A DNA stretch of 64,000 nt from an uncultured Christensenellaceae bacterium (lineage in GTDB: Bacteria; Bacillota; Clostridia; Christensenellales; UBA3700), in the NCBI GenBank assembly GCA_944380355.1, contig CALWHJ010000002.1, positions 128,368 to 192,367 on the forward strand, given 5' to 3'. This document shows positions 1 to 64,000 of the stretch, one piece after another. Under the pieces are notes generated by a model. That model saw only the letters and a program-made list of their open reading frames with translations, did not search any database and was not told the origin of the DNA. The translations under genes were made by a program, and so were the position numbers. How positions within the stretch are numbered: position 1 is the first letter of the stretch; the number at the start of each line of letters is the position of its first letter.

Positions 1-38
1 CGTAATTCTTTGAGTCTTTCGCAAAATTTTGTTTTCAT
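1..38 (-). CDS. 5' end of a divergently transcribed gene (partial; N-terminus MKTKFCERLKELR, XRE/HTH-regulator-like)
   Basis: The reverse complement of 1-38 reads ATG AAA ACA AAA TTT TGC GAA AGA CTC AAA GAA TTA CG. The (R)LKELR pattern is typical of the first helix of XRE-type HTH regulators. Only 12 codons are visible. Confidence 0.3.
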   Translation of the reverse strand, partial: MKTKFCERLKEL

Positions 39-71
39 ATTCTAATTTTATTAAAAAACACGTTGAGTGTA

Positions 72-100
72 TTGACAAAACACGATACGTATACTAAAAT
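72..100 (+). promoter_or_regulatory. Candidate sigma-70/SigA promoter (TTGACA-17-TAAAAT)
   Basis: TTGACA at 72-77, a 17-nt spacer, TAAAAT at 95-100, in an AT-rich divergent intergenic region. Confidence 0.35.
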
Positions 101-164
101 ATTCATAAAAGATATAAAAAATAACCATTGGCAAGTGTTATAGTAGCAGATTTTCTAATTGGTA

Positions 165-193
165 TTGACTATTTAAATTTTTGGTTATATAAT
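165..193 (+). promoter_or_regulatory. Candidate SigA promoter for the 231..3089 gene (TTGACT-17-TATAAT)
   Basis: TTGACT at 165-170, a 17-nt spacer, TATAAT at 188-193, about 40 nt upstream of the start codon. Confidence 0.45.
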
Positions 194-230
194 ATAAATA
201 TATACGCTATATGAAAAGGAGGGGAATATA

Positions 231-3089
231 ATGATTTGCAAAAACTGCCAAAAGCAATACGACGGACAAATTTGTCCCAGTTGCGGTGAGAAAGCCGATG
301 AGATGCAAAAGTGCCCTGTTTGCGGAACAGAACGCGTAGGGGAAGAAAAAAAGTGCACGAATTGCGGATACGATTATGCGCAATTTGACACGAAGGTTTC
401 TAAAAAAATAAAGGATAATAATAAAACTAAACCTTTTTTTGCGGGAGTATTTTGGATTATTCCTGCCATTGGTACGTTGCTACTGGGTATAATGGTTTTT
501 TTGACTTTGTGCGCGCCTGTTATGTTGCATAAGGGGTACAATATCTCGGGTATAGGTTTTGAGCATATTTTTAAGGTCAAAATAGATTATCTTTTTACTG
601 TTACCAGTGCTCTTACGCTTATATTGTCTATATATGTCATTATTCTGGGTATATCAAGAATAATTAAAGCAGTAGCCCATCCTTATTCCGAATACAAAGC
701 AAAGAAATCATATTGGACAGACGCAATTGTCTGCTTCGCAATACTTGCTATTGGAATAGCAGGTGTGGCCGATGCAGGTAACTGGTTTGGCGATGCAGGT
801 GCTGGATATTCATTCTGCGTGTTTATGGGCTCAGCCGGTATCGTACTCTTAATCGCAAGATATTTTATTTGGGAAAAGGGAATAAAGAAGGACGATGTTG
901 AAGTTGTTTGCCAAAATGTAAAATCAAAAGGACGCGTGTCTGAAAAGGTTGCGCAAAAAGCTTCTAAGGGTATTAAAATAACAAGTGCTTTGCTTGCCGG
1001 TATTATTGTAGCGGCGGTTGTTATAGGAGCCATAATGGGCAGTTTTTATGCTAATCCTTTCAGTAAGACTTCCTTTAAAAATGTTGAGAATAGACAAGAT
1101 ATATCAGACAGATTCGGTATGCCGATTGTAGGCAGCGAAGAGTCAACCTCTTATTTTTACGTTGACAGTAATGTTCAGGGATATGTTACGCTGAATTATA
1201 ATATAGCAAAATTGCAAGCGGAGGCACTGGAAGATTTTATTGAAGACGAAGGTAAGGGAATTAAAGATTTGAAGCAAGCTATGGGTAATTTAGCGGAGCT
1301 TAATTCCGTTGCTGAAAAGCTTAACGGAAAAAGCGAAGGAATAAGCTATAAGGTTACGACTGTAGAATTTAATGCGGACGGAGGAAAAGACAGAAAAGCG
1401 GATACTATAGCGAGCTATGTATGCAAACTTACAAAACAATTGAGCGGAGTGGTTACTCTCGAGAAAAGGCAACTTGAAAGTTTGGATATAATCGACGCTT
1501 TCGTTTTGGAAAATCAAAACAGCGTTACAGTAGAATATTTTGCCGAATATGTTGACGGAAGTTTTATAAAGAATACTGTTAAGGTAGATTATCAAGGCAA
1601 CGAGTTGCCCGCGAGCATTACTTTTAAAGATGAACTGGGCGATTACGAAATAAGTCTTGAAGATGTCAAGACAGTCAGGACAATCGATGATTGCGCATAC
1701 ATATTAGGTGATACTCTCTACGTGTTTGCCGATGTTGAAGGAGAATTGTTTAAATATCCTTCCGAAGCTCAAAACGTCAAAAAAATCGTAATAGAAGAGG
1801 GAGTAACTTCCTTGGCATCGCAAGCTTTTAAATATTGCACTCAGGCGGCTATAATAGTTTTCCCCGAAAGTCTTGATTCGTTGACTTATGCTTCTTTAAA
1901 CGATACCGCATATTACAAGGATAAGGCGAATTGGGAAAAGGGCATTGCATTGTATATTAACGATATGCTTGTAAAGGTAAGTAATGTGAGCGGCGAATAT
2001 AAGATAAGAGAAGGCACCTTGTCGATACAGTACGGAGCCTTTTTGGGCTGCAATGATTTGACAAGCGTGACAATCCCCTCGGGCGTTCAAAAAATCTCGT
2101 CTTATGCTATATCTAATGACGATTATCTGGTTATATACTGCGTTGACGCGGAAAAGCCGGCTAAATGGGAAGAAAATTGGAATGCGTTTAATTCTGTAAT
2201 TTGGGACTGCAATAATAAATCTACGGATGGAAACGGTTACGCGTATTATTTTGAAGACGGTTTAATATACGGATTGAAAGACGGTGTTGCGACTGTTATG
2301 TCGGCTAACGTAAAGGGGCAGGTAAGTATACCTTCTAACGTTAATTATAAATCAGTCGATTATCCTGTTAAATATATTTTTGACAAAGCATTTTATAATT
2401 GTAACGAGATGACGTCAATCGCTATACCTGAAAGTGTAATCGGCATCGGTACGGAGATATTTGGAGAGTGCGATTCATTGACATCGGTCAGTGTAGCACA
2501 GAATAACGCTGTTTATATCGGTACTAATAATTGTATTATTGACAAGACAACAAAGACGCTTATAGCAGGATGCAAGACGAGTTTAATACCTTCTGACGGC
2601 AGTGTAACGTCAATAGGAGACAGTGCTTTTTCTTATTGCAGAGAATTGACGGATATTCAGATACCAGATACTGTAACAAGCATTGGAAACGATGCGTTTA
2701 TGGGATGCAAAAATTTGCAAAGTATTACTCTTCCTACGGGTATCAAGGAAATAGGATGCCATACTTTTTATTATTGCGAAATGCTTGAAGAGGTAATTCT
2801 GCCCGAAAGCATCGAAAAAATAGGAATGTTTGCTTTTGCGTATTGTATAAATCTTAAAGAGATTATATTGCCTGACGGATTGACGACGATAAACAAAAGC
2901 GCGTTCAGCGGTTGTAGTTTTCTCAAAAAAGTGGTTATACCGGCAAGTGTAACTGTAATAGAACAGAATGTATTTGACAATTACAGCGGAATGACTGTTT
3001 ATTGCGAAGCAGATAGTAAGCCCGAAGGTTGGGCATCAAATTGGAATTCAGACGGATACTGCAATGTAGTATGGGGCTACAAAGGTTAA
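231..3089 (+). CDS. Membrane protein with two N-terminal zinc-ribbons, multiple TM helices and a large BspA-type leucine-rich-repeat (LRR_5-like) ectodomain
   Basis: There are four CxxC pairs in the first 50 aa (CKNC/CPSC, CPVC/CTNC). Hydrophobic helices span aa ~68-270. The last ~550 aa contain repeated ~23-aa units such as VTSIGDSAFSYCRELTDIQIPDTVTSIGNDAFMGCKNLQSITLP. An RBS (aaaggagggg) lies upstream and a terminator downstream. Confidence 0.8.
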   Translation: MICKNCQKQYDGQICPSCGEKADEMQKCPVCGTERVGEEKKCTNCGYDYAQFDTKVSKKIKDNNKTKPFFAGVFWIIPAIGTLLLGIMVFLTLCAPVMLHKGYNISGIGFEHIFKVKIDYLFTVTSALTLILSIYVIILGISRIIKAVAHPYSEYKAKKSYWTDAIVCFAILAIGIAGVADAGNWFGDAGAGYSFCVFMGSAGIVLLIARYFIWEKGIKKDDVEVVCQNVKSKGRVSEKVAQKASKGIKITSALLAGIIVAAVVIGAIMGSFYANPFSKTSFKNVENRQDISDRFGMPIVGSEESTSYFYVDSNVQGYVTLNYNIAKLQAEALEDFIEDEGKGIKDLKQAMGNLAELNSVAEKLNGKSEGISYKVTTVEFNADGGKDRKADTIASYVCKLTKQLSGVVTLEKRQLESLDIIDAFVLENQNSVTVEYFAEYVDGSFIKNTVKVDYQGNELPASITFKDELGDYEISLEDVKTVRTIDDCAYILGDTLYVFADVEGELFKYPSEAQNVKKIVIEEGVTSLASQAFKYCTQAAIIVFPESLDSLTYASLNDTAYYKDKANWEKGIALYINDMLVKVSNVSGEYKIREGTLSIQYGAFLGCNDLTSVTIPSGVQKISSYAISNDDYLVIYCVDAEKPAKWEENWNAFNSVIWDCNNKSTDGNGYAYYFEDGLIYGLKDGVATVMSANVKGQVSIPSNVNYKSVDYPVKYIFDKAFYNCNEMTSIAIPESVIGIGTEIFGECDSLTSVSVAQNNAVYIGTNNCIIDKTTKTLIAGCKTSLIPSDGSVTSIGDSAFSYCRELTDIQIPDTVTSIGNDAFMGCKNLQSITLPTGIKEIGCHTFYYCEMLEEVILPESIEKIGMFAFAYCINLKEIILPDGLTTINKSAFSGCSFLKKVVIPASVTVIEQNVFDNYSGMTVYCEADSKPEGWASNWNSDGYCNVVWGYKG

Positions 3090-3105
3090 ACTAACTAATT
3101 GGCGA

Positions 3106-3140
3106 CAAAAAATACCGACAATAGCTTGTCGGTATTTTTG
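3106..3140 (+). terminator. Rho-independent terminator
   Basis: Stem ataccgaca (3112-3120) pairs with tgtcggtat (3127-3135) and is followed by a T-run. The flanking A-run means it could also work for the convergent minus-strand gene. Confidence 0.7.
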
Positions 3141-3206
3141 TGTTAATACAATTATATCAATATTATGCACGATATATAAATTGTTTGGATTTGCGATTTA
3201 TAGGTT

Positions 3207-4028
3207 TTATTTTGCGCGGTAACCGTTGTAGGAATAGAGTGGCAAATTTTTTTGTATTCGAGCGAGGGTGTAGGTTTGCAGAGCGTTTTTAGGAGCGTAA
3301 TTTGCGCGGTCTTTTTTATAGCCGAATACACGCCTTTCGTTCATATCGCTGTCGGGGACGTAGCCGAGAATGTGGAAGAGTTTACCGAACTTTACGATAT
3401 TGCTGTCTTCTCCGAGTACGTTTTCTAGGTTGGGATTGACAAGCCAGGTTATCACGGTATAACAGCGGTATTTGTAGTCGGGATAATACTTTTCAAAAAA
3501 GGCGTTTGCGTCTTTTATTGAGGCAAGGCATTTTTGGGTATCGAGTTTTTCTCCCTGAGGGATATGCAGGGTAATGCATTTTTCTCCTAAGCGGTAGGGA
3601 CATTTGATTACGTCCTTTAATTTTGCGTGAGGAAGTATCAAAAAACGCGAAAATTCGTATTGAAGCCTTCCTATGCGGAAGATTTTCATTGAGAGATGTT
3701 TTGCTATCCAGCTAAGATTTTCAAGTCCCTGAGCGCCGTATTGTTCAAAGCCGTTGTCGCACCATATTTTGATATCCGAGAAAGTGTCGAAAAATATTTT
3801 TTCGTCTATGCCTTTTTCCTGATATTTAGCGTATACGTAAGGCAGGGCATTCAGGACCAGCGCGAGTTTTTGTTTGCCGTCGAGTTTGCGCGCGAAACCG
3901 CATTTACCTTTGAGTAAGAGGTAAAGAGTTTTATCGCAAAATTCTTTGTTGGAGTCTGTCCACCTGAGAGATTGTTGGGCGAGATTTTCGTCGATATTCA
4001 ATTTTATACAAATATCTTTTGCAGTCAT
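3207..4028 (-). CDS. Hypothetical protein, possibly DUF5596 plus GNAT-like C-terminal domain (acyltransferase-like) family
   Basis: This is a 273-aa ORF with no competing frame. The motifs RIGRLQYEF, ITLHIPQGEKL and CYTVITWLVNPNL resemble what I remember of that family. The assignment is from memory only. Confidence 0.4.
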   Translation of the reverse strand: MTAKDICIKLNIDENLAQQSLRWTDSNKEFCDKTLYLLLKGKCGFARKLDGKQKLALVLNALPYVYAKYQEKGIDEKIFFDTFSDIKIWCDNGFEQYGAQGLENLSWIAKHLSMKIFRIGRLQYEFSRFLILPHAKLKDVIKCPYRLGEKCITLHIPQGEKLDTQKCLASIKDANAFFEKYYPDYKYRCYTVITWLVNPNLENVLGEDSNIVKFGKLFHILGYVPDSDMNERRVFGYKKDRANYAPKNALQTYTLARIQKNLPLYSYNGYRAK

Positions 4029-4247
4029 ACTTCAATTATAGATTATAAGACGTATGCAGTCAATACGTCGTATCCTGCATACCGATATAAAATTTTTGTA
4101 AAAAAGCTTTTTTATAAATTGCAGATATTTGACACTAATCTTTTATTTTTGCTTACGAGCAGGGGTGAGATGCGTCAAAATCACGCAAAATACCGTCTGT
4201 TACGGCTTTTTCGCGGCAGGTGTGTTTAGGGGCAAAATCCATTCGAC

Positions 4248-4276
4248 TTGACAAATTGACAAAAATATAGTAAAAT
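4248..4276 (+). promoter_or_regulatory. Candidate SigA promoter of citrate synthase (TTGACA-17-TAAAAT)
   Basis: TTGACA at 4248-4253, a 17-nt spacer, TAAAAT at 4271-4276. Confidence 0.5.
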
Positions 4277-4385
4277 CTTTGAGTAAGCGCGATTTTTGAG
4301 GGCGCATTTCAAAAGTCAGATATATAAGTTTTTAAACAAGTTAGGATAATTTTTTCTCTGTCTTAGGTCAGAAAAAGGAGGATAT

Positions 4386-5738
4386 ATGTTCGATAAGAAA
4401 ACAGTATTGGATAACTATGCTCAAAGCTGTCTTGACAGCTATCCCGTCGACAGCTCGCTGTACACTGAGTTCAACGTAAAGCGAGGACTGAGAGACAAGT
4501 CGGGCAAAGGCGTAGTCGCAGGTATTACCGACATATCCAAAATAGTATCTTTTAAGGAAGAAGACGGTAAGCAAGTTGCTTGCGACGGCGAATTGTACTA
4601 CAGAGGTTACAGCATAAATTCGCTTGTGGACGGGCTGATAGCGGGCGACAGATTCGGTTTTGAGGAGATAACCTATCTTTTGTTGTTCGGTGAACTGCCC
4701 GACAAAAATCAGCTTGCCGAGTTTTGCGAAATGCTTACCGAGATGCGCAAGCTTCCACGCAACTTTACAAAGGACGTTATACTCAAGGCACCCAGCAAAG
4801 ATATGATGATGAGCCTTTCTAGGAGCGTGCTTACGCTTGCTTCTTACGACAAGAAATTCGATGACATAAGCGTGCGCAACGTTATCAAACAGAGCCTTAT
4901 ACTTATAAGCGTATTCCCTATGCTAGCGGTCTACGGCTATCAGGCATACAATCATTATATTTGCGACGACAGCTTGTATATACACAGACCTGACCCCAAT
5001 CTTTCCACCGCGCAAAACTTTTTGCGTATGCTTCGTCCCGACACGAAGTTCAGCGAGCTTGAGGCAAAGGTACTCGACCTCGCGCTTATACTGCATATGG
5101 AACACGGCGGCGGCAACAATTCCACGTTTACCACGCGCGTAGTTACTTCTTCGGGTACAGACACGTATTCTGCTGTTTCGGCTGCGCTTGCGTCGCTCAA
5201 AGGTCCCAAGCACGGCGGAGCGAATATCAAGGTAGTACAGATGATGAAAAACATACGCGAACACGTCCGCGACCTCGAGGACGAAGACGAGATTTACGCA
5301 TACCTCATAAAGATTTTGAGAAAAGAAGCGTTTGACGGCAAAGGTTTGATTTACGGAATGGGTCACGCAGTATATTCTCTGTCCGACCCCAGAGCGCAGG
5401 TATTCAAAAAATTCATTCACGAGCTTTCCAAGTCCAAGGGAAGAAGCAAACAGTATTCATTCTATGAGAGAGTGGAAAGGCTTGCGGCTAAGGCAATCGC
5501 CAGCGAAAGAGCAATATACAAGGGCGTAAGCGCAAACGTGGATTTTTACAGCGGTTTCGTATACAGTATGCTGGGTATTCCCGTGGAGCTTTATACGCCT
5601 ATGTTTGCCATCGCGAGAATAGTAGGTTGGTCGGCGCACAGACTTGAGGAACTTATCAACGCAGATAAGATTATCCGTCCCGCTTACATAGACATAGTCA
5701 AGATTAGAGATTATAAAAATCTCGAGGACAGAAAGTAA
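4386..5738 (+). CDS. gltA: Citrate synthase (citrate/2-methylcitrate synthase family)
   Basis: Family signatures are present: LILHMEHGGGNNSTF, GPKHGGAN, GMGHAVYSLSDPRA and NVDFYSGFVY. The RBS is aaaggagg. The length of 450 aa is typical. Confidence 0.9.
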   Translation: MFDKKTVLDNYAQSCLDSYPVDSSLYTEFNVKRGLRDKSGKGVVAGITDISKIVSFKEEDGKQVACDGELYYRGYSINSLVDGLIAGDRFGFEEITYLLLFGELPDKNQLAEFCEMLTEMRKLPRNFTKDVILKAPSKDMMMSLSRSVLTLASYDKKFDDISVRNVIKQSLILISVFPMLAVYGYQAYNHYICDDSLYIHRPDPNLSTAQNFLRMLRPDTKFSELEAKVLDLALILHMEHGGGNNSTFTTRVVTSSGTDTYSAVSAALASLKGPKHGGANIKVVQMMKNIREHVRDLEDEDEIYAYLIKILRKEAFDGKGLIYGMGHAVYSLSDPRAQVFKKFIHELSKSKGRSKQYSFYERVERLAAKAIASERAIYKGVSANVDFYSGFVYSMLGIPVELYTPMFAIARIVGWSAHRLEELINADKIIRPAYIDIVKIRDYKNLEDRK

Positions 5739-5770
5739 AAATATCTCTTCGTATTTACGCGAATATACTT

Positions 5771-5795
5771 AAAAAGGACCGCAAGGTCCTTTTTG
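5771..5795 (+). terminator. Rho-independent terminator
   Basis: aggacc (5775-5780), loop gcaa, ggtcct (5785-5790), then TTTT. Confidence 0.75.
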
Positions 5796-5934
5796 CAACG
5801 TATGTTTTTTTGTGCTAGGAGTTCTGAATTACCGATTTTAATGGCAAAAGATACCTTAATCGGTCAGATAGAAGCTTACAATATAAACTTATTGTATATG
5901 CGTTATTCTCAGACGGCGTGTGTGTTAGTGAGTA

Positions 5935-5963
5935 TTGACACCGTGCGCGCAAGATATTATAAT
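5935..5963 (+). promoter_or_regulatory. Candidate SigA promoter (TTGACA-17-TATAAT) for the 6016-10607 gene string
   Basis: TTGACA at 5935-5940, a 17-nt spacer, TATAAT at 5958-5963. Confidence 0.5.
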
Positions 5964-6015
5964 TAAAACGTAAGATAAAAACAGTTTTGACACGCAACGG
6001 CGGAAGGAGGTTTTT

Positions 6016-7506
6016 GTGAAGAAGAAAACCGTAATAATATTGACGGCTGTACTTACAGTACTGACATTGACGATGCTAATCGCGTCGGCTGTCGTTTTGA
6101 CCGTGAATACGGGAGAAGGCGCAGACAAGTACTTAGGCAAAGACCTTACTGCGGACGCTACGGAAATAACTGCTTCTACCAACGAGGCTTTGACGCGCTT
6201 TGTTACGGACGGCAACGTCAACACCTTCTGGCAGGGCGAGAGAAGAGGAAGCCACATACAGTTTTATTTTGAAAAAGGTATAGAATTCAATACCGTAGTT
6301 ATAAGCGAAACGGGTATGAGCATCAGCGCGTTTGAGATATATGTGAGCAATAACGGAAAGCATTTCGACAAGGTTTACGAGCAGGACAGAATACAGCGCG
6401 GCAGACTGTGCGCAATGACCGGGCAGTTAAACGCTAAATACGTAACTTTGAGAATTATAGACAGTGAGGCGTCCCCCCGAATAAACGATATAAGCATATA
6501 CAATGCCCAAAAATCGGGGGAGGATTTTTCTCTTGCTTCGCGTTTTGATATAGAAGACGCCGTATATCGAATTGCCGATTGGAATGCGGACGGCATTATC
6601 CCTGAATACGATGAGGTTTACGAATTGTTTGACGGAGCGAAACTCGGACTTTTCGACGAGGTAGTAATCGACGCGGGAATAGTGTGGAGTGCAGAGGGAG
6701 AGCTTTTGGCGGATAACGTAATATCGGACAACGTTGAGGCAAGCGAATTCACTCTCGATAATATAGTAAAAGCTTTGGGATATCTCAACGAAGTCAAGTC
6801 GGAAAATACGAAATTTATTCTTTCGCTTAGTGCTAAGGATGCAGGCGCTGTAAATACGGATTACTCCGTGCTTGCCCGAAATGTAAAAAGATTTTTGGCT
6901 GACAACGGCTTTGACGGAGCGGAGATAGACTGTACTTTGGCTGACGGCAAAAATCAGAGTATTTATTATGCCGACGCTATTGAGGCTTTAAGAGGTGCTT
7001 TGGGAGAAGAGACGTATATTTTAGCGGCTTTGACTACAGGACAGCTTAAGTATTATTCAGGCGCAGCTGACAAGATTGACAAGGTAAATCTCGTCGGCTT
7101 CGGACAGCTTGACCAAAACGGCGACAGCGCGGCGTTTTACGCTTCGTGCATACAGGCGGTGGATATTTGTCTGAACAACGGATTTAAGGAAAAACAGATA
7201 AATCTCGGCGCGCCTTTATACGGAGCATATTCAAAAGATGCCGAAGAAGTATACGCTTATTCTTCCGTCGAAGGGGAATACGGCTGGTATGACAACGTAT
7301 TCGAATGCGCGTGGCGTGAAGAAAGAGTATCCGACATACGCTTCAACGGCAAGCAGCTTTTGTACGACAAGACATGCTATGCAATATACAGAGGTTTGGG
7401 CGGAATTACGCTTTTCGCTCTTGAATGCGACAGGGCGGGAATAGGAGAAGATACGCTTTCTTATGCAGCCTGCAAGGCAGTAAGCGACGCGGAGGGCAGA
7501 GTATGA
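6016..7506 (+). CDS. Signal-anchored protein with an F5/8-type-C (discoidin) domain and a GH18-like TIM-barrel domain lacking the canonical catalytic Glu
   Basis: GTG start after the RBS ggaaggagg. There is an N-terminal hydrophobic anchor. The discoidin-like stretch is FVTDGNVNTFWQGE...YVTLRIID. The GH18-like stretches are FDGAEIDCT (in place of DGxDxDWE) and INLGAPLYG. Confidence 0.6.
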   Translation: MKKKTVIILTAVLTVLTLTMLIASAVVLTVNTGEGADKYLGKDLTADATEITASTNEALTRFVTDGNVNTFWQGERRGSHIQFYFEKGIEFNTVVISETGMSISAFEIYVSNNGKHFDKVYEQDRIQRGRLCAMTGQLNAKYVTLRIIDSEASPRINDISIYNAQKSGEDFSLASRFDIEDAVYRIADWNADGIIPEYDEVYELFDGAKLGLFDEVVIDAGIVWSAEGELLADNVISDNVEASEFTLDNIVKALGYLNEVKSENTKFILSLSAKDAGAVNTDYSVLARNVKRFLADNGFDGAEIDCTLADGKNQSIYYADAIEALRGALGEETYILAALTTGQLKYYSGAADKIDKVNLVGFGQLDQNGDSAAFYASCIQAVDICLNNGFKEKQINLGAPLYGAYSKDAEEVYAYSSVEGEYGWYDNVFECAWREERVSDIRFNGKQLLYDKTCYAIYRGLGGITLFALECDRAGIGEDTLSYAACKAVSDAEGRV

Positions 7507-9200
7507 AAAAGACGATGTTGAGACAGCTGAGAAATCAATACTGCGTAGGCGCGTGTGTGCTTGCTATGTCCGTTCAATTCATTCTTATGGAAAACTACGT
7601 CAATGCGGAAGTGTGCACAACGTTCGGTGAGTTCAACAATAACTTTATATGGCTTTACGCATTGTTTTTTGCGTTGGGCGGACTGATTTGTACGCTTTTG
7701 AGATTGAGAAGGGAAAAGCTCTCAAAGCTTTCCGATTCCAAGGAAAAAGCCAAAGACGCTACCGAAGTCTGGCTGGTACTGTGGGGTATAGCTCTGATAA
7801 TCGTAGCTTTCCTTTCGGTTGGCTTTGTTGTGTCGCTTTTGCCATACGTACCGGTCGGACAAGTGACGTCGGCTTTACCTCTTGTTTATGCTCTTATATT
7901 GTGCGTCAGCGGGCTTACTCATTACGGAATGTTCACAAAACTTTTCGCCAGGGTAAAGGAAGACGGCGCGAGCTTGCTTGCTCCTATTTGCGGCGGAATA
8001 GTCGTTGCGATGGTGGCGCTAATAATAATACCTCGCCAGATGAGTTATAAGATGGCAATGGTTATTTCGGGCGTACTGCTTATTTTAGGCGGGTTATTAT
8101 ATGCAAAGGCAGACTATTCAATAAAGCCGCGTTACGAAGTGCGTCCCGTCGAGAGGACAAACGATACCAGCGGGGCACTCACTCTCGTACTTTTGGGACT
8201 GATGACTTTCGGCATAACGTTCCTCTTTGTCAATATCGACAACTATGCCGCAAAATTGCAATTCGACGATATCGAGATTTATTTGCTGATAGGTTTTTGT
8301 GCAGGCGGCGCATACGTCGGCAACGCGTTTTTCAAAAAATTCGGACGTGTTTCGGGACTGCTTTCCGTAATAGATTTTGCGGTGCTGACAGTGTGTTTGA
8401 TTACGGTTTGTTTTGTTAGAGAATATCTCGTACTAGCATTTTTGTTGCTTGTGGCTTCGATATGTTTTGCCGTAATTGTCAGGGACATATTGGCAAACAT
8501 CAAAAACTGGGATAAAATGCGCCACGAGGGATACCGCTATTTGATTATTGTGGCAGGCTTTGTGGTACCTATGATTATGGGATATGCAGGCGGTACGGCG
8601 GCGACTGTGGGGCACGGTTATATGACCGATATATTTGCGGGCGTCAACGATTGGATTGCCGAATACTCATTGAGAGCGCGAGGCGCGATAGCTGATGCCG
8701 ACGGCATTTTCAGCAAGTACATAGGTGTAGGTACGAGAGTAGAGGTTGCGGACGGCAGATACGAATACGTTCCGTCGAGATATTTGCCAATGGTGACTAT
8801 GGCGTGTATGCTTTTCGGGTCGCTGTTTTATATGATATCGCAGATATACAATATACGTACCAGCGTCAACGATACGTCGAAAAACAAGACGCGCCGAGTA
8901 CCCGTAATCGTTCAGCCTATATCCGATGCGCAAAGCGAACAGATAAAAGCCGAGATGATAACGACGGATATTCTTTACGAAAGCAGCGAAGAGAGAGAAC
9001 AAAGAGAACGTCGCGAGGCTTTGGACAGAGCGCGAGCGGCTAGCAAAGACGTAGAATTCGAAGAGGTGGAAGAAGCTGCTGACGGTGGAGAAATTGATAA
9101 TGAGCCGGACGATAGTGCCGAAAAGGGTAGTGTAGATATTCAGGAGGAAGAAATTAGCGACGACGGAAATGAATACGGAAATTCCGTCGAGCGCGATTGA
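7503..9200 (+). CDS. Polytopic membrane protein of unknown function with a highly acidic C-terminal tail
   Basis: The ATG at 7503 overlaps the upstream stop codon (ATGA), so I prefer it to the upstream in-frame extension from 7425. There are about 10 or more hydrophobic helices. The last ~90 aa are rich in E/D (EEREQRERRE...EEEISDDGNE). Confidence 0.6.
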   Translation: MKKTMLRQLRNQYCVGACVLAMSVQFILMENYVNAEVCTTFGEFNNNFIWLYALFFALGGLICTLLRLRREKLSKLSDSKEKAKDATEVWLVLWGIALIIVAFLSVGFVVSLLPYVPVGQVTSALPLVYALILCVSGLTHYGMFTKLFARVKEDGASLLAPICGGIVVAMVALIIIPRQMSYKMAMVISGVLLILGGLLYAKADYSIKPRYEVRPVERTNDTSGALTLVLLGLMTFGITFLFVNIDNYAAKLQFDDIEIYLLIGFCAGGAYVGNAFFKKFGRVSGLLSVIDFAVLTVCLITVCFVREYLVLAFLLLVASICFAVIVRDILANIKNWDKMRHEGYRYLIIVAGFVVPMIMGYAGGTAATVGHGYMTDIFAGVNDWIAEYSLRARGAIADADGIFSKYIGVGTRVEVADGRYEYVPSRYLPMVTMACMLFGSLFYMISQIYNIRTSVNDTSKNKTRRVPVIVQPISDAQSEQIKAEMITTDILYESSEEREQRERREALDRARAASKDVEFEEVEEAADGGEIDNEPDDSAEKGSVDIQEEEISDDGNEYGNSVERD

Positions 9201-9215
9201 AATAATTGACGGTAT

Positions 9216-10607
9216 ATGAATACGTGTATACAGATTACGGTCAACGGCGACAAAATCGTCGTCAACAGAGGAGCTGTACTCTCCGATATACTCAAATCGC
9301 GGGGGTACCGTTTTGCAATGCCTTGCGGCGGCAGAGGAATATGTCGCAAATGCAAAGTGAGTGCAGACGGAAAAGAGGTATTAGCGTGCAAATATATCGT
9401 TACTCAGCCTGTCGATATCGTATTGCCTGAATTTTCAGACGGTAAGTACGAGGAATTGACAGAGAAAGCAGAGGGGGTATGCCGTATATCGACGGATATA
9501 GGCACCACGACGGTAGAAACGGCTGTAACGGACAGCGAGGGGAATATACTCGCGAGAGTAAGGTTTGCAAATCCTCAAAGCGTTTACGGAGCGGACGTAG
9601 TCAACAGAATAGAGTATTGTTCGAAAAACGGTGCAAGAGCATTGCAAAAGATACTCATAGACGAGATAAAATCGCGATTAAAAAACCTTTTGGGAAAAAG
9701 CGCAAAAGTTGAAAGAATGGACTTTGCGGGCAATACCGTGATGACGCTTTTGCTTATGGGAAAGGACTGTTCTTCTATGGGGCAGTATCCTTATACGCCA
9801 TTGTTTCTCGACTCTCAGACAACAAGCGCGAAAGAGTTGGGTTTTGAGTTTGATTGCGAGGTACGTACTTTGCCTTGTATATCGGCTTTTGCCGGTGGCG
9901 ATACAGTAGCAGGACTGTTGACTTTGCCTGAGCCCTCACGAGGGAAGTATTCGCTTTTTATGGATTTGGGAACGAATGCCGAGATCGTACTCTTTGGCGA
10001 GAATGGATATACTGCAGTTTCTGCCCCTGCGGGACCCTGTATGGAAGGTGCGAATATATCGTGCGGAATGAGTGCCGTTGAGGGAGCGATTACGCATTTT
10101 AAACATCCCGATAAGGTGGAATTTTTAGGAGAAAAGCCCTCGGGATTGTGCGGTAGCGGACTTATCGACGTTGTGGGACAGCTGTACAAATCCGGGATAA
10201 TAGACGACAGCGGCGATATGCGCGAAGACTTCAGACTGGCTGAAGGTGTTATTTTAAAACGCGAAGACGTAAGGCAATATCAGCTTGCAAAATCGGCCAT
10301 AAGAGCCGCGACGGAGGAACTTCTCGAGTACAAGAGAGTGAACAAACGCGATATAGAAAGAGTTTATCTTGCAGGCGGTTTTTCCTCGCATACCGACGTC
10401 GATAATGCCGTGGCAACAGGATTGATAGCTAAAGAATTTGACAGGATTTGCGTAGCAGTTGGCAACTGTTCTCTCAAAGGTTGCATACTCTATAACCGCA
10501 ATCAGAAAAAAGCAGACGCGATTGCCGCCGACGCAGAATATCTTGACCTCAACTCACGCGAAAGTTTTTCGGAAAAGTTTATTAAGTTTATGAATTTCGG
10601 TGTATGA
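9216..10607 (+). CDS. 2Fe-2S ferredoxin-domain plus ASKHA-fold ATPase protein (DUF4445 / corrinoid-activation RACo-like family)
   Basis: The N-terminal motif PCGGRGICRKCKV...LAC resembles a plant-type ferredoxin cluster motif. ASKHA-like phosphate motifs follow (ISTDIGTTTVE, MDLGTNAEIV, GLCGSGLID). At 463 aa it is shorter than the typical family member. Confidence 0.55.
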   Translation: MNTCIQITVNGDKIVVNRGAVLSDILKSRGYRFAMPCGGRGICRKCKVSADGKEVLACKYIVTQPVDIVLPEFSDGKYEELTEKAEGVCRISTDIGTTTVETAVTDSEGNILARVRFANPQSVYGADVVNRIEYCSKNGARALQKILIDEIKSRLKNLLGKSAKVERMDFAGNTVMTLLLMGKDCSSMGQYPYTPLFLDSQTTSAKELGFEFDCEVRTLPCISAFAGGDTVAGLLTLPEPSRGKYSLFMDLGTNAEIVLFGENGYTAVSAPAGPCMEGANISCGMSAVEGAITHFKHPDKVEFLGEKPSGLCGSGLIDVVGQLYKSGIIDDSGDMREDFRLAEGVILKREDVRQYQLAKSAIRAATEELLEYKRVNKRDIERVYLAGGFSSHTDVDNAVATGLIAKEFDRICVAVGNCSLKGCILYNRNQKKADAIAADAEYLDLNSRESFSEKFIKFMNFGV

Positions 10608-10867
10608 AATGCAAGACTTTAGAGATATGATTGATTGATAATTTGAATACCAAACAAGGATATTTCGACCGTTTACTTTTGAGAGGCTTATGAGACAATG
10701 CCAAACGAAAAGGCAAATACGGAGGTAGAGAAAACACAATATCTTAATAGACATTGCAATACAAATGAAAATAGCGAGAAGGCAAAAAGCGAAAGATTGC
10801 CAAAGCGGATCAGCGGGCAACTTCGCTTGCCTTTCGCTTTCATTTTAGCAAGTCAAAGGGTTATTCA

Positions 10868-10925
10868 GACGTGTGCTTGTCTGGCGGAGCGAAGCGACGC
10901 CACTTGTCTATGACAAGCACACGTC
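10868..10925. repeat. Perfect 14-bp inverted repeat (gacgtgtgcttgtc / gacaagcacacgtc) enclosing a nested tggcg/cgcca hairpin
   Basis: The arms lie at 10868-10881 and 10912-10925. The repeat sits exactly where the base composition switches to AT-rich. Confidence 0.8.
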
Positions 10926-11168
10926 ACGGTGCCAAGATTGATTAATTATACATTTTCAATTGTGAAATTTACTCATTTTTGTTATATTATAAGTAACGAA
11001 AGAGTTAAAACTTTTTCATTTATAACATTCAAGTGGGGATAAGTTTGTTGAAAATTATTTAAAAGAAAGTCTACCATCAATTCATTAAATAACCTATCGC
11101 ATATAAAGCAAAAATAGTTCGTTGAGAGCTATGAATTAGAACAAAATAGAAGGAGAAATACGTATAAT

Positions 11169-14100
11169 ATGAGTGAAGTTAAAATTATAGAAAAGGAAAT
11201 TTCTATAATCCGTGATAAATATTTAAGATCTGCTATTGACATTCTTTCTGACTACAATAATGAAAACAAAACAAAGTTAGACTATAAAGGACGTCAAATT
11301 TATGAGTTACTTCAAAATGCTGACGATTGTTATTCTGATGATTGTGCCGATATAAAGGTTAAAATAGAACTTCGTGAAAACTTTTTAATAATCCAAAATA
11401 CAGGCAAGCCTTTTAATTCTCGCGGCATTATTTCTTTGATGCACCCTGACGCAAGTTCAAAGCATCAAGGAACAATTGGATGCAAAGGACTGGGATTTAG
11501 GTCTATTTTGAACTGGGCAAACAAAATTTCAATTTGTACAAAATCTTTTATTGCTAATTTTTCTGAAGAGAGAGCAACCTCTCAACTTCAGTTTTATAAG
11601 GAACATTGTGATCAAGATCATGTTCATGAATTGGACAGTATTGACAGAATTGCCATTTTAAGTTCAGCAGAGGTAAATAATGATTCTGCTGAAATAGAAA
11701 AATGGCTTGATGATGGCTTTTCAACATCTATCGTTTTGCATTGCAATTCTGAATATGTTGATACAATACAAAAACAGCTAATTGAGTTGCAGTTTGAGGA
11801 ATTACTTTTTTTAAAACATATCAGAAATATTCATATTATATCACCAAAAGCAAAAAGAAACATTGAAGCAGTGTCTGATGGCGAACGATTCTTAATCCAG
11901 GATGGAGATAATTTTACCGATTGGACTGTTTGGCAAAGAACCGGTAGTATTCAACAAAAAGATGGAACAGAAAAAGCATTTGAGCTGATAATTGCATATA
12001 ATAACGATAAATTGGTAAGAGATAAAATACGTGAAGAAGGTGTTTTATATTCATACTTTAAGACAGAAATTCCAATGCCGTTTCCTTTTTTGATACACGG
12101 TACTTTTGAACTTACAAGTGAACGCAATGGTTTGATTAAAGAGAGTGTTAACAATGAAAAGCTTCTTGAACTTTTGGTTGATTTTATAAGTGACAAGGGA
12201 TCTGAAATTGCAGCGAACAGTCAGCAGTATGATTATACTGCACTTGAATTTCTATTACCTTCACAGCAATTATATTTTCTAGATAAACAATATGATTTCA
12301 CCTCAAAACTCAAGAAGAAAATCAAAGGATGCAAGTTGTTCCCAACTATTGATGATAGATACATAAGTTTAGATGAGCTGCCTCGCTATTCTAATAAAGA
12401 CTTTGCTCGCTATGTATCGAAAAAAACTTTTAACTCTTTATTAAAGCCTTGTAAAAACGACACGATTCTTTCATATTTTAAAGAATTAGGCATAAGTTTT
12501 TATTCTTCAGAAGAATTAGTTGCATTACTAAATGTGGATGCGGATGAATATGTTAATTCAGGTGTTCATGATAAACTTATAATTCTTTATCATGAGACGT
12601 ATTCATATGTGAACATTGCGCCAAAGTTACTGGTTGACAGCAATGGAAAACGAATAGCAGATGAAAATTTAACCATTTTCAATAATGATGAAAATAGATT
12701 TACTCTGCCTGAATGGAGCGAAATGCGGTTTATTGATTTGAATTTAGAGAAAAAACTACTCAAATCATTTAACTGTGACTCCAGACGTTTAATGGAAATT
12801 CTCAAAGTATACGGAGGTGCAGAATATTCGTTTGACAATGTTGTTCGTCAACTTGTATCTCAATGTAGAGAAGATAAGCAAAAAACTAAAGATTTGTTAA
12901 AGTGGCTGTTTGACAATTGGTGCAATAATAATTATTCCTTTAAAAGCGGATTGAAAAATATTAATATTAGGTTGATATCTCGTGATGGAAACATAGAACA
13001 AAGTTCAAAATGCTATTTTGGAAAAGAATATGGAAACGATATAGGTGAAAGGATAATTTCTTGTTTAGATACTCCGGTTTTTGTTTCCGGAATAGATGAA
13101 CTTGGACTGACCGGCGCAGATATGCACTTAGTAAAAGCCTTTTTATCTCAACTTGATGTCAAAGAATATCCACCGATTGCAAAGAAATCTTTAACCGGTC
13201 AAGATTACAGAAAATATATAGAATATAATTCAGAAAAGTATCCTGAGTTATCCGTAAGAAATGAAACCTATAGATACGATTACTTTTTCTATCAAATTTC
13301 TAGAGAAGTTCAAGTCGCTGATATCATCGGCTTTGAAAACATACTAAAATACGCTGATTATCGTGATATTATTTATTGGATGATCAATGACAATAATTTA
13401 AATATACATATCAAAAATATAAATGAAATTGATGATTTTTCTCATATGTGGGGCTTTCCATATAAGAAAAAGGACACTCGGTGGGTTTATAAAGATCAAA
13501 TGCTTTCGTGGCTTCGTTTGAAGATCGTCGAAACAGCTTGGCTTCCTGTAAAAAGTGGTAAAAAAGTCAACTCAAACCGCTGTACAATAACTCCTCATTC
13601 TCTTTCCCCCATCGTAGAAGTTTTGAATATTGATTATAATTCAATTTCAAAGATGTTCGGCAGACCTATAAAAAAAGAAATAGATGCACTTCTTGAAGCA
13701 TTGGGAGTTGCAGATGATATTGTTGACTTGCCAAATGAAACAATATACGAAATCTTATTAACTTTGCCGGATTTTGATAAGGACTGTACTTTAGGTAAGA
13801 CTATATATACGAAGTTAAATTTACATTTTGATAAAGAATCTACCGCTCGTTTGATTAAAAATAATCTTACATATCAGAAATTTCTCAGAGAAGGAAAAGT
13901 ACTTGCGGAATTGGACGGTAAATATAAATATATTCCAATAAATGAAGTATATTATGTCGGTAAAAAAATATATAGTGATGATATCTTAAAAAACTATCCT
14001 GTTCTCGCATTGAACAGACGTGCAGGTGATGATAAAATCAAATCGCTTTTCGGAGTACAATCTATTAAAGCAATCGGCAGTATAAAAGTTACTCCTATAT

Positions 14101-15683
14101 TTCATCACCTAAATGACGAATTTCAGCTTGAATATCATAAATTGTTGCCATATATTTATGCAAGGCGACTTGATGTTGATACAAAAAATAAAGAACTCAA
14201 TTTATTAAAAAGCAGCAAAATTTTTTTGGTAAACGATGCTTACACCGAGCATTATGTAAACGGAGAGTTAAAAAAAGGTAAATTGCGCGATTACGAATTG
14301 ATTTATACTGATAAAACTGCTTATATTATGGTTCCGCAATTTATTAATACATTAACAGAATTAAAGAGGCAGCTAAAATTCAAAAATGCTGCCGCTGAAG
14401 TAATAACAACAATTCTTGATGTAGATAGAGACAAAGATGCATATTTACTTATTTTTGGGTCTACAATAAGTGAAATCGAGATGTATTTTCAGACAAATGA
14501 TGAGACTTCTTTAGTTAATATTGCTAAAGAAAAATTCAGCAATACCATTGATTTGCGTCATGAATTTTGGCTTGCAATTGCAAACGCTTTGTCTGAAAGT
14601 GTTGATCTAATAGAAAATCAATATGCCCATTTGTTGCCTCAAGAGTTTGATTATCATAAAATCAATGACTCTTCAAATGGTAAATATATTATTGATCTGT
14701 TTATTGCATTGAATATAGATGTTGACGCTTACAATGAGAGTGCTTTTGAACAATTGACTTTGCAAAATTATTATAAAGAAAAATGGATTGAATTGAAAAA
14801 CTCCTACAGAAGCAAGTATTTATGTTACAAAGCAGAACAACTGTTAAATGAGGGGAAGAAAAAATCAGAATTTGATATGATCAGAAAAAATTATGATTTT
14901 TATGAACCTATTATTGAAAATAGCATAAAAGTCAATATTGTTTCAATTTTTGAAAAATATGTTGATGTTCAATTGGAACTTTTGGATATTGCAGATGAGA
15001 ACTATGATGCAATTTATTCAAAATTACAGAGTGATAGCACTATAGTATCGACTTCCCTTAACGAAAATAGTAGTCCAGCCAAAAATGAACCTTCTGACAA
15101 TATTGATTATGTAGCATTGAACAATGAAATTGCTGCGATAACTTCAGGTGGAACGGTTATACCGAATTTATCAGCATCAGAACATCAATCCTACAAAAGA
15201 GCCCACGGTCATGGATCTGGTGGAACCGTTCCGAGAAACACAGCTATACTTAAAGAACATGATGGTTTTATCGCCGAAAGCAAAGTGTACAACACTTTAT
15301 TGAAAAAGATAGGGTCTTCGGGTTCAGTTGAATGGATTTCCGGCAATGGCGTACGCGCCGGGCAAACAAAAGAAAAAGATGGAGACGATTCTTGTGGTTA
15401 CGATATTCGATATACCGATGCCGAAGGGAAATTACATTATGTTGAAGTTAAAGGCACTTCTTCAGGAAATTTGGAATTCATACTCACAAAAAACGAATTC
15501 AACTTTGCTCAGCAACATAAAGAACAGTATGAACTATGGTTTGTATTTATAGAAGACGGTAAAGCTGGCGAGCCTTATGAACTTGGAACAATATTCGTGT
15601 TTGATGACAACGAAGACTTCTTTCATAATCACAGGTTTACTGTTGAACAAACTGATTTTAAATTAAGAGCGAAAATGAATTGA
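11169..15683 (+). CDS. 1,504-aa protein with an N-terminal sacsin/MORC-like GHKL (HATPase_c_3-type) ATPase, a ~1,000-aa uncharacterised middle region and a C-terminal DUF3883-like PD-(D/E)xK nuclease domain
   Basis: N-terminal motifs are YELLQNADD (nt 11301-11327), IQNTGKPF, GCKGLGFRSILNW and FPFLIHGTFELTSERNGL. C-terminal motifs are GYDIRY...HYVEVKG...LTKNEFNFAQQHKEQYELWFVF (D...EVK at nt ~15396-15452). It is a single uninterrupted ORF with no long antisense ORFs. Confidence 0.7.
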   Translation: MSEVKIIEKEISIIRDKYLRSAIDILSDYNNENKTKLDYKGRQIYELLQNADDCYSDDCADIKVKIELRENFLIIQNTGKPFNSRGIISLMHPDASSKHQGTIGCKGLGFRSILNWANKISICTKSFIANFSEERATSQLQFYKEHCDQDHVHELDSIDRIAILSSAEVNNDSAEIEKWLDDGFSTSIVLHCNSEYVDTIQKQLIELQFEELLFLKHIRNIHIISPKAKRNIEAVSDGERFLIQDGDNFTDWTVWQRTGSIQQKDGTEKAFELIIAYNNDKLVRDKIREEGVLYSYFKTEIPMPFPFLIHGTFELTSERNGLIKESVNNEKLLELLVDFISDKGSEIAANSQQYDYTALEFLLPSQQLYFLDKQYDFTSKLKKKIKGCKLFPTIDDRYISLDELPRYSNKDFARYVSKKTFNSLLKPCKNDTILSYFKELGISFYSSEELVALLNVDADEYVNSGVHDKLIILYHETYSYVNIAPKLLVDSNGKRIADENLTIFNNDENRFTLPEWSEMRFIDLNLEKKLLKSFNCDSRRLMEILKVYGGAEYSFDNVVRQLVSQCREDKQKTKDLLKWLFDNWCNNNYSFKSGLKNINIRLISRDGNIEQSSKCYFGKEYGNDIGERIISCLDTPVFVSGIDELGLTGADMHLVKAFLSQLDVKEYPPIAKKSLTGQDYRKYIEYNSEKYPELSVRNETYRYDYFFYQISREVQVADIIGFENILKYADYRDIIYWMINDNNLNIHIKNINEIDDFSHMWGFPYKKKDTRWVYKDQMLSWLRLKIVETAWLPVKSGKKVNSNRCTITPHSLSPIVEVLNIDYNSISKMFGRPIKKEIDALLEALGVADDIVDLPNETIYEILLTLPDFDKDCTLGKTIYTKLNLHFDKESTARLIKNNLTYQKFLREGKVLAELDGKYKYIPINEVYYVGKKIYSDDILKNYPVLALNRRAGDDKIKSLFGVQSIKAIGSIKVTPIFHHLNDEFQLEYHKLLPYIYARRLDVDTKNKELNLLKSSKIFLVNDAYTEHYVNGELKKGKLRDYELIYTDKTAYIMVPQFINTLTELKRQLKFKNAAAEVITTILDVDRDKDAYLLIFGSTISEIEMYFQTNDETSLVNIAKEKFSNTIDLRHEFWLAIANALSESVDLIENQYAHLLPQEFDYHKINDSSNGKYIIDLFIALNIDVDAYNESAFEQLTLQNYYKEKWIELKNSYRSKYLCYKAEQLLNEGKKKSEFDMIRKNYDFYEPIIENSIKVNIVSIFEKYVDVQLELLDIADENYDAIYSKLQSDSTIVSTSLNENSSPAKNEPSDNIDYVALNNEIAAITSGGTVIPNLSASEHQSYKRAHGHGSGGTVPRNTAILKEHDGFIAESKVYNTLLKKIGSSGSVEWISGNGVRAGQTKEKDGDDSCGYDIRYTDAEGKLHYVEVKGTSSGNLEFILTKNEFNFAQQHKEQYELWFVFIEDGKAGEPYELGTIFVFDDNEDFFHNHRFTVEQTDFKLRAKMN

Positions 15684-15750
15684 ATGCTTTTTAAGTATGC
15701 TATAAAAAGCATAGTAAAAAACGTAAGTTGAACTTCTGGTTCAACTTACG
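15684..15750. terminator. Two stem-loops after the island gene; the second is a 12-bp perfect stem with an A-run on its left flank, which reads as a U-tract on the minus strand
   Basis: The first hairpin is atgcttttta (15684-15693) with taaaaagcat (15703-15712). The second is cgtaagttgaac (15722-15733) with gttcaacttacg (15739-15750). The plus-strand U-tract is weak. The minus-strand version is followed by TTTTTT, so it may insulate the gene from convergent tRNA read-through. Confidence 0.5.
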
Positions 15751-15757
15751 CTTATAA

Positions 15758-16147
15758 TGGTGCCGAAGGCGGGACTTGTAAGGAGCAGAGCGACGGAATA
15801 GCGAGCAAGCGGATAGCGTCTCGTGCGAGCGTCACATTATTTCGGTAATCCTAACTTTGACAGCAAAGAGAGAGTCGAGGAAAAAGCGATAAAAAAATAG
15901 AGAGATTGACGTCTCTCTAATTTTTTTGTCTCAATACGAGACTCTCAAAAACTGGTGCCGAAGGCGGGACTTGTAAGGAGCGGAGCGACGGAATAGCGAG
16001 CAAGCGGATAGCGTCTCGTGCGAGCGTCACATTATTTCGGTAATCCTAACTTTGACAGCAAAGAGAGAGTCGAGGAAAAAGCGATAAAAAAATAGAGAGA
16101 TTGACGTCTCTCTAATTTTTTTGTCTCAATACGAGACTCTCAAAAAC
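15758..16147. repeat. Two tandem 195-bp direct repeats, each starting with the last 21 nt of tRNA-Leu and containing a copy of the tRNA terminator
   Basis: Units 15758-15952 and 15953-16147 differ at a single position (ggagcAgagcg versus ggagcGgagcg). Both start with tggtgccgaaggcgggacttg, which is identical to 16148-16168 of the intact tRNA. Confidence 0.95.
16086..16122 (-). terminator. Bidirectional Rho-independent terminator downstream of tRNA-Leu (a duplicate copy lies at 15891-15927)
   Basis: An A-run, then tagagaga (16093-16100), loop ttgacg, tctctcta (16107-16114), then a T-run. Confidence 0.7.
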
Positions 16148-16234
16148 TGGTGCCGAAGGCGGGACTTGAACCCGCACGATGTCGCCATCACCGGATTTTG
16201 AGTCCGGCGCGTCTGCCAATTCCACCACTTCGGC
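16148..16234 (-). tRNA. tRNA-Leu (anticodon CAA), type II with a long variable arm and an encoded CCA
   Basis: The minus strand reads GCCGAAG-UG-...-CCGGA CUCAAAA UCCGG-(long variable arm)-GCGGG UUCAAGU CCCGC-CUUCGGC-A-CCA. The acceptor stem has 7 bp. The anticodon loop is C-U-CAA-A-A. Confidence 0.93.
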
Positions 16235-16415
16235 GTAGGGATTGCGCTTTTGCTTTATTATATTAGCATACAATTTTACTATTTGCAATTGATTTTTTAT
16301 GTAATTAAACAAAAATAATCAAAAATTTTGAAAAAATTATAGATTTATCGCGCTCATTGTAGTACAATATTAGTATCCTTTATGAGGAATTTTGCTGGAT
16401 AGAAAAGGGGTAATT

Positions 16416-16949
16416 ATGAACGTTTGGCACGATTTGAGCAAAGACAGGATTAAGCCTGAGGACTTTATCAGTTGTATAGAGATACCCAAGGGCTGCAAAA
16501 ACAAATACGAGGTAGACAAGCAGACGGGTATGCTTATACTTGACAGAATACTGTATACGGCTACGCACTACCCGGCGAATTACGGATTTATACCGCGTAC
16601 ATATGCAGATGACGGTGACCCGCTGGACGTATTGGTTCTGTGCAGCGAAGAGATTGCGCCGCTTGCGCTTGTCAGGTGTTATCCGATAGGACAGATATCT
16701 ATGATAGACGAGGGGCGAGAAGATATAAAGATACTTGCAGTGCCTTACAGGGACCCTAACTGGAATTGTTATAAAGACGTAAGCGAATTACCTCCGCACA
16801 TTATCGAGGAGATAAAGCACTTTTTCGGCGTATACAAGCAACTCGAGGGCAAGAAGATGGAGGTGCTTGAGTTGTCTGGAAAGGATTCGGCAGTAGAGTC
16901 CATAGTCAAAGCCATAGAATTGTACGAAGAAGTATTTTTAAAGGACTGA
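16416..16949 (+). CDS. ppa: Inorganic diphosphatase (family I)
   Basis: MNVWHDL...IEIPKG..NKYEVDK...LDRILYT...YPANYGFIP.T...DGDPLDVLV is a classic family I PPase pattern. I chose the start at 16416 because it follows the RBS aaaagggg. Confidence 0.9.
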   Translation: MNVWHDLSKDRIKPEDFISCIEIPKGCKNKYEVDKQTGMLILDRILYTATHYPANYGFIPRTYADDGDPLDVLVLCSEEIAPLALVRCYPIGQISMIDEGREDIKILAVPYRDPNWNCYKDVSELPPHIIEEIKHFFGVYKQLEGKKMEVLELSGKDSAVESIVKAIELYEEVFLKD

Positions 16950-17076
16950 TAAACTGATTAAAGTAAATAAAAGGGGAGAGATACGGTTATAGCCGTATAT
17001 GTTAGCGGGCAGAGTTTTGCGTGAGGGGTACGCCGGACTGTTGTTGAGGAGCATTTTACACGAATACTAAAGAAGA

Positions 17077-19224
17077 ATGAAGAGAGTTTTCAATTATAGG
17101 GTAATACCCTTGATTTTGCTGGGTATTATCGTAGGCATATGTGCGGTAACGTATCTTGACGGTTCGCTTATTATTGCGTGCGTAGCGGGTGCGGTAATAC
17201 TTTTGGTGTGCGCGATATGCGTCAAGCAGATGATGAGAGCGAGAGGCAAGCTTATCGCAATGCTTCTTGCTTTTTGTTTTGCTATGGGTATAACTTCTTT
17301 GAGTTTCGATTGGGCGGAGCGTAACGAGATTTATATGAACAACGCGCTGATAACCGCACGCATAGACGTATTGAGCAAAAGCAGTCCCGACGGGGAGATA
17401 GAAGCAGACGGCGGGCAAGTAGAGATATACATAGAAGAAATAGAGATAGACGGGATAAAATACCAAGGCAAGGCGGTAGCAGTATTCAACGACGGCAGCG
17501 AGGTGGCAGGATTCAGGATAGGAGACGTAATCAAATTCAGAGGTGACGTAACGCCTTTGATATTCGATACCGAGGACAGTTATTCCGTGGCAGATTACAC
17601 AGACGGGATATATTATCACGTTTACGTACAAGCTTTTGCTGACGAAGAAGACAGACCGCAGGTGCTTTATAACGACGCTACCTTAGCCGATAAAATAAAG
17701 TTGAGAATAAAATCCGCGCTGTATTCGAATACAAAAGAAAGTACGGCAGGTTTTCTTTACGCAATGACTTTCGGAGACAAATCGGGACTTACGAGCGAGA
17801 TAAAGGACGCATTTTCTTACACGGGCACGGCGCACGTATTTGCGGTGTCGGGCTTGCACGTAGGTATAATTGCGGGAGCGGTTATAGCGGTTTTAAAAAG
17901 GCTCAGGATTCGCAACAGCATAGCCGGATTTTGTACGGTTGCCGTGATATTGATGCCCTTTTGCGCGTTGTGCGAATTCTCTCCCTCTACGGTGCGTGCG
18001 ACGTTAATGGTTTTGGTTGCGCTCGCGGCAAAGATATTTATGAGAAGAAGCGACGCTATGACTAATTTGGCGGCGGCGGGTTGTATATTGCTTATCGTCA
18101 ATCCTTTTTATCTTTTCGATTTGGGCTTTCTGATGAGCTTTTCGGCAGTATTCGGATTGATTACTCTCGCCCGCCCCGTTCAAAAGGGGCTTATGAAAAT
18201 CAAGATTCCCTCGGCACTTGCCGGCGCATTGGCGGCAAGCATATCTGCAAACATCGCATTGATGCCGATTATGCTCGTTTATTTCGGCGGTCAGTCGCTT
18301 ATTTTCATAATCGCGAATTTATTGATAATTCCTTTGATAGGATTGCTTTTCCCCTTTTATTTGGCGATTGTTTTTATTGCGGCGTTTGCGAGTTTTTCGG
18401 GAGTGCTGCTTACATTGGTCGGCGCGCCTTTTACGCTGATGATATATGTTATAGAGAAGTTGAGCGAAGTTAATTTTCTTATGGTTAACTTCAATCTCAA
18501 CAGGGCGTTTATAGTGCTAAATTTTATATTCATACTTGCCCTTTCGAAATTCATAATTATCCCCGACAAAGCAAAGAAAATAACTGCCGGCATAACGGGT
18601 GCGGTGTTTTGTACGGGGTTGTTGTTCAATTTGAATATTCAATTCGAAAATCAGACTACGCTTCACTTCTTCACCGACGCGTCGGGCTGTCAGATGATGT
18701 TGCTTGACGATTACTCGCGCGGAAGCTACCTCATAGTCAACGGCGAGCCCGATTATACGTCGGGGCAAAAGCTGAGAGACGTTATGCGCGAAAAGCACGT
18801 CAATAGCATTGACGGCGTTTTCGTTGTGGGTAGTTGCGACGAAGACGATATAAGCGATTTGATGTTTTACTCAAACTGTTCGCGGCTGTATTCTTTTTCG
18901 GATAAGGATTATTTGTATTCGGGTTACGACGTCGGCACGATAGTTACGGGAGAGGACTTTATGATAGGATATTATTCTTACGGTCTTTTGGATATAATCG
19001 TAGACGGTACTAACATTAAAGTTCTTGCCGACGGATACTCTTTGAACAAGGCGCACGATATATACGACATAATCGTGTGTTACGAAAGCGTGGGCGTGCT
19101 CGACGAGGGAAGGTACGCGATTTGCGAGGCGGGCTATGTAAATTCGCTGAAAAATTATATGCCGTCTGCGTTTACAATCGTAATAAAAGATGATAAAATA
19201 AATACAAACGCTTTTCGGAGTTAG
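17077..19224 (+). CDS. comEC: ComEC/Rec2-family DNA internalisation channel protein
   Basis: There is an N-terminal OB/DUF4131-like region. The competence-domain signature YTGTAHVFAVSGLHVGI is present, with many TM helices. The conserved comEC-holA synteny is kept. Confidence 0.85.
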   Translation: MKRVFNYRVIPLILLGIIVGICAVTYLDGSLIIACVAGAVILLVCAICVKQMMRARGKLIAMLLAFCFAMGITSLSFDWAERNEIYMNNALITARIDVLSKSSPDGEIEADGGQVEIYIEEIEIDGIKYQGKAVAVFNDGSEVAGFRIGDVIKFRGDVTPLIFDTEDSYSVADYTDGIYYHVYVQAFADEEDRPQVLYNDATLADKIKLRIKSALYSNTKESTAGFLYAMTFGDKSGLTSEIKDAFSYTGTAHVFAVSGLHVGIIAGAVIAVLKRLRIRNSIAGFCTVAVILMPFCALCEFSPSTVRATLMVLVALAAKIFMRRSDAMTNLAAAGCILLIVNPFYLFDLGFLMSFSAVFGLITLARPVQKGLMKIKIPSALAGALAASISANIALMPIMLVYFGGQSLIFIIANLLIIPLIGLLFPFYLAIVFIAAFASFSGVLLTLVGAPFTLMIYVIEKLSEVNFLMVNFNLNRAFIVLNFIFILALSKFIIIPDKAKKITAGITGAVFCTGLLFNLNIQFENQTTLHFFTDASGCQMMLLDDYSRGSYLIVNGEPDYTSGQKLRDVMREKHVNSIDGVFVVGSCDEDDISDLMFYSNCSRLYSFSDKDYLYSGYDVGTIVTGEDFMIGYYSYGLLDIIVDGTNIKVLADGYSLNKAHDIYDIIVCYESVGVLDEGRYAICEAGYVNSLKNYMPSAFTIVIKDDKINTNAFRS

Positions 19225-19225
19225 T

Positions 19226-20221
19226 ATGCAGGCACTTCAGCTAAAACGTTCGTTCAAGGAAAACATAGCAGACGTATATTCGCTCATCGGCAACGACGAC
19301 GGGCTTATAACGTATGCGCTTTCCAAGTTTTACGAGCTTGTACCCGAGGAGGAGAGAGATTTTTCTCTCGAGACTTTCGAGGGAAACGAGGCGTCTGTCG
19401 ACGATATAATCAATGCGCTTGCATACGGAAGTATGTTCGGAGGCAGAAGGTTTGTTACGGTACGCGATATGACGGCAAAGCTGTCGGTTGACGATTGCGA
19501 AAAACTGCTCGATTACGCAAGAGAGGACGATAAGCAAAACGTACTTATACTCGTCAACAGTCCTTCGATAGCAAAAGTACTCGAATCTTATAGCGTAATA
19601 GTGGATTGCAATACTATGGACCTGCCGTCCTGCGTAAGCTATATACAGACGCTTCTCAAATTCTACAAAGTGGAATTCGACAATACCGCGGCTTCCGCGA
19701 TAGCAAATGCCTGCAACAGGGATTTTGCGAGGATGAATTCGGAAGTCGACAAAATAATACTTTACTGCGGTCAGGAGATAAAGGCAGACAGACATACCGT
19801 CGAAGAGATAGTGCCATCCGATGCAGAAACAAAGGTATACGAATTTATCTCTGCTTTGCAGGAGAGAGATTACGACAGAGCGATGGACATAATAGGCGTT
19901 ATGCGCGCAAAGGGCGAAAAACCTGCGGGCTTGCTTGCGCTTATTACGTCGAGTTACAAAAACATATTTGCTCTGATGACCAACGGAAAAGACGACGAAT
20001 TGTATCTCAAAACGCTCAATTTAAAGAGCGGTGCGGTGTATTCCATAAGAAAGAGAATAGAGGAATCCAAACGTAAAGTGCCGGGGTATCTCTACAAAAT
20101 AAAAAATGCTTTATACTATCTTTATGCCTTGGAGTACGAATTCAAGAGCGGCAAAATCTCACCCGATAACGCACTCGACAGCGCGATAGTATATTTAATG
20201 GGAAAGACAAATGCAGTATAA
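19226..20221 (+). CDS. holA: DNA polymerase III subunit delta
   Basis: It is 331 aa long and lies immediately downstream of comEC, the conserved Bacillota arrangement. The N-terminal pattern (...GNDDGLI...) and helical C-terminal domain resemble the delta subunit. Confidence 0.7.
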   Translation: MQALQLKRSFKENIADVYSLIGNDDGLITYALSKFYELVPEEERDFSLETFEGNEASVDDIINALAYGSMFGGRRFVTVRDMTAKLSVDDCEKLLDYAREDDKQNVLILVNSPSIAKVLESYSVIVDCNTMDLPSCVSYIQTLLKFYKVEFDNTAASAIANACNRDFARMNSEVDKIILYCGQEIKADRHTVEEIVPSDAETKVYEFISALQERDYDRAMDIIGVMRAKGEKPAGLLALITSSYKNIFALMTNGKDDELYLKTLNLKSGAVYSIRKRIEESKRKVPGYLYKIKNALYYLYALEYEFKSGKISPDNALDSAIVYLMGKTNAV

Positions 20222-20846
20222 TCAGAATCCTAACGTATATTATATCCGTCCGAAGACGCCTAAGCTCAAAAACGACGCCGTGACGGTAATACTCAAAATC
20301 TTGCTTTTGGGAGGAATATTTTTCTCTGTAATTTTCACGGATATATTCTCTTTCAATTCACTGTTTCTTTACAAGATAAGTTCGGGTACGTCAGACTATT
20401 TTTCTTCTCTTACGGGCGGAGCAAACATGCTTGACGCGCTCAGCGTACTCGACGACGGAATGCTTCTGACGAGTTATAAAGTAATCGTGCCGATAGTGAT
20501 GACTTTGCTTTATTTCGGATTGTATATTCTGTACGTCAAGCTGTTTGCTTATCTTATGTTCAATCAGTTTATGGTATTGGGCGCAGAGTTCAATATAAGA
20601 AAATTCAGAATTTGTTTGGATTGCAGTTTTATATTCCTGACTTTGGCGATAGGTTTCGGAGATTTGGCGTTTACTTTCTACCCTACTGCATATACGGTGG
20701 GCAAAATACTCGTCAATCTTTTTGCCGCGGTAGCCGCGCTAGCGATATTCTTCTTCAGCTATACGCGAAAGATGGAAAAAAAGTACTATCCTATCGTACT
20801 TCATATTATGATGATACCGGCAATAACCTTGCTGTTGTTTGTGTGA
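20211..20846 (+). CDS. Hypothetical integral membrane protein
   Basis: A 211-aa ORF with about five hydrophobic helices. It overlaps the holA stop by 11 nt, which suggests translational coupling. Confidence 0.5.
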   Translation: MQYNQNPNVYYIRPKTPKLKNDAVTVILKILLLGGIFFSVIFTDIFSFNSLFLYKISSGTSDYFSSLTGGANMLDALSVLDDGMLLTSYKVIVPIVMTLLYFGLYILYVKLFAYLMFNQFMVLGAEFNIRKFRICLDCSFIFLTLAIGFGDLAFTFYPTAYTVGKILVNLFAAVAALAIFFFSYTRKMEKKYYPIVLHIMMIPAITLLLFV

Positions 20847-20853
20847 GGTGCGT

Positions 20854-22257
20854 ATGACGGTCAACGGAATTAAGAAGAGAACAATTGTTGCAATAATAGC
20901 CGTGCTGATGACGGTGTCGGTTATTACGCTTTCGTTGTCAGGCTGTCAGACGCCCGACAGACAGTTCGAGATAAATGCCGCAGAAGGAGATTACGGCGGC
21001 AGAGTTTACGAATATATGCAGACGCTCGCCAACGATTATCCCGCCAGAACGATGGCGACGGAAGGAGAGCGCAAAGCCGCGGAATACATCTCGTCCGTAA
21101 TGAGCGGACTAGGCTATACCAGCGAGTACGAATACGAGGGAATCAAAGGACTTGACGGCTTCAAGCCGGGCTTTACGCGCTATGACGGCTCGAGCGTGAG
21201 CGACGCATACGCATACAACGTAATATTCGAGAAAAAGGCTTCTTCGGAGAGTTCTTTAGGAGAGATACTTCTGATGTGCCAGTACGACAATCTCTATTCG
21301 GAGACTGACGGCGAAAAAGAATGGCAGGCAGACGGCAGCTACGAGAGCGGCGGCGCAGTGGCGGTTATGCTTACGCTTGCCGAAACTCTCAAAGACAAAG
21401 CTTCTGATTACGATTTGACTTTTGCATTTTTCACGGGCGGCAGCTATACGTGGATGGGAGCAAAACAGTATACCGACAATCTCAAACGCGCCGACCTCGA
21501 CAAGCTGCGTCTTGCAATCAACTTTTCTATGTTGTTTGGCGGAAGCAATCTCTATCTCTATACTTCCGAGAAAGAGATGAGTTACGGCAATTTTATGACT
21601 CAGGCGGGCAGCGGACTTACTAAAGTACCCAAGGATAAGAACATATCCTTCAACGTACTGACAAACGACGCTATACTCAATTACGTACACGCAGGTATGC
21701 TGGGCAATCACTATTACCTGATGAACAAGCAGATACCCGTAGCCGACTTCCTTTCTCTCGACTGGTCGTGCAAGGACAATCCTATGATGACGGAGATGAA
21801 GGGAAAGACCAACGTATATCACAGCAAAGACGATACCTTTGCAACACTTAAGGAGCGCAAGGGCGAACAAGGAATAAAGGACGAGGCAAACGGCGTTATG
21901 CTCACTTGTCTTACGGTGCTTGACCCGAGCAATTCAGAAGTGCTCAGCAGCGCGCTTGCAAAAGCGGGCGACGAGGGACTGAATCTCACGGCACAGAGCG
22001 CGAGGACTAATTCGCTTCTCAATATCATACTCAAAATAGTGCTTATAGCTGCTATATTTGCCGTATCGGGTACGGTAAAGAGATACGTGCAGAAGCACAA
22101 GGACAAATATATTCCCCAAACGGAGGACGAGCCTGCAAACGAAACGCCCGAGCCTTTCAGCGACGCATTCGACGACTTTTCCAAGAGTAAAAGCGCAAAG
22201 CCTGACGATACGGGAATAAAGCAGGACGACGACTTCAAGGACGACCCCTTTGTCTGA
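20854..22257 (+). CDS. M28-peptidase-like lipoprotein with a C-terminal TM helix and acidic tail
   Basis: The signal plus lipobox is ITLSLSGC. GERKAAEYISSVMSGLGY is a typical M28 N-terminal helix. The start is uncertain: the ORF could begin at TTG 20839 or ATG 20854. Metal-ligand motifs were not clearly recognised. Confidence 0.5.
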   Translation: MTVNGIKKRTIVAIIAVLMTVSVITLSLSGCQTPDRQFEINAAEGDYGGRVYEYMQTLANDYPARTMATEGERKAAEYISSVMSGLGYTSEYEYEGIKGLDGFKPGFTRYDGSSVSDAYAYNVIFEKKASSESSLGEILLMCQYDNLYSETDGEKEWQADGSYESGGAVAVMLTLAETLKDKASDYDLTFAFFTGGSYTWMGAKQYTDNLKRADLDKLRLAINFSMLFGGSNLYLYTSEKEMSYGNFMTQAGSGLTKVPKDKNISFNVLTNDAILNYVHAGMLGNHYYLMNKQIPVADFLSLDWSCKDNPMMTEMKGKTNVYHSKDDTFATLKERKGEQGIKDEANGVMLTCLTVLDPSNSEVLSSALAKAGDEGLNLTAQSARTNSLLNIILKIVLIAAIFAVSGTVKRYVQKHKDKYIPQTEDEPANETPEPFSDAFDDFSKSKSAKPDDTGIKQDDDFKDDPFV

Positions 22258-22385
22258 AAAGACCTTAGATAAGGCGTAAGGCGCATTTAAAAAACGGATA
22301 CTTGTTCAAAAGTATCCCAAAAACACTTTATTTTTGTCGCAAAATATAATATTATGAATATAGAAATTAAAGCGAAGGAGAAGGT

Positions 22386-23210
22386 ATGGACTCGATAGCT
22401 TGGTTAATCGTGGATATAGTCATTGCGCTCGCAGTAGCCATTGCGATGCTTACGTTTTTCGCGCGCCGCAACAGTTACCGCATTGCCGTATTTACCGCGA
22501 TATACACAATTTTCTATATTGCCATACTCATTCTCAATCAAAAGTCGGGCGGTAAGATTGCTTTCGTTGCGCTCGAGCTTTTGAGATTCGTAACAATATT
22601 CTGGATAGTTACCGTAGTGACCGTATACCGCAACGACCTCAAAATTTTTATGAGCAAGATTGCGAGAAAACAAAGCGTGAAATTCGGCGCGTACAATTCT
22701 TACAATACTACGGACGAGCAGTTGCTCATAGCCGCTACCGAGATAGTAAAAGCCTGTCAGAATATGGCAAAGAACGACGTGGGCGCGCTCATAATAATCG
22801 CACCTACCGAGATACCTCCGCATATATTGGACACGGGTACTACGATGGACGCGACCATATCGAGCGGACTTTTGGAGAGTATATTCAGCACAAAAGGACC
22901 TTTGCACGACGGCGCGGTAGTAGTGCTGGGCGACAGAATAATTTCGGCAGGCTGTTTCTTGCCTTTGTCGCAGGAGATTACGCTTGCTAAGGATTTGGGT
23001 ACAAGACACAGGGCTGCGATAGGCATTACAGAGGAAAGCGACGTATTTGCTATTGTAGTCAGTGAGGAGACGGGTATAATAAGCGTTGTTCAGTCGGGCA
23101 CGATAAAGAGATATATGACGCCCGAGAAACTGCTGGAAGAGATTAAGGTAATTTACCGCATTAGCTCTCAACCTGCCAGAAAAAAGAAAAAGAAGAAAAA
23201 ACTCATCTGA
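22386..23210 (+). CDS. cdaA: Diadenylate cyclase CdaA (membrane-anchored DAC domain)
   Basis: There are three N-terminal TM helices. DAC motifs are DGAVVV, GTRHRAAIGITEESDVFAIVVSEETGIISV. The protein ends in a poly-Lys tail. Confidence 0.88.
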   Translation: MDSIAWLIVDIVIALAVAIAMLTFFARRNSYRIAVFTAIYTIFYIAILILNQKSGGKIAFVALELLRFVTIFWIVTVVTVYRNDLKIFMSKIARKQSVKFGAYNSYNTTDEQLLIAATEIVKACQNMAKNDVGALIIIAPTEIPPHILDTGTTMDATISSGLLESIFSTKGPLHDGAVVVLGDRIISAGCFLPLSQEITLAKDLGTRHRAAIGITEESDVFAIVVSEETGIISVVQSGTIKRYMTPEKLLEEIKVIYRISSQPARKKKKKKKLI

Positions 23211-23291
23211 TGCAAACCGACAAGAAATGTCAAACGCAAAAGTTTGGCATTTTTTATAGCGCGGGCAGATATAAGGACGAATGAAGATAAT

Positions 23292-24533
23292 ATGACCACA
23301 GTTAAAATTCCCAAAATACTTTTGCCTAAAAAGGATATCGACAAGAGCAAATGGAGCGTAATCGCTTGCGACCAGTTTACCTCGCAGGCAGACTACTGGG
23401 AGGCGGTAGAGGAATACGTAGGCGCAAGTCAGTCTACGCTGAGACTTATTTATCCCGAAGTCTATCTCGAGAGAGATGACAAGCAAGCGCGTATAGAAGC
23501 AATCAACGCAAATATGTCGAAGTATCTCAAGAAGGGATTGTTTGACGAGTTTGAAGGATTTATACTCGTTGACAGAACTATGAACGACGGAAGACACAGA
23601 CTGGGACTTATGATATCCGTTGACCTTGAGGATTACGAGTATACCGAGAAAAACGACGCACTCATCAAGGCTACCGAAAAGACCGTAGTGGACAGACTTC
23701 CTCCGAGAATAGAGATACGCAAAGGCGCGTGTCTGGAGCTTCCTCACATAATGATGCTTATGGACGACAGAAGTCAGAAGATAATAGAAAAGCTCTACGA
23801 AAGCAGGGATTTTTTGGAGAAGGCTTACGACTTCGAGCTGAATATGAACGGAGGACGCGTACAGGGATATAAGGTTACCAACTGCGCTCAGATACTCGAG
23901 GAGATTGAAGGGCTTCTTAAAGAAGACGTGCTTGTGGAAAAGTACGGCTCGGCAAAGCCAATACTCTTTGCGGTAGGCGACGGAAACCACTCTCTCGCGA
24001 CGGCAAAGGAGTGTTGGAAAAATATCAAGAAGACGCTCACGCCTGCTCAGCGTCAGAAACATCCCGCGAGATACGCTTTATGCGAGCTTGTCAATATACA
24101 CGACAAGTCGCTCGATTTCGAGCCTATACACAGAGTTGTGTTCGGTGTCGACAAGGACTTTATAAACTTTATGCACGACAGGCTTTTGGAACTTGACGGA
24201 AAAGAACAGGTCAAGGTAGTATTCGAAGATACGATATATTACTGGAGTGTTTGCGACAATCCCAGCGACGCGATAGCCGATATCCAGTCATTGATGGACG
24301 AATATGCGCTTACGCACCCTGAGATGGTAATTGATTACATACACGGCGACGAGCACTTGCTCAAGGTAGGCGCGGACGGACACGGAGTTGCGGTGTTTAT
24401 GCCCAAGCTTCAAAAAGACGCACTGTTCGACTATGTAGTCAGACGCGGAGCGTTGCCCAGAAAATCTTTTTCGATGGGACACGCCGAGGATAAGAGATAC
24501 TATCTCGAATGCCGCAAAATTGTCAGTGATTGA
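23292..24533 (+). CDS. DUF1015 family protein
   Basis: The size of ~414 aa and the N-terminal segment WSVIACDQFTSQADYW match my recollection of DUF1015. I chose the ATG at 23292 over the upstream in-frame ATG at 23244. Confidence 0.5.
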   Translation: MTTVKIPKILLPKKDIDKSKWSVIACDQFTSQADYWEAVEEYVGASQSTLRLIYPEVYLERDDKQARIEAINANMSKYLKKGLFDEFEGFILVDRTMNDGRHRLGLMISVDLEDYEYTEKNDALIKATEKTVVDRLPPRIEIRKGACLELPHIMMLMDDRSQKIIEKLYESRDFLEKAYDFELNMNGGRVQGYKVTNCAQILEEIEGLLKEDVLVEKYGSAKPILFAVGDGNHSLATAKECWKNIKKTLTPAQRQKHPARYALCELVNIHDKSLDFEPIHRVVFGVDKDFINFMHDRLLELDGKEQVKVVFEDTIYYWSVCDNPSDAIADIQSLMDEYALTHPEMVIDYIHGDEHLLKVGADGHGVAVFMPKLQKDALFDYVVRRGALPRKSFSMGHAEDKRYYLECRKIVSD

Positions 24534-24546
24534 TAAAAACCTGCCC

Positions 24547-24585
24547 AAAACCGTCTTTATGAGCATATAAAGGCGGTTTGTTTGT
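24547..24585 (+). terminator. Rho-independent terminator
   Basis: aaaccgtcttta pairs with taaaggcggttt (one G-U pair) and is followed by gtttgt. Confidence 0.6.
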
Positions 24586-24616
24586 AACAAAATGTAATTT
24601 TGTCAATTCAATTCGC

Positions 24617-24645
24617 TTGCCAAAAAACAAGCGGCATTGTAAAAT
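24617..24645 (+). promoter_or_regulatory. Candidate SigA promoter of lysC (TTGCCA-17-TAAAAT)
   Basis: TTGCCA at 24617-24622, a 17-nt spacer, TAAAAT at 24640-24645. The leader is too short for an L-box. Confidence 0.5.
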
Positions 24646-24678
24646 ATTGAGTATAAGAAAAATAAAAGGAATAACGTT

Positions 24679-25998
24679 ATGTCAGTTACAGTAGTAAAAT
24701 TCGGCGGAACTTCTATGGCGGATGCAAAGTCCATCAATCAGGTTGCCGATATCGTAAAACAAGACAAAAAGCGCAGATACGTAGTCGTATCCGCTCCCGG
24801 AAAACGCTTTTCGCAGGACCACAAGATAACGGATATGCTCTATGCTTGCTACCACGATTTGCAGATAAACGGAGAGTGCAAGGCTACGTTCGACAAGATT
24901 AGAGAAAGATTTAAGGGTATCGTCAGCGACCTCGAATTGGATATAGATATCGACGCATATCTCAATCACGTTGAGAGCGATATGCTCAAGTACAATTCGG
25001 CAGAATTCTGTGCTTCGAGAGGAGAATATCTTTCTGCAATAATCACGGCGGCTAAACTCGGCTACAAGTTTATAGACGCAAAAGACATAATGGTCTTCAA
25101 CGAAAACGGAGATTTCGAGCCTGAGATAACCAACGAAAAGGTAAAACAGGTGCTTTCGAAAGTAGAAAGAGCCGTAATTCCCGGTTTCTACGGCGGTGAC
25201 GAGAGCGGTCTTGTACATACTTTCAGCAGAGGCGGCAGCGACGTTTCGGGCGCGGTAATCGCTCGTGCGGTAGGCGCGACTATGTATGAAAACTGGACGG
25301 ACGTCAACGGCTTTATGACGGCTGACCCCCGTATCGTAAGCAATCCTAAGCCTATCGAAAAGCTTTCTTACAAAGAGCTTCGCGAGCTTGCTTATATGGG
25401 CGCAAACGTACTTCACCCCGAATCCATCTTCCCCGTAAGAGTGGGCAATATACCTATCAATATCCGAAATACTTTCTGTCCCGAGGCAAAGGGTACTATG
25501 ATTGTGCCTGAGCTCGAGGAGAAAGATATGAACAACAGAGTTATCACGGGTATTGCAGGCAAGAAGGGATACAGCATCGTATATATCGAAAAATCTATGA
25601 TGAACAGCGAACTCGGTTTTGTGCGCAAGGTGCTTGCCGTACTCGAATATTACAACATTTCTTTCGAGCATCTTCCTACGGGTATCGACACGATGAGTAT
25701 CGTTATCGCGGACAGCGAACTTGCAGGCAAGGAAGAAGTCGTAATCGAGAGAATAAAGAAAGTAGTCAATCCCGACCATATCGAAATCAAGAGCAATATA
25801 TCTTTGGTAGCTACCGTAGGTCACGGTATGTCTTACAAGCCCGGCACTGCTTCGACGCTTTGCGGCGCGCTTGCTAAAGAGAATATCAATATCCGTATGA
25901 TAGACCAAGGCTCGAGCGAAATGAATATCATCGTAGGTATCTCTACGAGCGATTACGAAAAGGCTATCAACGCTATATACAACGCTTTTCAGAAATAA
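24679..25998 (+). CDS. lysC: Aspartate kinase
   Basis: VVKFGGTSMAD is present at the N-terminus, with VVSAPG, the motif TFSRGGSDVSGA and C-terminal ACT-like repeats. Length 439 aa. Confidence 0.9.
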   Translation: MSVTVVKFGGTSMADAKSINQVADIVKQDKKRRYVVVSAPGKRFSQDHKITDMLYACYHDLQINGECKATFDKIRERFKGIVSDLELDIDIDAYLNHVESDMLKYNSAEFCASRGEYLSAIITAAKLGYKFIDAKDIMVFNENGDFEPEITNEKVKQVLSKVERAVIPGFYGGDESGLVHTFSRGGSDVSGAVIARAVGATMYENWTDVNGFMTADPRIVSNPKPIEKLSYKELRELAYMGANVLHPESIFPVRVGNIPINIRNTFCPEAKGTMIVPELEEKDMNNRVITGIAGKKGYSIVYIEKSMMNSELGFVRKVLAVLEYYNISFEHLPTGIDTMSIVIADSELAGKEEVVIERIKKVVNPDHIEIKSNISLVATVGHGMSYKPGTASTLCGALAKENINIRMIDQGSSEMNIIVGISTSDYEKAINAIYNAFQK

Positions 25999-26025
25999 CC
26001 TTTGACAAGACAGTGACTGAAACAA

Positions 26026-26057
26026 AAGACCCGCTTTGAACAGCGGGTCTTTTTAAT
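26026..26057. terminator. Bidirectional Rho-independent terminator between convergent lysC and the TetR gene
   Basis: agacccgc (26028-26035) pairs with gcgggtct (26044-26051). It is flanked by an A-run and a T-run. Confidence 0.75.
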
Positions 26058-26096
26058 TTGTTTCTATTCGTCTAAAAGTATTAACTATTCTATTAA

Positions 26097-26675
26097 TTAT
26101 TCCTGCGACTGAATGTCGAGAAAGAATTTTGCATTGTTTGCGTATTGAGAATATATAAGTTTTGCCATTTGCGCAGGGGTTTCTCTGCAGTCTTTTTCCA
26201 GCCATCTGGCGCATATAGCTTTTAGTCCCGCGCCGAAAAATCTCATCTGATAGTCCAGCTCGCTCTCGTTATAGAAGAATCTTTTACTTTTTGCCAAGTT
26301 GAGCAGCGGTACTTTGAATTTTGTATACATATCTCTTTCCACAAAACTTTCTACGCCTAATCTTAGATACGCCTTATAAAAAATTTTGTTTTCCTTTATA
26401 AATTCAAACAACTTTTCAAAAGCGTTGAGATTAAAAGTATTGTCTGATGTTTTCAAAATATCTCCTATATCTTTGGACAGCTTTTGTTCGGTGCGGATAA
26501 GCAAGTCGTTTATATCCGTATAATGCGCGTAAAACGAGCTTCTGTTTATTCCCGATTCCATACATATATCCTTGATGGTAACGTTGTCAAAGGATTTGAA
26601 TCTCAATATTTTAAAGAGTGCCAGACGTATCTTATTGTCAGTGCCGGCGTAGCGCACGTTGTTTGCAGTATTCAT
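26097..26675 (-). CDS. TetR/AcrR-family transcriptional regulator
   Basis: The N-terminal HTH is FDNVTIKDICMESGINRSSFYAHYTDINDLL. The 192-aa size fits the family. Confidence 0.85.
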   Translation of the reverse strand: MNTANNVRYAGTDNKIRLALFKILRFKSFDNVTIKDICMESGINRSSFYAHYTDINDLLIRTEQKLSKDIGDILKTSDNTFNLNAFEKLFEFIKENKIFYKAYLRLGVESFVERDMYTKFKVPLLNLAKSKRFFYNESELDYQMRFFGAGLKAICARWLEKDCRETPAQMAKLIYSQYANNAKFFLDIQSQE

Positions 26676-26820
26676 AAAAAACTCCTTTAACGCAACTTTT
26701 TTGCGACGAATGTCGGCTTCGTTTACGGCTTAATTATACTATACTTTGAGTGAGGATACAAGAAGGAAATAAAAAAACACGTGTCCTATTAATAAATTTT
26801 ACAAAAAGGAGAACACAACT

Positions 26821-27348
26821 ATGGAACAGGCAAAAGAACAAATCGTTACTTACGATTACAAAACAATCAAAGTCAGAAGAGATATGGAAAACGTAGCGTC
26901 GGACAGCTACCGCGTACTGGGATGGGAACTGACTTCGTCTAGCGTGGCGGAGGGCGCACCCACTTACGTCAATCTTTCTTTCAGACGCGACCGCAAAATC
27001 GAAAACAAGTCTCAGCTTATCAGATTGCAGGATAAGATAGACGTTGCGCTCAGCAATATCGAGCTTCTCAAAAAGAGCGAAAAGAGTGCGGGCTGGGCAC
27101 AGGCAATAACTACCGGCATACTCGGAACGCTTATTATGGGCGGCGGAATGAGCCTTATAATGTCGATAGGCGGAATTGCGGCAACAATTGCGGGCGTAGT
27201 GCTCGGTATCGCGGGAATAGGCGTCGTCATACTCAGTCATTTTCTGCGCAAGTACCTCAACCGCAGGACAACTCTCAAGCTCAATCCTATAATTGACCTC
27301 GAGTACGACAAGCTTGCCGAAGCTTGCGAGAAGTGTGCCGAAGTCTGA
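26821..27348 (+). CDS. Hypothetical membrane protein (soluble N-terminal domain plus two Gly-rich TM helices)
   Basis: A 175-aa ORF after the RBS aaaggag, divergent from the TetR gene. The hydrophobic segments are ITTGILGTLIMGGGMSLIM and IAATIAGVVLGIAGIGVVIL. Confidence 0.55.
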   Translation: MEQAKEQIVTYDYKTIKVRRDMENVASDSYRVLGWELTSSSVAEGAPTYVNLSFRRDRKIENKSQLIRLQDKIDVALSNIELLKKSEKSAGWAQAITTGILGTLIMGGGMSLIMSIGGIAATIAGVVLGIAGIGVVILSHFLRKYLNRRTTLKLNPIIDLEYDKLAEACEKCAEV

Positions 27349-27432
27349 GAAGCGGTAAGCGATAAAGCAATAATCTACGCGTTACGCGCCGTTTTAATCA
27401 GCGGCGCGTAAGGGAGAGTGTAGGGGTGAAGT

Positions 27433-28131
27433 ATGCGTAGTATACGTGAGAGATTACAAACATTTAAAAAGGACAAAACAGCGCGCGTGAGAGTATACGC
27501 TTTTACGGGTATGATTTTCAATATCGTGTGGTCTCTCGGAAAAATGGCAATAGGTATATTCAGCGGTATGTTCTTTTTCTCCATAAGCGGAATACATACT
27601 TTGCTCATAGGTATAGTCAAGAGTATATTTTTCAGAAACTATACCAAAGCAGACGCGGCGCGCGAGGTATACGTAAGCAGGGTTATAGGCGCGCTTACTG
27701 CGACATCGGCGGCAATATTCGTGCTTTATATGGCGAGGCTGTTTTTTGTGGAAGAAGACAGCGTTTACGGTCTGATACCGTCAATAACCATCGCCGCCTT
27801 TTCTTTCGGCGAGTTGGGTATGAGTATAGGCGGATTTGTCAAATCGCGTAAAAGGGAAGACCTTATGCTCTTTTCGCTCAAAGGCAGTAAGATAGCAAGC
27901 GGACTTTACGCGATAGTGCTTACTCAGACGGCAATTCTCTCGGCGCAGGGCGAGAGCGGTATGTCCGCATACAACGCTTTGTCGGGAGTGGCATTCGGGG
28001 GGTTGGCTTTCGTTGTCGGAATAGGAGTAATAATATATACGTTCAGTGCAAAGGGCATAAAGAAAGCCGTTCAGTCCACGCAGGAGGAAGACGGCGGGAC
28101 TTACGCCGAAGAAGAGAATATATCCGAATAA
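27433..28131 (+). CDS. Hypothetical polytopic membrane protein
   Basis: A 232-aa ORF with about six hydrophobic helices and an acidic C-terminus. No family was recognised. Confidence 0.5.
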   Translation: MRSIRERLQTFKKDKTARVRVYAFTGMIFNIVWSLGKMAIGIFSGMFFFSISGIHTLLIGIVKSIFFRNYTKADAAREVYVSRVIGALTATSAAIFVLYMARLFFVEEDSVYGLIPSITIAAFSFGELGMSIGGFVKSRKREDLMLFSLKGSKIASGLYAIVLTQTAILSAQGESGMSAYNALSGVAFGGLAFVVGIGVIIYTFSAKGIKKAVQSTQEEDGGTYAEEENISE

Positions 28132-28379
28132 GCATTGAGATTTTATATAATCGTAAAAGACGAGCCGATATCGGGATTTGATTTTTCAAACAAACCGCTA
28201 AGGCATTTAATATTCAAGACGCGTGGAAGTTTACATATTAGAGATATAGGAAATCTCGCTCAGGACGGATTTTAAAGGCAGTTTATTTGAGGACGAGGAC
28301 TTTTACGGTTAAAACTCAAATTTTAAATCTGAGGGCATTTGACGGCTTTAAATACGCGGTTTAAAGTTTTTTGTCAGTA

Positions 28380-28424
28380 AAAAACGAGAGGAACGCTCAT
28401 ATTACGGGCGTTCCTCTTTGTTTC
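28380..28424. terminator. Bidirectional terminator between convergent genes
   Basis: agaggaacgc (28387-28396) pairs with gcgttcctct (28408-28417). An A-run lies upstream and ttgttt downstream. Confidence 0.6.
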
Positions 28425-28449
28425 AGTACTTTTTTAAGTTTAATTATTG

Positions 28450-31152
28450 TCAGGCTTTGTCGAGAGTAAAGCTCAACGTTACGCTCTTGCCCTTTTCGAG
28501 TTTGACGGTTTTGCTTTCGGAAGAAAGTCCGCACGTAAGAGTGATTTCGCAGTTCTTTTCGGGCATAATCGTTACTTTAGCGGTTTTGCCTTTCAAGTCC
28601 CACTCGAGCGAGGTCATTACGGCCTGAATTTTAAGGCGCAAGCCCTTCATATATCCCTTATCGTAACCGCCGGTAGGTACGCTAGGAAGAATTTCTACGG
28701 AGTTTTCGTCGGAATATACAAGACATTCGTTGACCATACCCACGTAGCCTATTGCAAAGTCCGTGCAATAACAGCTTTCGGCATTAGTATGGTGGTTTGT
28801 CATAAGAGAATCGTAGTATATGCTCTTAGACATAAGCCCCAGCATTGCCGACGTAACCTCTTGTCTGTCACCCAGTCTTGCCGAGATAAGCGCACGGTGT
28901 ACGAGAGCGTGACTTGCCTTGTTTTCGCTTGCGCGGTTTTCGATTGCCTTTATAGCAGCCGCTTTCAATTCGCTGTCATACTTTGTATAGTTGAGAGGCC
29001 ATACGCAGTAGAGATGGCTTAAGTGTCTGTGCAGGTTGTTTTCGCTGAATTGCTTTACCGCCCATTCCTTGAGTGCGCCCGTTTCGTCGAAAAGAAAAGG
29101 AGGAATATTGTCCATGAGAGTTTCCCATTCGCTTACGTCGGCGTTAGGGTCGAGGTCGAGCATAACGTCAATGAGCATTTCCATATTATTTATGCAGGCA
29201 GCGATATCTATCGCAGAGTTTGCGACAGCGGGAGAAGGATAGTTGGAAGGATTGTTCTCGGGAGAATACGAAGGGATAATGCAGTAGGTTTCACCTTCGT
29301 TGAGAGATGTTTTGCCTTCCTCATAGCGGATATATCCGTTTGCGTCTGTGTAGTATTCGGGAGTGAGGAGTTGTTTCCAGTAGTTTGCCGCTTTGGTGAG
29401 AAGAGGAAGCATAATATCCTCTTTTAGGTTGAGATAACCTCTCTCTTTAAATACCGCAATCTGACTGTCGGTCAGGTCTGTAGAAGTAGGCGAGAGTACG
29501 GATTTAAGTTTGTTCAAATCGAACTCGTCGTTTACGGGAACCTGCAAATCTCCGTAGCACAAAAGCGTTTCGTAGAGTGGTTGCAGCATCCAGCTGGTAC
29601 CTGCGTTCCAGTATCTGAAAGGATAAGGATAGCAGCTCTCTGTAAAGATAGCTCTGTCGCCGTCGGTATTTACGGGAGCCTGCAAAGCGTCGGTATAGCC
29701 GTGCGTTGCGTAAGCGTTATCTTCCCAGTCGGGAGCCTGGCGCAGGATAAAGTTGACGTAGCCCAAAGGCGCGGAAAGAATGTTTGAAGTATTCATAGAG
29801 GAAGTCTGAAGGTTTACGTTTGCGTCCATAGTGTATTTGGAGCCCCAGCCCGTATTCCATTCGCCCGTCCACATACCGTACAGACGGCTTGTGGAGTAGC
29901 CGGCACAGCACAGATAAGCGTATCTTCCCGAGTAGTATGCCTTTTCAGCCATATTGGAAGTGAGAGGCCTTGTAGTACCTCTTTGCGCCTTAATTAAATC
30001 TTCGTTGGGAATACCCTGTTCGGCGTAGAGAGAAAAGTCTACGGAGTTGAAAAGCGGGGTAAATATATCGGTGTGCGCCTTAAAGGCTTTGGAGTAATCG
30101 AATTTTCCGTCAAATGTATATTTGGAAACCGTCTGAGAAGCGGAATTTACGAGGTTGTCGACGAGTTCGTAGGACTGCATACCTTGGAAGGTATCGAGCG
30201 TGCCCATATCGAACGTACGGTCGGATACTGCGATTACGTAGACGTTTGTCGCATCGGTAATTTTGACTGCGGGATTTTCGTCGGCTACGTATTGAGCTTC
30301 GGGGACATTGCTAAGCGAAATTATTTCTTTTGAGCCGCCCTCGCATACGATATAGCATACCGTAGCATAGCCGCCTTTTTTGAGTTCGCTATTTTCGTAG
30401 TCGGGATAGTGAGCGACAAATGCGAGATAATCTCCGTTTTCGTCAGCGATTTTTTTATACTGCAAATCCAACTCGTTTGCTCTTTTACCGTCTTCGGCGC
30501 GGTCGTATTGCGCCATAGAGGAGATGTTGTCGAGCGAGAGAGTCGCATTGACTTTTTTACCGTCGGAAGACGAGGAAATTTTGGTAATACTTACGTTATC
30601 GGCTTGCGAGGTAAAACTCGTACGTACCCACGAGCCGTTTTCGTCGGTATATTTTACTCCTACTTCCGCCGTTTCGTAATCGGTATAGCGCAGGTATTCG
30701 CTTGTCGTGCTTGCTGTCTGCGAGATACGCAGAATGCCGCCGGCGTGATAAGCGTATACGTCGTCGTAGGACTGATTGTCCACTATGTCTTTACCGTTGA
30801 CGATATTTTGTCTTACCGTTTCCAGCTCAGCGTACGATACGGGATTTTCGCGTTCGTTTTCGTTGGGCAGAATAAAGTGTATGTTCTGATATATGAGAGT
30901 GTCTTCATAGGGAGAACCGCTTGTGATAAAGCCTTGCAACCCGTTGCCCGAAACCATACCGTCGCGCCAGGCAGTATTGCCGTTTGCTTTGGGGCTGAGT
31001 TCGGAGAATTGTTCGGAAAAGGACATTTTTGCTTTGAAGAAAGGCGTATCGTCGTCATTGTTGCAAGCCGTAAGCGACAAAGCCGTGCAAGCAATGAGCG
31101 CGACAGCGACTACAATGCAAAAAATTTTGAATTTTTTCATAACTTCCCTCAC
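28450..31152 (-). CDS. GH95-like glycoside hydrolase (alpha-L-fucosidase/galactosidase family), lipoprotein
   Basis: The lipobox is LSLTAC. The N-terminal motif is WRDGMVSGNGLQG. The central motif is WTGEWNTGWGSKYTMDANVNLQ, which carries the N-x-N pair of GH95. HRHLSHLYCVWPL is also present. Length 900 aa. Confidence 0.7.
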   Translation of the reverse strand: MREVMKKFKIFCIVVAVALIACTALSLTACNNDDDTPFFKAKMSFSEQFSELSPKANGNTAWRDGMVSGNGLQGFITSGSPYEDTLIYQNIHFILPNENERENPVSYAELETVRQNIVNGKDIVDNQSYDDVYAYHAGGILRISQTASTTSEYLRYTDYETAEVGVKYTDENGSWVRTSFTSQADNVSITKISSSSDGKKVNATLSLDNISSMAQYDRAEDGKRANELDLQYKKIADENGDYLAFVAHYPDYENSELKKGGYATVCYIVCEGGSKEIISLSNVPEAQYVADENPAVKITDATNVYVIAVSDRTFDMGTLDTFQGMQSYELVDNLVNSASQTVSKYTFDGKFDYSKAFKAHTDIFTPLFNSVDFSLYAEQGIPNEDLIKAQRGTTRPLTSNMAEKAYYSGRYAYLCCAGYSTSRLYGMWTGEWNTGWGSKYTMDANVNLQTSSMNTSNILSAPLGYVNFILRQAPDWEDNAYATHGYTDALQAPVNTDGDRAIFTESCYPYPFRYWNAGTSWMLQPLYETLLCYGDLQVPVNDEFDLNKLKSVLSPTSTDLTDSQIAVFKERGYLNLKEDIMLPLLTKAANYWKQLLTPEYYTDANGYIRYEEGKTSLNEGETYCIIPSYSPENNPSNYPSPAVANSAIDIAACINNMEMLIDVMLDLDPNADVSEWETLMDNIPPFLFDETGALKEWAVKQFSENNLHRHLSHLYCVWPLNYTKYDSELKAAAIKAIENRASENKASHALVHRALISARLGDRQEVTSAMLGLMSKSIYYDSLMTNHHTNAESCYCTDFAIGYVGMVNECLVYSDENSVEILPSVPTGGYDKGYMKGLRLKIQAVMTSLEWDLKGKTAKVTIMPEKNCEITLTCGLSSESKTVKLEKGKSVTLSFTLDKA

Positions 31153-31309
31153 ATTTTGATTTTATTAAGATGAGTTTATCATATATCACCCTGTCAGGTC
31201 AATAAACTGATTGCGTTTAGATTTGTATTAAAGATTTTTTAGGAAAAATCCGACGAATGTCCTCTTAGCGCGAAGACGAATGCCTTTTTGCGCGAAGTGT
31301 AGAAGTGTA

Positions 31310-31352
31310 TTAAAGACAAAAGAAAAAGAAAAGGCGGTTTGTTCCACCTTTT
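31310..31352 (-). terminator. Probable Rho-independent terminator (minus strand)
   Basis: On the minus strand, aaggtgg-aacaaa-ccgcctt (one mismatch) is followed by a T-rich run. Confidence 0.4.
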
Positions 31353-31375
31353 CCTTTTGATTGATTAACGCTTTG

Positions 31376-31726
31376 TCAGAGAGAGCGTATGCTTTCCACG
31401 GGTTTTTTCTTGGAGTTGAAATACACGGGGAAGAAAGTCGAGATAAACGCCGATACCAGAGCTATTCCTGTTATCATCAATACGGAGAGAAAGCCGAAAT
31501 TGAACAGAGATACGGTAATTCCGGAATCGTTAGACACGGAGTTGTTGATAAGTCCGGCGAATACCCTCGTAAATATTATGGACAGAATAATGCATATCGC
31601 TGCGATGATAAACGCTTCCGAGAAGAATATTTTGAATACATCAGTGCCTCTTGCTCCGACAGCGCGCAAAATACCTATATCCTTTTTCTTTGCTGAAATT
31701 GACGCCGTGATAAAATTGAAGAGCAA
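31376..31726 (-). pseudogene. C-terminal remnant of an FtsX-family ABC-transporter permease
   Basis: The 116-aa ORF contains KKDIGILRAVGARGTDVFKIFFSEAF plus the last TM helices of an FtsX domain. Only 40 nt separate it from the upstream gene's stop, so the rest of the permease is absent. Confidence 0.6.
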
Positions 31727-31766
31727 AGCCTTTCTTTTCCAGAAAGGCTTTTTTGTTTTGTTGATA

Positions 31767-32570
31767 TCAAATTTTCACTGCAACCGGCTTGTGATTGAGA
31801 TATTTGAAAAGATACTTAAAGCCCAGTGCTTTTACCGTTTCGCACACCTTGTCGTAGTTGGCGCAAAGTCGGTTTGTGCGGTGCGCGTCCGAGCCGAAAG
31901 TCAGAAGCTCGCCTCCGAGTTCTTTGTAGCGTTTGGTTATCTCGGGCGACGCCATAAAGTCAAGTCCCGTACCTTCGCTGTGCGAATTGAGTTCTAAGGC
32001 TTTTCCTTTCGAGATTATTGTCTTGAGTATATCGTCGAGTATATCGGAATAGTCCTTGTAGTCGAGAGATATATCGTCATAAGTGGATTTTCTTATGACG
32101 TAACCTATATGTCCCACGCTGTCATAGTGATAAGGTACGTCCAGACTGTCGCGTACGGCTTTGAGATATGCGTAATAAGCTTGGCGTTTTGTGCGTTTTG
32201 CAAAGTAGGAAGGCTCGTAGCAGTCCTCGTACTCAATCGTGTGTACGGAATTTATTATAATATCAGTATCGTACTTTTTGAGGTTTTCGAGATAAATGCC
32301 GTCAGCCTCGCGCATAAAACCGCATTCGATGCCCACGCCTACCTCTATCTTGTCCCTATATTTTTCTTTTAGAAAAGAGATAACTTTGAAGTGATTATCG
32401 AGGTCTATCTGCGGGATATACGAAAATTCGGGCAAAAGCGTGAGTTCGCCGTCGTAATGGTCGGTTACGGCTATATATTCCAAGCCTTTTTCTATTGCGT
32501 ATTTTACAAGTTCTTCGGGGTCTTGCCGGCTGTCGTGCGAGTGCATACAATGCGTGTGCGTATCAAACAT
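31767..32570 (-). CDS. PHP-domain histidinol-phosphatase family protein (HisJ/HisK type)
   Basis: The N-terminal MFDTHTHCMHSHDS is the HxH metal motif. Downstream His/Asp ligands are present (TDHYD, SVHTIE, SVGHIGY, GSDAH). Length 267 aa. Confidence 0.8.
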   Translation of the reverse strand: MFDTHTHCMHSHDSRQDPEELVKYAIEKGLEYIAVTDHYDGELTLLPEFSYIPQIDLDNHFKVISFLKEKYRDKIEVGVGIECGFMREADGIYLENLKKYDTDIIINSVHTIEYEDCYEPSYFAKRTKRQAYYAYLKAVRDSLDVPYHYDSVGHIGYVIRKSTYDDISLDYKDYSDILDDILKTIISKGKALELNSHSEGTGLDFMASPEITKRYKELGGELLTFGSDAHRTNRLCANYDKVCETVKALGFKYLFKYLNHKPVAVKI

Positions 32571-32629
32571 AATATATTCTCCTGCACAATATAATACTCC
32601 AAAACGTGCGCCGTGTCAAACGTAGTAAA

Positions 32630-32659
32630 TTGACAATATCGCTTTATAAGTGGTAAAAT
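32630..32659 (+). promoter_or_regulatory. Candidate extended -10 promoter of ung
   Basis: TTGACA at 32630-32635, an 18-nt spacer ending in TGg, TAAAAT at 32654-32659. Confidence 0.45.
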
Positions 32660-32695
32660 ATAAAAAACGTTCAATAAGAGGATAATGAGGATATT

Positions 32696-33373
32696 ATGTC
32701 ATCTCATCTCAACAACAGCTGGGACGAAAAACTCGAGAGTGAGTTTTCCAAAGACTATTTTGAAGATATAAGAAAGTTTTTGCGCAAGGAGTACGGCGAA
32801 TACCGCGTATATCCTCCTATGAAAGAGATACTTTCGGCGTTTGAATACACTCCTTACGAAAAAGTACGCGCGGTGATTTTGGGGCAGGACCCTTACCACG
32901 GCTACGGACAAGCCAACGGCTTGTGTTTTTCCGTGCGCAAAGGAGTCAAATGCCCTCCCTCGCTCGTAAATATTTATAAGGCGCTCGAATACGATTTGGG
33001 CATACCCGTAAGCGATTGCGGAGATTTGACGGGTTGGGCAAAGGAAGGAGTGCTTCTTCTCAACACCGTGCTGACAGTCAGAGAAGGTTGTCCTCAGAGC
33101 CATTCCAAGATAGGCTGGGAGAGGTTTACCGACGCGGTAATACGTATGATTAGCGACTCACCCTATCCCACGGTGTTTATGTTGTGGGGCAATCCTGCCA
33201 AGGCAAAAGAAAAACTCATTGACACTCAAAAACATCTCGTGCTAAAAAGCGTGCATCCCTCTCCTTTGTCTTTCTACAACGGCTTTTTGGAGTGCCGACA
33301 CTTCTCCAAGGCAAACGAATTTCTCAAAGCACACGGCAGGGGCGAGATAGACTGGTCAAGACGCGGAGAATAA
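32696..33373 (+). CDS. ung: Uracil-DNA glycosylase (family 1)
   Basis: Signatures are VILGQDPYHG, GVLLLNTVLTV and HPSPLS. Length 225 aa. Confidence 0.92.
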   Translation: MSSHLNNSWDEKLESEFSKDYFEDIRKFLRKEYGEYRVYPPMKEILSAFEYTPYEKVRAVILGQDPYHGYGQANGLCFSVRKGVKCPPSLVNIYKALEYDLGIPVSDCGDLTGWAKEGVLLLNTVLTVREGCPQSHSKIGWERFTDAVIRMISDSPYPTVFMLWGNPAKAKEKLIDTQKHLVLKSVHPSPLSFYNGFLECRHFSKANEFLKAHGRGEIDWSRRGE

Positions 33374-33482
33374 CCGTATTTTTTGCTTGCGAGTATCATC
33401 GGGCAGGTTTGTTTTTGCAACGAGTTAAAAAAAAGATTTACTTTCGGGCTGTTAAAAGTGACAAAAAAAGTTGAGAATTTTA

Positions 33483-33511
33483 TTGCAATATCTTTTTTGT
33501 TATATTATAAT
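33483..33511 (+). promoter_or_regulatory. Candidate SigA promoter (TTGCAA-17-TATAAT)
   Basis: TTGCAA at 33483-33488, a 17-nt spacer, TATAAT at 33506-33511. Confidence 0.45.
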
Positions 33512-33555
33512 TATACTTGCTATTATATAAATTACCTGCGATATAGGAGTTTAAT

Positions 33556-35073
33556 ATGAACAAATTGTACAAGATTATCATTCTTTGTCTCGTAGTTTGT
33601 ATGCTCGTAGGAATATGCGTTGCGTGTGAAAACACGAAGTACGGTCCTATCGGCACTACCGAGGACAAAGACAAAGAGGCTGTCAACAACGGCGGTCTTA
33701 TAGTCCGGCAGGGCAAGTACGTCTATTACGTCAACGGTATGGATTCGACGTCCAATATCACCAAGCCCGAGGATAACTATTTCGGAAAAGCTTCCGTAAA
33801 AGGCAGCATCATGAAGAGTGAAATCGGCGAAGACGGCACGATAAAGAGCACCGACGTAGTAGTTCCCAAGATGATATATACTACTGCTACGAACGGCGGT
33901 ATTTACGTATACGGCGAGTGGATATACTATCTCTCCCCTTCTACCAAAACCGACAACCAGAGCAACGTGCTCGTAGACCAGCTCGTAGCTGCCCGTACCA
34001 AGATTGACGGTACCAAGACTCAGGAAATCGCTACTTTCAGCGCGACCGATACCAAGTACGTATTTACTCAGAATGCGCTTGTATATTACGAGGGCACCGA
34101 GCTCAAGAAAGTTGGCTACTCTGCTGACTCCGTAGACAAGAAAGCTTCCACGCTTTCAGGCGAAGTATCTTCCGTACTCTTTACCGAAAAAAGTTCGGTA
34201 GTATTCTTTGTAAAGGCTACCGAGAACGACGCACGTCAGAACAACAACGTATTTGCCGTAGTAAACGGCGAAGTTAAGGAAGTAGTTACCGACGCTACCT
34301 ACGAAGGAAGCGACAGTGATCTTTCCAAGCAGTACGTCTTCACGCTTCTCTCTTACGACGTTAAGGAAAACGTGCTTTATTACACCAAGGCAGGCAGCAA
34401 CTCCGCTGCTTCCGCAGCAACTTACGGATACGAGTTCGGCGAGGACTTCTCTTTCAATCCCGAGGGAGAAAAGAAGTTTGCTACTTCTTCCCTTTCCACT
34501 TTCGTAAGTCTCGGATTTGACAAGGGGCTTCTCGATATGTCTGCTACTTCACTTAAGCTTTACAAGCCCATAGCAGAGAACGCATACGTCAACGATACCG
34601 AAACCTACGCTACTCTTGCGGCTACCGGCGCAAAGATTGTTTCCGTAGACGACACTTATATGTATTATGTTCTTTCCAACGTACTTTACAGAATCAAGTA
34701 CGCTGACAAGAAAGCTATCCCCGACAAGATAAGCGACGATACAATCAACACTTCGTGGCTCAATATCTCCGTTCTCGACGGATATATGTACTATATCGAC
34801 AATACTTACAGCTACTTGTTCAGAATGGACCTTGACAGCTACAATCCCGTAAACAACGGCGAAAACGACAGCAAGATTTCGGGTGAAATCGTAAGCGGTA
34901 CGAGAAGGGCTGCCGTAAGCAAGGATGAGGACGGCGAGATTACCATCAAGTACGTTTCCGACGATGCAAACGAAGAGGGCGTAAGATATTATCAGTTGCC
35001 CAAGTTTATGACCGAGAGCGACGTCAAGCTTTACGCTTCCGCGCTTTACGATGCAGACGAGGAAGAGGAATAA
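33556..35073 (+). CDS. Lipoprotein, probably a DUF5050-like beta-propeller
   Basis: The lipobox is GICVAC. Recurrent blades end in aromatic YY motifs (KYVYYVNG, EWIYYLS, ALVYYEG, NVLYYTK, TYMYYVL, GYMYYID). Confidence 0.5.
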   Translation: MNKLYKIIILCLVVCMLVGICVACENTKYGPIGTTEDKDKEAVNNGGLIVRQGKYVYYVNGMDSTSNITKPEDNYFGKASVKGSIMKSEIGEDGTIKSTDVVVPKMIYTTATNGGIYVYGEWIYYLSPSTKTDNQSNVLVDQLVAARTKIDGTKTQEIATFSATDTKYVFTQNALVYYEGTELKKVGYSADSVDKKASTLSGEVSSVLFTEKSSVVFFVKATENDARQNNNVFAVVNGEVKEVVTDATYEGSDSDLSKQYVFTLLSYDVKENVLYYTKAGSNSAASAATYGYEFGEDFSFNPEGEKKFATSSLSTFVSLGFDKGLLDMSATSLKLYKPIAENAYVNDTETYATLAATGAKIVSVDDTYMYYVLSNVLYRIKYADKKAIPDKISDDTINTSWLNISVLDGYMYYIDNTYSYLFRMDLDSYNPVNNGENDSKISGEIVSGTRRAAVSKDEDGEITIKYVSDDANEEGVRYYQLPKFMTESDVKLYASALYDADEEEE

Positions 35074-35111
35074 TCCTTTGACGAATTAAGCGCAAATTGC
35101 GCGAGCGAAAT

Positions 35112-35142
35112 AAAAAGGAGCGTTTGACGCTCCTTTTTTTTG
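35112..35142 (+). terminator. Rho-independent terminator
   Basis: ggagcg (35117-35122) pairs with cgctcc (35128-35133) and is followed by T8. Confidence 0.8.
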
Positions 35143-35178
35143 TCAAAGTGTTGCACTTGAAAGTATAATTCACCATCG

Positions 35179-35211
35179 ACAAAAAAAATACGGCGGATAT
35201 TCCGCCGTATT
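35179..35211 (-). terminator. Rho-independent terminator of the SIS-domain gene
   Basis: atacggcgg (35188-35196) pairs with ccgccgtat (35202-35210), with a T-run on the minus strand. Confidence 0.75.
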
Positions 35212-35233
35212 GCATATTTTAGCTGATTGATTG

Positions 35234-36265
35234 TTACAGTGTTATAGTAACCTTGTTGAGGTTTCTGGGCGTGTCTACGTTAAGACCTTTCGCAAGACCG
35301 ATATTGAGTGCGAGAAGACTTATTGCGGTGCCGTAAAGTACGGGAGCTTCGAGTGCGTTAGCGTCGGGCATAACGACCTTGTTGGTTGCCAAATCGAGTA
35401 TCTCGGGTACGTTGCTGAATACAGTGAGATTTGCTCCGAGATTCTTAGCTCTCTTTGCCATATCTGCAAATTCCTGTTTGCATTCGCAATCAGGCGCAAG
35501 CAATATCACGTTTGCCTTGTCGTCGAGAAGGGAAAGAGGACCGTGCATAAAGTTAGCCGAAGAATACGAGCGGTTGAATAGATAGCAGCACTCAGTGAGT
35601 TTGAGAGCGCACTCGTCACCCGTACCGAGCATTGTGCCTCTGGACAATATGATAAAGTTGTTGAGTTTGTGGAGCTTTTCCGCTACGTCCTTTATCTGAG
35701 CGTTCATATCGAGTATTTCCTGTACTCTGTCGGCAAGCTTGTTCATATCGAGATTGAGATTTCCGCCGAGCGCGTCAGTAAGCATATAAAGAGCAAAGAG
35801 TTCTCCGATATATGTCTTGGTTGCAGCTACGCTCTTTTCTTCCTCTACGTCCATAAAGAGGTGGAAGTCTGCGTTTTTAGCAATAGGGCTTTGCGCATTG
35901 TTGGTTACGGCAACGGTGAGCGCGCCGTTTTTCATAGCTTTCTCCATTACGGCGATAGTATCTTTGGACATACCGCTCTGGGAGATAACTACCATACAGG
36001 TATGTTGCATATCCACGTCGCAATCGTATACAGTGGTGAGCGAGGGATGATATTTACCTACTTTAATACCCGTCTTGAGGGGGCATACGAAAGAAAATAC
36101 GGTTGCGGCATTGTCAGAGGTACCGCGTGCCATCGTAACGATATTGGTTATTTTCTTTTCTTTAAAAGCTTTTGCGATTGCGGAAAGTACGGGAGTACAA
36201 GCCGCTACCGTGCGCTTTAGCATAGAGGGTTCGCTGAAAATTTCTTGTTGCATCAATGTGGTCAT
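35234..36265 (-). CDS. Double-SIS-domain sugar-phosphate isomerase/deaminase (GlmS C-terminal / AgaS / FrlB-like)
   Basis: At 343 aa it lacks a glutaminase domain. SIS motifs are ARGTSDNAA, VISQSGMSKDT and VTNNAQSPIA. There is a second SIS half. Confidence 0.7.
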   Translation of the reverse strand: MTTLMQQEIFSEPSMLKRTVAACTPVLSAIAKAFKEKKITNIVTMARGTSDNAATVFSFVCPLKTGIKVGKYHPSLTTVYDCDVDMQHTCMVVISQSGMSKDTIAVMEKAMKNGALTVAVTNNAQSPIAKNADFHLFMDVEEEKSVAATKTYIGELFALYMLTDALGGNLNLDMNKLADRVQEILDMNAQIKDVAEKLHKLNNFIILSRGTMLGTGDECALKLTECCYLFNRSYSSANFMHGPLSLLDDKANVILLAPDCECKQEFADMAKRAKNLGANLTVFSNVPEILDLATNKVVMPDANALEAPVLYGTAISLLALNIGLAKGLNVDTPRNLNKVTITL

Positions 36266-36359
36266 AGTTCACCTCGTAGAAATTATTACAATAGAATTAT
36301 AGCATAAAAGGCATTTCTTAATCAATAATATTTGAAATTAATAAGCAATATACCTTTTA

Positions 36360-37634
36360 TCAGTGCAAAAGAGTGTTGACGAACTGCTCTGCCATACGTC
36401 CGGACTTTGCGCCGTTGCGCATAGCCCACGTGAGAGCCTGTTTGTCCAGTTGGTCGAGAGGGATTTTTATACCCGCGCGGTTTGCCAGCTCGTGTACGAT
36501 ATTCAAAAACTCCTGTTGGTCGGGAGAAGGATAGTATACGCTGAGGCCGAAACGCGCTACGAGAGAGAGCTTCTCGTTTTTGGTATCCGACTTATGAAGT
36601 TCGTCGTCTGCGCTCCTGTCGTTGCCGTCGCTGTAATTTTCCTTGATTATGTGGCGGCGGTTGGACGTAGCGTAAATGAGTACGTTGTCAGGCTTTACTT
36701 CGAGACCTCCGTCGATAATCGCTTTGAAGTATTTGTATTCGACTTCGAAGTCATCGAAAGACAAATCGTCGAGATAAAGTACGTATTTGTAGTTTCTCGA
36801 AGCAATCTGACTTATGATATCGCTTATAAACATAAATTGATGCTTGTATATCTCGATGACTCTCAGTCCCTTGTCGTAATACTCATTGATGAGTGCCTTT
36901 ATCGTCGAGGACTTACCTGTGCCCATATCTCCGTACAAAAGAACGTTGTTTGCCTTTTTGCCTGCGAGAAAAGCCTCGGTATTCTGTACTACTTTCTGTT
37001 TTTGCAATTCGTAGCCGACCAAATCTTTGAGAAGTTTTGAATCCATACTCGTGATAGGCAGAAGCTGAGAAGAGTGGTGCGTAATCTTCTTTTGAGGAAG
37101 ACTGTCTTTAGCTACTACCCTGAAGGCTTTATTGAGTCCCAATTCGCCTACGCCGTAAGTTCTGTAAAAATCTATTATGCAATCGAGAAAAGAGGTTGCC
37201 GAATTGCATTTTTCGAGTTTTGCAGTAAATACGGCAATCAAATCCGCATATGGTTTAGCCGAAGCAGCCAAGGTGCTTTTGAATTTTGTAATGTATTGTG
37301 CCGTATCTCCGATTAAGTTTATGCTTTCCAAGCGGTAGTTGAAAATCTCCATAAGGATTTTGCAATCGTCGTAGGCAATGTTCTCAAGCGAGCCTTCCAC
37401 GCTTTCTCTGCGCTCGTAGGCAAGCGAAAAAGCGTTGACGTCGCTTGCAATGAAATAAGCTATATAATAATGCCAGCTGTTGCCTTTTACTGCGTGCGTA
37501 TTTGCAAAGTCCATCAAATCCCCCAAAGTATTGTTGAGATTGACTTCCTGAGAGTTTTGCGACAGTTTTACGAATCTTTCCAATATAGTATTCGATATAT
37601 CGTATAATTTTAGTTTTGAAGTAAGATTTTGCAT
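36360..37634 (-). CDS. DUF815-type AAA ATPase
   Basis: The Walker A motif is LYGDMGTGKSST and the Walker B motif is YVLYLDDLSF. The size of 424 aa and the C-terminal helical region fit the family. Confidence 0.65.
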   Translation of the reverse strand: MQNLTSKLKLYDISNTILERFVKLSQNSQEVNLNNTLGDLMDFANTHAVKGNSWHYYIAYFIASDVNAFSLAYERRESVEGSLENIAYDDCKILMEIFNYRLESINLIGDTAQYITKFKSTLAASAKPYADLIAVFTAKLEKCNSATSFLDCIIDFYRTYGVGELGLNKAFRVVAKDSLPQKKITHHSSQLLPITSMDSKLLKDLVGYELQKQKVVQNTEAFLAGKKANNVLLYGDMGTGKSSTIKALINEYYDKGLRVIEIYKHQFMFISDIISQIASRNYKYVLYLDDLSFDDFEVEYKYFKAIIDGGLEVKPDNVLIYATSNRRHIIKENYSDGNDRSADDELHKSDTKNEKLSLVARFGLSVYYPSPDQQEFLNIVHELANRAGIKIPLDQLDKQALTWAMRNGAKSGRMAEQFVNTLLH

Positions 37635-37690
37635 ATTTTTTCCTCGGTGATAATTATAGCATTAATATTTGATAAAGACAACCTTTTTTA

Positions 37691-38216
37691 GGCGACCGCG
37701 TATAGCGGCGCATATTTTGCCTTTATCTGCGACGCTCGCGCTCAGTTACATACGCAAAGTATGCGCCTGTCGCGCTCGGTCTGGAAAAGACAAACTCTGC
37801 ACCACTCTACGCGGTCGCACGAAGTTAGTAATAAGGCAAGGCGGCGCGTCTTTGCGAATTTTCGCGAGCAGTTACGCTCGGTCACGTACGCTTAGTACGC
37901 TCCGCTCGCGAACTCTCTTAAAATTCACAAAATCACACCACTCTCCGCGGTCGCACGTAGTTAGTAATATATCGGCGCATATTTGCGATTGCTCGGTCAC
38001 GTACGTCTAGTACGCTCCGCTCGCGAACTCTCTTCAAAATCGCTATTCTGCACTAATCTCCGCGCTTGCACAGAGTTGGTAATATAGCGGCGCATATTTT
38101 GCCTTTATCTGCGACGCTCGCGCTCAGTTACATACGCAAAGTATGCGCCTGTCGCGCTCGGTCTGGAAAAGACAAACTCTGCACCACTCTCCGCGCTCGC
38201 ACGAAGTTTAATAATA
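37691..38216. repeat. Four tandem degenerate ~115-135-bp repeat units; units 1 and 4 are near-identical
   Basis: 37701-37826 and 38083-38208 are identical except at 37809/38191 and 37814/38196. All units share AGCGGCGCATATTTGC, GCTCGGTyACrTACGC-N3-GTAyGC and CACCACTCTnCGCGGTCGCACGnAGTTAGTAATAT. Unit 1 is bracketed by an 11-bp inverted repeat, gcgaccgcgta (37692-37702) and tacgcggtcgc (37808-37818). Confidence 0.9.
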
Positions 38217-38475
38217 TCTCTTTTTTTATTATCGTATATGCGCAATTGAGAGCGATATACAGGTATTAAATATATTAATATATTATAATATAATAATTTA
38301 TACAATTTACATAAGGCTTAAATTGTATAAATTAAGTTTCCAACGCGTGTATACGTATATGTGCGGGCATATATACGCACATTTTGCGCGCAAGTGGAAT
38401 TTATATCAGTTTGAAAACAGTACCGACAAACGGTTATATTTGCTTGTCGAATATACACCGTTTCGTTTGCGCCGT

Positions 38476-38610
38476 AATATAGCGGCACGCCTAGCGCCTT
38501 TTATTGCGATATTCTTGCTCGGTTACATACGCAAAGTATGCGCCCTTCGCAATCAATCTCAAAAAGCCGTTATCCTTACCACTCTATTACGGCTTTGTCG
38601 GTATAGAGCG
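38476..38610. repeat. Fifth, more diverged copy of the same repeat unit (a further terminal-motif fragment lies at ~38719-38750)
   Basis: It contains aatatagcggcacgcc...ttgctcggttacatacgcaaagtatgcgcc...taccactctattacgg. The fragment ccgctctacgcgctcgcctaattgg near 38719-38750 resembles the unit's 3' motif. Confidence 0.7.
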
Positions 38611-38819
38611 AACCCGACGTCTTGCCTTACGCTTTCGATACCTCGTAAGCGTAGGTATTCTGTCGAGGTGAGCGAACCGTAACTGCCGCGGGCGTACCGC
38701 GGACAAAAGGAAAAGGTGTGCCGCTCTACGCGCTCGCCTAATTGGAAAATTTTGTGCATTGCCCTCCCCCGCCCTCCTCTGTTAAAATGTAAGTACAAAA
38801 GACAAAGGAGGTCGTATAT

Positions 38820-39677
38820 ATGAAAAGACTGACGAAAACAAGTATCACCGTTTTGTTGTGTACGCTTATTTGCGCCTTTACTTTTGCGGCGTGCGCGACT
38901 CCTGCAGGTGAAAAAGACTGGGTTGTGGACTGGGATAAGTTCCAGCCCGAGGGCGGACTTCCCTCTCTTCCCGAAGACGGCTCGGGAGATGAGGAAGAAA
39001 CTCCCGACAACGAAGATACGCTAGCTCCCGCCGTAAGCTATTCGTATATGATTAAGAGCAATACGTCATCGCTCAATATCCGTTCTGCGCCGAATACCGG
39101 GGCTGCGGTAGTAGGTAAAATGGACAAAGGCGATATGTTGCGTTTTGAAGGCGAATCAAACGGTTGGTATAAGACTGTGTATAAACAAAAGACGGCATAC
39201 GTCTATGCGGGTAACAGCTATGCCTACATAGTGAAGATGACTCAAAGCAACGAAAAGGTTGAGAGTGTAATCGCGATAGGCGAGACGCTTATGGGATATC
39301 CTTACGTATGGGGCAGTCAGCGTTATCACTGGGGCAACGGAAAGCTTAATACCAATTTTGTGCAAGGAGAATACGATTGCTCGGCGTTAATGCAGTATAT
39401 ATATTATCACGGAGCAAACATAAACCTCGATCTGACTACGCGTACTCAGGTGCTGCAAGGAAGAGAGGTTGCAAGCGGGGATTTGCAGAGAGGCGACTTG
39501 ATGTTTTTCACTAATTCGTCGAGGTATAATCTCAGCGGAGTTGAAAGAATAGGTCACGTCGCGCTTTATCTCGGAGATAACTACATACTGCATACGGCAA
39601 GCGATTTTGCGGTAATCGAAGAGATTAGCAGCACGAGATGGAAGTACTTTATAGTAGCAAAGAGATTTGTATACTGA
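38820..39677 (+). CDS. SH3b plus NlpC/P60 (C40) cell-wall endopeptidase lipoprotein
   Basis: The lipobox is FTFAAC. The SH3b-like stretch is LNIRSAPNTGAAVVGKMDKGDMLRF..NGWYKT. The catalytic motifs are YDCSALMQYIYY (Cys) and GHVALYLG (His). The RBS is aaaggagg. Confidence 0.88.
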   Translation: MKRLTKTSITVLLCTLICAFTFAACATPAGEKDWVVDWDKFQPEGGLPSLPEDGSGDEEETPDNEDTLAPAVSYSYMIKSNTSSLNIRSAPNTGAAVVGKMDKGDMLRFEGESNGWYKTVYKQKTAYVYAGNSYAYIVKMTQSNEKVESVIAIGETLMGYPYVWGSQRYHWGNGKLNTNFVQGEYDCSALMQYIYYHGANINLDLTTRTQVLQGREVASGDLQRGDLMFFTNSSRYNLSGVERIGHVALYLGDNYILHTASDFAVIEEISSTRWKYFIVAKRFVY

Positions 39678-39761
39678 TGTAGTTATACAAATTTCCAATC
39701 TTTAAAATCGGAAGGCAAAAGGCGCAGATACAAGCATAGCCTTACCGTAAAGACAGTGACA

Positions 39762-39795
39762 AAATGCCGCCCGTGCAAGCGGGCGGCTAATTTTA
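39762..39795 (+). terminator. Rho-independent terminator
   Basis: gccgcccg (39766-39773) pairs with cgggcggc (39780-39787) and is followed by taatttta. Confidence 0.65.
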
Positions 39796-40477
39796 TAAGC
39801 GGCTATTCAAACTTAAAAAAAGTTAAGGAGGGATTGGCTTTAAAGGGCGTCGGTAAAGCTTAATATCAATAAAATATCAACGCTTTGAATCGCAAAATAA
39901 AGCATATATTTGACTAAAATTTTATGGACATAACGGTTGTGAAAAACAAGAGGGATTAACTTTGTTTTACGTTCGTGAGCGCGTATCGGTGCGCGTAAAG
40001 AAAATTGCCGCTCTAAGATTGCGTCAAAAATAAATGTTTCAGGTAGAGAAAAGGAGATGGTTTATAAACGTTTACTTCATCTGTTACCGTCTATTTTTAT
40101 TGCAAACGGTATATAAAAACAGAAGGTGGAGAATATATCAGTAAATAAAGCGGTTTTTGATAAATTAGCGGGCTAGAGAGGTGTTTTTCGATAGGCGCAA
40201 AAGAGACGACGAAAATGCGGGCGCCGATACCAAAACAGATTTGCAAAAAACGCAAAACTTTTGTCCGGGTTTTTCTGAAATAGGACAGAGAGATATTGAC
40301 AATTTTATTCGTGTTCAAAACAAAATCGCTACAAGTTTGAAAAAACTGCGTTTGACAGGAGAATAAAATATTCACAAAACGGATATCAATTCAATGTAAT
40401 AAAATGATTTTTTTACACGCTTAACGTAAGAGCTTTGCGTCAAGCGGGATATAGTTTGATACTGTTTTATTTTGTTA

Positions 40478-40507
40478 TTGCTAAACCGTTAAATGGTGTG
40501 TTATAAT
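40478..40507 (+). promoter_or_regulatory. Candidate extended -10 promoter of the two-component operon
   Basis: TTGCTA at 40478-40483, an 18-nt spacer ending in TGt, TATAAT at 40502-40507. Confidence 0.5.
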
Positions 40508-40554
40508 AATTGTAAACAATAATTGTTTGCCGACAATGCTCGGCGGAGGTACGT

Positions 40555-41229
40555 ATGAAATTTTTGGTTATAGAAGACAATATCAATCTTAATCAGAGCA
40601 TCAGAGATTGTTTGGGAAAACTCGGCACGAGCGACGCCGCTTACGACGGCCTCGAGGGGTTGTATATGGCTGAGTCAAACACTTACGACCTCATTATTCT
40701 CGATTTGCTTCTTCCTAAGAAAAACGGTTTTGAAGTATTGCAGGAACTCAGAAAAAAGAGTACCTGCCCCGTAATCATTCTTACCGCGCTCAGCAGCACG
40801 GATAAGAAAATCGAAGGACTTAAGCTCGGTGCGGACGATTATCTTCCCAAGCCTTTCGACAGAGACGAGCTTGTAGCCAGAGCAGAAGCCGTATTGAGAA
40901 GATACAACAATAATTTTCATACCAAATACACTTATGACAACATTGAGCTTGATTTTGCCAACAAGATGTTCAAGGTCAACGGCGAATACGTCAAGCTTGC
41001 CGGCAAGATGTACGATATAGTCGAATATCTTATCCGCAACCGCAATATTATCATTCCCAAAGAGCAGCTTTTCAACAGAATATGGGGCTTCGACAGCGAT
41101 ACCGTAATAACCGTTATAGAAGTTTACGTGTCCAATCTCCGCAAGATTCTTGAAAAGTACGGTTGCAAGGATTATCTCAAGACGATAAAAAATATCGGCT
41201 ATATGTGGAGAGAAAAGGTTGAAGATTGA
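40555..41229 (+). CDS. OmpR/PhoB-family response regulator
   Basis: The receiver domain is MKFLVIEDN...DLIILDLLLPKKNG...ILTAL...KLGADDYLPKPF. The winged-helix output is EYLIRNRNIIIPKEQL...VYVSNLRKIL...IKNIGYMW. Confidence 0.92.
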   Translation: MKFLVIEDNINLNQSIRDCLGKLGTSDAAYDGLEGLYMAESNTYDLIILDLLLPKKNGFEVLQELRKKSTCPVIILTALSSTDKKIEGLKLGADDYLPKPFDRDELVARAEAVLRRYNNNFHTKYTYDNIELDFANKMFKVNGEYVKLAGKMYDIVEYLIRNRNIIIPKEQLFNRIWGFDSDTVITVIEVYVSNLRKILEKYGCKDYLKTIKNIGYMWREKVED

Positions 41230-42481
41230 GGATAGCGGCAGAAAGACGCCTATAGACAAGAATACAATGTTTAGTATACTAAACATTGTAATTCCTTTTA
41301 TCATTTTTCTTTTATCCACTATTTTAATTATTCAGATTTGGAAAAATCAATTGATGAGCGATTTGACGACGCGAACAAAGACGTACGGCAAGGAATTCGG
41401 TACTACTAAAATTCTTACGCGCTCAGAAGCTGCTACGCTTACAGATACGTGGTACGTCATATATTACGGTGCAGACGGAAAAAGACTTGACGACAAAGGG
41501 CTGGGTAGTCAGTCTGTCGATGGTATTCCTGAGCGTTACGTGCCGATAAAAGACGAGGGTGTATACGATATAAACGGGGAAAGTTATATTGCGCTTTCGA
41601 TGGATGTTGTTAAGGAAAACGAATACGGTGCGGCGCATTTGATGATTTTCAGAAATATCGAGAGCGAAAACGCGATATTCGAGAAAGGAACAGCCATATC
41701 CATTACAATAATGTTGCTGGCAATGGGACTGGTAATAGTCTTTGCTGCGATAATGAGTAAATACCGAATTCGTCCATATAAAAAACTCGTTGCGAGCAGC
41801 AACAGAATGATATACGATATATCGCACGAACTCAATACTCCGCTTGCTGTAATCAAGACTAACGTAGACAATATTCTTGCGCATTCGGACAAGAGTATAG
41901 AAGACAGTTCTGACAAGCTGATGGTAATTCTTGACGAAGCTACGAGAATGAAGAGAATGGTGCGCGATTTGCTTGAATTGTCGCGCTCGGACAACAACAG
42001 AGTTGTTGTAAACAAGACGTACTGCAACGTATCGCAGTTATTGCAGGATTTGGTCGAGCCTTTCGAACTGATGTGCGAGATGGACGATAAGACGTTTATA
42101 TCGGATATTGCGCCAAACATAATGGCGACTACCGATGCTGATAAAATAAGGCAGGCAGTAATGATTCTGCTTGACAATGCAGTTAAATACACGCGCAAGG
42201 GAGATGCTGTAATCATACAGGTGCGTCATACGTCTACAAAAGTGCACGTAAGCGTGGCTGACACGGGGCAAGGCGTAAGCGATGAGGATTTGGAAAAGAT
42301 ATTCGACAGATTCTATCGTGCCGATAATTCGCGTACGCAATCTACCGGCGGCAGCGGACTTGGTTTGTCGATAGTTAAGTCGATAGCGCAAACTTTAAAA
42401 TGGGACGTACACGCAAGCCATAATTCTCCTCACGGGTTTAGAGTAGATATAGAGATGGATAAGACCGGCGAAAATAGCTGA
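41219..42481 (+). CDS. Sensor histidine kinase (HisKA plus HATPase_c) with two TM helices
   Basis: The H-box is ISHELNTPLAV. The N-box is LLDNAVKYT. The G-boxes are DTGQGVS and GGSGLGLSIVK. The TTG start at 41219 overlaps the regulator's stop. An alternative ATG lies at 41267. Confidence 0.88.
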   Translation: MKIEDSGRKTPIDKNTMFSILNIVIPFIIFLLSTILIIQIWKNQLMSDLTTRTKTYGKEFGTTKILTRSEAATLTDTWYVIYYGADGKRLDDKGLGSQSVDGIPERYVPIKDEGVYDINGESYIALSMDVVKENEYGAAHLMIFRNIESENAIFEKGTAISITIMLLAMGLVIVFAAIMSKYRIRPYKKLVASSNRMIYDISHELNTPLAVIKTNVDNILAHSDKSIEDSSDKLMVILDEATRMKRMVRDLLELSRSDNNRVVVNKTYCNVSQLLQDLVEPFELMCEMDDKTFISDIAPNIMATTDADKIRQAVMILLDNAVKYTRKGDAVIIQVRHTSTKVHVSVADTGQGVSDEDLEKIFDRFYRADNSRTQSTGGSGLGLSIVKSIAQTLKWDVHASHNSPHGFRVDIEMDKTGENS

Positions 42482-42517
42482 GTCGGTATAACGTTATAAT
42501 TTAAAATAAATATGTAT

Positions 42518-42545
42518 AAAAGGCGTCTTCGGGTGCCTTTTTTCC
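42518..42545 (+). terminator. Rho-independent terminator with a UUCG loop
   Basis: aaaggcgtc-ttcg-gggtgccttt is followed by ttt. Confidence 0.6.
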
Positions 42546-43107
42546 GTCTTGTATATAAGCGGTTGCGGCTTTAGCGGCATCTATACTTATGATAATATGT
42601 TATTCTGTTACATTCTGTATTGACTATCCATATATACTTATAAAACAAGTATACAAATAGCTGATACAGGAATAGAAATTGATAAAAAACCGGCTTGTTT
42701 TTTGACCGATTATTTAAAAATGCGTCGGCACTGCTTGCTGATGTGGCAGAGTGATTTTGTCGATTAAACAGTGCATATTTTTGCACTATTTTGTCCATAA
42801 AAATCAATAAATGTTTCGATGCTTATAACAAAGATTTTTTCAGAAGCAAATATAGTTGCAGTTTGACGAATTGAGTAATATTAGCTTAAACAATGAATGG
42901 TTTGACGACAGGGAGGATATTTGTCCTCATTGGTTTAGTGTGTAGTAAATTAAAAAATAGAAAAATTTTTGCAAAAATTAAGGATTGTTTAAGTTTTATT
43001 AATGTAAAATTTATGTAAAATCATTAAAAAATTCTATCTGCGTAAAACGCACTCAAAACGCATAAAAGTCCATTTTTCGCGCTAAGGAAAAGGTTCATTT
43101 TTTAAGA

Positions 43108-43142
43108 CTGTATTACTTTCTGTATTACGAAAGTGCTATATA
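43108..43142 (+). promoter_or_regulatory. Direct repeat CTGTATTAC-N3-CTGTATTAC abutting an extended -10 (TGcTATATA): candidate regulator-dependent promoter of the giant-protein locus
   Basis: The repeats lie at 43108-43116 and 43120-43128. TG is at 43134-43135 and TATATA at 43137-43142. No canonical -35 is present, and the repeats occupy the -35 position. The element is ~100 nt upstream of ATG 43246. Confidence 0.4.
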
Positions 43143-43245
43143 TAAAGAGGACAAAATGTTTTTTAAGTTTTTTTTAAGGTAGCGTTTTTAAAATTAGTGT
43201 GCACTATAACACTATAAATTTACTAATATAGGAGAGGAAATTATT

Positions 43246-46200
43246 ATGAGAAAATCTAAACTTATAGTTTTGACAATTTTAGTGATGATTTTTGTTCTCG
43301 CGCTCTCGTCGCTTTTTGCGGCGTGCGACCTCTTCGGCAATGGAGAAGAAAATCCTAGCGGAGACGTAAGCGGCGACGAAAATCAGGGACCGCCTGTCGG
43401 CCCTGTCGGCCCTGACGGTCCCCCCGACGACGGTGACGAAGACGAGGAGGGCGAAGTGCCTGCCTATATGTCGCCGAATGACGCCTTGAACAAGATTGCC
43501 AACGGTGCCGACAGTCCTGAAGAAGATACGATGAGTGTCGACTTCGAGGTAAAAATCGACAAGCCTGATACCAACGAGATAATAACCTTGTTGTTCCAGG
43601 TCAACTTGTTTGATACTGTCAAAAACGAGTTGGTGCTCGGCGTATATCTGCAGGGCAAGGACCAGCCTGACGAAAGCAGAGCTATGAAATTTGCTCTCTA
43701 CGTAGTCGACGGCAAGGCGTACTTAGACCTCGGAAAAGACGAACTCGGCAATGACAGAGCGTTGTTGTATTTGTCGGACTTCGATATGAATTATCTCATC
43801 GCTATGATGAAGGAAAGTCCTGAATTGTTCAGCGAATTGATTACGATGCTCAACGATTTGATGGCCGAAAAAGTAGGCTTGACGATAGATGACGTATTGA
43901 ATCTTGTAATAGGTTTGCTTTTTGAGGACCCTGTCGCTACTTACAATTCGGAGACCAAGGTACTCGAAAACATACGTATGAAGATTAAGCTCAGAGATTT
44001 GCTGCAAAACGCAAGCGGTATTCTGGGCGCGTTCGATTTGGGCGACCTTCCTTTGGATTTGAATATAATATTCAACTATCTCCTCGAAGTAGTACCTCAA
44101 GCAGATTTTTATATCGACGCAGACTTTGACGTAGACGGAAAACTTACCGATTTGGATTTGGATTCGGTAGCTCACAGTGACGGAGCTACAAACAAAGTTC
44201 AATTGTCTTTGGACCTAGGCAATACTCCCTGCGATATGAATATTCCCGCAATTGACGAAATGGAGATAAGCGAATTTTCGCTTACGAATATTAATTTCAC
44301 AATTGACTTTACTCTCGGAACGAGAATTAACCCCGACGGATCTAAGACTCAGCTTGACGTAGGTAAGATTATCAACGGCTTTATGGGACAAAACATATTG
44401 CCTCTCGACGTATTGTTGCTCGAAGGCAGTACGGGATTGAGGTTGAAATTCGCATTGGATCTCGATCTCAACTATGACAGAAAGCCTGTCGACAACAACA
44501 AGATTGCCATCGAACTCTATCTTATCGACCAGTTCGGTAATTATCAGGAGCTCGAGGGCGATCAACCCGTACCTCAAATGGGCATTTACTATACCGAAGG
44601 CAGCTTCTATCTCAATCTCGACAGATTGCTTCCCGACTATATGAAGGGTGTTAACCTTAAGGTTAATGCAGGTTTGTCCGACCTCATCAATGCGCTCGTT
44701 GACCTTGTTACCGAAGCGATTGACGGAGTATTCGGCACTAGCTATGACGATATCAAAAACGGCAATCTCAATGTGGAAGTCGAGGATAACGGACAACTTT
44801 CCACCACTTCCGGGGCTGACGTACTCAAGCTTCTTTCCAGCGCAAAAGCAAGCGGTACTTCCGTAGTTGCTCTCAGCGAGGGAGAGGACGGCAAGATTTA
44901 CGTATCTGCAGGAGTGCAGAGATTTGTACAGGTTATCGGCGAATTGCTGATGTTGCCTGAGAATATAGTTGCGGACAATGACTCAATCGACATTATTCTC
45001 AACAATGATTTCCTTTCTTCGCTCAATAATTTGCTTAAGAGCGAAACCAATCCTCAACCTATAAACTTTGCTTTCCCTGATTATATCGGAGATATAGTCC
45101 TCTCTATCAATTTCTCGGATATAGGTCTTGACAGCGTCAAAGTAAACGCTGCGGTTCTCGACGGTGAGAGCGACCCTGCGTTTGACGTAGAACTCAAGAT
45201 ATGGGATTTCCTCATCGGAACGGCAAAAGAAAATCTCAGCGTATATATTGCTGACAGAGTAAACCTTGACAATACGAGTTATTTCGACTCACTGTTCACC
45301 GTCGACAACGAAAGAAAAGGTTTGATTGACAAGATACTCGGCGGAATTACTATGAGCAGCAGATTTACTCTCAACTTCAACAAGGGTACTTATGACCTTG
45401 CTCCTTTCATTGCAGGTTTCGGAGTAACTCAGCTTGCTCAGACCGAGATGCTGTGGACGTTTAACGAAAACTTTACTTTGGACGCTCAGCTCAACATACA
45501 GATATCGCTTGACAGCATAGACGCGTACAACAGTCAGATAGTGGTAGAACTCAAGACTCTCGAAGGTATAAAAGTCGGCGGTACTACTATTATTCCTGCA
45601 GATAAGGTTATATTGGGAATTTACGGATATCACAACCAGATATTCATAGATTTGTCCAACTTCAAGATTGCAAGCATAACCTTGCCTAAGCTCAGCTTCT
45701 CGCTCAACTTTACCGATTTGGTATACAATCTGTTGGGCTCGACTTTGGGTGACCTGCTCGAGGGAGCCGGAATGGACAGCAATTTGCCTTTTGACTTTGA
45801 CCTCGTAGAGCTTCTCGGTCTTAACAAGACGCCCGGAGAAAGCGCAGACGCTTCTGCGGCAGCTACGGCATATCTTACAGACCAGACCTCTGGTACGACG
45901 GGTGACGGAACCGTTCCCGAAATACCTGAAGAAGAGTTGCAGGCAATTATTTTCGGTCTTAACTGCGACAAGATATACGCAACCGTATCTCTTGCTGCTA
46001 TACTTTCCATTCTTTCTCAGACTCAGACAGAACTCGGACAGACTATAGCCGAGGCGTTGAGCTTGATGGAACTCAGTCTCAGCTTCCAGATGGGCAGAAA
46101 GAACGGCTTTGAATTCCATTTTGCAGGTGAATTGATACCTATGCAGGACGCTGAAGGCAACGCCGTATACTACTATGACGCAGAGGGTAACAGATTGCCT

Positions 46201-49200
46201 TCGAGAGACAGTGACGGCAATAAGATTTACTACACTTCCGAGGAGTATGCTCGTAAAGAATACAACTACGGAAGCGGTATGACTCTATCCTTTATCGCGG
46301 GCGATGACGAAAATCCTATTATAGTAGGAGATATCGGTGACGCCAAATTCGATATGGAACAGAAGATAAGCGAATTCGAGGCATATCAATCCGACCTCGT
46401 ACAAGCAATTATCAATACGGTAGGTAAGGCTACGATAAAAGCAAAGATTGATTTGCAGACTCTCAACAACGAGATGAACCTTACTAAGCTTATCAATAAT
46501 ATTCTCGCGAGCGCGGGACGCAGACTCGAGTTGCCTATCACTCTCGACCTTGACGACTGGAACTCTTTCGTAGAACTCGTAGTACAATGGGATCTCGACC
46601 TCAAGAATACGGCAAACAGCACCGTAGTGCTTACGTTATCTTATGAGGGCAAACAGATATTCGGCGTATACATTTACCGTAACAGCCTTATGATTGACCT
46701 CGAAGGTCTCGGATTCTTCCAGGTTGAAATCGTAAATTCCAACATTATTACAAAATTGTTCGGAGCACTTGACGGAATAGTAAGCGACATCGAAGGTCTT
46801 GACCTCAACGAGATAATCAACGATTTGCTCGCAGACAGCGGTTTGCCTACCATTCCCGGTGCAGGCGATGAAGAAAATACCGACGTAGAAATCGCTACCG
46901 ACGAAGAATCCGCAGATGCGGCTCTCGACGATACTACTATGGATATTATAGAATATGTATTGCGCGCCGTAGGATTCGAAGATACCAAGATTACCATCAA
47001 CGTTACCGCTGCGCTCTTTGCAGAGATAATAAATACTCTTGCAGGTATGAATCTCGGTATGGATATAAGCCTTGCAGCCGACCTCGACTTGTTCGGCGGC
47101 AACGCGTTTAACTTTGACATAGGAGTAGAGGATATCTCCGCTCAAGTCAATATGCAGCTTGCCATCGGTGAAGCTCCCGTAGTAAATATCGACTACGATG
47201 CTATTCCCGACTGGGACGCTAGCAACGGCGAGACGTTTACGAGAGCTTTGCTCGACAACCTCAATATAGGTTTCACTCTCGATATAGCTAACTTTACGGG
47301 CGATACCGAAGTAACCAAGGGAAGCAATCAGGCAATGTACACGAGAGTTATCATAGAAAAACTCCAGACGAGTAAGACTCTTACTAACCTTGCCAATACG
47401 GTAACCGTTCCTAAGGGATGCTTCCTTATTACTCTTGCACAGATAGACAGCACGAGATACGAAAACTCCAACCAAGGCACGTTTACTCCTTTGATTTACG
47501 TCATACTTGACTATACCAAACCTTCTCAACAGATGACTCTCTATATCTGTTCGAACGTAATCAATCTCGTAGTCGATATCGGTAATACCATCGGAGCTTT
47601 GTCTTTCGATCTCGACCTTGTCGGAATGCTTTCGGGTACGTTTGACAAGCTGTTTGCTCAGATAGACGGCGCACTCGACGGTATCGGCGGCAGCGGCGAC
47701 GGCAGCGGCGAAGTACCTCCTTCCGGCGAAGGCACGGTAGAAGAAGGAACGGGCAGCACTCAGAGCGGCGACGAAACAACCGCTACCGAGCCCAGTCCTT
47801 TCGACGCAATCTTTGCTAATCTCGACGTAGTCGCACTTCTCGGCGGCGGTATCGAAGCAAGCTTGCTTTCCAACGGCAACTTCGGTGTAAACGTTAAGTT
47901 TGACCCTTATCTCATCAACAAACTTCTCGATGATATACTGTCTTTGGTATTCGGTCCCAACACCATCCTCAACCTTGCGGAATTGGCTCCCGACATGTTT
48001 ACCGACAACTATCTCTCCAAGGTAACGTGGACGAGAGAAGAAACCGGTGTATTCTGGGATAGTCTCAGTGCACAGGTAGTTCCTATACTTAAAGACCTTA
48101 TATCCTCTTTGGGATACGGCTGGGTTGCACCTCTTATCACTAACGCATTGATAGGCGGCGTACTCGGACAGGTTAGAAACATTACCGCAGGTATCTTGCC
48201 TTTCGCGGTATTCAACGAACTCACTGTCAACGTGGAAGTGGCGGACGCTACGATAGCCAACATCAGTATCGACGGATTCGACTGGGGACAGGATATCTAC
48301 GATACCAACGGAGAGGTTGCATATTCGGCTTCCAAGAGCGGCAGAAAGGGTAACGTAAACAACAACAGCGTTATCAACAGAGACGGTTACTTCACGTCGA
48401 TTAAGCTGTACAACACTTCCGACAGCGTAGGTAAACCCGTATACGGCGACGACGGTGGAATTCTCTTCCCTGAGGGTATCGTAACGTGGAACGGAATTCC
48501 TATGCAGATTACCTACGACCCTTATTCGTATGCTAACAACTCCGAAGGCGTAGCGGCAATTATCCGCGAACACTTCAGCGGTAAGCAGGCAAGCTACCAG
48601 AAAGCTCAGGATTTGTACAAGGCAACGGTAGTATTCAAGATTGTCAGCGAAAACGGTACTACGGTTGACAAGACCATAGACCAGCTCAACTTCAATACTC
48701 CCGGCACTTACGTAGTAAGAGGTACGGCGGCATTCGCTAACAACGTAACACGTACGATTGATACCGTAATCACCGTACTTGACGACGGCGGCGGAATAAA
48801 TAGTATCGACCCTGTTTCGATGCACGTATATGACGAGTTGCCTGACTTTGTAACCATCAATCTCAATGACGGTACAAGCAGAAAGATTCACACCAAGTAC
48901 GTAACCTTCAGCGAAAACGCTCCTCAGGCTTATACCGAGCATACGGTAGTAGGTAAGGCTGCATTCGCTAACGGCACGGTAGTCGAAAACGTAGAGTTCA
49001 GATATCTTGACAGTACCGTAACTCAAATCAATATCGACGGTGTCACCGGTAACGTAATTACTATTGATTTGTATCAATATAATATTAAATCTACTAAGAT
49101 AACCGATTATATATCCGATACCATATTCTTCAAGTACGCAGACGGCTTGTCCACCGGTCTTGAAGTATCCAGAGACTGGGTAGCAGTTGGTGCTGACGAG

Positions 49201-51147
49201 TTCTTCAACAGAGCACTCGACAAAGACGGAGTATATTCCACCAACGTAAGCGGTACGCAGTTTATGGCATACGCATATATCGGAAGCGGTGCGACCGAGC
49301 AGAGAGTAGAACTCATCTTTACGGTCAAAACCAAGAACGTTGCAAAACTCACAATCAACGGTTTGGAGAACACTCTGAGAGTTGACCCTTACAGATACTA
49401 TATGTACCTGATTACGGGTGACGAGCAGTACAATCCTTTCACCACCGTTGCTACGGCAGAGTACTATGACAAGTATATGTCGGCAGACGGCACTCAGGAA
49501 ATCATCGACTCTTACAGCGAAGACGTACGGATTACTTGGGGCGATTACAGCGGAATAGACTTCAGCTGGGACAACAACAATACTACCAGCCAGAACATCC
49601 AAGTATCGCTTGACAATGCAGATTATCCTAACTCTTCGTTCACTTGGGACTTCAATACCCAGGTAGTAGTAATGAGAAACGAAATCGAAGCAATTTACTT
49701 TGATGACGAGCTCACTCAGTCGATGTATTATATCGATCCTTTCGAGTACTTTATCAACGAAGAACTGGGCAAGGCAAATTATCCTGACCACGCATACGTA
49801 CAATTCACCAACGGCAAGGTATACTATATGCCTATCGAGTGGATTGGCACGGAAAACTTCGAAGTTAAGTACGCTAACCAGTTTGCACAGCTCAAGGTTC
49901 GTATCGGTATGGATTATGAAGGCAAGCTTGCCGGCGTAATAGGCAACTTTGAACAGACGATTACCGTAAACGTCAGAGTAGAAGACCTCAATCCCGTAGG
50001 TATCAATCTTGCAGGCAGCGCATACGCAGGCGGAACGTATTATATCGACCCTGTACGCGTCAACTACTACGGCGAGAGCGCATTCCCCGAGACCGTAACC
50101 GTTGTTTACGATACGGGCAAGACTACCGAACTTCCCGTAGCTGAATGGATATGGGATTATCAGGACGCAGGCTACGTTCCTATGGCAGGACAGAAGGGAA
50201 TGACCGCAACCGCGGTAATAACCGACACGTACCGTTACGACGTCAACGTAGAGATACTTGACCGTTCGGCTCTCGTAACCGACCTCAAGAGCGTAGACAT
50301 TGACTCCTACACGTTTACTTACGACGAAAACGGCAACAGAGTATACAGCGCATTTACCGACACGTTGCTGCTCTATCAGAAGGTAGGTACGATTAATCTC
50401 GATACCGTAACCGTAAACGGAAACGTCAATATGGGCACCATTGCGGCAACTTCCGACTACAGCTACTACTTCAGCTACATCATCAACTACTCGCAGACTG
50501 TAGACGGAGAGGTCAAAGACTTCGTATTCACTACCAAGGAGTGGAAGGAAGTAGCAGACTTCGTAGCAAACAACAAGACGCTCATCACCTCCACTGAGGT
50601 AAGAATCAACTACACCACTCCCGTAACCTGGGATTTGAGCGAAATCAACTATGCCGTAAGCGACGTATATAACGTAAAAGCTATAGCGGGTACGGGCGCA
50701 AGTCAGAAGGTATTCAGAATAAATGCAAACGTCAAGGCTAAGACGGCTGCAGATATCAGCTCTGTCGGCGGTAGCAACACCTATCAGGTAGTAACCTGGG
50801 GCGGCACCAGCCTTACCGAGAACGAGAAGCAGACAAAGAAGATTGTCAAGAATCTCAATGTATACTTCACCGACGGCACAAGCGGCAACTACGAATGTAC
50901 TATTGACATCTCGAATCTTGCTTACACTGCGGACGATGCATACACTTTGTTGATAGTTTCCGACGAAAACAGCATAGTTTACAAAGACAATGCAGGCAAC
51001 GTACTTTCTTCTGAAGAAGAAATCCTCAACGCGGCAATGAGCGTAAAGGTTACCGTATTCAGCGGCGATATAGCAATCGAAACCACGCTTAAGATGCACG
51101 TAGTTAAACAGCAAATCAACACCTCCGACAGCGGAGTGCAAGGTTGA
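43246..51147 (+). CDS. Giant (2,633 aa) surface lipoprotein of unknown function
   Basis: The RBS is ggagagg. The signal plus lipobox is LSSLFAAC. A Pro/Gly/Asp-rich linker (GPPVGPVGPDGPPDDGDEDEEGE) follows. The N-terminal ~1,700 aa matched no domain I recognise. The C-terminal ~900 aa look like beta-sandwich/Ig-like modules. Confidence 0.8.
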   Translation: MRKSKLIVLTILVMIFVLALSSLFAACDLFGNGEENPSGDVSGDENQGPPVGPVGPDGPPDDGDEDEEGEVPAYMSPNDALNKIANGADSPEEDTMSVDFEVKIDKPDTNEIITLLFQVNLFDTVKNELVLGVYLQGKDQPDESRAMKFALYVVDGKAYLDLGKDELGNDRALLYLSDFDMNYLIAMMKESPELFSELITMLNDLMAEKVGLTIDDVLNLVIGLLFEDPVATYNSETKVLENIRMKIKLRDLLQNASGILGAFDLGDLPLDLNIIFNYLLEVVPQADFYIDADFDVDGKLTDLDLDSVAHSDGATNKVQLSLDLGNTPCDMNIPAIDEMEISEFSLTNINFTIDFTLGTRINPDGSKTQLDVGKIINGFMGQNILPLDVLLLEGSTGLRLKFALDLDLNYDRKPVDNNKIAIELYLIDQFGNYQELEGDQPVPQMGIYYTEGSFYLNLDRLLPDYMKGVNLKVNAGLSDLINALVDLVTEAIDGVFGTSYDDIKNGNLNVEVEDNGQLSTTSGADVLKLLSSAKASGTSVVALSEGEDGKIYVSAGVQRFVQVIGELLMLPENIVADNDSIDIILNNDFLSSLNNLLKSETNPQPINFAFPDYIGDIVLSINFSDIGLDSVKVNAAVLDGESDPAFDVELKIWDFLIGTAKENLSVYIADRVNLDNTSYFDSLFTVDNERKGLIDKILGGITMSSRFTLNFNKGTYDLAPFIAGFGVTQLAQTEMLWTFNENFTLDAQLNIQISLDSIDAYNSQIVVELKTLEGIKVGGTTIIPADKVILGIYGYHNQIFIDLSNFKIASITLPKLSFSLNFTDLVYNLLGSTLGDLLEGAGMDSNLPFDFDLVELLGLNKTPGESADASAAATAYLTDQTSGTTGDGTVPEIPEEELQAIIFGLNCDKIYATVSLAAILSILSQTQTELGQTIAEALSLMELSLSFQMGRKNGFEFHFAGELIPMQDAEGNAVYYYDAEGNRLPSRDSDGNKIYYTSEEYARKEYNYGSGMTLSFIAGDDENPIIVGDIGDAKFDMEQKISEFEAYQSDLVQAIINTVGKATIKAKIDLQTLNNEMNLTKLINNILASAGRRLELPITLDLDDWNSFVELVVQWDLDLKNTANSTVVLTLSYEGKQIFGVYIYRNSLMIDLEGLGFFQVEIVNSNIITKLFGALDGIVSDIEGLDLNEIINDLLADSGLPTIPGAGDEENTDVEIATDEESADAALDDTTMDIIEYVLRAVGFEDTKITINVTAALFAEIINTLAGMNLGMDISLAADLDLFGGNAFNFDIGVEDISAQVNMQLAIGEAPVVNIDYDAIPDWDASNGETFTRALLDNLNIGFTLDIANFTGDTEVTKGSNQAMYTRVIIEKLQTSKTLTNLANTVTVPKGCFLITLAQIDSTRYENSNQGTFTPLIYVILDYTKPSQQMTLYICSNVINLVVDIGNTIGALSFDLDLVGMLSGTFDKLFAQIDGALDGIGGSGDGSGEVPPSGEGTVEEGTGSTQSGDETTATEPSPFDAIFANLDVVALLGGGIEASLLSNGNFGVNVKFDPYLINKLLDDILSLVFGPNTILNLAELAPDMFTDNYLSKVTWTREETGVFWDSLSAQVVPILKDLISSLGYGWVAPLITNALIGGVLGQVRNITAGILPFAVFNELTVNVEVADATIANISIDGFDWGQDIYDTNGEVAYSASKSGRKGNVNNNSVINRDGYFTSIKLYNTSDSVGKPVYGDDGGILFPEGIVTWNGIPMQITYDPYSYANNSEGVAAIIREHFSGKQASYQKAQDLYKATVVFKIVSENGTTVDKTIDQLNFNTPGTYVVRGTAAFANNVTRTIDTVITVLDDGGGINSIDPVSMHVYDELPDFVTINLNDGTSRKIHTKYVTFSENAPQAYTEHTVVGKAAFANGTVVENVEFRYLDSTVTQINIDGVTGNVITIDLYQYNIKSTKITDYISDTIFFKYADGLSTGLEVSRDWVAVGADEFFNRALDKDGVYSTNVSGTQFMAYAYIGSGATEQRVELIFTVKTKNVAKLTINGLENTLRVDPYRYYMYLITGDEQYNPFTTVATAEYYDKYMSADGTQEIIDSYSEDVRITWGDYSGIDFSWDNNNTTSQNIQVSLDNADYPNSSFTWDFNTQVVVMRNEIEAIYFDDELTQSMYYIDPFEYFINEELGKANYPDHAYVQFTNGKVYYMPIEWIGTENFEVKYANQFAQLKVRIGMDYEGKLAGVIGNFEQTITVNVRVEDLNPVGINLAGSAYAGGTYYIDPVRVNYYGESAFPETVTVVYDTGKTTELPVAEWIWDYQDAGYVPMAGQKGMTATAVITDTYRYDVNVEILDRSALVTDLKSVDIDSYTFTYDENGNRVYSAFTDTLLLYQKVGTINLDTVTVNGNVNMGTIAATSDYSYYFSYIINYSQTVDGEVKDFVFTTKEWKEVADFVANNKTLITSTEVRINYTTPVTWDLSEINYAVSDVYNVKAIAGTGASQKVFRINANVKAKTAADISSVGGSNTYQVVTWGGTSLTENEKQTKKIVKNLNVYFTDGTSGNYECTIDISNLAYTADDAYTLLIVSDENSIVYKDNAGNVLSSEEEILNAAMSVKVTVFSGDIAIETTLKMHVVKQQINTSDSGVQG

Positions 51148-51165
51148 CAGGGGGATTAGCGAATT

Positions 51166-54100
51166 ATGAATAATAAGACATTTACTAAAATCTCAATCAG
51201 CGTTATCGCGGTACTGCTTATTGCAGTACTCGCGGTAGCAATGTCCTCGGCACTGGGTGCAGAGCAGATGAGCGTTGTTTCCGCGGCAACGGAAGAGACG
51301 CTTATGTATGCAAGCTACAACGGTACCAACGGACAGATAACGGACGATGCGGCTGAAGACGGACACTATACCAAGAGTCAGTTGGCAGCGCAGTTGGGAC
51401 TTTCGGACGTCAACAGTCTTTTGACCATTACTAACGGTCAGATGCTTTACGATTATCTGAACAACTCGGGTTCTTACAGTTCTTATCAATACGCATATCT
51501 TGCCAACGACGTAGCCATTGCATTCTCGGGCATAAACAAGTCCGGATACAGTACCGTGAGCGTACACAGCTCTAATTCGGTATTTACCAAATATCTCGAC
51601 GGTAACGGTTACAAGGTTTCCATCGAGGCGGGTTCGGGCAACGGCTCGTTTGCAAACCTCGGCGACAATACTGGCGACAACGGCGGTACTCACTGGTTTA
51701 CAGGTTATCTTTGTGCAGTCAACCAAGGTACTATCAAAAACTTGACGATTGACTTCTCATCCAACCATATCATCACGCAGTCGGCTTCCAATCCTAACGC
51801 GCTTTACGTTCCTCAGGATTCGGGCGTAGTAGCTTCGGCAGGTATCGTAACGGGTCTTAACAAAGGCACCATCGACAATATACGTCTCAACGTCAACGGC
51901 ATATTCAACTTTTATATGAAGCCGGGCGGCGACAGAAAGCTTTATCAGAATACGGGATACGTAGGCGGTATAGCAGGCGCTATGACAGCAGGTGTATTGT
52001 CTAATTCTCAAGTCAATATTTCTACCGACGGCGGTATAGAAGTCTTTGTCGAAGGTGAAGCTGCATTTTGGCCTACCGACCACTGGAATTCAGGTACTGC
52101 AGCGGGCGGTATGATAGGTAAGTTGCAGAGCGGAAGTGCGAAAGTAGAATACTGCGCTTTGACTGGCGGCGGACGTATTTACGCTTGCTCCAACACTTCG
52201 CACGGAGACGTTGACAAAATGTCTTTTGCAGGCGGTGCAATCGCAACCAGCAGCAATATTAACGGCGACGTTACTTTCGATTCTGCGGAGGTAAACGAAG
52301 GACAGATAAAGGGTATCATCTCGTCCTGGACGGGTACCAGAGAAGACAACTGGGGCAAAACATACAAATCAGTAAAAGGTTTGCTGTTTGACTTTGTAGG
52401 TAAGAACGTACAGTCCTGCGCGGTACTTTACAACCTCAATCTTCTTACCAAGTCCAACGGCGGTACAGAGTACACCACTCTTGACAGCGCACAGAAAATC
52501 GACAATTGGACGGAGATTTATCCTTCTTCCACGGGCGGCTCGATGAGCGTTAGATACGATGACTCTACCGTACTTTACGATATAAGAATCGAAGCTGTAG
52601 CAGACGGACACGATGACGAGAAAGAAGCTATCAGCGACTTCGATATGTCCACCACAGGCACTGCTTATCATAAGTATTTTATGCCTGAAGGCTCGACGGG
52701 TAAGATTATCTGGTCGGGTGTATTCGACAAAAACGGCTCTTTGACCAACCATATCAATATGGACGTCGATAAGCCTATATATGCAGAAATCTATATGCTC
52801 AAATCTACCGACTACGGTAAGTTCAACTATACCTTCGGTACTATGGGCAATATCACTTATACCGACAACGGCAACTACGTCAACGGTAAAAACACCAAGG
52901 GTTACGAAGGAGTCGGCGGCGCTCTCTCCCTCCCTACGGCAAACTTCGTAGGCGGCGACAAGCAACCTACCGAGGATTACACCTGGGAAGTATACAGAGA
53001 CGGTTATGCTACCGATATAGCTCAATCCTATATGCCCGGAACGTATTCGATGCGTACGGCTGTAAAGCTGGGTACTAACACCTACGGCTACTACAGCGAA
53101 ACGGACAGAATGATAGCTTGGCAGGCAAAGACCGACTACACCTTTACCATTACGCAGGGCGTATTCTCATACGACGAAGCAAATACTACGTCGTCCACAG
53201 GTTGGGAGAAAGAATTTAAATTCACTCTTAAGATGGACAGAGCCAACGACTTCGATATGATGAGATATCAGCAAAACGGCGTATTCGCATCCGAGCAAAT
53301 CGAAGTTCCCGATACCGACAACTCTGCGACATTTATGACAAGACAGGGTACCGGTAAAAACGGTATGCAGTACACCTTCTACGCGTACAAGTTCGACGAA
53401 ATTCTGCAAGATTACGTAGTAGTTGCGGTCAGCTCGTCCAAGACGGTTAAAATCGACAACGAGGCTCCCGAAATCTATGACGTAAGATACTTTACGGAAA
53501 ATGCCGAAGGTGTACGTACCGAAGTAACCGAAGCTATACTCAACAGTTGGCAGAAAGAAAAGGTTATCGTTACGTTTACCGTAACCGAAAACGGAAAGAG
53601 CGGTTTGCAGACAGTTGCTTCCGACAGCAATACGTATATCTCCAACGAAATCGTTGACGAGAGAAATATGTACAACGTTACTTTGACTTTGACGGATGAC
53701 AAAGCGCACTCTCTTACCTATACCGACGTGGTCGGCAACTCAACCACTTTTGAAATAAAGGCTCTCGTTGACCTCAATGCGGGAAGTCTCGACGTAAGCG
53801 TAAGCGGATATTCACCCTATTACGGTACTTACGATCCGGACGGTTTCAATTTGATGAACAGTGCGCAAATAGGTAATTCCGGTTGGACTTTGTACGTCAG
53901 CGACAGCGTTGACGGAGACGGCAACCCCGTATGGAAGGAGATGGGCGCGGTAGTAAACGGCGACTTCATCAACACGGTTGACTGGAACATAGGCGATTAC
54001 GATACCTATTCTCCCGCTGACTTGAGAGTAAAGATGGTCAACAACGAGGGACTTTACGAAGACGTATATGCCAACGGTACGGCAGACGGACTTGTCGGTC

Positions 54101-56568
54101 AATTCTGCGTTTATATGAAGATGGCTGACTTCTATGTCGACATCTCGCTCGAGGCAATTACCGACAAGGATGGAAATTCGCTCAAGGATATACTCGCAGG
54201 CGATCCCGATTACTTTAATAAGGTATACGACAGCACTCAGGCTTACAAGGGTCCCGAACTCGAAATCAGACTGGACAGAACAGGTTACGTAATGGTCAAC
54301 ACCGACGCTTACAACGCAACCACTGTTATTCCCGAATTCTCGACCATCAAGCTCGTGCTCGAATACGAAAGAGCTTCTATAGGCTCTACCAATATCAGAA
54401 TGTGGGCTGTACTCGAGGGCGATGACGACTATAAGTTTGACGTATGGTTTGCAGACCTCAGCGGCGACTATCAGAAGAATGCGGAGGCAATCAACAAAGT
54501 AGCAGCCAACATCACCAAACTCAGCGTAACCGTAAATCTTGAAGATTACCTCAACGCTCAGTACTTCTACGGTGACGATATCCCTGCTTACGTCGATGCT
54601 AACATTACGGCTGACGAAGTAGCGAGAATCGACCTTACCACTAATGCTAAGAAGGGCGCGAGCGTAGGTACTTATGCGGTTGAAGGTAAGCTTCATACGG
54701 CAAATGACAGCATTGACGTAACAATCAACAGTTCTTCCATTCAAATCGTACCTTTGCCCGTATTCGTTGACCTCAGATACGACGGCTCGACAAACATACC
54801 TACAAAGATACAGTTTGACGGACTTACTCACGAAATTACCGCTACTTATAAAGACGCGATAACAGGCGAAACAAAGAAAGCGACTGTAGATTACACCTTC
54901 GTTGAAGACGATAAAGTTATGTCAGGATTTACCAAAATCGGTAAGTTCAATTACAAGATATCCACAGGCGACGGTAATTATGTGGTTGACGGAATGGACA
55001 CCTTTGAAATGACAGTAACCAAGGGCTTCGTAAATATCGAGATGAAGGTTGTCAACGTAGACTATACAGGAAACAACAATACTTACGACCTCGGACTCAC
55101 CGAAGAACAGAAAAAGTACTTCGCAGAGGGTGATATCACCATCAACTACTACAAGTACAACGATGGCGCGTACTACGACAGCGTAGAGAAAGTAATGGTT
55201 GGCTCCTATGACCTCAATCCTACTACGAATACTTCTCAGAGAGGTTATTACAAGGTAGAAGTAGTAGTCAGAGAAAACGATTACTTCTTGGGTCAGACTT
55301 ACGGTAAGGACGCGGGCGAACTCGGACTTATCATCGTCAATATCGCAAAGACAGAAATCACCGGCGAATCCGTTGTTTACAATTATGACGAACAAAAGCA
55401 CACCTACGACGTTGTCAAGGGTAAGATAGAGGTCAAGGCTACGGCGGATAAGAGCGTATTGTGGGACAGCTCTATGTCTACCGAGGGCGCAATCGTAGTC
55501 AAGTATTTCGATACTGCAACAAGCTCTTACGTCGAAGTGGATAAGAGCGAGGACAAACTCGGCGGCTGGTTTATGGACGTAGACTCGTATTCGTTCAGAG
55601 TTGAGTATTTAGGAACCGAAAACTACGCAAGCTGTTACATCGATGTGACTATGGTCATCGACAAGGCAGTATTCCAGAACGTTACCTTTGCAGGCGTATC
55701 CGGCGTATACAACGCACAGGCCTACAAGATAACCGAAGATATCCCCGACGAATACAAGACAAGCTCGACTATCAGCTATTACTACAACGGCAGAGCTTAC
55801 AATTCGCTCGACGATATCTACGCTTTGGGTGCTTGCGTCAACGTAGGCAATTACAAAATAACGCTCAGAATGTCCAAGGATAACTACGTACCTCTCAATA
55901 TCGAGGCTACGGTAAGCATTGCAAACGCTAAGCTCAACATTTCCGCAAACGCGCTTGTGGCTACTTATAACGGTACGGCTCATTACCTGACCTTCAACGG
56001 TCTTGAGTTCAGAGACGGAAACTATTACTATATGGACCACGGCAAGGAAGTAAACGCGCTCATCAGCGGTACCGTATCCGCAACCGACGCGGGAGTATAC
56101 GGCGGAAATATCACGGTATTTGTCAACAACTACGAAGCATTCGATTTGCAGACTTATATCGAAATCTATCCTATGGCACTCACCGCAGACAGCGCAAGCA
56201 TAACCTTGCCCAACAAGCTTCCTTCGGGAGTATCGGTAAGCAATTACTACGGTACTTATACGATTGACGGCGTAGAGAAGACGGGAGACCTCTTGTACTA
56301 CACCAAGAGTGCAGAAACCGGCAATCTCACTCTTGTTAAGCCTGATAAGGACGGAGTATTGCCCGACGGCGTATATACCGTATATATCGAGGTGGACAAC
56401 AACCATTATCTCCAGAATACCTGGGAACTCAAGGTGGGACAAATCAACGACCGCAATATCGATCTTGTAGGCTGGATTGTTATCGGAGTAGTAGGCGCGC
56501 TTATGATAGCGGCAATCATCACATCAATCGTTACCGTAAAGAGAAGAAAACAAAGAGGTACGGTCTGA
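51166..56568 (+). CDS. Giant (1,800 aa) surface protein with an N-terminal signal, a GLUG-like beta-helix head, a repetitive Ig/MBG-like stalk and a C-terminal TM anchor
   Basis: The RBS is aggggga. The signal is ISISVIAVLLIAVLAVAMSSALGA. GLUG-like motifs are YVGGIAGAM, AGGMIGKL and FAGGAIA. The C-terminus is LVGWIVIGVVGALMIAAIITSIVTVKRRKQRGTV, with no LPXTG. Confidence 0.8.
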   Translation: MNNKTFTKISISVIAVLLIAVLAVAMSSALGAEQMSVVSAATEETLMYASYNGTNGQITDDAAEDGHYTKSQLAAQLGLSDVNSLLTITNGQMLYDYLNNSGSYSSYQYAYLANDVAIAFSGINKSGYSTVSVHSSNSVFTKYLDGNGYKVSIEAGSGNGSFANLGDNTGDNGGTHWFTGYLCAVNQGTIKNLTIDFSSNHIITQSASNPNALYVPQDSGVVASAGIVTGLNKGTIDNIRLNVNGIFNFYMKPGGDRKLYQNTGYVGGIAGAMTAGVLSNSQVNISTDGGIEVFVEGEAAFWPTDHWNSGTAAGGMIGKLQSGSAKVEYCALTGGGRIYACSNTSHGDVDKMSFAGGAIATSSNINGDVTFDSAEVNEGQIKGIISSWTGTREDNWGKTYKSVKGLLFDFVGKNVQSCAVLYNLNLLTKSNGGTEYTTLDSAQKIDNWTEIYPSSTGGSMSVRYDDSTVLYDIRIEAVADGHDDEKEAISDFDMSTTGTAYHKYFMPEGSTGKIIWSGVFDKNGSLTNHINMDVDKPIYAEIYMLKSTDYGKFNYTFGTMGNITYTDNGNYVNGKNTKGYEGVGGALSLPTANFVGGDKQPTEDYTWEVYRDGYATDIAQSYMPGTYSMRTAVKLGTNTYGYYSETDRMIAWQAKTDYTFTITQGVFSYDEANTTSSTGWEKEFKFTLKMDRANDFDMMRYQQNGVFASEQIEVPDTDNSATFMTRQGTGKNGMQYTFYAYKFDEILQDYVVVAVSSSKTVKIDNEAPEIYDVRYFTENAEGVRTEVTEAILNSWQKEKVIVTFTVTENGKSGLQTVASDSNTYISNEIVDERNMYNVTLTLTDDKAHSLTYTDVVGNSTTFEIKALVDLNAGSLDVSVSGYSPYYGTYDPDGFNLMNSAQIGNSGWTLYVSDSVDGDGNPVWKEMGAVVNGDFINTVDWNIGDYDTYSPADLRVKMVNNEGLYEDVYANGTADGLVGQFCVYMKMADFYVDISLEAITDKDGNSLKDILAGDPDYFNKVYDSTQAYKGPELEIRLDRTGYVMVNTDAYNATTVIPEFSTIKLVLEYERASIGSTNIRMWAVLEGDDDYKFDVWFADLSGDYQKNAEAINKVAANITKLSVTVNLEDYLNAQYFYGDDIPAYVDANITADEVARIDLTTNAKKGASVGTYAVEGKLHTANDSIDVTINSSSIQIVPLPVFVDLRYDGSTNIPTKIQFDGLTHEITATYKDAITGETKKATVDYTFVEDDKVMSGFTKIGKFNYKISTGDGNYVVDGMDTFEMTVTKGFVNIEMKVVNVDYTGNNNTYDLGLTEEQKKYFAEGDITINYYKYNDGAYYDSVEKVMVGSYDLNPTTNTSQRGYYKVEVVVRENDYFLGQTYGKDAGELGLIIVNIAKTEITGESVVYNYDEQKHTYDVVKGKIEVKATADKSVLWDSSMSTEGAIVVKYFDTATSSYVEVDKSEDKLGGWFMDVDSYSFRVEYLGTENYASCYIDVTMVIDKAVFQNVTFAGVSGVYNAQAYKITEDIPDEYKTSSTISYYYNGRAYNSLDDIYALGACVNVGNYKITLRMSKDNYVPLNIEATVSIANAKLNISANALVATYNGTAHYLTFNGLEFRDGNYYYMDHGKEVNALISGTVSATDAGVYGGNITVFVNNYEAFDLQTYIEIYPMALTADSASITLPNKLPSGVSVSNYYGTYTIDGVEKTGDLLYYTKSAETGNLTLVKPDKDGVLPDGVYTVYIEVDNNHYLQNTWELKVGQINDRNIDLVGWIVIGVVGALMIAAIITSIVTVKRRKQRGTV

Positions 56569-56580
56569 TAACTAAACTCA

Positions 56581-56605
56581 CGGCGGACGGCTAGTCCGTC
56601 CGCCG
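56581..56605 (+). other. Perfect 10-bp GC-rich stem-loop between the second and third giant genes, with no U-tract
   Basis: cggcggacgg (56581-56590) pairs with ccgtccgccg (56596-56605), loop ctagt. A second small hairpin, cgtcgc-att-gcgacg, follows. Confidence 0.6.
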
Positions 56606-56722
56606 CGGAAAACTCATACGCGACAAAAAGCGTCGCATTGCGACGGAAAAAATATAATACGATATTTATTAAATTCTTATATTGATATGGCGGGCAATCC
56701 GTCAATATGACAGGAGGTAATT

Positions 56723-59700
56723 ATGACAAAAGCAAGAAAACAAAGTCTTATGCTAGTTGTAGCGTTAGCATTGATTCTGTTTTTAGTTGCGTCTATCATC
56801 TTGGCTACCTCCAACGTCTCTACAGCCATTGCCGAAGACAGCAGTACTGTCGCAGGCAGCGGTAGCGGAAGCGGCTCTATAGCCGCGTCGGGAGACGAAG
56901 GAGCAATCGTAATAGGCGATTTGATGATAAACGGCAACGTACCAGAGGGTTACAGTGTATCGGGCACCCCGATTTCCACTGTAGCGGAATTGCAGTCCTT
57001 CTTGCAGGGTAACAACGGAACATACGGTTATCTTACGACAGATATCACCGGCTTCTCTTGGAGCGGTTCGTTTACCAATATCTTGATGGCAGAGGGCAGA
57101 ACGCTTGACGGCTGCGGACATAAGATATATATGACCGCGACTTCGCTCAATACTCAGCCTTGGCAACAGATTAGTGCAAACGCCGATTATAAAAACGCTT
57201 TAAAGAATACGTTTACTCAAGATTTGTCGTATGATGGTTCAGGCTTTCCTGAAGATTACTTTGACCTTAACGGCGGCTTGGTAGGCTATATTCCTTCTAG
57301 CAGCACTATAAAAAATATTAATTTCGTATATAACGGACAAGTGGCTGGTTCGTACAACTCTGCCGAATCGGGTGCAGGTGCAATTATAGCCGCAGTATCT
57401 TCCGGTACGATTGACAACTGTTCTTTGACTGTCAACGGATATCTCGATATTGCTACGAAAGGCACAGAGGCTGACTTCTGGGGCGGTTATAAAGAGATGG
57501 CGCGTCACTCCTATGCTATTGGCGGATACGTAGGACTTTTGTCTAACAACGGCGTGGTGTCCAACTCCAAGATTACTTTGAACGGCACTACTCATACAAA
57601 TTCCAACGTAGGTACTGCTGCTAATATCAGCGCGTCCAGAGGTGCAAACCGTAGCGCTAACGTCAGAGTATGGGGCGGCGGCGTAGCAGGCTGGATGGGC
57701 AACGGCGCATCCGTCTACAATATCACCACGGCAGGTAGCGGCAATATCGCCGCAGTAACGGGTTACACCGGAAGTAACGCGGGCGATAACCCTCTTTCCT
57801 ATTCGGGTATAGTAGCAGGAAGCTGTGCTATTCCTTCCCAAAATACAGGCAACCAGTCGAGCTTAGTCGGCGATATTTTGAGCGCAGGCTCTATCGACGG
57901 CGTTATCAATACCTGGACGGGCAGAGCGGTTTATCTTGTTAAGGATACGAGTAACTCACCGATAGGTCAGGTCAACAACTCAATCGCTTCGCAGATATGC
58001 GGTCTTTCGGGCAACCAAAAGAACAGCAGCGCTACCGTATCCAACGTATACTTTATGTATGACGAGTCCGAGATTGAAAACTCCAGCGTAACGGGTTACA
58101 ACTTCGCTACGGGAACTTGCGGTATGAGCGTAACGCGTATCTACATAATGGATTACAATGAGTCAACGGGGCAGTATTATAACGTTAACGGAACTGCAAA
58201 GGCAGCCAACGCTTATCTTACTTTCTCCAGCAACCTCAAGACTGCAGACGTTCTTGCGGTTTACGATACTGACCTTCAGAATAACCCCGGCGCTATTCTC
58301 TGGCAGATGGAAGTAAACCTCGATACCGCCAACAATACCAGCGGTGATATCACCAACTTCTACGACAAGATTACCACGAAAAAAGAGGCAGGTAAATACG
58401 AAGTTACCTATACCACTATCGAAAGAACTCATTCTTCTCCTACGGAAATCAAATACCAGCTCGGTAAAATCGTATATTACAAGTTCAGATTCAGCGACAA
58501 CGTAACCGCTACTCCCGAAGGCAAGAATTACAGACTTTCCGACAAAGAGTACGACGGCTCGAGAGTTATTATTCCCAATATCGACGTATACGACTATGCT
58601 ACTAATTCCGTATGCAAGACTATTGATTACAACTCTCCCGAAGCAGGTCAGTACTGGGTAGCAAAGAAAGTTGACGATATGAACATCTATTCTCTCGACG
58701 ATACGAAGAACGTGGGCGAATACGAATACTTTATTTACAACAATCAACCCGAGAGCGCAATCGACGTACTCGATACCACCAACAGATACGTTGCCTACAG
58801 ACTTGACAACGACGCTTATCCTACGGACGGTACGGGCGAAACTACCGGCGCTACAACGTGGCAGCCCAGAGTTTATCAGAACGTAGTTCCCAAAACTCTT
58901 ACCATCAATCTCAATAAGCCCGCCGACTTTGCGGCTAACAATCAATACGACGGCGAAGCAGTTCTTTATTCGACGTCAATCGCATCCGGTCTCGTATCGG
59001 GCGACAGCGTTGACATAACGCTCAAATACTTCAATTCCGACGGCTCTTTGCCCGACAACAATTCCGCAATCAACGCGGGAGACTATTACGTAATAATAGA
59101 GTCGCTCTCCAATTCGAACTATACGTTCAATGAGACGCGTGACGACTTTACCATTGCAAAACGAGAGGTCGCTATACTCAACAATACGTTGACTCCTTTT
59201 GAGTCCGACTATTACCTCTCTGTACAGTACAACGGTCTCGACCAGTCGCTCACTTACGGTATTTACAACGAAAAGCCCGCGCTTCCCGGCGAGAATATCG
59301 TAATTTGCAACGTCCTTGACAAGGACCACAGCATTATCAACGTAGCGCACAACGGCGACACCGTCAACGTAGGTTCGTTCAATGTCAATATCGGACTCAA
59401 CGAAGGTATTGCAGCACGCAACTACAACCTTTCCGCAAACGTAACTTACACCGTATACATTGATAAAGCAGACGCAGTTCTCAATCTTACCGAAACAGAG
59501 AAATCTATCGCATTCGGACAAATCAACTCTGCACCCGCAATCACCGTAACCGGCGTAAACAACGAAGTTCCTACGGGCGAATGGTACTTTATTGACTACG
59601 ACCTCAAGGATACTCCTTTCTCTGTTACCGAGTATACTCAGGGAGTTCCTTCCGTTGCAGGTAAATACGCTGTAGTATACTACGTAGGCGGTTCCTTCGG

Positions 59701-62452
59701 CGTAAACAAGAATTACAACGAAACGGTAAGCGCAGCTTGTACTTATACCGTAACTCCCCGTAAGGTTACCGTAACGTTTGACGATGGTTTGCCTACGAGT
59801 TACGAGTACAACGGCAGTGCTGTACCCGTAGCAGCAATTTACGAAACTCAGAACAACGAGACAAACACAGGTTTGCTCAACATACACGCAGGCAGAGTAA
59901 CGCTTGAATATGTATTCGTTAAGAACGGCAGCGAAACCGTCAGCGAAGCAATCGATGCGGGTTCTTATACCGCAACTGCTAAGCTTTTTGCTTCCTTCGA
60001 TATCTCCAGCTACGAGATTATTTACGAGGACGGCGGTTTTGCATTTGAAATCGCTCCTAAGCAAGTAGGAGTTAATATTGCCGACGCACAAAAGGTTTAC
60101 GGCGAACTTGACCCTGAATTCGTTTGGTCTTATGCCGATGCAGAAAAGACTTTCCTCGAGAGAGACGGCGTTGTTCTCACTCTCTCTACTGCTGCAGGAC
60201 AGTTCGGCGGTGTAGGCGAGTACGATATTACCTGCACTTCCACCGAAGGCAACGTATCCAACTACGATATCGTTTACGACAACGGTACTATGACCGTAGC
60301 TCCTTACGAAGTAAGCGTTGTTACCACCACGTCCAAGACGACTATGGTATACGGCGACGAAGCTCCCGTATTCGGTTTTGAGTACGTAGGCGACAACAGA
60401 TTCTACGAGGGTGACGGCATCGTTATTACTGCCGTAGCAGATAAAGAAGTAAAGAATGTAGGCACTTACGAAGTAATCGTAACGGGCTACAACGACAACT
60501 ATATCGTCAATATGGAAAAGGCTACGTTTGAAATCACTCCTAAGGATATCCGTATCCTCAGTGCCGAAATCGTAGGCGAAGACAGCTTTGTATACACAGG
60601 TGGAGTTATCGCTCCCGAGGTAAGTGCCGTATTCGAAGACGGCGCACTCGTAGGCGATGATACCGTAAGTGTAGCTTTCGATTACTTCCAGAACGGCGAA
60701 AAGGTCAACGCAATCAACGTAGGTACTTATGATGCAGTTATCAGCGGCGTTGACAGCCCCAACTACAATCTCGTTATCGCTGAGGGACAAGAGCTTCCTT
60801 CCACGACCTTTACAATCACCCAAAGAGAAGTAAGCATTACCGTAAACAATGCTACCAGAGAATACGGTATAGCAACTATCACTCCCGTAGGCGATCCTTA
60901 TACTTACAATACTTCCGTAACGTTTGCACAATCCGATATCGATTCAGGCAGACTCATAGTCGAGCTTGTGACAGATGTAGAAATTACTGCAGGCGCACAG
61001 GATTATCCCGACAGCCTGACAATCGTTATCAGCGGTGAGGCTGCTGACAATTATATCCTTACCGTTACCCAGAAGGGTACTCTTACCGTAACGGGCACGA
61101 GCATCTCTTCCATACAGCTTGTTGCTGACCAGACGAGCTATACGGGTGAAAACCTTATCGGTCAAATCGCGTTTAACGTAGCTGAAGGCATTACCGGTTA
61201 TACCTATAAGATTACTTCCGATGCAGAAGGTCTCAACGTAATTACCGAAATAATCAATGCAGGTACGTATTACGTAACCGTTTCCGTTGACGGCAGCGGT
61301 TCGATGTTCACAGGCGAGCCCAACACTCTTACCTTTGTAGTAAACAAGGCTGAGAGAATTTTGAGCGCAGACGATATCGAAAAGATTGTCAACTACAACA
61401 AACTTACTTTCAACAGTGCTTTTGAAAATATGCAGTACAAGGTAGATGACGGTGCATATCTCACTACCAACACGTTCGACGCAAAAGCTCTCACGTCTTA
61501 CACCGTAAGCGCAAAAGCAGGCGAGACTGACAACTATCTCGAGTCCAACGAAGTTACATTTACCGTAACCACGGGTATCAATCCTTCGACGGTTATTGCT
61601 GCTATCGACTCTATTGACAAGGTAGACTTCAGCAATATCGACGAATACAAGAGTATGTTGTCTCAGCTCGAACTCGTAGGCGAAGACGATATGGCATCTA
61701 TCGACACCGAAAAGGTTGAGGCACTCAGACAGTCTTATGAAGATTTGCTCAGCGGTGCAATAGACGTTATCGGCGGAGCGCAATCCGTAGCAACCAAGGC
61801 TTCGGGTATGACAGGCAAAGGCGCGTTGACTCTTGCACTTACCACGGGCGCAGGTCTTGCGCTTGCAGGCGTAATGCTTTCCGTATCCGCTAAGAAAAGA
61901 GAAAAGGATAACAAGAAGAAAATGCCTAAAGCCAACAAGAAAAATCTCTTCAAGGTAATGATCGCAACTGTTGCAATAGCTACCGTATTCGCAGTAGTGT
62001 TTGCAGCTTGCGAAACCAAAACCTTCAATCAGGATTCTCTCTTCCAGCTTGCTTCTTACTCCAAGGCGAGCAACGAGAAGGACAGAGAAGTAGTCATCGA
62101 AGTAAAGAGCGGCTCTACGCTTATCTATAAGTACGATGACGGAGAAGAAACTTTCGCAGACGGACTCAATCCTGACGGCAGCTTCTCCCTCTCGGGTAAG
62201 GGTACGGGATTCAACTTCAAAAACGAGTACTTCGAAAACGCATCGTTTACCGATTCAAACGGAACGGCGACTTTCAAAGCGGATATCAAGGACGCTAAAA
62301 ACTTCCTCGGAATATCTTCCGCTACTAATGGCAAAGTTACCGTAACGGCAGATTCGGCAAACAGCAAGCTCAAGACTATATCGGTCAGCTACGACGTAGA
62401 AAGCAACGGCACGACTTACAGCGTAAGCGTAAACGTTACTATGAAATACTGA
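56723..62452 (+). CDS. Giant (1,909 aa) surface protein paralogous to the preceding gene at its head, with ~8-10 MBG-like repeats, a TM anchor and an in-frame C-terminal lipoprotein-like module
   Basis: The RBS is aggagg. The head motifs LDGCGHKIYMTA, GGLVGYIPSSSTIKNINF and GTIDNCSLTVNG parallel LDGNGYKVSIEA, GTIKNLTIDF and GTIDNIRLNVNG of the 1,800-aa protein. The repeated units have the form (I/V)xPKxVxV...YG/YDG. Confidence 0.8.
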   Translation: MTKARKQSLMLVVALALILFLVASIILATSNVSTAIAEDSSTVAGSGSGSGSIAASGDEGAIVIGDLMINGNVPEGYSVSGTPISTVAELQSFLQGNNGTYGYLTTDITGFSWSGSFTNILMAEGRTLDGCGHKIYMTATSLNTQPWQQISANADYKNALKNTFTQDLSYDGSGFPEDYFDLNGGLVGYIPSSSTIKNINFVYNGQVAGSYNSAESGAGAIIAAVSSGTIDNCSLTVNGYLDIATKGTEADFWGGYKEMARHSYAIGGYVGLLSNNGVVSNSKITLNGTTHTNSNVGTAANISASRGANRSANVRVWGGGVAGWMGNGASVYNITTAGSGNIAAVTGYTGSNAGDNPLSYSGIVAGSCAIPSQNTGNQSSLVGDILSAGSIDGVINTWTGRAVYLVKDTSNSPIGQVNNSIASQICGLSGNQKNSSATVSNVYFMYDESEIENSSVTGYNFATGTCGMSVTRIYIMDYNESTGQYYNVNGTAKAANAYLTFSSNLKTADVLAVYDTDLQNNPGAILWQMEVNLDTANNTSGDITNFYDKITTKKEAGKYEVTYTTIERTHSSPTEIKYQLGKIVYYKFRFSDNVTATPEGKNYRLSDKEYDGSRVIIPNIDVYDYATNSVCKTIDYNSPEAGQYWVAKKVDDMNIYSLDDTKNVGEYEYFIYNNQPESAIDVLDTTNRYVAYRLDNDAYPTDGTGETTGATTWQPRVYQNVVPKTLTINLNKPADFAANNQYDGEAVLYSTSIASGLVSGDSVDITLKYFNSDGSLPDNNSAINAGDYYVIIESLSNSNYTFNETRDDFTIAKREVAILNNTLTPFESDYYLSVQYNGLDQSLTYGIYNEKPALPGENIVICNVLDKDHSIINVAHNGDTVNVGSFNVNIGLNEGIAARNYNLSANVTYTVYIDKADAVLNLTETEKSIAFGQINSAPAITVTGVNNEVPTGEWYFIDYDLKDTPFSVTEYTQGVPSVAGKYAVVYYVGGSFGVNKNYNETVSAACTYTVTPRKVTVTFDDGLPTSYEYNGSAVPVAAIYETQNNETNTGLLNIHAGRVTLEYVFVKNGSETVSEAIDAGSYTATAKLFASFDISSYEIIYEDGGFAFEIAPKQVGVNIADAQKVYGELDPEFVWSYADAEKTFLERDGVVLTLSTAAGQFGGVGEYDITCTSTEGNVSNYDIVYDNGTMTVAPYEVSVVTTTSKTTMVYGDEAPVFGFEYVGDNRFYEGDGIVITAVADKEVKNVGTYEVIVTGYNDNYIVNMEKATFEITPKDIRILSAEIVGEDSFVYTGGVIAPEVSAVFEDGALVGDDTVSVAFDYFQNGEKVNAINVGTYDAVISGVDSPNYNLVIAEGQELPSTTFTITQREVSITVNNATREYGIATITPVGDPYTYNTSVTFAQSDIDSGRLIVELVTDVEITAGAQDYPDSLTIVISGEAADNYILTVTQKGTLTVTGTSISSIQLVADQTSYTGENLIGQIAFNVAEGITGYTYKITSDAEGLNVITEIINAGTYYVTVSVDGSGSMFTGEPNTLTFVVNKAERILSADDIEKIVNYNKLTFNSAFENMQYKVDDGAYLTTNTFDAKALTSYTVSAKAGETDNYLESNEVTFTVTTGINPSTVIAAIDSIDKVDFSNIDEYKSMLSQLELVGEDDMASIDTEKVEALRQSYEDLLSGAIDVIGGAQSVATKASGMTGKGALTLALTTGAGLALAGVMLSVSAKKREKDNKKKMPKANKKNLFKVMIATVAIATVFAVVFAACETKTFNQDSLFQLASYSKASNEKDREVVIEVKSGSTLIYKYDDGEETFADGLNPDGSFSLSGKGTGFNFKNEYFENASFTDSNGTATFKADIKDAKNFLGISSATNGKVTVTADSANSKLKTISVSYDVESNGTTYSVSVNVTMKY

Positions 62453-62475
62453 TTGATTAAAATCAAATCCGATAG

Positions 62476-62509
62476 AGGGACTGCACGGCGTGCGGTCCCT
62501 TTATTATTA
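62476..62509 (+). terminator. Rho-independent terminator ending the giant-protein locus
   Basis: gggactgcac (62477-62486) pairs with gtgcggtccc (62490-62499), with one G-U pair, and is followed by tttattatt. Confidence 0.65.
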
Positions 62510-62663
62510 TTATCGGATTAAGGAAAAAGCAGTAAACCAGCAGTGTGCAGAGTGCGGTTTTAGTTTTGCGCCCGACGAAAAATTTAACGGTGTGGGTTAA
62601 GAAGTTTTACAATATTTTGAGTGTCAATGCGTATGCTTGCGTTTGGCAGTAGTTTGACTTTTG

Positions 62664-62692
62664 TTGCAAAAGATTGCAAAGTAAGTTATAAT
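62664..62692 (+). promoter_or_regulatory. Candidate SigA promoter (TTGCAA-17-TATAAT)
   Basis: TTGCAA at 62664-62669, a 17-nt spacer, TATAAT at 62687-62692. Confidence 0.5.
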
Positions 62693-62775
62693 ATTTATAT
62701 ATTTTACGGATGGCTTTTCGGTAAGCGCGTAACAATGCGATTTAATCCGAAAGACATAAAAAAACGGAGGTTGAT

Positions 62776-63942
62776 ATGCAGACAAGCACTGTTATAGCGG
62801 GCGGCGGCGCAAGCGGAATACTTGCGGCAATAGTTTGTGCGCGCAAGGGCGATGATGTAGTTTTGCTGGAAAAAAACGACCGTATCGGCAAAAAGTTGCT
62901 TTCAACAGGAAACGGCAAGTGCAATCTCTCGAATATCAATTGTACTCCCGACGATTACAATACGCCTTTCGTCAAAGACGTTATCGACAGATATCCTCCT
63001 CAAAAAGTAGTGGAGTTTTTCTCTTCGCTGGGACTGTTGACGCGCGTTGACGAGGAGGGCAGAGTTTACCCGTATAGCGAAAGCGCGACTACCGTGCTGA
63101 ATGTACTGATGAGAAATCTTCTAAATTACGGCGTGCGCGTAATTACGCAATGCGAAGTCAGAGAAATAGTAAGAAAAGAGGACAAATGGATTGCACTCAC
63201 CGACAAGGGAGAGTTTAGTTGCGACAAGCTGATAGTGGCTACGGGAAGCGACGCGACTTCGGGTAGCAAAAGCTATTCGCTGGTGCAATCTCTGGGTCAC
63301 GCCCTCACGCCCGTGAATTACGCGATTGCGCCCCTTCTTTGCAAGGATATAAAAGGAGCCAACGGCGTAAGGGCAAAAGTCCTCGCGCAAATAGCAGTAG
63401 ACGGAGAAACTCTTATGAGTGAGAGAGGAGAGATGCTTTTCAAGGATAATGCGCTCTCGGGCGTGCTTGCCTTCAGACTGTCGAGTATGCTTGCGCGCAA
63501 AAAGGGAAAATTCTCGTCTTGCAAAGTAACTATAGACTTCGTACCCGATTACAGTGAGGAAAAGCTCAAACAGTTGATTCTCGATTACGACAATGCTATT
63601 AATCCTCTCGATGGTATTTTGCATAAAGCTTTGGCTCTCAACGTAATGTCCCGTACTCCTATGGACAAGTCGTTGTTGATGTCCTCTGCAAAAGCAGGTG
63701 CGCTTGCAAAATCCTGCAAACATTTTGAAGTCAACGTTACGGGTGTAGCAGGCAGAGAGTTTGCGCAGGTTGCGAGCGGCGGTATAAGTACCGACGGCTT
63801 CGATTGTCATACTCTGCAATCGCTCAGGCACAAAGGCTTGTACTGTATAGGCGAAGTGCTTGACGTGGACGGCTTGTGCGGAGGATACAATTTGCAATGG
63901 GCGTGGGCAAGCGCGATGGCAGTCGGAGGTTACGATGATTAG
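62776..63942 (+). CDS. HI0933/BaiN-family NAD(P)/FAD-dependent oxidoreductase
   Basis: The N-terminal dinucleotide fold and family motif are VIAGGGASGILAAI...LLEKNDRIGKKLLSTGNGKCNLSN. The C-terminus is GEVLDVDGLCGGYNLQWAWASA. Confidence 0.8.
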   Translation: MQTSTVIAGGGASGILAAIVCARKGDDVVLLEKNDRIGKKLLSTGNGKCNLSNINCTPDDYNTPFVKDVIDRYPPQKVVEFFSSLGLLTRVDEEGRVYPYSESATTVLNVLMRNLLNYGVRVITQCEVREIVRKEDKWIALTDKGEFSCDKLIVATGSDATSGSKSYSLVQSLGHALTPVNYAIAPLLCKDIKGANGVRAKVLAQIAVDGETLMSERGEMLFKDNALSGVLAFRLSSMLARKKGKFSSCKVTIDFVPDYSEEKLKQLILDYDNAINPLDGILHKALALNVMSRTPMDKSLLMSSAKAGALAKSCKHFEVNVTGVAGREFAQVASGGISTDGFDCHTLQSLRHKGLYCIGEVLDVDGLCGGYNLQWAWASAMAVGGYDD

Positions 63943-64000
63943 ACTAAATCAGCTAAAATTGCCTGTCGGCTATACCGATATTCAGCTGGACAACGCAGTT
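63935..64000 (+). CDS. Start of the next gene (partial; MIRLNQLKLPVGYTDIQLDNAV), possibly a COG2509-type FAD-dependent protein
   Basis: The ATG at 63935 overlaps the preceding stop by 8 nt. Only 22 codons are visible, and the family guess is from the N-terminal pattern alone. Confidence 0.35.
   Translation, partial: MIRLNQLKLPVGYTDIQLDNAV

Follow-up and report, generated by a model that had tools for sequence, protein, structure and literature searches.

The plant protein NO VEIN pairs a sacsin-like head with a NOV_C tail, and the prokaryotic MORC/paraMORC systems combine GHKL-superfamily ATPases with nuclease effectors in defence islands. The closest described system is Tiamat, a single-gene anti-phage system whose verified example is TmtA of Bacillus cereus FORC_005 (gene 2641244160, system SG165). 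This 1,590 aa protein is annotated 'Hsp90, DUF3684, DUF3883' and marked 'v' (Verified) in the supplement of Millman et al. (2022). In the same table, a second Tiamat candidate, found in Enterobacter, carries an 'x' instead of a 'v' (Millman et al., 2022), which we read as not verified; family membership is therefore no guarantee of activity. Tiamat models are already present in both PADLOC and DefenseFinder, and the papers that we found assign no mechanism to the system.

We analyzed a 64,000-nucleotide stretch of DNA (the window), in which the host of the cassette described below is an uncultured Clostridia bacterium. The ORF of the original prediction was recovered with all its quoted motifs as an intact ATG-start frame of 1,504 aa (Table 1), with an AGGAG Shine-Dalgarno sequence 8-9 nt 5' of the ATG; an ORF of 4.5 kb at 32% GC far exceeds what would arise by chance. 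The original prediction had described the gene as an orphan, with no member known to have been characterized experimentally as a defence system. On the contrary, the protein matches the PADLOC TmtA profile PDLC03964 over nearly its full length (E = 1.1e-267), with aa 6-1502 aligned to positions 12-1535 of the 1538 in the profile, and its aa 7-405 share 37% identity (E = 4e-65) with FORC_005 TmtA in a comparison that covered the first 399 aa of the latter. The gene is thus a new member of a family that is itself already known, with anti-phage activity shown in 2022. We consider it likely that it is tmtA, the sole component of a single-gene anti-phage Tiamat system, which would act as an Hsp90-like switch with a tethered nuclease.

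Like FORC_005 TmtA, the window protein is the product of a single gene (~1,500-1,590 aa) with an Hsp90/sacsin-like head and a DUF3883 tail, and all N-terminal motifs fall within the 37%-identical first 400 aa. It differs in that it is 86 aa shorter and only about one third identical; its source is a Clostridia MAG and not Bacillus, and its gene stands by itself in a hotspot next to a tRNA instead of belonging to a multi-system island. In addition, Pfam searches of the window protein found neither the DUF3684 domain annotated by Millman et al. (2022) nor any GHKL family.

Table 1. Features of the tmtA locus (positions in the window).
Feature	Position	Strand	Evidence
Cassette leader	10644..11168	+	Junction comparison, fold, promoter scan
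Transferable 5.1-kb tmtA cassette	10652..15763	+	Homology with L019
tmtA, complete Tiamat (TmtA) gene	11169..15683	+	ORF and PADLOC profile
Sacsin/Hsp90-type Bergerat nucleotide-binding domain, aa 1-350	11169..12218	+	NCBIfam, hhalign, AF2
Remainder of Hsp90-like half, middle-domain-like and helical segments, aa 351-750	12219..13418	+	Foldseek
Folded alpha/beta and helical region, aa 751-1290	13419..15038	+	pLDDT, Foldseek, Pfam
Body-nuclease tether, largely disordered, aa 1291-1353	15039..15227	+	pLDDT, conservation
NOV_C/DUF3883 PD-(D/E)xK nuclease domain, aa 1354-1504	15228..15680	+	Pfam, Foldseek
Hairpin, terminator-like read on minus strand	15715..15757	.	Inverted repeat I18, terminator scan
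Two tandem 195-bp units	15758..16147	.	Repeat families D1, D4
tRNA-Leu(CAA)	16148-16234	-	ARAGORN; Rfam RF00005, 57.1 bits

As predicted, tmtA forms an island of foreign composition beside a tRNA gene, with a GC content of 0.32 (flanks, 0.45-0.46) and a GC3 of 0.25 (flanks, 0.46-0.55). Its neighbors in the window are all housekeeping genes (citrate synthase, GH18, RACo-like activase, pyrophosphatase, ComEC, and HolA), with no methylase, integrase, toxin or defence gene among them. The tRNA-Leu(CAA) gene begins 465 nt beyond the end of tmtA, and its 3' end points toward the cassette and marks the hotspot. Each of the two 195-bp units opens with 21 nt that match the tRNA-Leu 3' end exactly (three exact copies of the 21-mer against 0 expected by chance) and holds a bidirectional terminator hairpin. 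Unit number varies (one in L001, L007, and L009; two in the window and L010). The tandem units look like an att-like scar. Repeats derived from the tRNA do not lie on both sides of tmtA.

A comparative analysis revealed a second copy of the cassette on contig L019 (positions 1332-6478), which is 96% identical over 5,150 nt. This contig belongs to the MAG 'uncultured Clostridia bacterium BRZ_LA__bin1', and its right flank has 58-60% GC and encodes PolA, malic enzyme, and fumarase; it is a genome unrelated to that of the window, sharing the 5.1-kb transfer unit. The short metagenome contigs L004-L006 cover only the segment from 10906 to about 15800. In closely related strains with an identical pyrophosphatase, the site carries other cargo and tmtA is absent. 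The tmtA cassette is horizontally acquired and resides in a variable hotspot between the RACo-like gene and tRNA-Leu(CAA). The neighborhoods of homologues contain defence genes, including: (i) Type I R-M with PDC-S31/DUF2971, HNH, Abi_2, and recombinases; (ii) a Type III methyltransferase with BrxL (BREX); and (iii) AbiH, GmrSD, Fic, AAA_15, and DprA with RecQ.

The N-terminal half contains the motifs YELLQNADD (aa 45-53), IQNTGKPF (aa 75-82), GCKGLGFRSILNW (aa 104-116), and FPFLIHGTFELTSERNGL (aa 305-322). Within aa 1-350, a Bergerat domain leads into a beta-sheet extension and then a loop with the invariant R319, the putative catalytic arginine. The NCBIfam model NF047352 ('sacsin N-terminal ATP-binding-like') matches aa 42-122 (E = 5.1e-18), and Pfam SACS (PF25794) matches 15 of 30 relatives. 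The HATPase_c_3 family (PF13589), which had been expected from the predicted sacsin/MORC-type head, had no Pfam match in the window protein even at E <= 1, nor in any of the 30 relatives. The sacsin half of that assignment holds and the MORC half does not: the head belongs to the sacsin/Hsp90 branch, which sets it apart from MORC/paraMORC proteins. An hhalign alignment to yeast Hsp82 pairs E46 with E33, N50 with N37, N77 with D79, and G104/G107/G109 with G118/G121/G123. Neither these head residues nor R319 vary among 82 homologues, whose identities to the window protein go down to 29-34%. It should be noted that the GHKL adenine-contacting Asp is replaced by the invariant N77, as in sacsin.

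The AlphaFold model of aa 1-750 has a pLDDT of 90, and Foldseek matched it to full-length Hsp90, TRAP1, and Hsc82 over ~700 columns (E = 2.6e-11 to 1e-7, probability 1.00), at TM-scores that are low (0.27-0.35) because domain orientations differ. The matchless stretch of ~1,000 aa proposed in the original prediction thus shrinks to ~aa 750-1290, as ~aa 216-750 are Hsp90/sacsin-like. In the model, the FPFLIHGTFELTSERNGL element comprises a strand (307-311), a loop, and a long helix (327-350). With its invariant R319 it is similar to the catalytic-arginine loop of the Hsp90/sacsin middle domain, and it probably lies outside the Bergerat fold proper, in which it had been placed.

Hsp90/HtpG/TRAP1 proteins, the best structural match of this half, share the catalytic Glu, Mg-binding Asn, and Gly-rich lid, but show 11-14% sequence identity and have Asp rather than Asn in motif II. 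TmtA has 750 extra residues, including the nuclease, and shows no sign of acting as a chaperone or of having an Hsp90-type C-terminal dimerisation domain. The SRR/SIRPT repeats of human sacsin (SACS) have the same Bergerat subtype, the same Asn substitution, and a downstream middle-domain-like sheet with a candidate catalytic Arg. In sacsin, however, the head occurs as three repeats and NOV_C is missing, whereas TmtA combines a single head with a nuclease. NO VEIN, after which NOV_C is named, shares that domain; both it and sacsin are eukaryotic proteins that carry further, different domains (in sacsin, Ubl, DnaJ, and HEPN) and have been linked to chaperone or developmental roles.

The ~540 aa of the middle region (aa 751-1290) are modeled at a pLDDT of about 90, with no Pfam match and no covering match among the solved structures of the PDB or the viral ones of BFVD at E <= 0.001 in Foldseek. 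Mean identity of homologues to the window protein drops from 0.53-0.59 (aa 1-150) to 0.31-0.34 (aa 651-750 and 1101-1250) and to 0.22 (aa 1251-1300), and almost all divergence between the window and L019 copies is 3' of codon 700. This region may confer specificity or serve as a sensor. The tether that follows is the family's stretch of lowest identity, with pLDDT < 50 at aa 1291-1309 and 1341-1353.

The predicted DUF3883 PD-(D/E)xK tail was borne out by Pfam (NOV_C/DUF3883, PF13020; E = 6.4e-16, aa 1379-1462). It contains the motifs GYDI (aa 1410-1413), YVEVKG (aa 1424-1429), LTKNEFNFA (aa 1439-1447), and YELWFVF (aa 1454-1460). The putative catalytic set comprises E1370, D1412, E1426, and K1428, which are invariant across the 82 homologues together with D1407 and E1443. 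Foldseek matched the tail model to the Hjc Holliday-junction resolvase 2wcz (probability 0.96, TM (target) 0.48-0.53), and also to the type II restriction enzymes SwaI and PvuII, phage resolvases, and NOV_C proteins. The PADLOC models HmaA, PD-T4-1, and PDC-S36 match aa 1403-1476 (1.3e-9, 8.8e-6, and 7.5e-4). These proteins and the YenY4I/McaZI restriction enzymes share the C-terminal module with TmtA but differ in motor or sensor: TmtA joins it to an Hsp90-like module, HmaA to an SNF2 helicase, and YenY4I to PUA/DUF3427 readers.

Taken together, the TmtA profile, the invariant catalytic residues, the structure models, and the homologue islands support the predicted self-contained, single-gene defence system. 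In the most likely mechanism, an Hsp90-like switch driven by nucleotide would license the tethered DNA nuclease. The Hsp90-like half would act as a conformational switch or clamp, in which, by alignment, E46 may be the base, N50 may bind Mg2+, N77 may contact adenine, the Gly-rich segment may form the lid, and R319 may be the arginine finger. The variable middle region would sense an infection cue, whether a phage protein or DNA of unusual structure, and thereby free or position the nuclease, so that DNA is cut and phage replication stops. Since there is no modification partner, self/non-self discrimination would lie in the sensor, or the outcome would be abortive infection.

Alternatively, the protein could be a Type IV-like restriction enzyme that depends on modification or structure. 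Its middle region would then read modified bases or branched or replicating DNA directly, and phage DNA would be cut directly, without abortive infection, the Hsp90-like module only powering clamping or turnover. In the modification-dependent enzyme YenY4I, for which DNA cleavage was shown, catalysis resides in DUF3883, and DUF3427-DUF3883 enzymes adjoin DUF2075 NTPases (PMC6765204). A DUF2075/SLFN-g3 helicase gene likewise directly follows the gene of a 71%-identical homologue, on a Rep-bearing element; the absence of a methyltransferase partner from the window is expected for type IV, and the nearest nuclease fold, Hjc, is a structure-specific resolvase. We nevertheless consider this alternative unlikely, as Pfam and Foldseek detected no PUA, SRA, DUF3427 or YTH modification readers, and the Hjc preference is weak (E = 0.03) and reflects mainly the minimal PD-(D/E)xK core. 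Improbable too is a head that serves as a pseudo-ATPase or ligand sensor, with binding of a nucleotide or small molecule alone gating the nuclease allosterically. Besides N77 in place of the GHKL Asp (D79 in Hsp90), Pro81 replaces the second Gly, Pfam GHKL models miss the domain, and ATP binding by sacsin, which shares the Asn, is itself debated (PMC9880540). Modeling argues, however, that Asn can retain the adenine contact (PMC9880540), and the invariance of E46, N50, the glycine-rich lid, and the candidate arginine finger R319 counts against this reading, because residues needed only for hydrolysis are not expected to remain invariant in a pseudo-ATPase.

The cassette could also be a decaying mobile-element remnant of no benefit to its present host. 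No recombinase is left beside the att-like scars, closely related strains lack tmtA, and the L019 copy carries a 1-nt deletion that shifts the frame at codon 1313, inside the tether, and ends the protein at residue 1316, ahead of the nuclease. This frameshift could be an assembly error, because coverage is about 10x. Moreover, the identical intact protein is encoded on 10 metagenome contigs (at least nine besides the window copy), dN/dS between the window and L019 copies is 0.2, and all catalytic residues are intact, which makes a non-functional passenger very unlikely. The Hsp90-like and Hjc-like folds would also suit a protein with a housekeeping role as a chaperone or in DNA repair, in which an Hsp90/sacsin-like factor is fused to a resolvase and which has no part in conflict. 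Such a role is hardly credible given the foreign base composition, the presence/absence polymorphism among strains with no conserved syntenic position seen across the clade, the movement of the cassette between genomes of unlike GC content, the defence-rich homologue neighborhoods, and the verified anti-phage relative (Millman et al., 2022).

Finally, the cassette ends carry structured elements. The left junction lies at 10643/10644 by comparison with strain L011, and homology with L019 begins at 10652. The leader segment 10644-10930 has 43.6% GC and a strong hairpin at 10868-10925 (RNA fold of 10800-10940, -56.3 kcal/mol, z = -4.5), whose 14-bp stem is kept relative to L019 through two compensatory base-pair changes. 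A promoter scan placed AT-rich promoter-like sites at 10960-10988 (extended -10 TG) and 11048-11077. At the right end, the terminator-like hairpin is kept in the window, L019, L010, and L012 despite different upstream genes, and is common to the right ends of different cargos at the site.

Our analysis of the tmtA gene showed a single ORF of 1,504 codons with an ATG start on the forward strand, at the position and with the extent originally claimed, and all motifs quoted in the original prediction occur in its translation. The gene had been described as an orphan lacking any characterised relative, and neither description stands. The identity is settled by the PADLOC profile PDLC03964 (TmtA), which covers almost the whole protein (E = 1.1e-267, 890 bits; aa 6-1502 aligned to positions 12-1535 of a 1538-position profile); five more PADLOC TmtA models match it more weakly (6.5e-46 to 5.9e-20). 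TmtA is the sole protein of Tiamat, a system reported by Millman et al. (2022). In addition, supplementary Table S20 of Millman et al. (2022), which lists TmtA genes, marks that of Bacillus cereus FORC_005 (gene 2641244160) as "Verified", and aa 7-405 of the window protein are 37% identical to aa 5-398 of this protein (E = 4e-65), a comparison that covers its printed 399 N-terminal amino acids, the remaining 1,190 C-terminal residues lying outside it. The constructs table of the same study gives "SG165 Tiamat v" with the domains "Hsp90, DUF3684, DUF3883" and 1,590 aa, together with a second candidate, Enterobacter SG164 (1,429 aa), to which the window protein is 20% identical (E = 2e-9). As this candidate is marked "x" and not "v", activity cannot be assumed from membership. 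The name Tiamat appears in that supplement and is absent from the main text of the preprint.

The TmtA architecture of the supplement comprises an Hsp90-like region, DUF3684 and DUF3883 in approximately 1,400-1,600 aa, and both the head and DUF3883 are present in the 1,504 aa of the window protein. Pfam hmmscan found DUF3684 neither in the window protein nor in any of 30 relatives (E <= 0.1), and the label of Millman et al. probably came from a more sensitive profile comparison. The layout is that of a single-gene system with housekeeping flanks: the cassette (10644-15763) holds no second ORF of at least 150 aa, two small leader ORFs have no Pfam match, and the neighbours of homologues vary by locus with no obligatory partner. 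We consider it very probable that the window gene is a member of the Tiamat family, and its function in defence in this host is predicted with good but lesser confidence; the original functional reading was a good one. Tiamat is already a known family, to which this gene adds a Clostridia member that is probably gut-associated, and since PADLOC or DefenseFinder would label the gene at once, the find itself is ordinary.

The N-terminal head is of the Hsp90/sacsin type. The NCBIfam model NF047352 (sacsin N-terminal ATP-binding-like domain) matches aa 42-122 (E = 5.1e-18), and the Pfam family SACS (PF25794) matches 15 of 30 relatives. Of the two Pfam families originally expected, PF13020 was found and HATPase_c_3 (PF13589) was not, either in the window protein (E <= 1) or in any of 30 relatives (E <= 0.1); no other GHKL family, PF02518 included, matched the window protein at E <= 1, NOV_C/DUF3883 being the only Pfam family seen. 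Because PF13589 and PF02518 gave no match, the MORC label was dropped in favour of the sacsin/Hsp90 type, from which heads of the MORC kind differ. An AlphaFold model of aa 1-750 built on an 82-sequence alignment (mean pLDDT 90, pTM 0.70) retrieved full-length Hsp90, TRAP1 and Hsc82 as the top Foldseek matches in the PDB, over approximately 700 columns (E = 2.6e-11, probability 1.00), with global TM-scores against Hsp90-type structures that are low (0.27-0.35) because domain orientations differ. When the PDB was searched by sequence, neither the family profile nor aa 1-350 gave a meaningful match, and no chain of TmtA or of a sacsin domain was reached.

In a profile-based comparison with yeast Hsp82, E46 aligns with E33 (catalytic), N50 with N37 (Mg-binding), N77 with D79 (adenine-binding), and G104, G107 and G109 with the lid glycines, and each of these TmtA residues is invariant across 82 homologues. 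The Foldseek matches support a Bergerat fold. GHKL motif I (E46, N50, D53) and motif III (G104, G107, G109) are present and invariant, whereas motif II reads N77-T-G79-K-P81 in place of D-x-G-x-G and so lacks both its defining Asp and its second Gly. The invariance of N77 means that, throughout the family, Asn occupies the position held by Asp in GHKL ATPases; the verified B. cereus TmtA also carries Asn at this position, and human sacsin shows the same Asp-to-Asn substitution (Asn160), its ATP binding having been called debatable (PMC9880540). This Asn-type motif II raises the question of the pocket ligand. The fourth motif of the original prediction (aa 305-322) falls in a strand (307-311), loop and helix (327-350) element of the model and holds the invariant R319, a putative catalytic arginine by analogy with Hsp90 R380 and sacsin R474 (PMC9880540).

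At the opposite end of the protein, NOV_C/DUF3883 (PF13020) matches aa 1379-1462 (E = 6.4e-16, 58.6 bits; cut-off 22.1), and the catalytic set E1370, D1412, E1426 and K1428 is complete and invariant in 82 homologues. In the model, the tail consists of a helix (657-685 in the numbering of the C-terminal half) followed by strands and a second helix (742-750). Its closest Foldseek match is the archaeal Holliday-junction resolvase Hjc (probability 0.96, TM-score relative to target ~0.5), with SwaI and PvuII also retrieved, and its matches among viral structures are phage resolvases and NOV_C proteins. DUF3883 was placed in the PD-(D/E)xK superfamily in 2012 (PMC3424549), and DNA cleavage has been shown for the restriction enzyme YenY4I, whose catalytic domain is DUF3883 (PMC6765204). 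The model of aa 700-1504 is likewise confident (pLDDT 89), and the nuclease tail is the sole region of it that was matched: for aa ~750-1290, Foldseek gave no match at E <= 0.001 in either the PDB or the viral library BFVD, in a search that used all 805 aa of the multi-domain model as one query and was therefore less sensitive to individual sub-domains. The tail is joined to the rest by a flexible tether (aa 1291-1309 and 1341-1353, pLDDT < 50), where conservation within the family is lowest.

At E <= 1e-5, a database search retrieved 934 homologues. Among the 120 that were listed, almost every protein is ~1,500 aa long with PF13020, and those listed with source names come mostly from Clostridia, Lachnospiraceae, Acutalibacteraceae and Bacilli; many other phyla hold relatives at greater distance. 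Homologues reside in defence-rich neighbourhoods, which include type I R-M, HNH, Abi_2 and recombinase genes with DUF2971/PDC-S31 directly upstream, in another case a type III methyltransferase with BrxL, and elsewhere AbiH, GmrSD, Fic, AAA_15 and DprA with RecQ. The DUF2971 gene precedes tmtA homologues that are 46-50% identical to the window protein in two different islands (contigs L102 and L107); the window has no such gene, which may be an accessory gene or merely a frequent neighbour. A third contig, L114, carries a DUF2075/SLFN-g3 helicase gene beside a 71%-identical homologue, on an element with a REP_ORF2-G2P replication protein; the DUF2075 NTPase family has been reported beside DUF3427-DUF3883 restriction enzymes (PMC6765204). 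One 68%-identical homologue stands alone amid housekeeping genes, as tmtA does in the window. The phage genomes searched hold no TmtA relative and plasmids hold distant relatives only (<= 25% identity over long alignments), in line with a published survey in which Tiamat is almost exclusively chromosomal (PMC10482375).

In the window, tmtA is preceded by an AGGAG Shine-Dalgarno sequence and its composition is foreign, as first noted (CDS 32.1% GC and GC3 25%, against flanks of 45-46% GC and neighbours with GC3 of 46-55%). The tRNA proposed as its neighbour is a tRNA-Leu(CAA) located 465 nt past the tmtA stop. The surrounding genes are of the housekeeping kind, without methylase, integrase or toxin, again in agreement with the original prediction; they encode BspA-type LRR, GNAT-like, citrate synthase, GH18, RACo-like corrinoid activase, inorganic pyrophosphatase, ComEC and HolA proteins. 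An identical TmtA protein is encoded on ten metagenome contigs. Among strains with identical pyrophosphatase, the interval between the RACo-like gene and the tRNA is a variable hotspot (Table), in which contigs L010, L011 and L012 of the same locus carry other cargo in place of tmtA, and the assemblies of L004-L006 and L008 end exactly at the island edges. PADLOC analysis of the L010 and L011 cargo gave a generic HTH match only and no defence gene, so that the hotspot is variable but not evidently dedicated to defence. It should be noted that LRR_5 surface proteins, encoded both near the left end of the window and in the L010 cargo, seem to be part of the variable gene pool of this organism.

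Coordinates of tmtA and associated features in the window and in compared contigs
Feature	Location	Remarks
tmtA	window 11169-15683 (+)	
Motif II codons	window 11397-11411	N77 to P81
BspA-type LRR_5 protein gene	window 231-3089	952 aa
LRR_5/Flg_new surface protein gene	L010 357-2750	in place of tmtA
LRR_5/Flg_new surface protein gene	L012	in place of tmtA
HTH protein, Zn-ribbon/bPH protein and 204-aa protein genes	L011	in place of tmtA
Variable hotspot	window 10644-15714	junctions from strain comparison: 10643/10644 (left), 15714/15715 (right)
Cassette shared with L019	window 10652-15763; L019 1332-6478	
tmtA part compared for mosaic divergence	window 11169-15098	
Leader hairpin	window 10868-10925	
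GGTGCCAAG	window 10929	inside cassette
GGAGCGRAGCGACG, 14 nt	window 10886-10899; 15782-15795; 15977-15990	first copy in leader hairpin loop
Right-end hairpin	window 15715-15757	
Conserved right-end segment, ~50 nt	window 15715-15763; L010 ~2841-2890; L012 ~925-975; L019 ~6430-6478	
Two tandem 195-bp units	window 15758-16168	pattern R-S-R-S-R(tRNA)
TGGTGCCGAAGGCGGGACTTG, 21 nt	window 15758; 15953; 16148	third copy in tRNA
tRNA-Leu(CAA)	window 16148-16234 (-)	
DUF2971 gene (PADLOC candidate PDC-S31, E ~1e-36)	L102 9040-9981; L107 8208-9776	immediately upstream of tmtA homologues
DUF2075/SLFN-g3 helicase gene	L114 14535-16520	26 nt downstream of homologue

The cassette also occurs in L019, a contig of the MAG "uncultured Clostridia bacterium BRZ_LA__bin1", with 96% identity across 5,150 nt. 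Since the right-hand flank of this contig has 58-60% GC (PolA, malic enzyme and fumarase genes), this copy points to a recent horizontal transfer of a module with a single gene. Divergence between the two tmtA alleles is mosaic: codons 1-700 (2.1 kb) hold nine differences, whereas codons 701-1300 (1.8 kb) hold 84, a pattern that suggests recombination between alleles in which the middle region was swapped and that marks aa ~700-1300 as the exchangeable and possibly also the specificity-determining part.

The data show family membership, conserved pocket and nuclease residues, an Hsp90-like body with a flexible tether, and a gene that is mobile, under purifying selection and set in a defence context among its homologues; we tentatively propose a switch-and-license mechanism, to which, in the form specified here, we give slightly less than even chances. 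As it binds and hydrolyses nucleotide, the Hsp90-like half would cycle between conformations; an infection cue would be sensed by the variable middle region, and the tethered nuclease would then be licensed to cut DNA. As there is no modification partner, discrimination would have to reside in the sensor, or the outcome would be abortive infection. TmtA would thus resemble in its working the other motor-plus-DUF3883 defence proteins, HmaA and YenY4I-type enzymes, which carry a helicase or a base reader where TmtA has a sacsin/Hsp90 head. A rival reading of the head, suggested by Asn77, is that of a non-hydrolysing ligand sensor. Another is that TmtA is a type IV-like enzyme which reads DNA directly.

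The gene could also be a decaying passenger. In L019, a 1-nt deletion in codon 1313 shortens the protein to 1,316 aa and removes the nuclease; this copy is possibly a real pseudogene or, given the low coverage of this contig (~10x), an assembly error; dN/dS between the window and L019 genes is 0.2. A housekeeping role is very unlikely in view of the foreign composition, the presence/absence polymorphism and the transfer data. We regard as improbable a variant in which the Hsp90/sacsin half would be a client-sensing chaperone and the fast-diverging middle, whose segments were apparently swapped between alleles, would recognise a folding or assembling phage protein instead of DNA and fire the nuclease; were this true, Tiamat would represent a prokaryotic form of immune surveillance by a chaperone, and the function of sacsin-type domains could be studied in it as a tractable model.

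Later surveys treat Tiamat as a routine PADLOC/DefenseFinder category with the mechanism given as unknown (PMC12926258; PMC10482375), and one places it among single-gene PD-(D/E)xK systems (bioRxiv 2024.10.26.620412). Our literature search, which left subscription journals largely outside, found no mechanistic study of this validated system, which in bacteria corresponds to sacsin and NO VEIN, two proteins that are themselves poorly understood. The locus described here offers a minimal, self-contained 5.1-kb cassette with its own leader, a natural nuclease-less variant and the mosaic pattern, features that could guide construct design in work on how Tiamat senses phage.

Hairpins lie in the leader and at the right end of the cassette, and tRNA-derived repeats follow on the right. 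The two tandem 195-bp units between tmtA and the tRNA are 99% identical; each opens with 21 nt identical to the 3' end of tRNA-Leu, TGGTGCCGAAGGCGGGACTTG, and contains a bidirectional terminator hairpin, and their number varies by strain (one in L001, L007 and L009; two in the window and L010). All three exact copies of TGGTGCCGAAGGCGGGACTTG, that of the tRNA included, lie on the tRNA side of tmtA, and none is expected by chance. We read these tRNA-end repeats as scars of integration at the tRNA, and the 195-bp units look like att-site scars multiplied through unequal crossing-over. A classical tRNA-integrated island bracketing tmtA was rejected, as there is no integrase in the cassette or flanks and no copy of the tRNA 3' end upstream of tmtA with up to 3 mismatches. 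Sensitive blastn between the left and right flanks gave short matches only (E >= 0.16). The sequence GGTGCCAAG resembles the repeat core, yet it is not a cassette boundary because L019 shares it. Three matches to GGAGCGRAGCGACG were found against 0.11 expected, the two on the right lying just past the tRNA-end copy of each unit; GGAGCGRAGCGACG and GGTGCC(G)AAG occur on one strand in the order B-A ... A-B, which matches neither inverted repeats nor a target-site duplication.

Rfam detected only the tRNA in 10000-17000. The leader hairpin, in the normal-GC part of the leader, has a perfect 14-bp stem (fold of 10800-10940: -56.3 kcal/mol, z = -4.5) with no U-run and no Rfam match. Relative to L019, two stem positions are changed on both sides (A-T to G-C and T-A to C-G), so that pairing is kept, and the hairpin could be a regulatory RNA or a recombination site. 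Finally, the right-end hairpin is common to cassettes with unrelated cargo (tmtA or an LRR protein gene), and the segment that holds it borders immediately on the tRNA-end repeat and may serve the hotspot as a common module for recombination or termination.

What the first reader, a model, noticed from the sequence alone, without database searches (positions are those of the whole stretch)
37691..38750. Degenerate tandem array of ~115-135-bp units with a conserved, covarying hairpin in a 1.2-kb divergent intergenic region
**Seen in the sequence**
- Five to six units lie between the divergent DUF815 ATPase and NlpC/P60 genes.
- Units 1 and 4 are 124/126 identical. Units 2, 3 and 5 are much more diverged but keep the same block order: AGCGGCGCATATTTGC, then GCTCGGTyAC, then a hairpin, then an A-rich stretch, then CACCACTCTnCGCGGTCGCACGnAGTTAGTAATAT.
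- The hairpin is CATAC-gcaaa-GTATG in units 1, 4 and 5. It is CGTAC-gctta/gtcta-GTACG in units 2 and 3. An A-to-G change on the left arm is therefore matched by a T-to-C change on the right arm, which preserves the pairing.
- Unit 1 is bracketed by an 11-bp inverted repeat, which is MITE-like.
- The ORFs the track reports here translate to low-complexity R/S/L/A strings that repeat with the DNA, so they are not coding.
- The unit size and degeneracy rule out CRISPR.
- An 11-nt string, cgctcgcacga, is shared with the reverse complement of the tRNA-adjacent 195-bp unit.

**Inference**
- Possible explanations are a tandemly amplified small structured RNA, a REP/MITE-like element family, or an array of protein-binding sites. 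I do not recognise it as any named element.
Basis: seen in the sequence. Interest (0 to 1): 0.6.

Follow-up and report, generated by a model that had tools for sequence, protein, structure and literature searches.

The report
Pile-up of mobile hairpin repeats
The "tandem array" is the largest local cluster of a small non-coding hairpin-forming DNA repeat that occurs about 85 times in this uncultured gut Christensenella genome; it is wedged between two divergent promoters, differs between otherwise identical strains, and is a new example of a familiar kind of bacterial "junk" repeat, not a set of RNA genes.

Summary
Four head-to-tail units, a fifth separated unit and an inverted partial unit lie at 37689-38740, and the small hairpin does covary.

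It is not a stand-alone array. The units belong to a dispersed family of about 146 nt:
- About 85 pieces lie in 40 clusters in this 1.6-Mb genome.
- The whole element folds into one long hairpin.
- The rest of the 1.05-kb insert consists of three other repeat modules (B, C, D).

Evidence on origin and turnover:
- The divergent DUF815 / NlpC-P60 gene pair is conserved across the genus with a spacer of about 170-400 nt. Only this species and its sister carry the 1.1-1.2-kb mosaic, which sits exactly between two intact core promoters.
- In metagenome strains with an identical NlpC/P60 protein the spacer is 748-1331 nt. Unit number, subfamily and orientation all differ.
- Elsewhere, 15 of 33 full copies supply the stop codon of the upstream gene.

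Searches found no Rfam family, no RAYT/Y1 or IS630-type transposase and no reverse transcriptase in this genome, and no IS630-type gene in any of the 23 genus genomes.

Best reading: a MITE/ERIC/BOX-like selfish repeat nest shaped by insertion, slippage and recombination. The mobilising enzyme is unknown, and transcription could not be tested.

The parts
36360..37634 (-). DUF815 AAA-type ATPase gene, the left neighbour. It is transcribed away from the array.
   Evidence: Pfam PF05673, E 1.2e-89. One copy is present in all 23 genomes of the genus.
37653..37681 (-). Promoter-like site for the DUF815 gene (TTGTCT, 17-nt spacer, TATAAT, with TG). It ends 7 nt from the left edge of the repeat insert.
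   Evidence: Consensus scan, 10 of 12 matches. The flank is identical in all strains compared.
37689..37833 (+). Unit 1, a full-length element (model positions 2-146, subfamily alpha) with outer arms GCGACCGCG / CGCGGTCGC.
   Evidence: nhmmer score 140 bits. A 33-nt inverted repeat is present (I2). The covariance model scores 154.9 bits.
37834..37969 (+). Unit 2 (subfamily beta). Its 5' arm is cut down to AGGCAAG.
   Evidence: Model positions 18-146, 121 bits. The sequence was read directly.
37967..38084 (+). Unit 3 (subfamily gamma). It lacks the 5' outer arm and has a 16-nt internal deletion.
   Evidence: Model positions 13-146, 90 bits. The alignment shows the gap.
38082..38213 (+). Unit 4 (subfamily alpha, 98% identical to unit 1). 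It lacks the 5' outer arm.
38259..38400 (.). Module B, an AT-rich repeat with a perfect 16-bp hairpin (38294-38334) followed by a second palindrome. It belongs to a separate dispersed family.
   Evidence: There are 22 copies in the genome. The inverted repeat is I5. A copy lies at this locus in relative G021 as well.
38404..38469 (+). Module C, the left half of a separate C-D repeat element.
   Evidence: There are 22 copies. It is contiguous with module D in at least 8 other loci.
38470..38593 (+). Unit 5, a divergent family member with terminal inverted repeats GCCGTAATA / TATTACGGC. It is nested inside the C-D element and flanked by TTTG on both sides.
   Evidence: Model positions 3-121, 79.5 bits. 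The inverted repeat is I3. The unit is absent in strains L084 and L085, where the site reads cgTTTGgtcgg. The C-unit5-D composite is 95-97% identical to three other loci.
38594..38677 (+). Module D, the right half of the C-D repeat element.
   Evidence: There are 18 copies.
38678..38740 (-). Inverted 5' part of a family element (model positions 2-63). Together with unit 1 it brackets the whole 1.05-kb insert with outward-facing 5' arms.
   Evidence: nhmmer score 39 bits. A 44-nt inverted repeat pairs 37688-37731 with 38698-38741 (I1).
38742..38788 (+). Genus-conserved box TTGGAAAATTTTGTG followed by a promoter-like site (TTGCCC, 18-nt spacer, TAAAAT, with TG) for the NlpC/P60 gene. It starts directly after the insert.
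   Evidence: Consensus scan. The box is conserved in 6 relatives that lack the array.
38820..39677 (+). NlpC/P60 + SH3 lipoprotein gene, the right neighbour.
   Evidence: Pfam PF00877 and PF08239. The divergent pairing with the DUF815 gene is conserved in all 10 relatives checked.

Best explanation
**What it is**
- The region is a strain-variable nest of small non-coding palindromic DNA repeats. It is not a gene array.
- The main component is a ~146-bp element. It has conserved boxes (TATAGCGGCGC near the 5' end, GTCACGTAC-N5-GTACGC at the tip, CACCACTCTCCGCG near the 3' end) and variable, mutually complementary outer arms, so each copy can fold into one long hairpin.
- The family behaves like bacterial MITE/ERIC/BOX-type repeats. 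It is scattered through the genome in subfamilies of near-identical copies, and it is usually docked in sense orientation on the stop codon of a gene.

**What happened at this locus**
- Copies landed in the short spacer between two divergent core promoters, a place where extra DNA is tolerated.
- The cluster then grew and was reshuffled by further insertions next to or into resident copies, by slippage deletions at the hairpins, and by recombination between direct and inverted copies. This produced a 1.05-kb mosaic.

**Shown**
- Family membership and the conserved hairpin.
- Lineage-specific presence.
- Strain-to-strain variation in unit number, subfamily and orientation.
- Both core promoters are intact.

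**Inferred**
- Mobility is by a trans-acting enzyme, which was not identified.
- The target is probably a TA.
- The array has no dedicated function for the two flanking genes.
For: **Dispersed family**
- BLAST finds 58 matches. Profile searches find 79-112, which reduce to 85 non-overlapping pieces in 40 clusters, or 0.58% of the genome. This cluster is the largest: 1052 bp and 6 pieces.

**Long hairpin**
- 95.1% of pair cells are paired, against 82% in shuffles and 28-53% when partners are slid.
- 16 of 25 pairs have changes on both sides.

**The rest of the insert is also repeats**
- Modules B, C and D have 22, 22 and 18 copies.

**Lineage-specific insertion**
- The spacer is 1185 nt here and about 1100 nt in sister genome G014.
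- It is about 375-400 nt in G021 and G009, and about 170-250 nt in six other species that have the same gene pair.

**Turnover between close relatives and strains**
- G014 carries different subfamilies in the same slots, while the flanks are about 97-99% identical.
- Five metagenome contigs have the identical NlpC/P60 protein and identical flanks, yet spacers of 748, 766, 919, 1185 and 1331 nt. They carry 1-4 units, inversions, and unit 5 present or absent.

**Filled and empty sites**
- The parB stop reads aaaTAAtat when empty (G009) and aaaTA[GGCAAG...GTGGG]TAatat when filled (G000, G014). A different subfamily occupies the same site in G021.
- Unit 5 has terminal inverted repeats and is flanked by TTTG.

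**Stop-codon docking elsewhere**
- 11 + 4 of 33 full copies supply the stop codon of the upstream same-strand ORF.
- If TAATAW targets were hit at random, about 5% would be expected (P = 6e-9).

**Other support**
- The core promoters on both sides are intact.
- There is no Rfam match.
- General properties of bacterial MITEs are taken from PMC2229807 and PMC3184786.
Against: **No mobilising enzyme found**
- This 97%-complete MAG has no Y1/RAYT gene, no reverse transcriptase and no multi-copy IS of 1 kb or more.
- None of the 23 genomes of the genus has an IS630-type DDE_3 gene.
- A MAG can lose repeat-flanked contigs, so absence is weak evidence.

**Element ends and target duplication are not pinned down**
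- TA at parB and TTTG at unit 5 do not agree.
- Internal array units lack the 13-nt 5' arm, which simple repeated insertion does not explain.

**Slot swapping needs more than plain transposition or RecA recombination**
- The same slot is occupied by four subfamilies with fixed boundaries. This pattern calls for something more specific.

**Limits of the data**
- Short-read metagenome assemblies can mis-join repeats.
Confidence: 0.75

Rival explanations
1. The units are copies of a functional structured small RNA, or of an mRNA-end structure, and the array is a multi-copy RNA locus.
For: - There is strong compensatory variation along the whole hairpin, and the tip sequence is conserved.
- Elsewhere most full copies lie in sense orientation right after a stop codon, so they must be co-transcribed with the upstream gene.
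- ERIC-type and other MITE-type repeats are known to affect mRNA stability (PMC3184786).
Against: - At this locus the array follows no gene end. It lies between two gene starts.
- No promoter-plus-terminator pair frames any single unit, and there is no Rfam family.
- Units are deleted, replaced by other subfamilies and inverted between strains that share identical flanks.
- On the element strand, A-C mismatches (about 20) outnumber G-U pairs (9), which is the opposite of what RNA selection would give. After removing one subfamily effect there is no asymmetry.
- Arm-to-arm correction inside a DNA palindrome gives the same covariation.
Confidence: 0.1
2. The array is a cis-regulatory device, either a row of binding sites for a DNA-binding protein or an insulator that sets the spacing and independence of the two divergent promoters.
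For: - It sits exactly between the two core promoters, which are intact.
- The invariant tip palindrome ACGTAC...GTACG looks like a protein site.
- Some Correia elements carry promoters and IHF sites.
Against: - Six other species of the genus have the same gene pair with a 170-250-nt spacer and no array.
- Strains with identical genes have 1-4 units in either orientation.
- The same units sit at 39 other unrelated places.
Confidence: 0.07
3. The repeats are REPIN-like hairpins, or sites like them, moved by a dedicated single-strand (Y1/RAYT-type) or site-specific recombinase that recognises the conserved stem base and swaps whole hairpin cassettes at fixed sites.
For: - Four subfamilies occupy the same slot with fixed boundaries GGCGA...TCGC, each with matching arms.
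- A different subfamily sits on the same parB stop codon in G021.
- The outermost stem pairs are nearly invariant while the inner ones covary.
- Docking is orientation-specific.
Against: - There is no Y1_Tnp in G000.
- The only Y1 fragment in sister genome G014 is an ordinary IS200 end with no family repeats near it.
- No candidate recombinase was linked to the family. Tyrosine recombinases were not surveyed.
Confidence: 0.08

Closest known systems
ERIC / IRU (RU-1) and other bacterial MITEs such as Correia and RUP (reviews PMC2229807, PMC3184786)
   Same: - It is under 200 bp and non-coding, and it pairs 5' end to 3' end into one long stem-loop.
- TA stands at or next to both ends.
- It is intergenic and often at 3' ends of genes, where it is co-transcribed.
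- It has subfamilies of near-identical copies and presence/absence differences between close relatives.
   Different: - There is no detectable partner transposase.
- The outer arms differ between subfamilies but stay complementary.
- About half of the full copies supply the stop codon itself.
- It forms head-to-tail arrays of units that lack the 5' arm.
- Sequence similarity to ERIC was not tested.
BOX elements of Streptococcus pneumoniae (boxA-(boxB)n-boxC)
   Same: - It has a modular build with a variable number of internal modules between pairing ends.
- Copy structure varies between strains, and no transposase is known (for the description; here).
   Different: - The sequence and host are unrelated.
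- Here the repeated module is the whole core plus the 3' arm (115-135 nt).
- It is mixed with three further repeat families (B, C, D).
REP / BIME / REPIN elements with RAYT transposases
   Same: - They are hairpin repeats clustered in mosaics with alternating orientations, located after genes.
- They evolve fast and are exchanged between strains (PMC2817692 abstract).
   Different: - REPs are 20-40-nt units with a conserved tetranucleotide head.
- No RAYT/Y1 gene is present in this genome.
Rickettsia palindromic element RPE-1
   Same: It is a palindromic repeat of similar size that can sit in or on reading frames.
   Different: The six-frame search of this genome with the RPE1 model TIGR01045 found nothing at E<=1, and the array ORFs do not match it.

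Membership tests
Bacterial MITE (as defined in PMC2229807) | Small (<200 bp), non-coding, many dispersed copies | tested here: met
   The element is about 146 nt, with 85 pieces in 40 clusters. The ORFs in it have no family match.
Bacterial MITE (as defined in PMC2229807) | Terminal inverted repeats that give a 5'-3' paired stem-loop | tested here: met
   Outer helix 5-13/127-135 is 94% paired, and 7 of its 9 pairs show compensatory changes. Unit 5 has perfect 9-nt ends.
Bacterial MITE (as defined in PMC2229807) | Target-site duplication (often TA) | tested here: inconclusive
   The filled and empty parB sites fit a TA duplication. Unit 5 is flanked by TTTG. Flanks in relatives are too diverged to fix the ends to the base.
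Bacterial MITE (as defined in PMC2229807) | A transposase in the genome whose element has matching ends | tested here: not met
   G000 has no PF01797 and no multi-copy IS of 1 kb or more, and no genome of the genus has PF13358. Other transposase families were not surveyed, and the MAG is 97% complete.
REPIN / RAYT system | RAYT (Y1 HUH transposase) gene flanked by the repeats | tested here: not met
   There is no Y1_Tnp match in G000. The fragment in G014 is an IS200 end without family repeats nearby.
Any Rfam RNA family | Match to a curated covariance model | tested here: not met
   Only four chance-level hits at E<=10 were found in 36000-40500, and none lies on the units.
Rickettsia palindromic element RPE-1 | Match to the RPE1 domain model TIGR01045 in some frame | tested here: not met
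   The six-frame search of the whole genome found 0 matches at E<=1.
Retroposed (SINE-like) repeat | A reverse transcriptase in the genome | tested here: not met
   There is no RVT_1 in G000, G014, G021 or G009, the four high-copy genomes. The apparent 5' truncations are mostly internal deletions.
Integron attC sites / CALIN | Inverse core RYYYAAC and core GTTRRRY at the ends, with units separated by cassette ORFs | tested here: not met
   By inspection of the alignment, the 5' end is TAGGCGA and the 3' end is AGTnnGTAATA, and there are no ORFs between units. The integrase was not searched for.
CRISPR array | Short identical repeats with unique spacers | tested here: not met
   Units are 115-145 nt, abut one another and are 59-98% identical to each other.
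ERIC (enterobacterial repetitive intergenic consensus) | Sequence similarity to the 127-bp ERIC consensus | not tested
   No ERIC reference sequence was available in the tools used. The resemblance is in architecture only.

The most novel reading that the evidence does not exclude
The family, which is spread patchily through Christensenellales, may be moved by a so far unrecognised site-specific mechanism. That mechanism would dock a hairpin cassette on the TA of a stop codon, or on a resident copy, and would exchange whole GGCGA...TCGC cassettes between fixed boundaries. It would do so without any Y1, IS630-type or RT enzyme. This array would then be a stack of such docking events.
Probability: 0.15. 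Interest if true: 0.7.

Novelty: new member of a known kind. Interest (0 to 1): 0.35.

Why it matters
**For annotation**
- The three to four ORFs that gene callers report here are repeat DNA, and contigs of this species tend to break at these clusters.
- Of the 10 places shown, 4 metagenome contigs end inside this spacer.

**For biology**
- The family makes up 0.6% of a small gut-bacterial genome.
- It supplies the stop codons of at least 15 genes.
- It creates strain-variable spacers between promoters and may mediate rearrangements.

**Open question**
- The enzyme or process that docks and swaps these hairpins is not known. The repeated finding of such stop-codon-docked hairpin repeats in uncultured gut bacteria makes that question worth a targeted study.
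- This particular array adds one point: docking at a stop codon is a preference, not a requirement.

Tried and rejected
- **Rfam**: a scan of 36000-40500 at E<=10 gave only chance hits (SCARNA7, mir-297) in the AT-rich spacer.
- **RAYT/Y1**: absent from G000. The Y1 fragment at a contig end in G014 turned out to be an ordinary IS200 end.
- **IS630-type DDE_3**: absent from all 23 genomes of the genus.
- **Retroposition:** I raised this idea because many units keep the 3' end and seem 5'-truncated. I rejected it because the high-copy genomes have no RT and because the "truncated" units keep the TATAGCGG start and carry internal deletions.
- **RPE-1 link**, a lead from earlier notes: TIGR01045 finds nothing.
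- **Empty sites between G000 and G014:** all 8 repeat blocks of G014 that I could map are also occupied in G000, but with different content. No clean empty site came from that comparison.
- **Metagenome pattern scan** for strain variants: it returned one unrelated contig, a chance match.
- **The 195-bp tRNA-adjacent repeat:** it has no similarity to the family beyond the 11-mer.
- **G-U versus A-C counts** to pick an RNA strand: inconclusive.

Full report
**1. What is at the coordinates**

Four units abut head to tail between 37689 and 38213. A fifth, more divergent unit lies at 38467-38585.

Units 1 and 4 are 98% identical over 126 nt and 129/134 over the wider span. All other pairs are 59-72% identical.

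- An inverted partial unit lies at 38678-38740. With unit 1 it brackets the whole insert (44-nt inverted repeat I1).
- Each unit is itself a long imperfect palindrome (33-nt inverted repeat I2 around unit 1).
- The small CATAC/GTATG hairpin is only the tip of that palindrome.

The flanking genes are a DUF815 ATPase (minus strand) and an NlpC/P60-SH3 protein (plus strand).

**2. It is a dispersed family, not a local array**

- The unit has 58 BLAST matches in the window's own 1.6-Mb, 17-contig genome.
- Iterated profile searches extend the unit to about 146 nt. The consensus runs ATAGGCGACCGCGTATAGCGGCGC ... GTCACGTAC-N5-GTACGC ... CACCACTCTCCGCGGTCGCACGnAGTnnGTAATAT.
- These searches give 85 non-overlapping pieces in 40 clusters, or 0.58% of the genome.
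- The window holds only this one cluster. It is the largest in the genome, at 1052 bp and six pieces.
- Almost everything else in the insert is repeated too:
  - module B, an AT-rich element with a perfect 16-bp hairpin, 22 copies;
  - module C, 22 copies;
  - module D, 18 copies.
- C and D are contiguous at eight or more other loci. Here and at three other loci (95-97% identical) they are separated by a unit-5-type element.

**3. Structure**

I aligned 32 full copies (A1). RNAalifold predicts one long hairpin of 25 pairs, 16 of which show changes on both sides. With that structure:
- 95.1% of pair cells are paired, against 81.9% in shuffles (0 of 500 reach it) and 28-53% when partners are slid by 1-3 columns;
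- the outer arms come in matched versions: GCGACCGCG/CGCGGTCGC, GCGAGCGCG/CGCGCTCGC, GCGACCTTG/CAAGGTCGC and GCGACCGCA/TGCGGTCGC;

So the covariation is real and much more extensive than one pair. It does not prove an RNA. A palindromic DNA element shows the same pattern if its two arms are recognised by one protein or corrected against each other. On the element strand, A-C mismatches (about 20) outnumber G-U pairs (9), which gives no sign of RNA-level wobble tolerance. No Rfam family matches.

**4. Where the family sits**

I used a crude ORF set covering 86% of the genome.
- Of the 33 full-length copies, 22 follow a same-strand gene.
- In 11 of these the element's TAG at positions 2-4 is the gene's stop codon.
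- In 4 the TAG or TAA at positions 16-18 is the stop codon.
- Two more copies lie within 10 nt of the stop.
- If TAATAW sites outside genes were hit at random, about 5% would be stop codons (82 of 1527). The observed 13 of 33 has P = 6e-9.
- Ten full copies, including unit 1 here, instead face the start of a divergent gene.

Stop-codon docking is therefore a strong preference, not a rule.

At parB the empty site in relative G009 reads aaaTAAtat. The filled site in G000 and G014 reads aaaTA[GGCAAG...GTGGG]TAatat. G021 has another subfamily on the same stop codon. More distant relatives have an ordinary terminator there. This fits insertion at a TA, but the ends cannot be fixed to the base.

**5. 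History of this locus**

The divergent DUF815 / NlpC-P60 pair is conserved in every genome of the genus that I checked.

| Genome(s) | Spacer length |
|---|---|
| This genome | 1185 nt |
| Sister G014 (98% protein identity) | about 1100 nt |
| G021, G009 | about 375-400 nt |
| Six other species | about 170-250 nt |

- What is conserved across the genus is the NlpC/P60 promoter region: the box TTGGAAAATTTTGTG, then TTGnnn, then TGnTAAAAT.
- In the window the insert ends exactly at that box and begins 7 nt beyond the -35 of the DUF815 promoter-like site.
- The repeats therefore fill the one stretch between two intact core promoters.

**6. Turnover**

Against G014 the unique flanks are nearly identical, but the slots hold different subfamilies. 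One unit carries a large deletion between CTCGC direct repeats.

A look-up of the exact NlpC/P60 protein returned metagenome contigs from other samples. The results are as follows:
- Five contigs span the spacer. Left flanks are 151-153 of 153 identical and right flanks 85 of 85 identical, yet the spacers are 748, 766, 919, 1185 (identical to the window) and 1331 nt.
- These contigs have one to four units, inverted segments, duplicated C-D modules, and unit 5 present or absent.
- The first slot after the same T-run holds four different subfamilies, each with its own matching arms. The junction to the next unit is the same in four contigs.
- Four further contigs end inside the spacer.
- One contig (L082) joins the repeat cluster behind queH to the NlpC/P60 promoter. 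This is either a rearrangement through repeats or an assembly chimera.

Short-read assemblies can mis-join repeats. However, the slot-1 subfamily is fixed by sequence that spans the unique junction, and an independent MAG (G014) agrees with one of the contigs.

**7. Search for a mobilising enzyme**

- G000 has no Y1/RAYT gene.
- No genome of the genus has an IS630-type DDE_3 gene.
- G000 and the other three high-copy genomes have no RVT_1 reverse transcriptase.
- G000 has no multi-copy IS of 1 kb or more.
- The Y1 fragment in G014 is an ordinary IS200 end.
- The RPE1 model finds nothing.

Absence from a 97%-complete MAG is weak evidence, and other transposase and recombinase families were not surveyed.

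**8. Range**

- The exact 3' box occurs only in two uncultured Christensenella/Christensenellaceae MAGs of the species collection.
- BLAST finds the family in 14 of 23 genomes of the genus, with high copy number in four.
- Covariance model R1 finds full-length relatives in 13 of 96 genera of the order. The conserved blocks are CGCGTATAGCGGCGC, GTCACGTAC...GTACGC and CACCGCTCTCCGCG, again at gene ends.
- Outside the order it finds almost nothing in a 400-genome sample of the phylum.
- A literature search found no description of repeats in Christensenellaceae. The general class is well described.

**9. Verdict**

- The array is a strain-variable nest of selfish palindromic repeats, tolerated between two promoters. 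It was built by insertion next to resident copies, hairpin slippage and recombination.
- Two things remain unexplained: the cassette-like swapping at fixed boundaries, and the lack of any recognisable enzyme.
- Earlier notes of this scan describe the same family elsewhere in this genome. I re-derived the stop-codon docking and the strain swapping independently, and I did not confirm the suggested RPE-1 link for this family.

Noticed in passing
window 38259-38400 (hairpin 38294-38334): Module B is an AT-rich repeat with a perfect 16-bp stem (TAATTTATACAATTTA / TAAATTGTATAAATTA, loop CATAAGGCT). It has 22 copies in the genome. Many lie directly upstream of family elements, and others stand alone. 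A copy is also present at this locus in relative G021, so it predates the array.
   Followed up: partly
window 38404-38469 and 38594-38677: Modules C and D form one ~160-nt palindromic repeat (TACCGACAAA ... TTTGTCGGTA) at eight or more loci. At four loci a unit-5-type element is nested between them, flanked by TTTG.
   Followed up: partly
window 38742-38756: The box TTGGAAAATTTTGTG lies just upstream of the -35 of the NlpC/P60 promoter and is conserved across the genus in species with and without the array. It may be an UP element or a regulator site.
   Followed up: no
L082 (ENA ERZ16268108 scaffold_3183): This contig joins the queH-end repeat cluster (C3, about 174.7 kb in G000) to the NlpC/P60 promoter in place of the DUF815 gene. 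It is either a rearrangement by recombination between repeat clusters or an assembly chimera.
   Followed up: no
window 15758-16168: A 195-bp tandem duplication (2.1 copies, 99% identical) begins with the reverse complement of a tRNA 3' end. Apart from one shared 11-mer it is unrelated to the hairpin family.
   Followed up: partly
G000 C6:67263-67400: This element is chimeric, with an alpha-type 5' arm and core but a delta-type 3' arm, so its outer stem is broken. It is direct evidence of recombination between subfamilies.
   Followed up: no
L078 (G118:C2:1-147): In another family of the order, a distant member of the repeat family starts directly after the CCA end of a tRNA gene instead of after a stop codon.
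   Followed up: no
G000 C1:149075-149474, C1:226603-227044, C1:261302-261621, C4:101536-101948, C6:86412-86688, C15:1-365: A further repeat of about 300-400 bp occurs in at least six copies at 89-95% identity. It is unrelated to the family studied here and was not identified.
   Followed up: no
G000 C15 about 3330-3370: A mini-element consists only of the 5' arm, TATA and the 3' arm plus tail (ATAGGCGACCACGTATATGCGGTCGCACAAAGTATGTAAT). It is followed by an arm-less unit and shows that the whole core can be lost.
   Followed up: no
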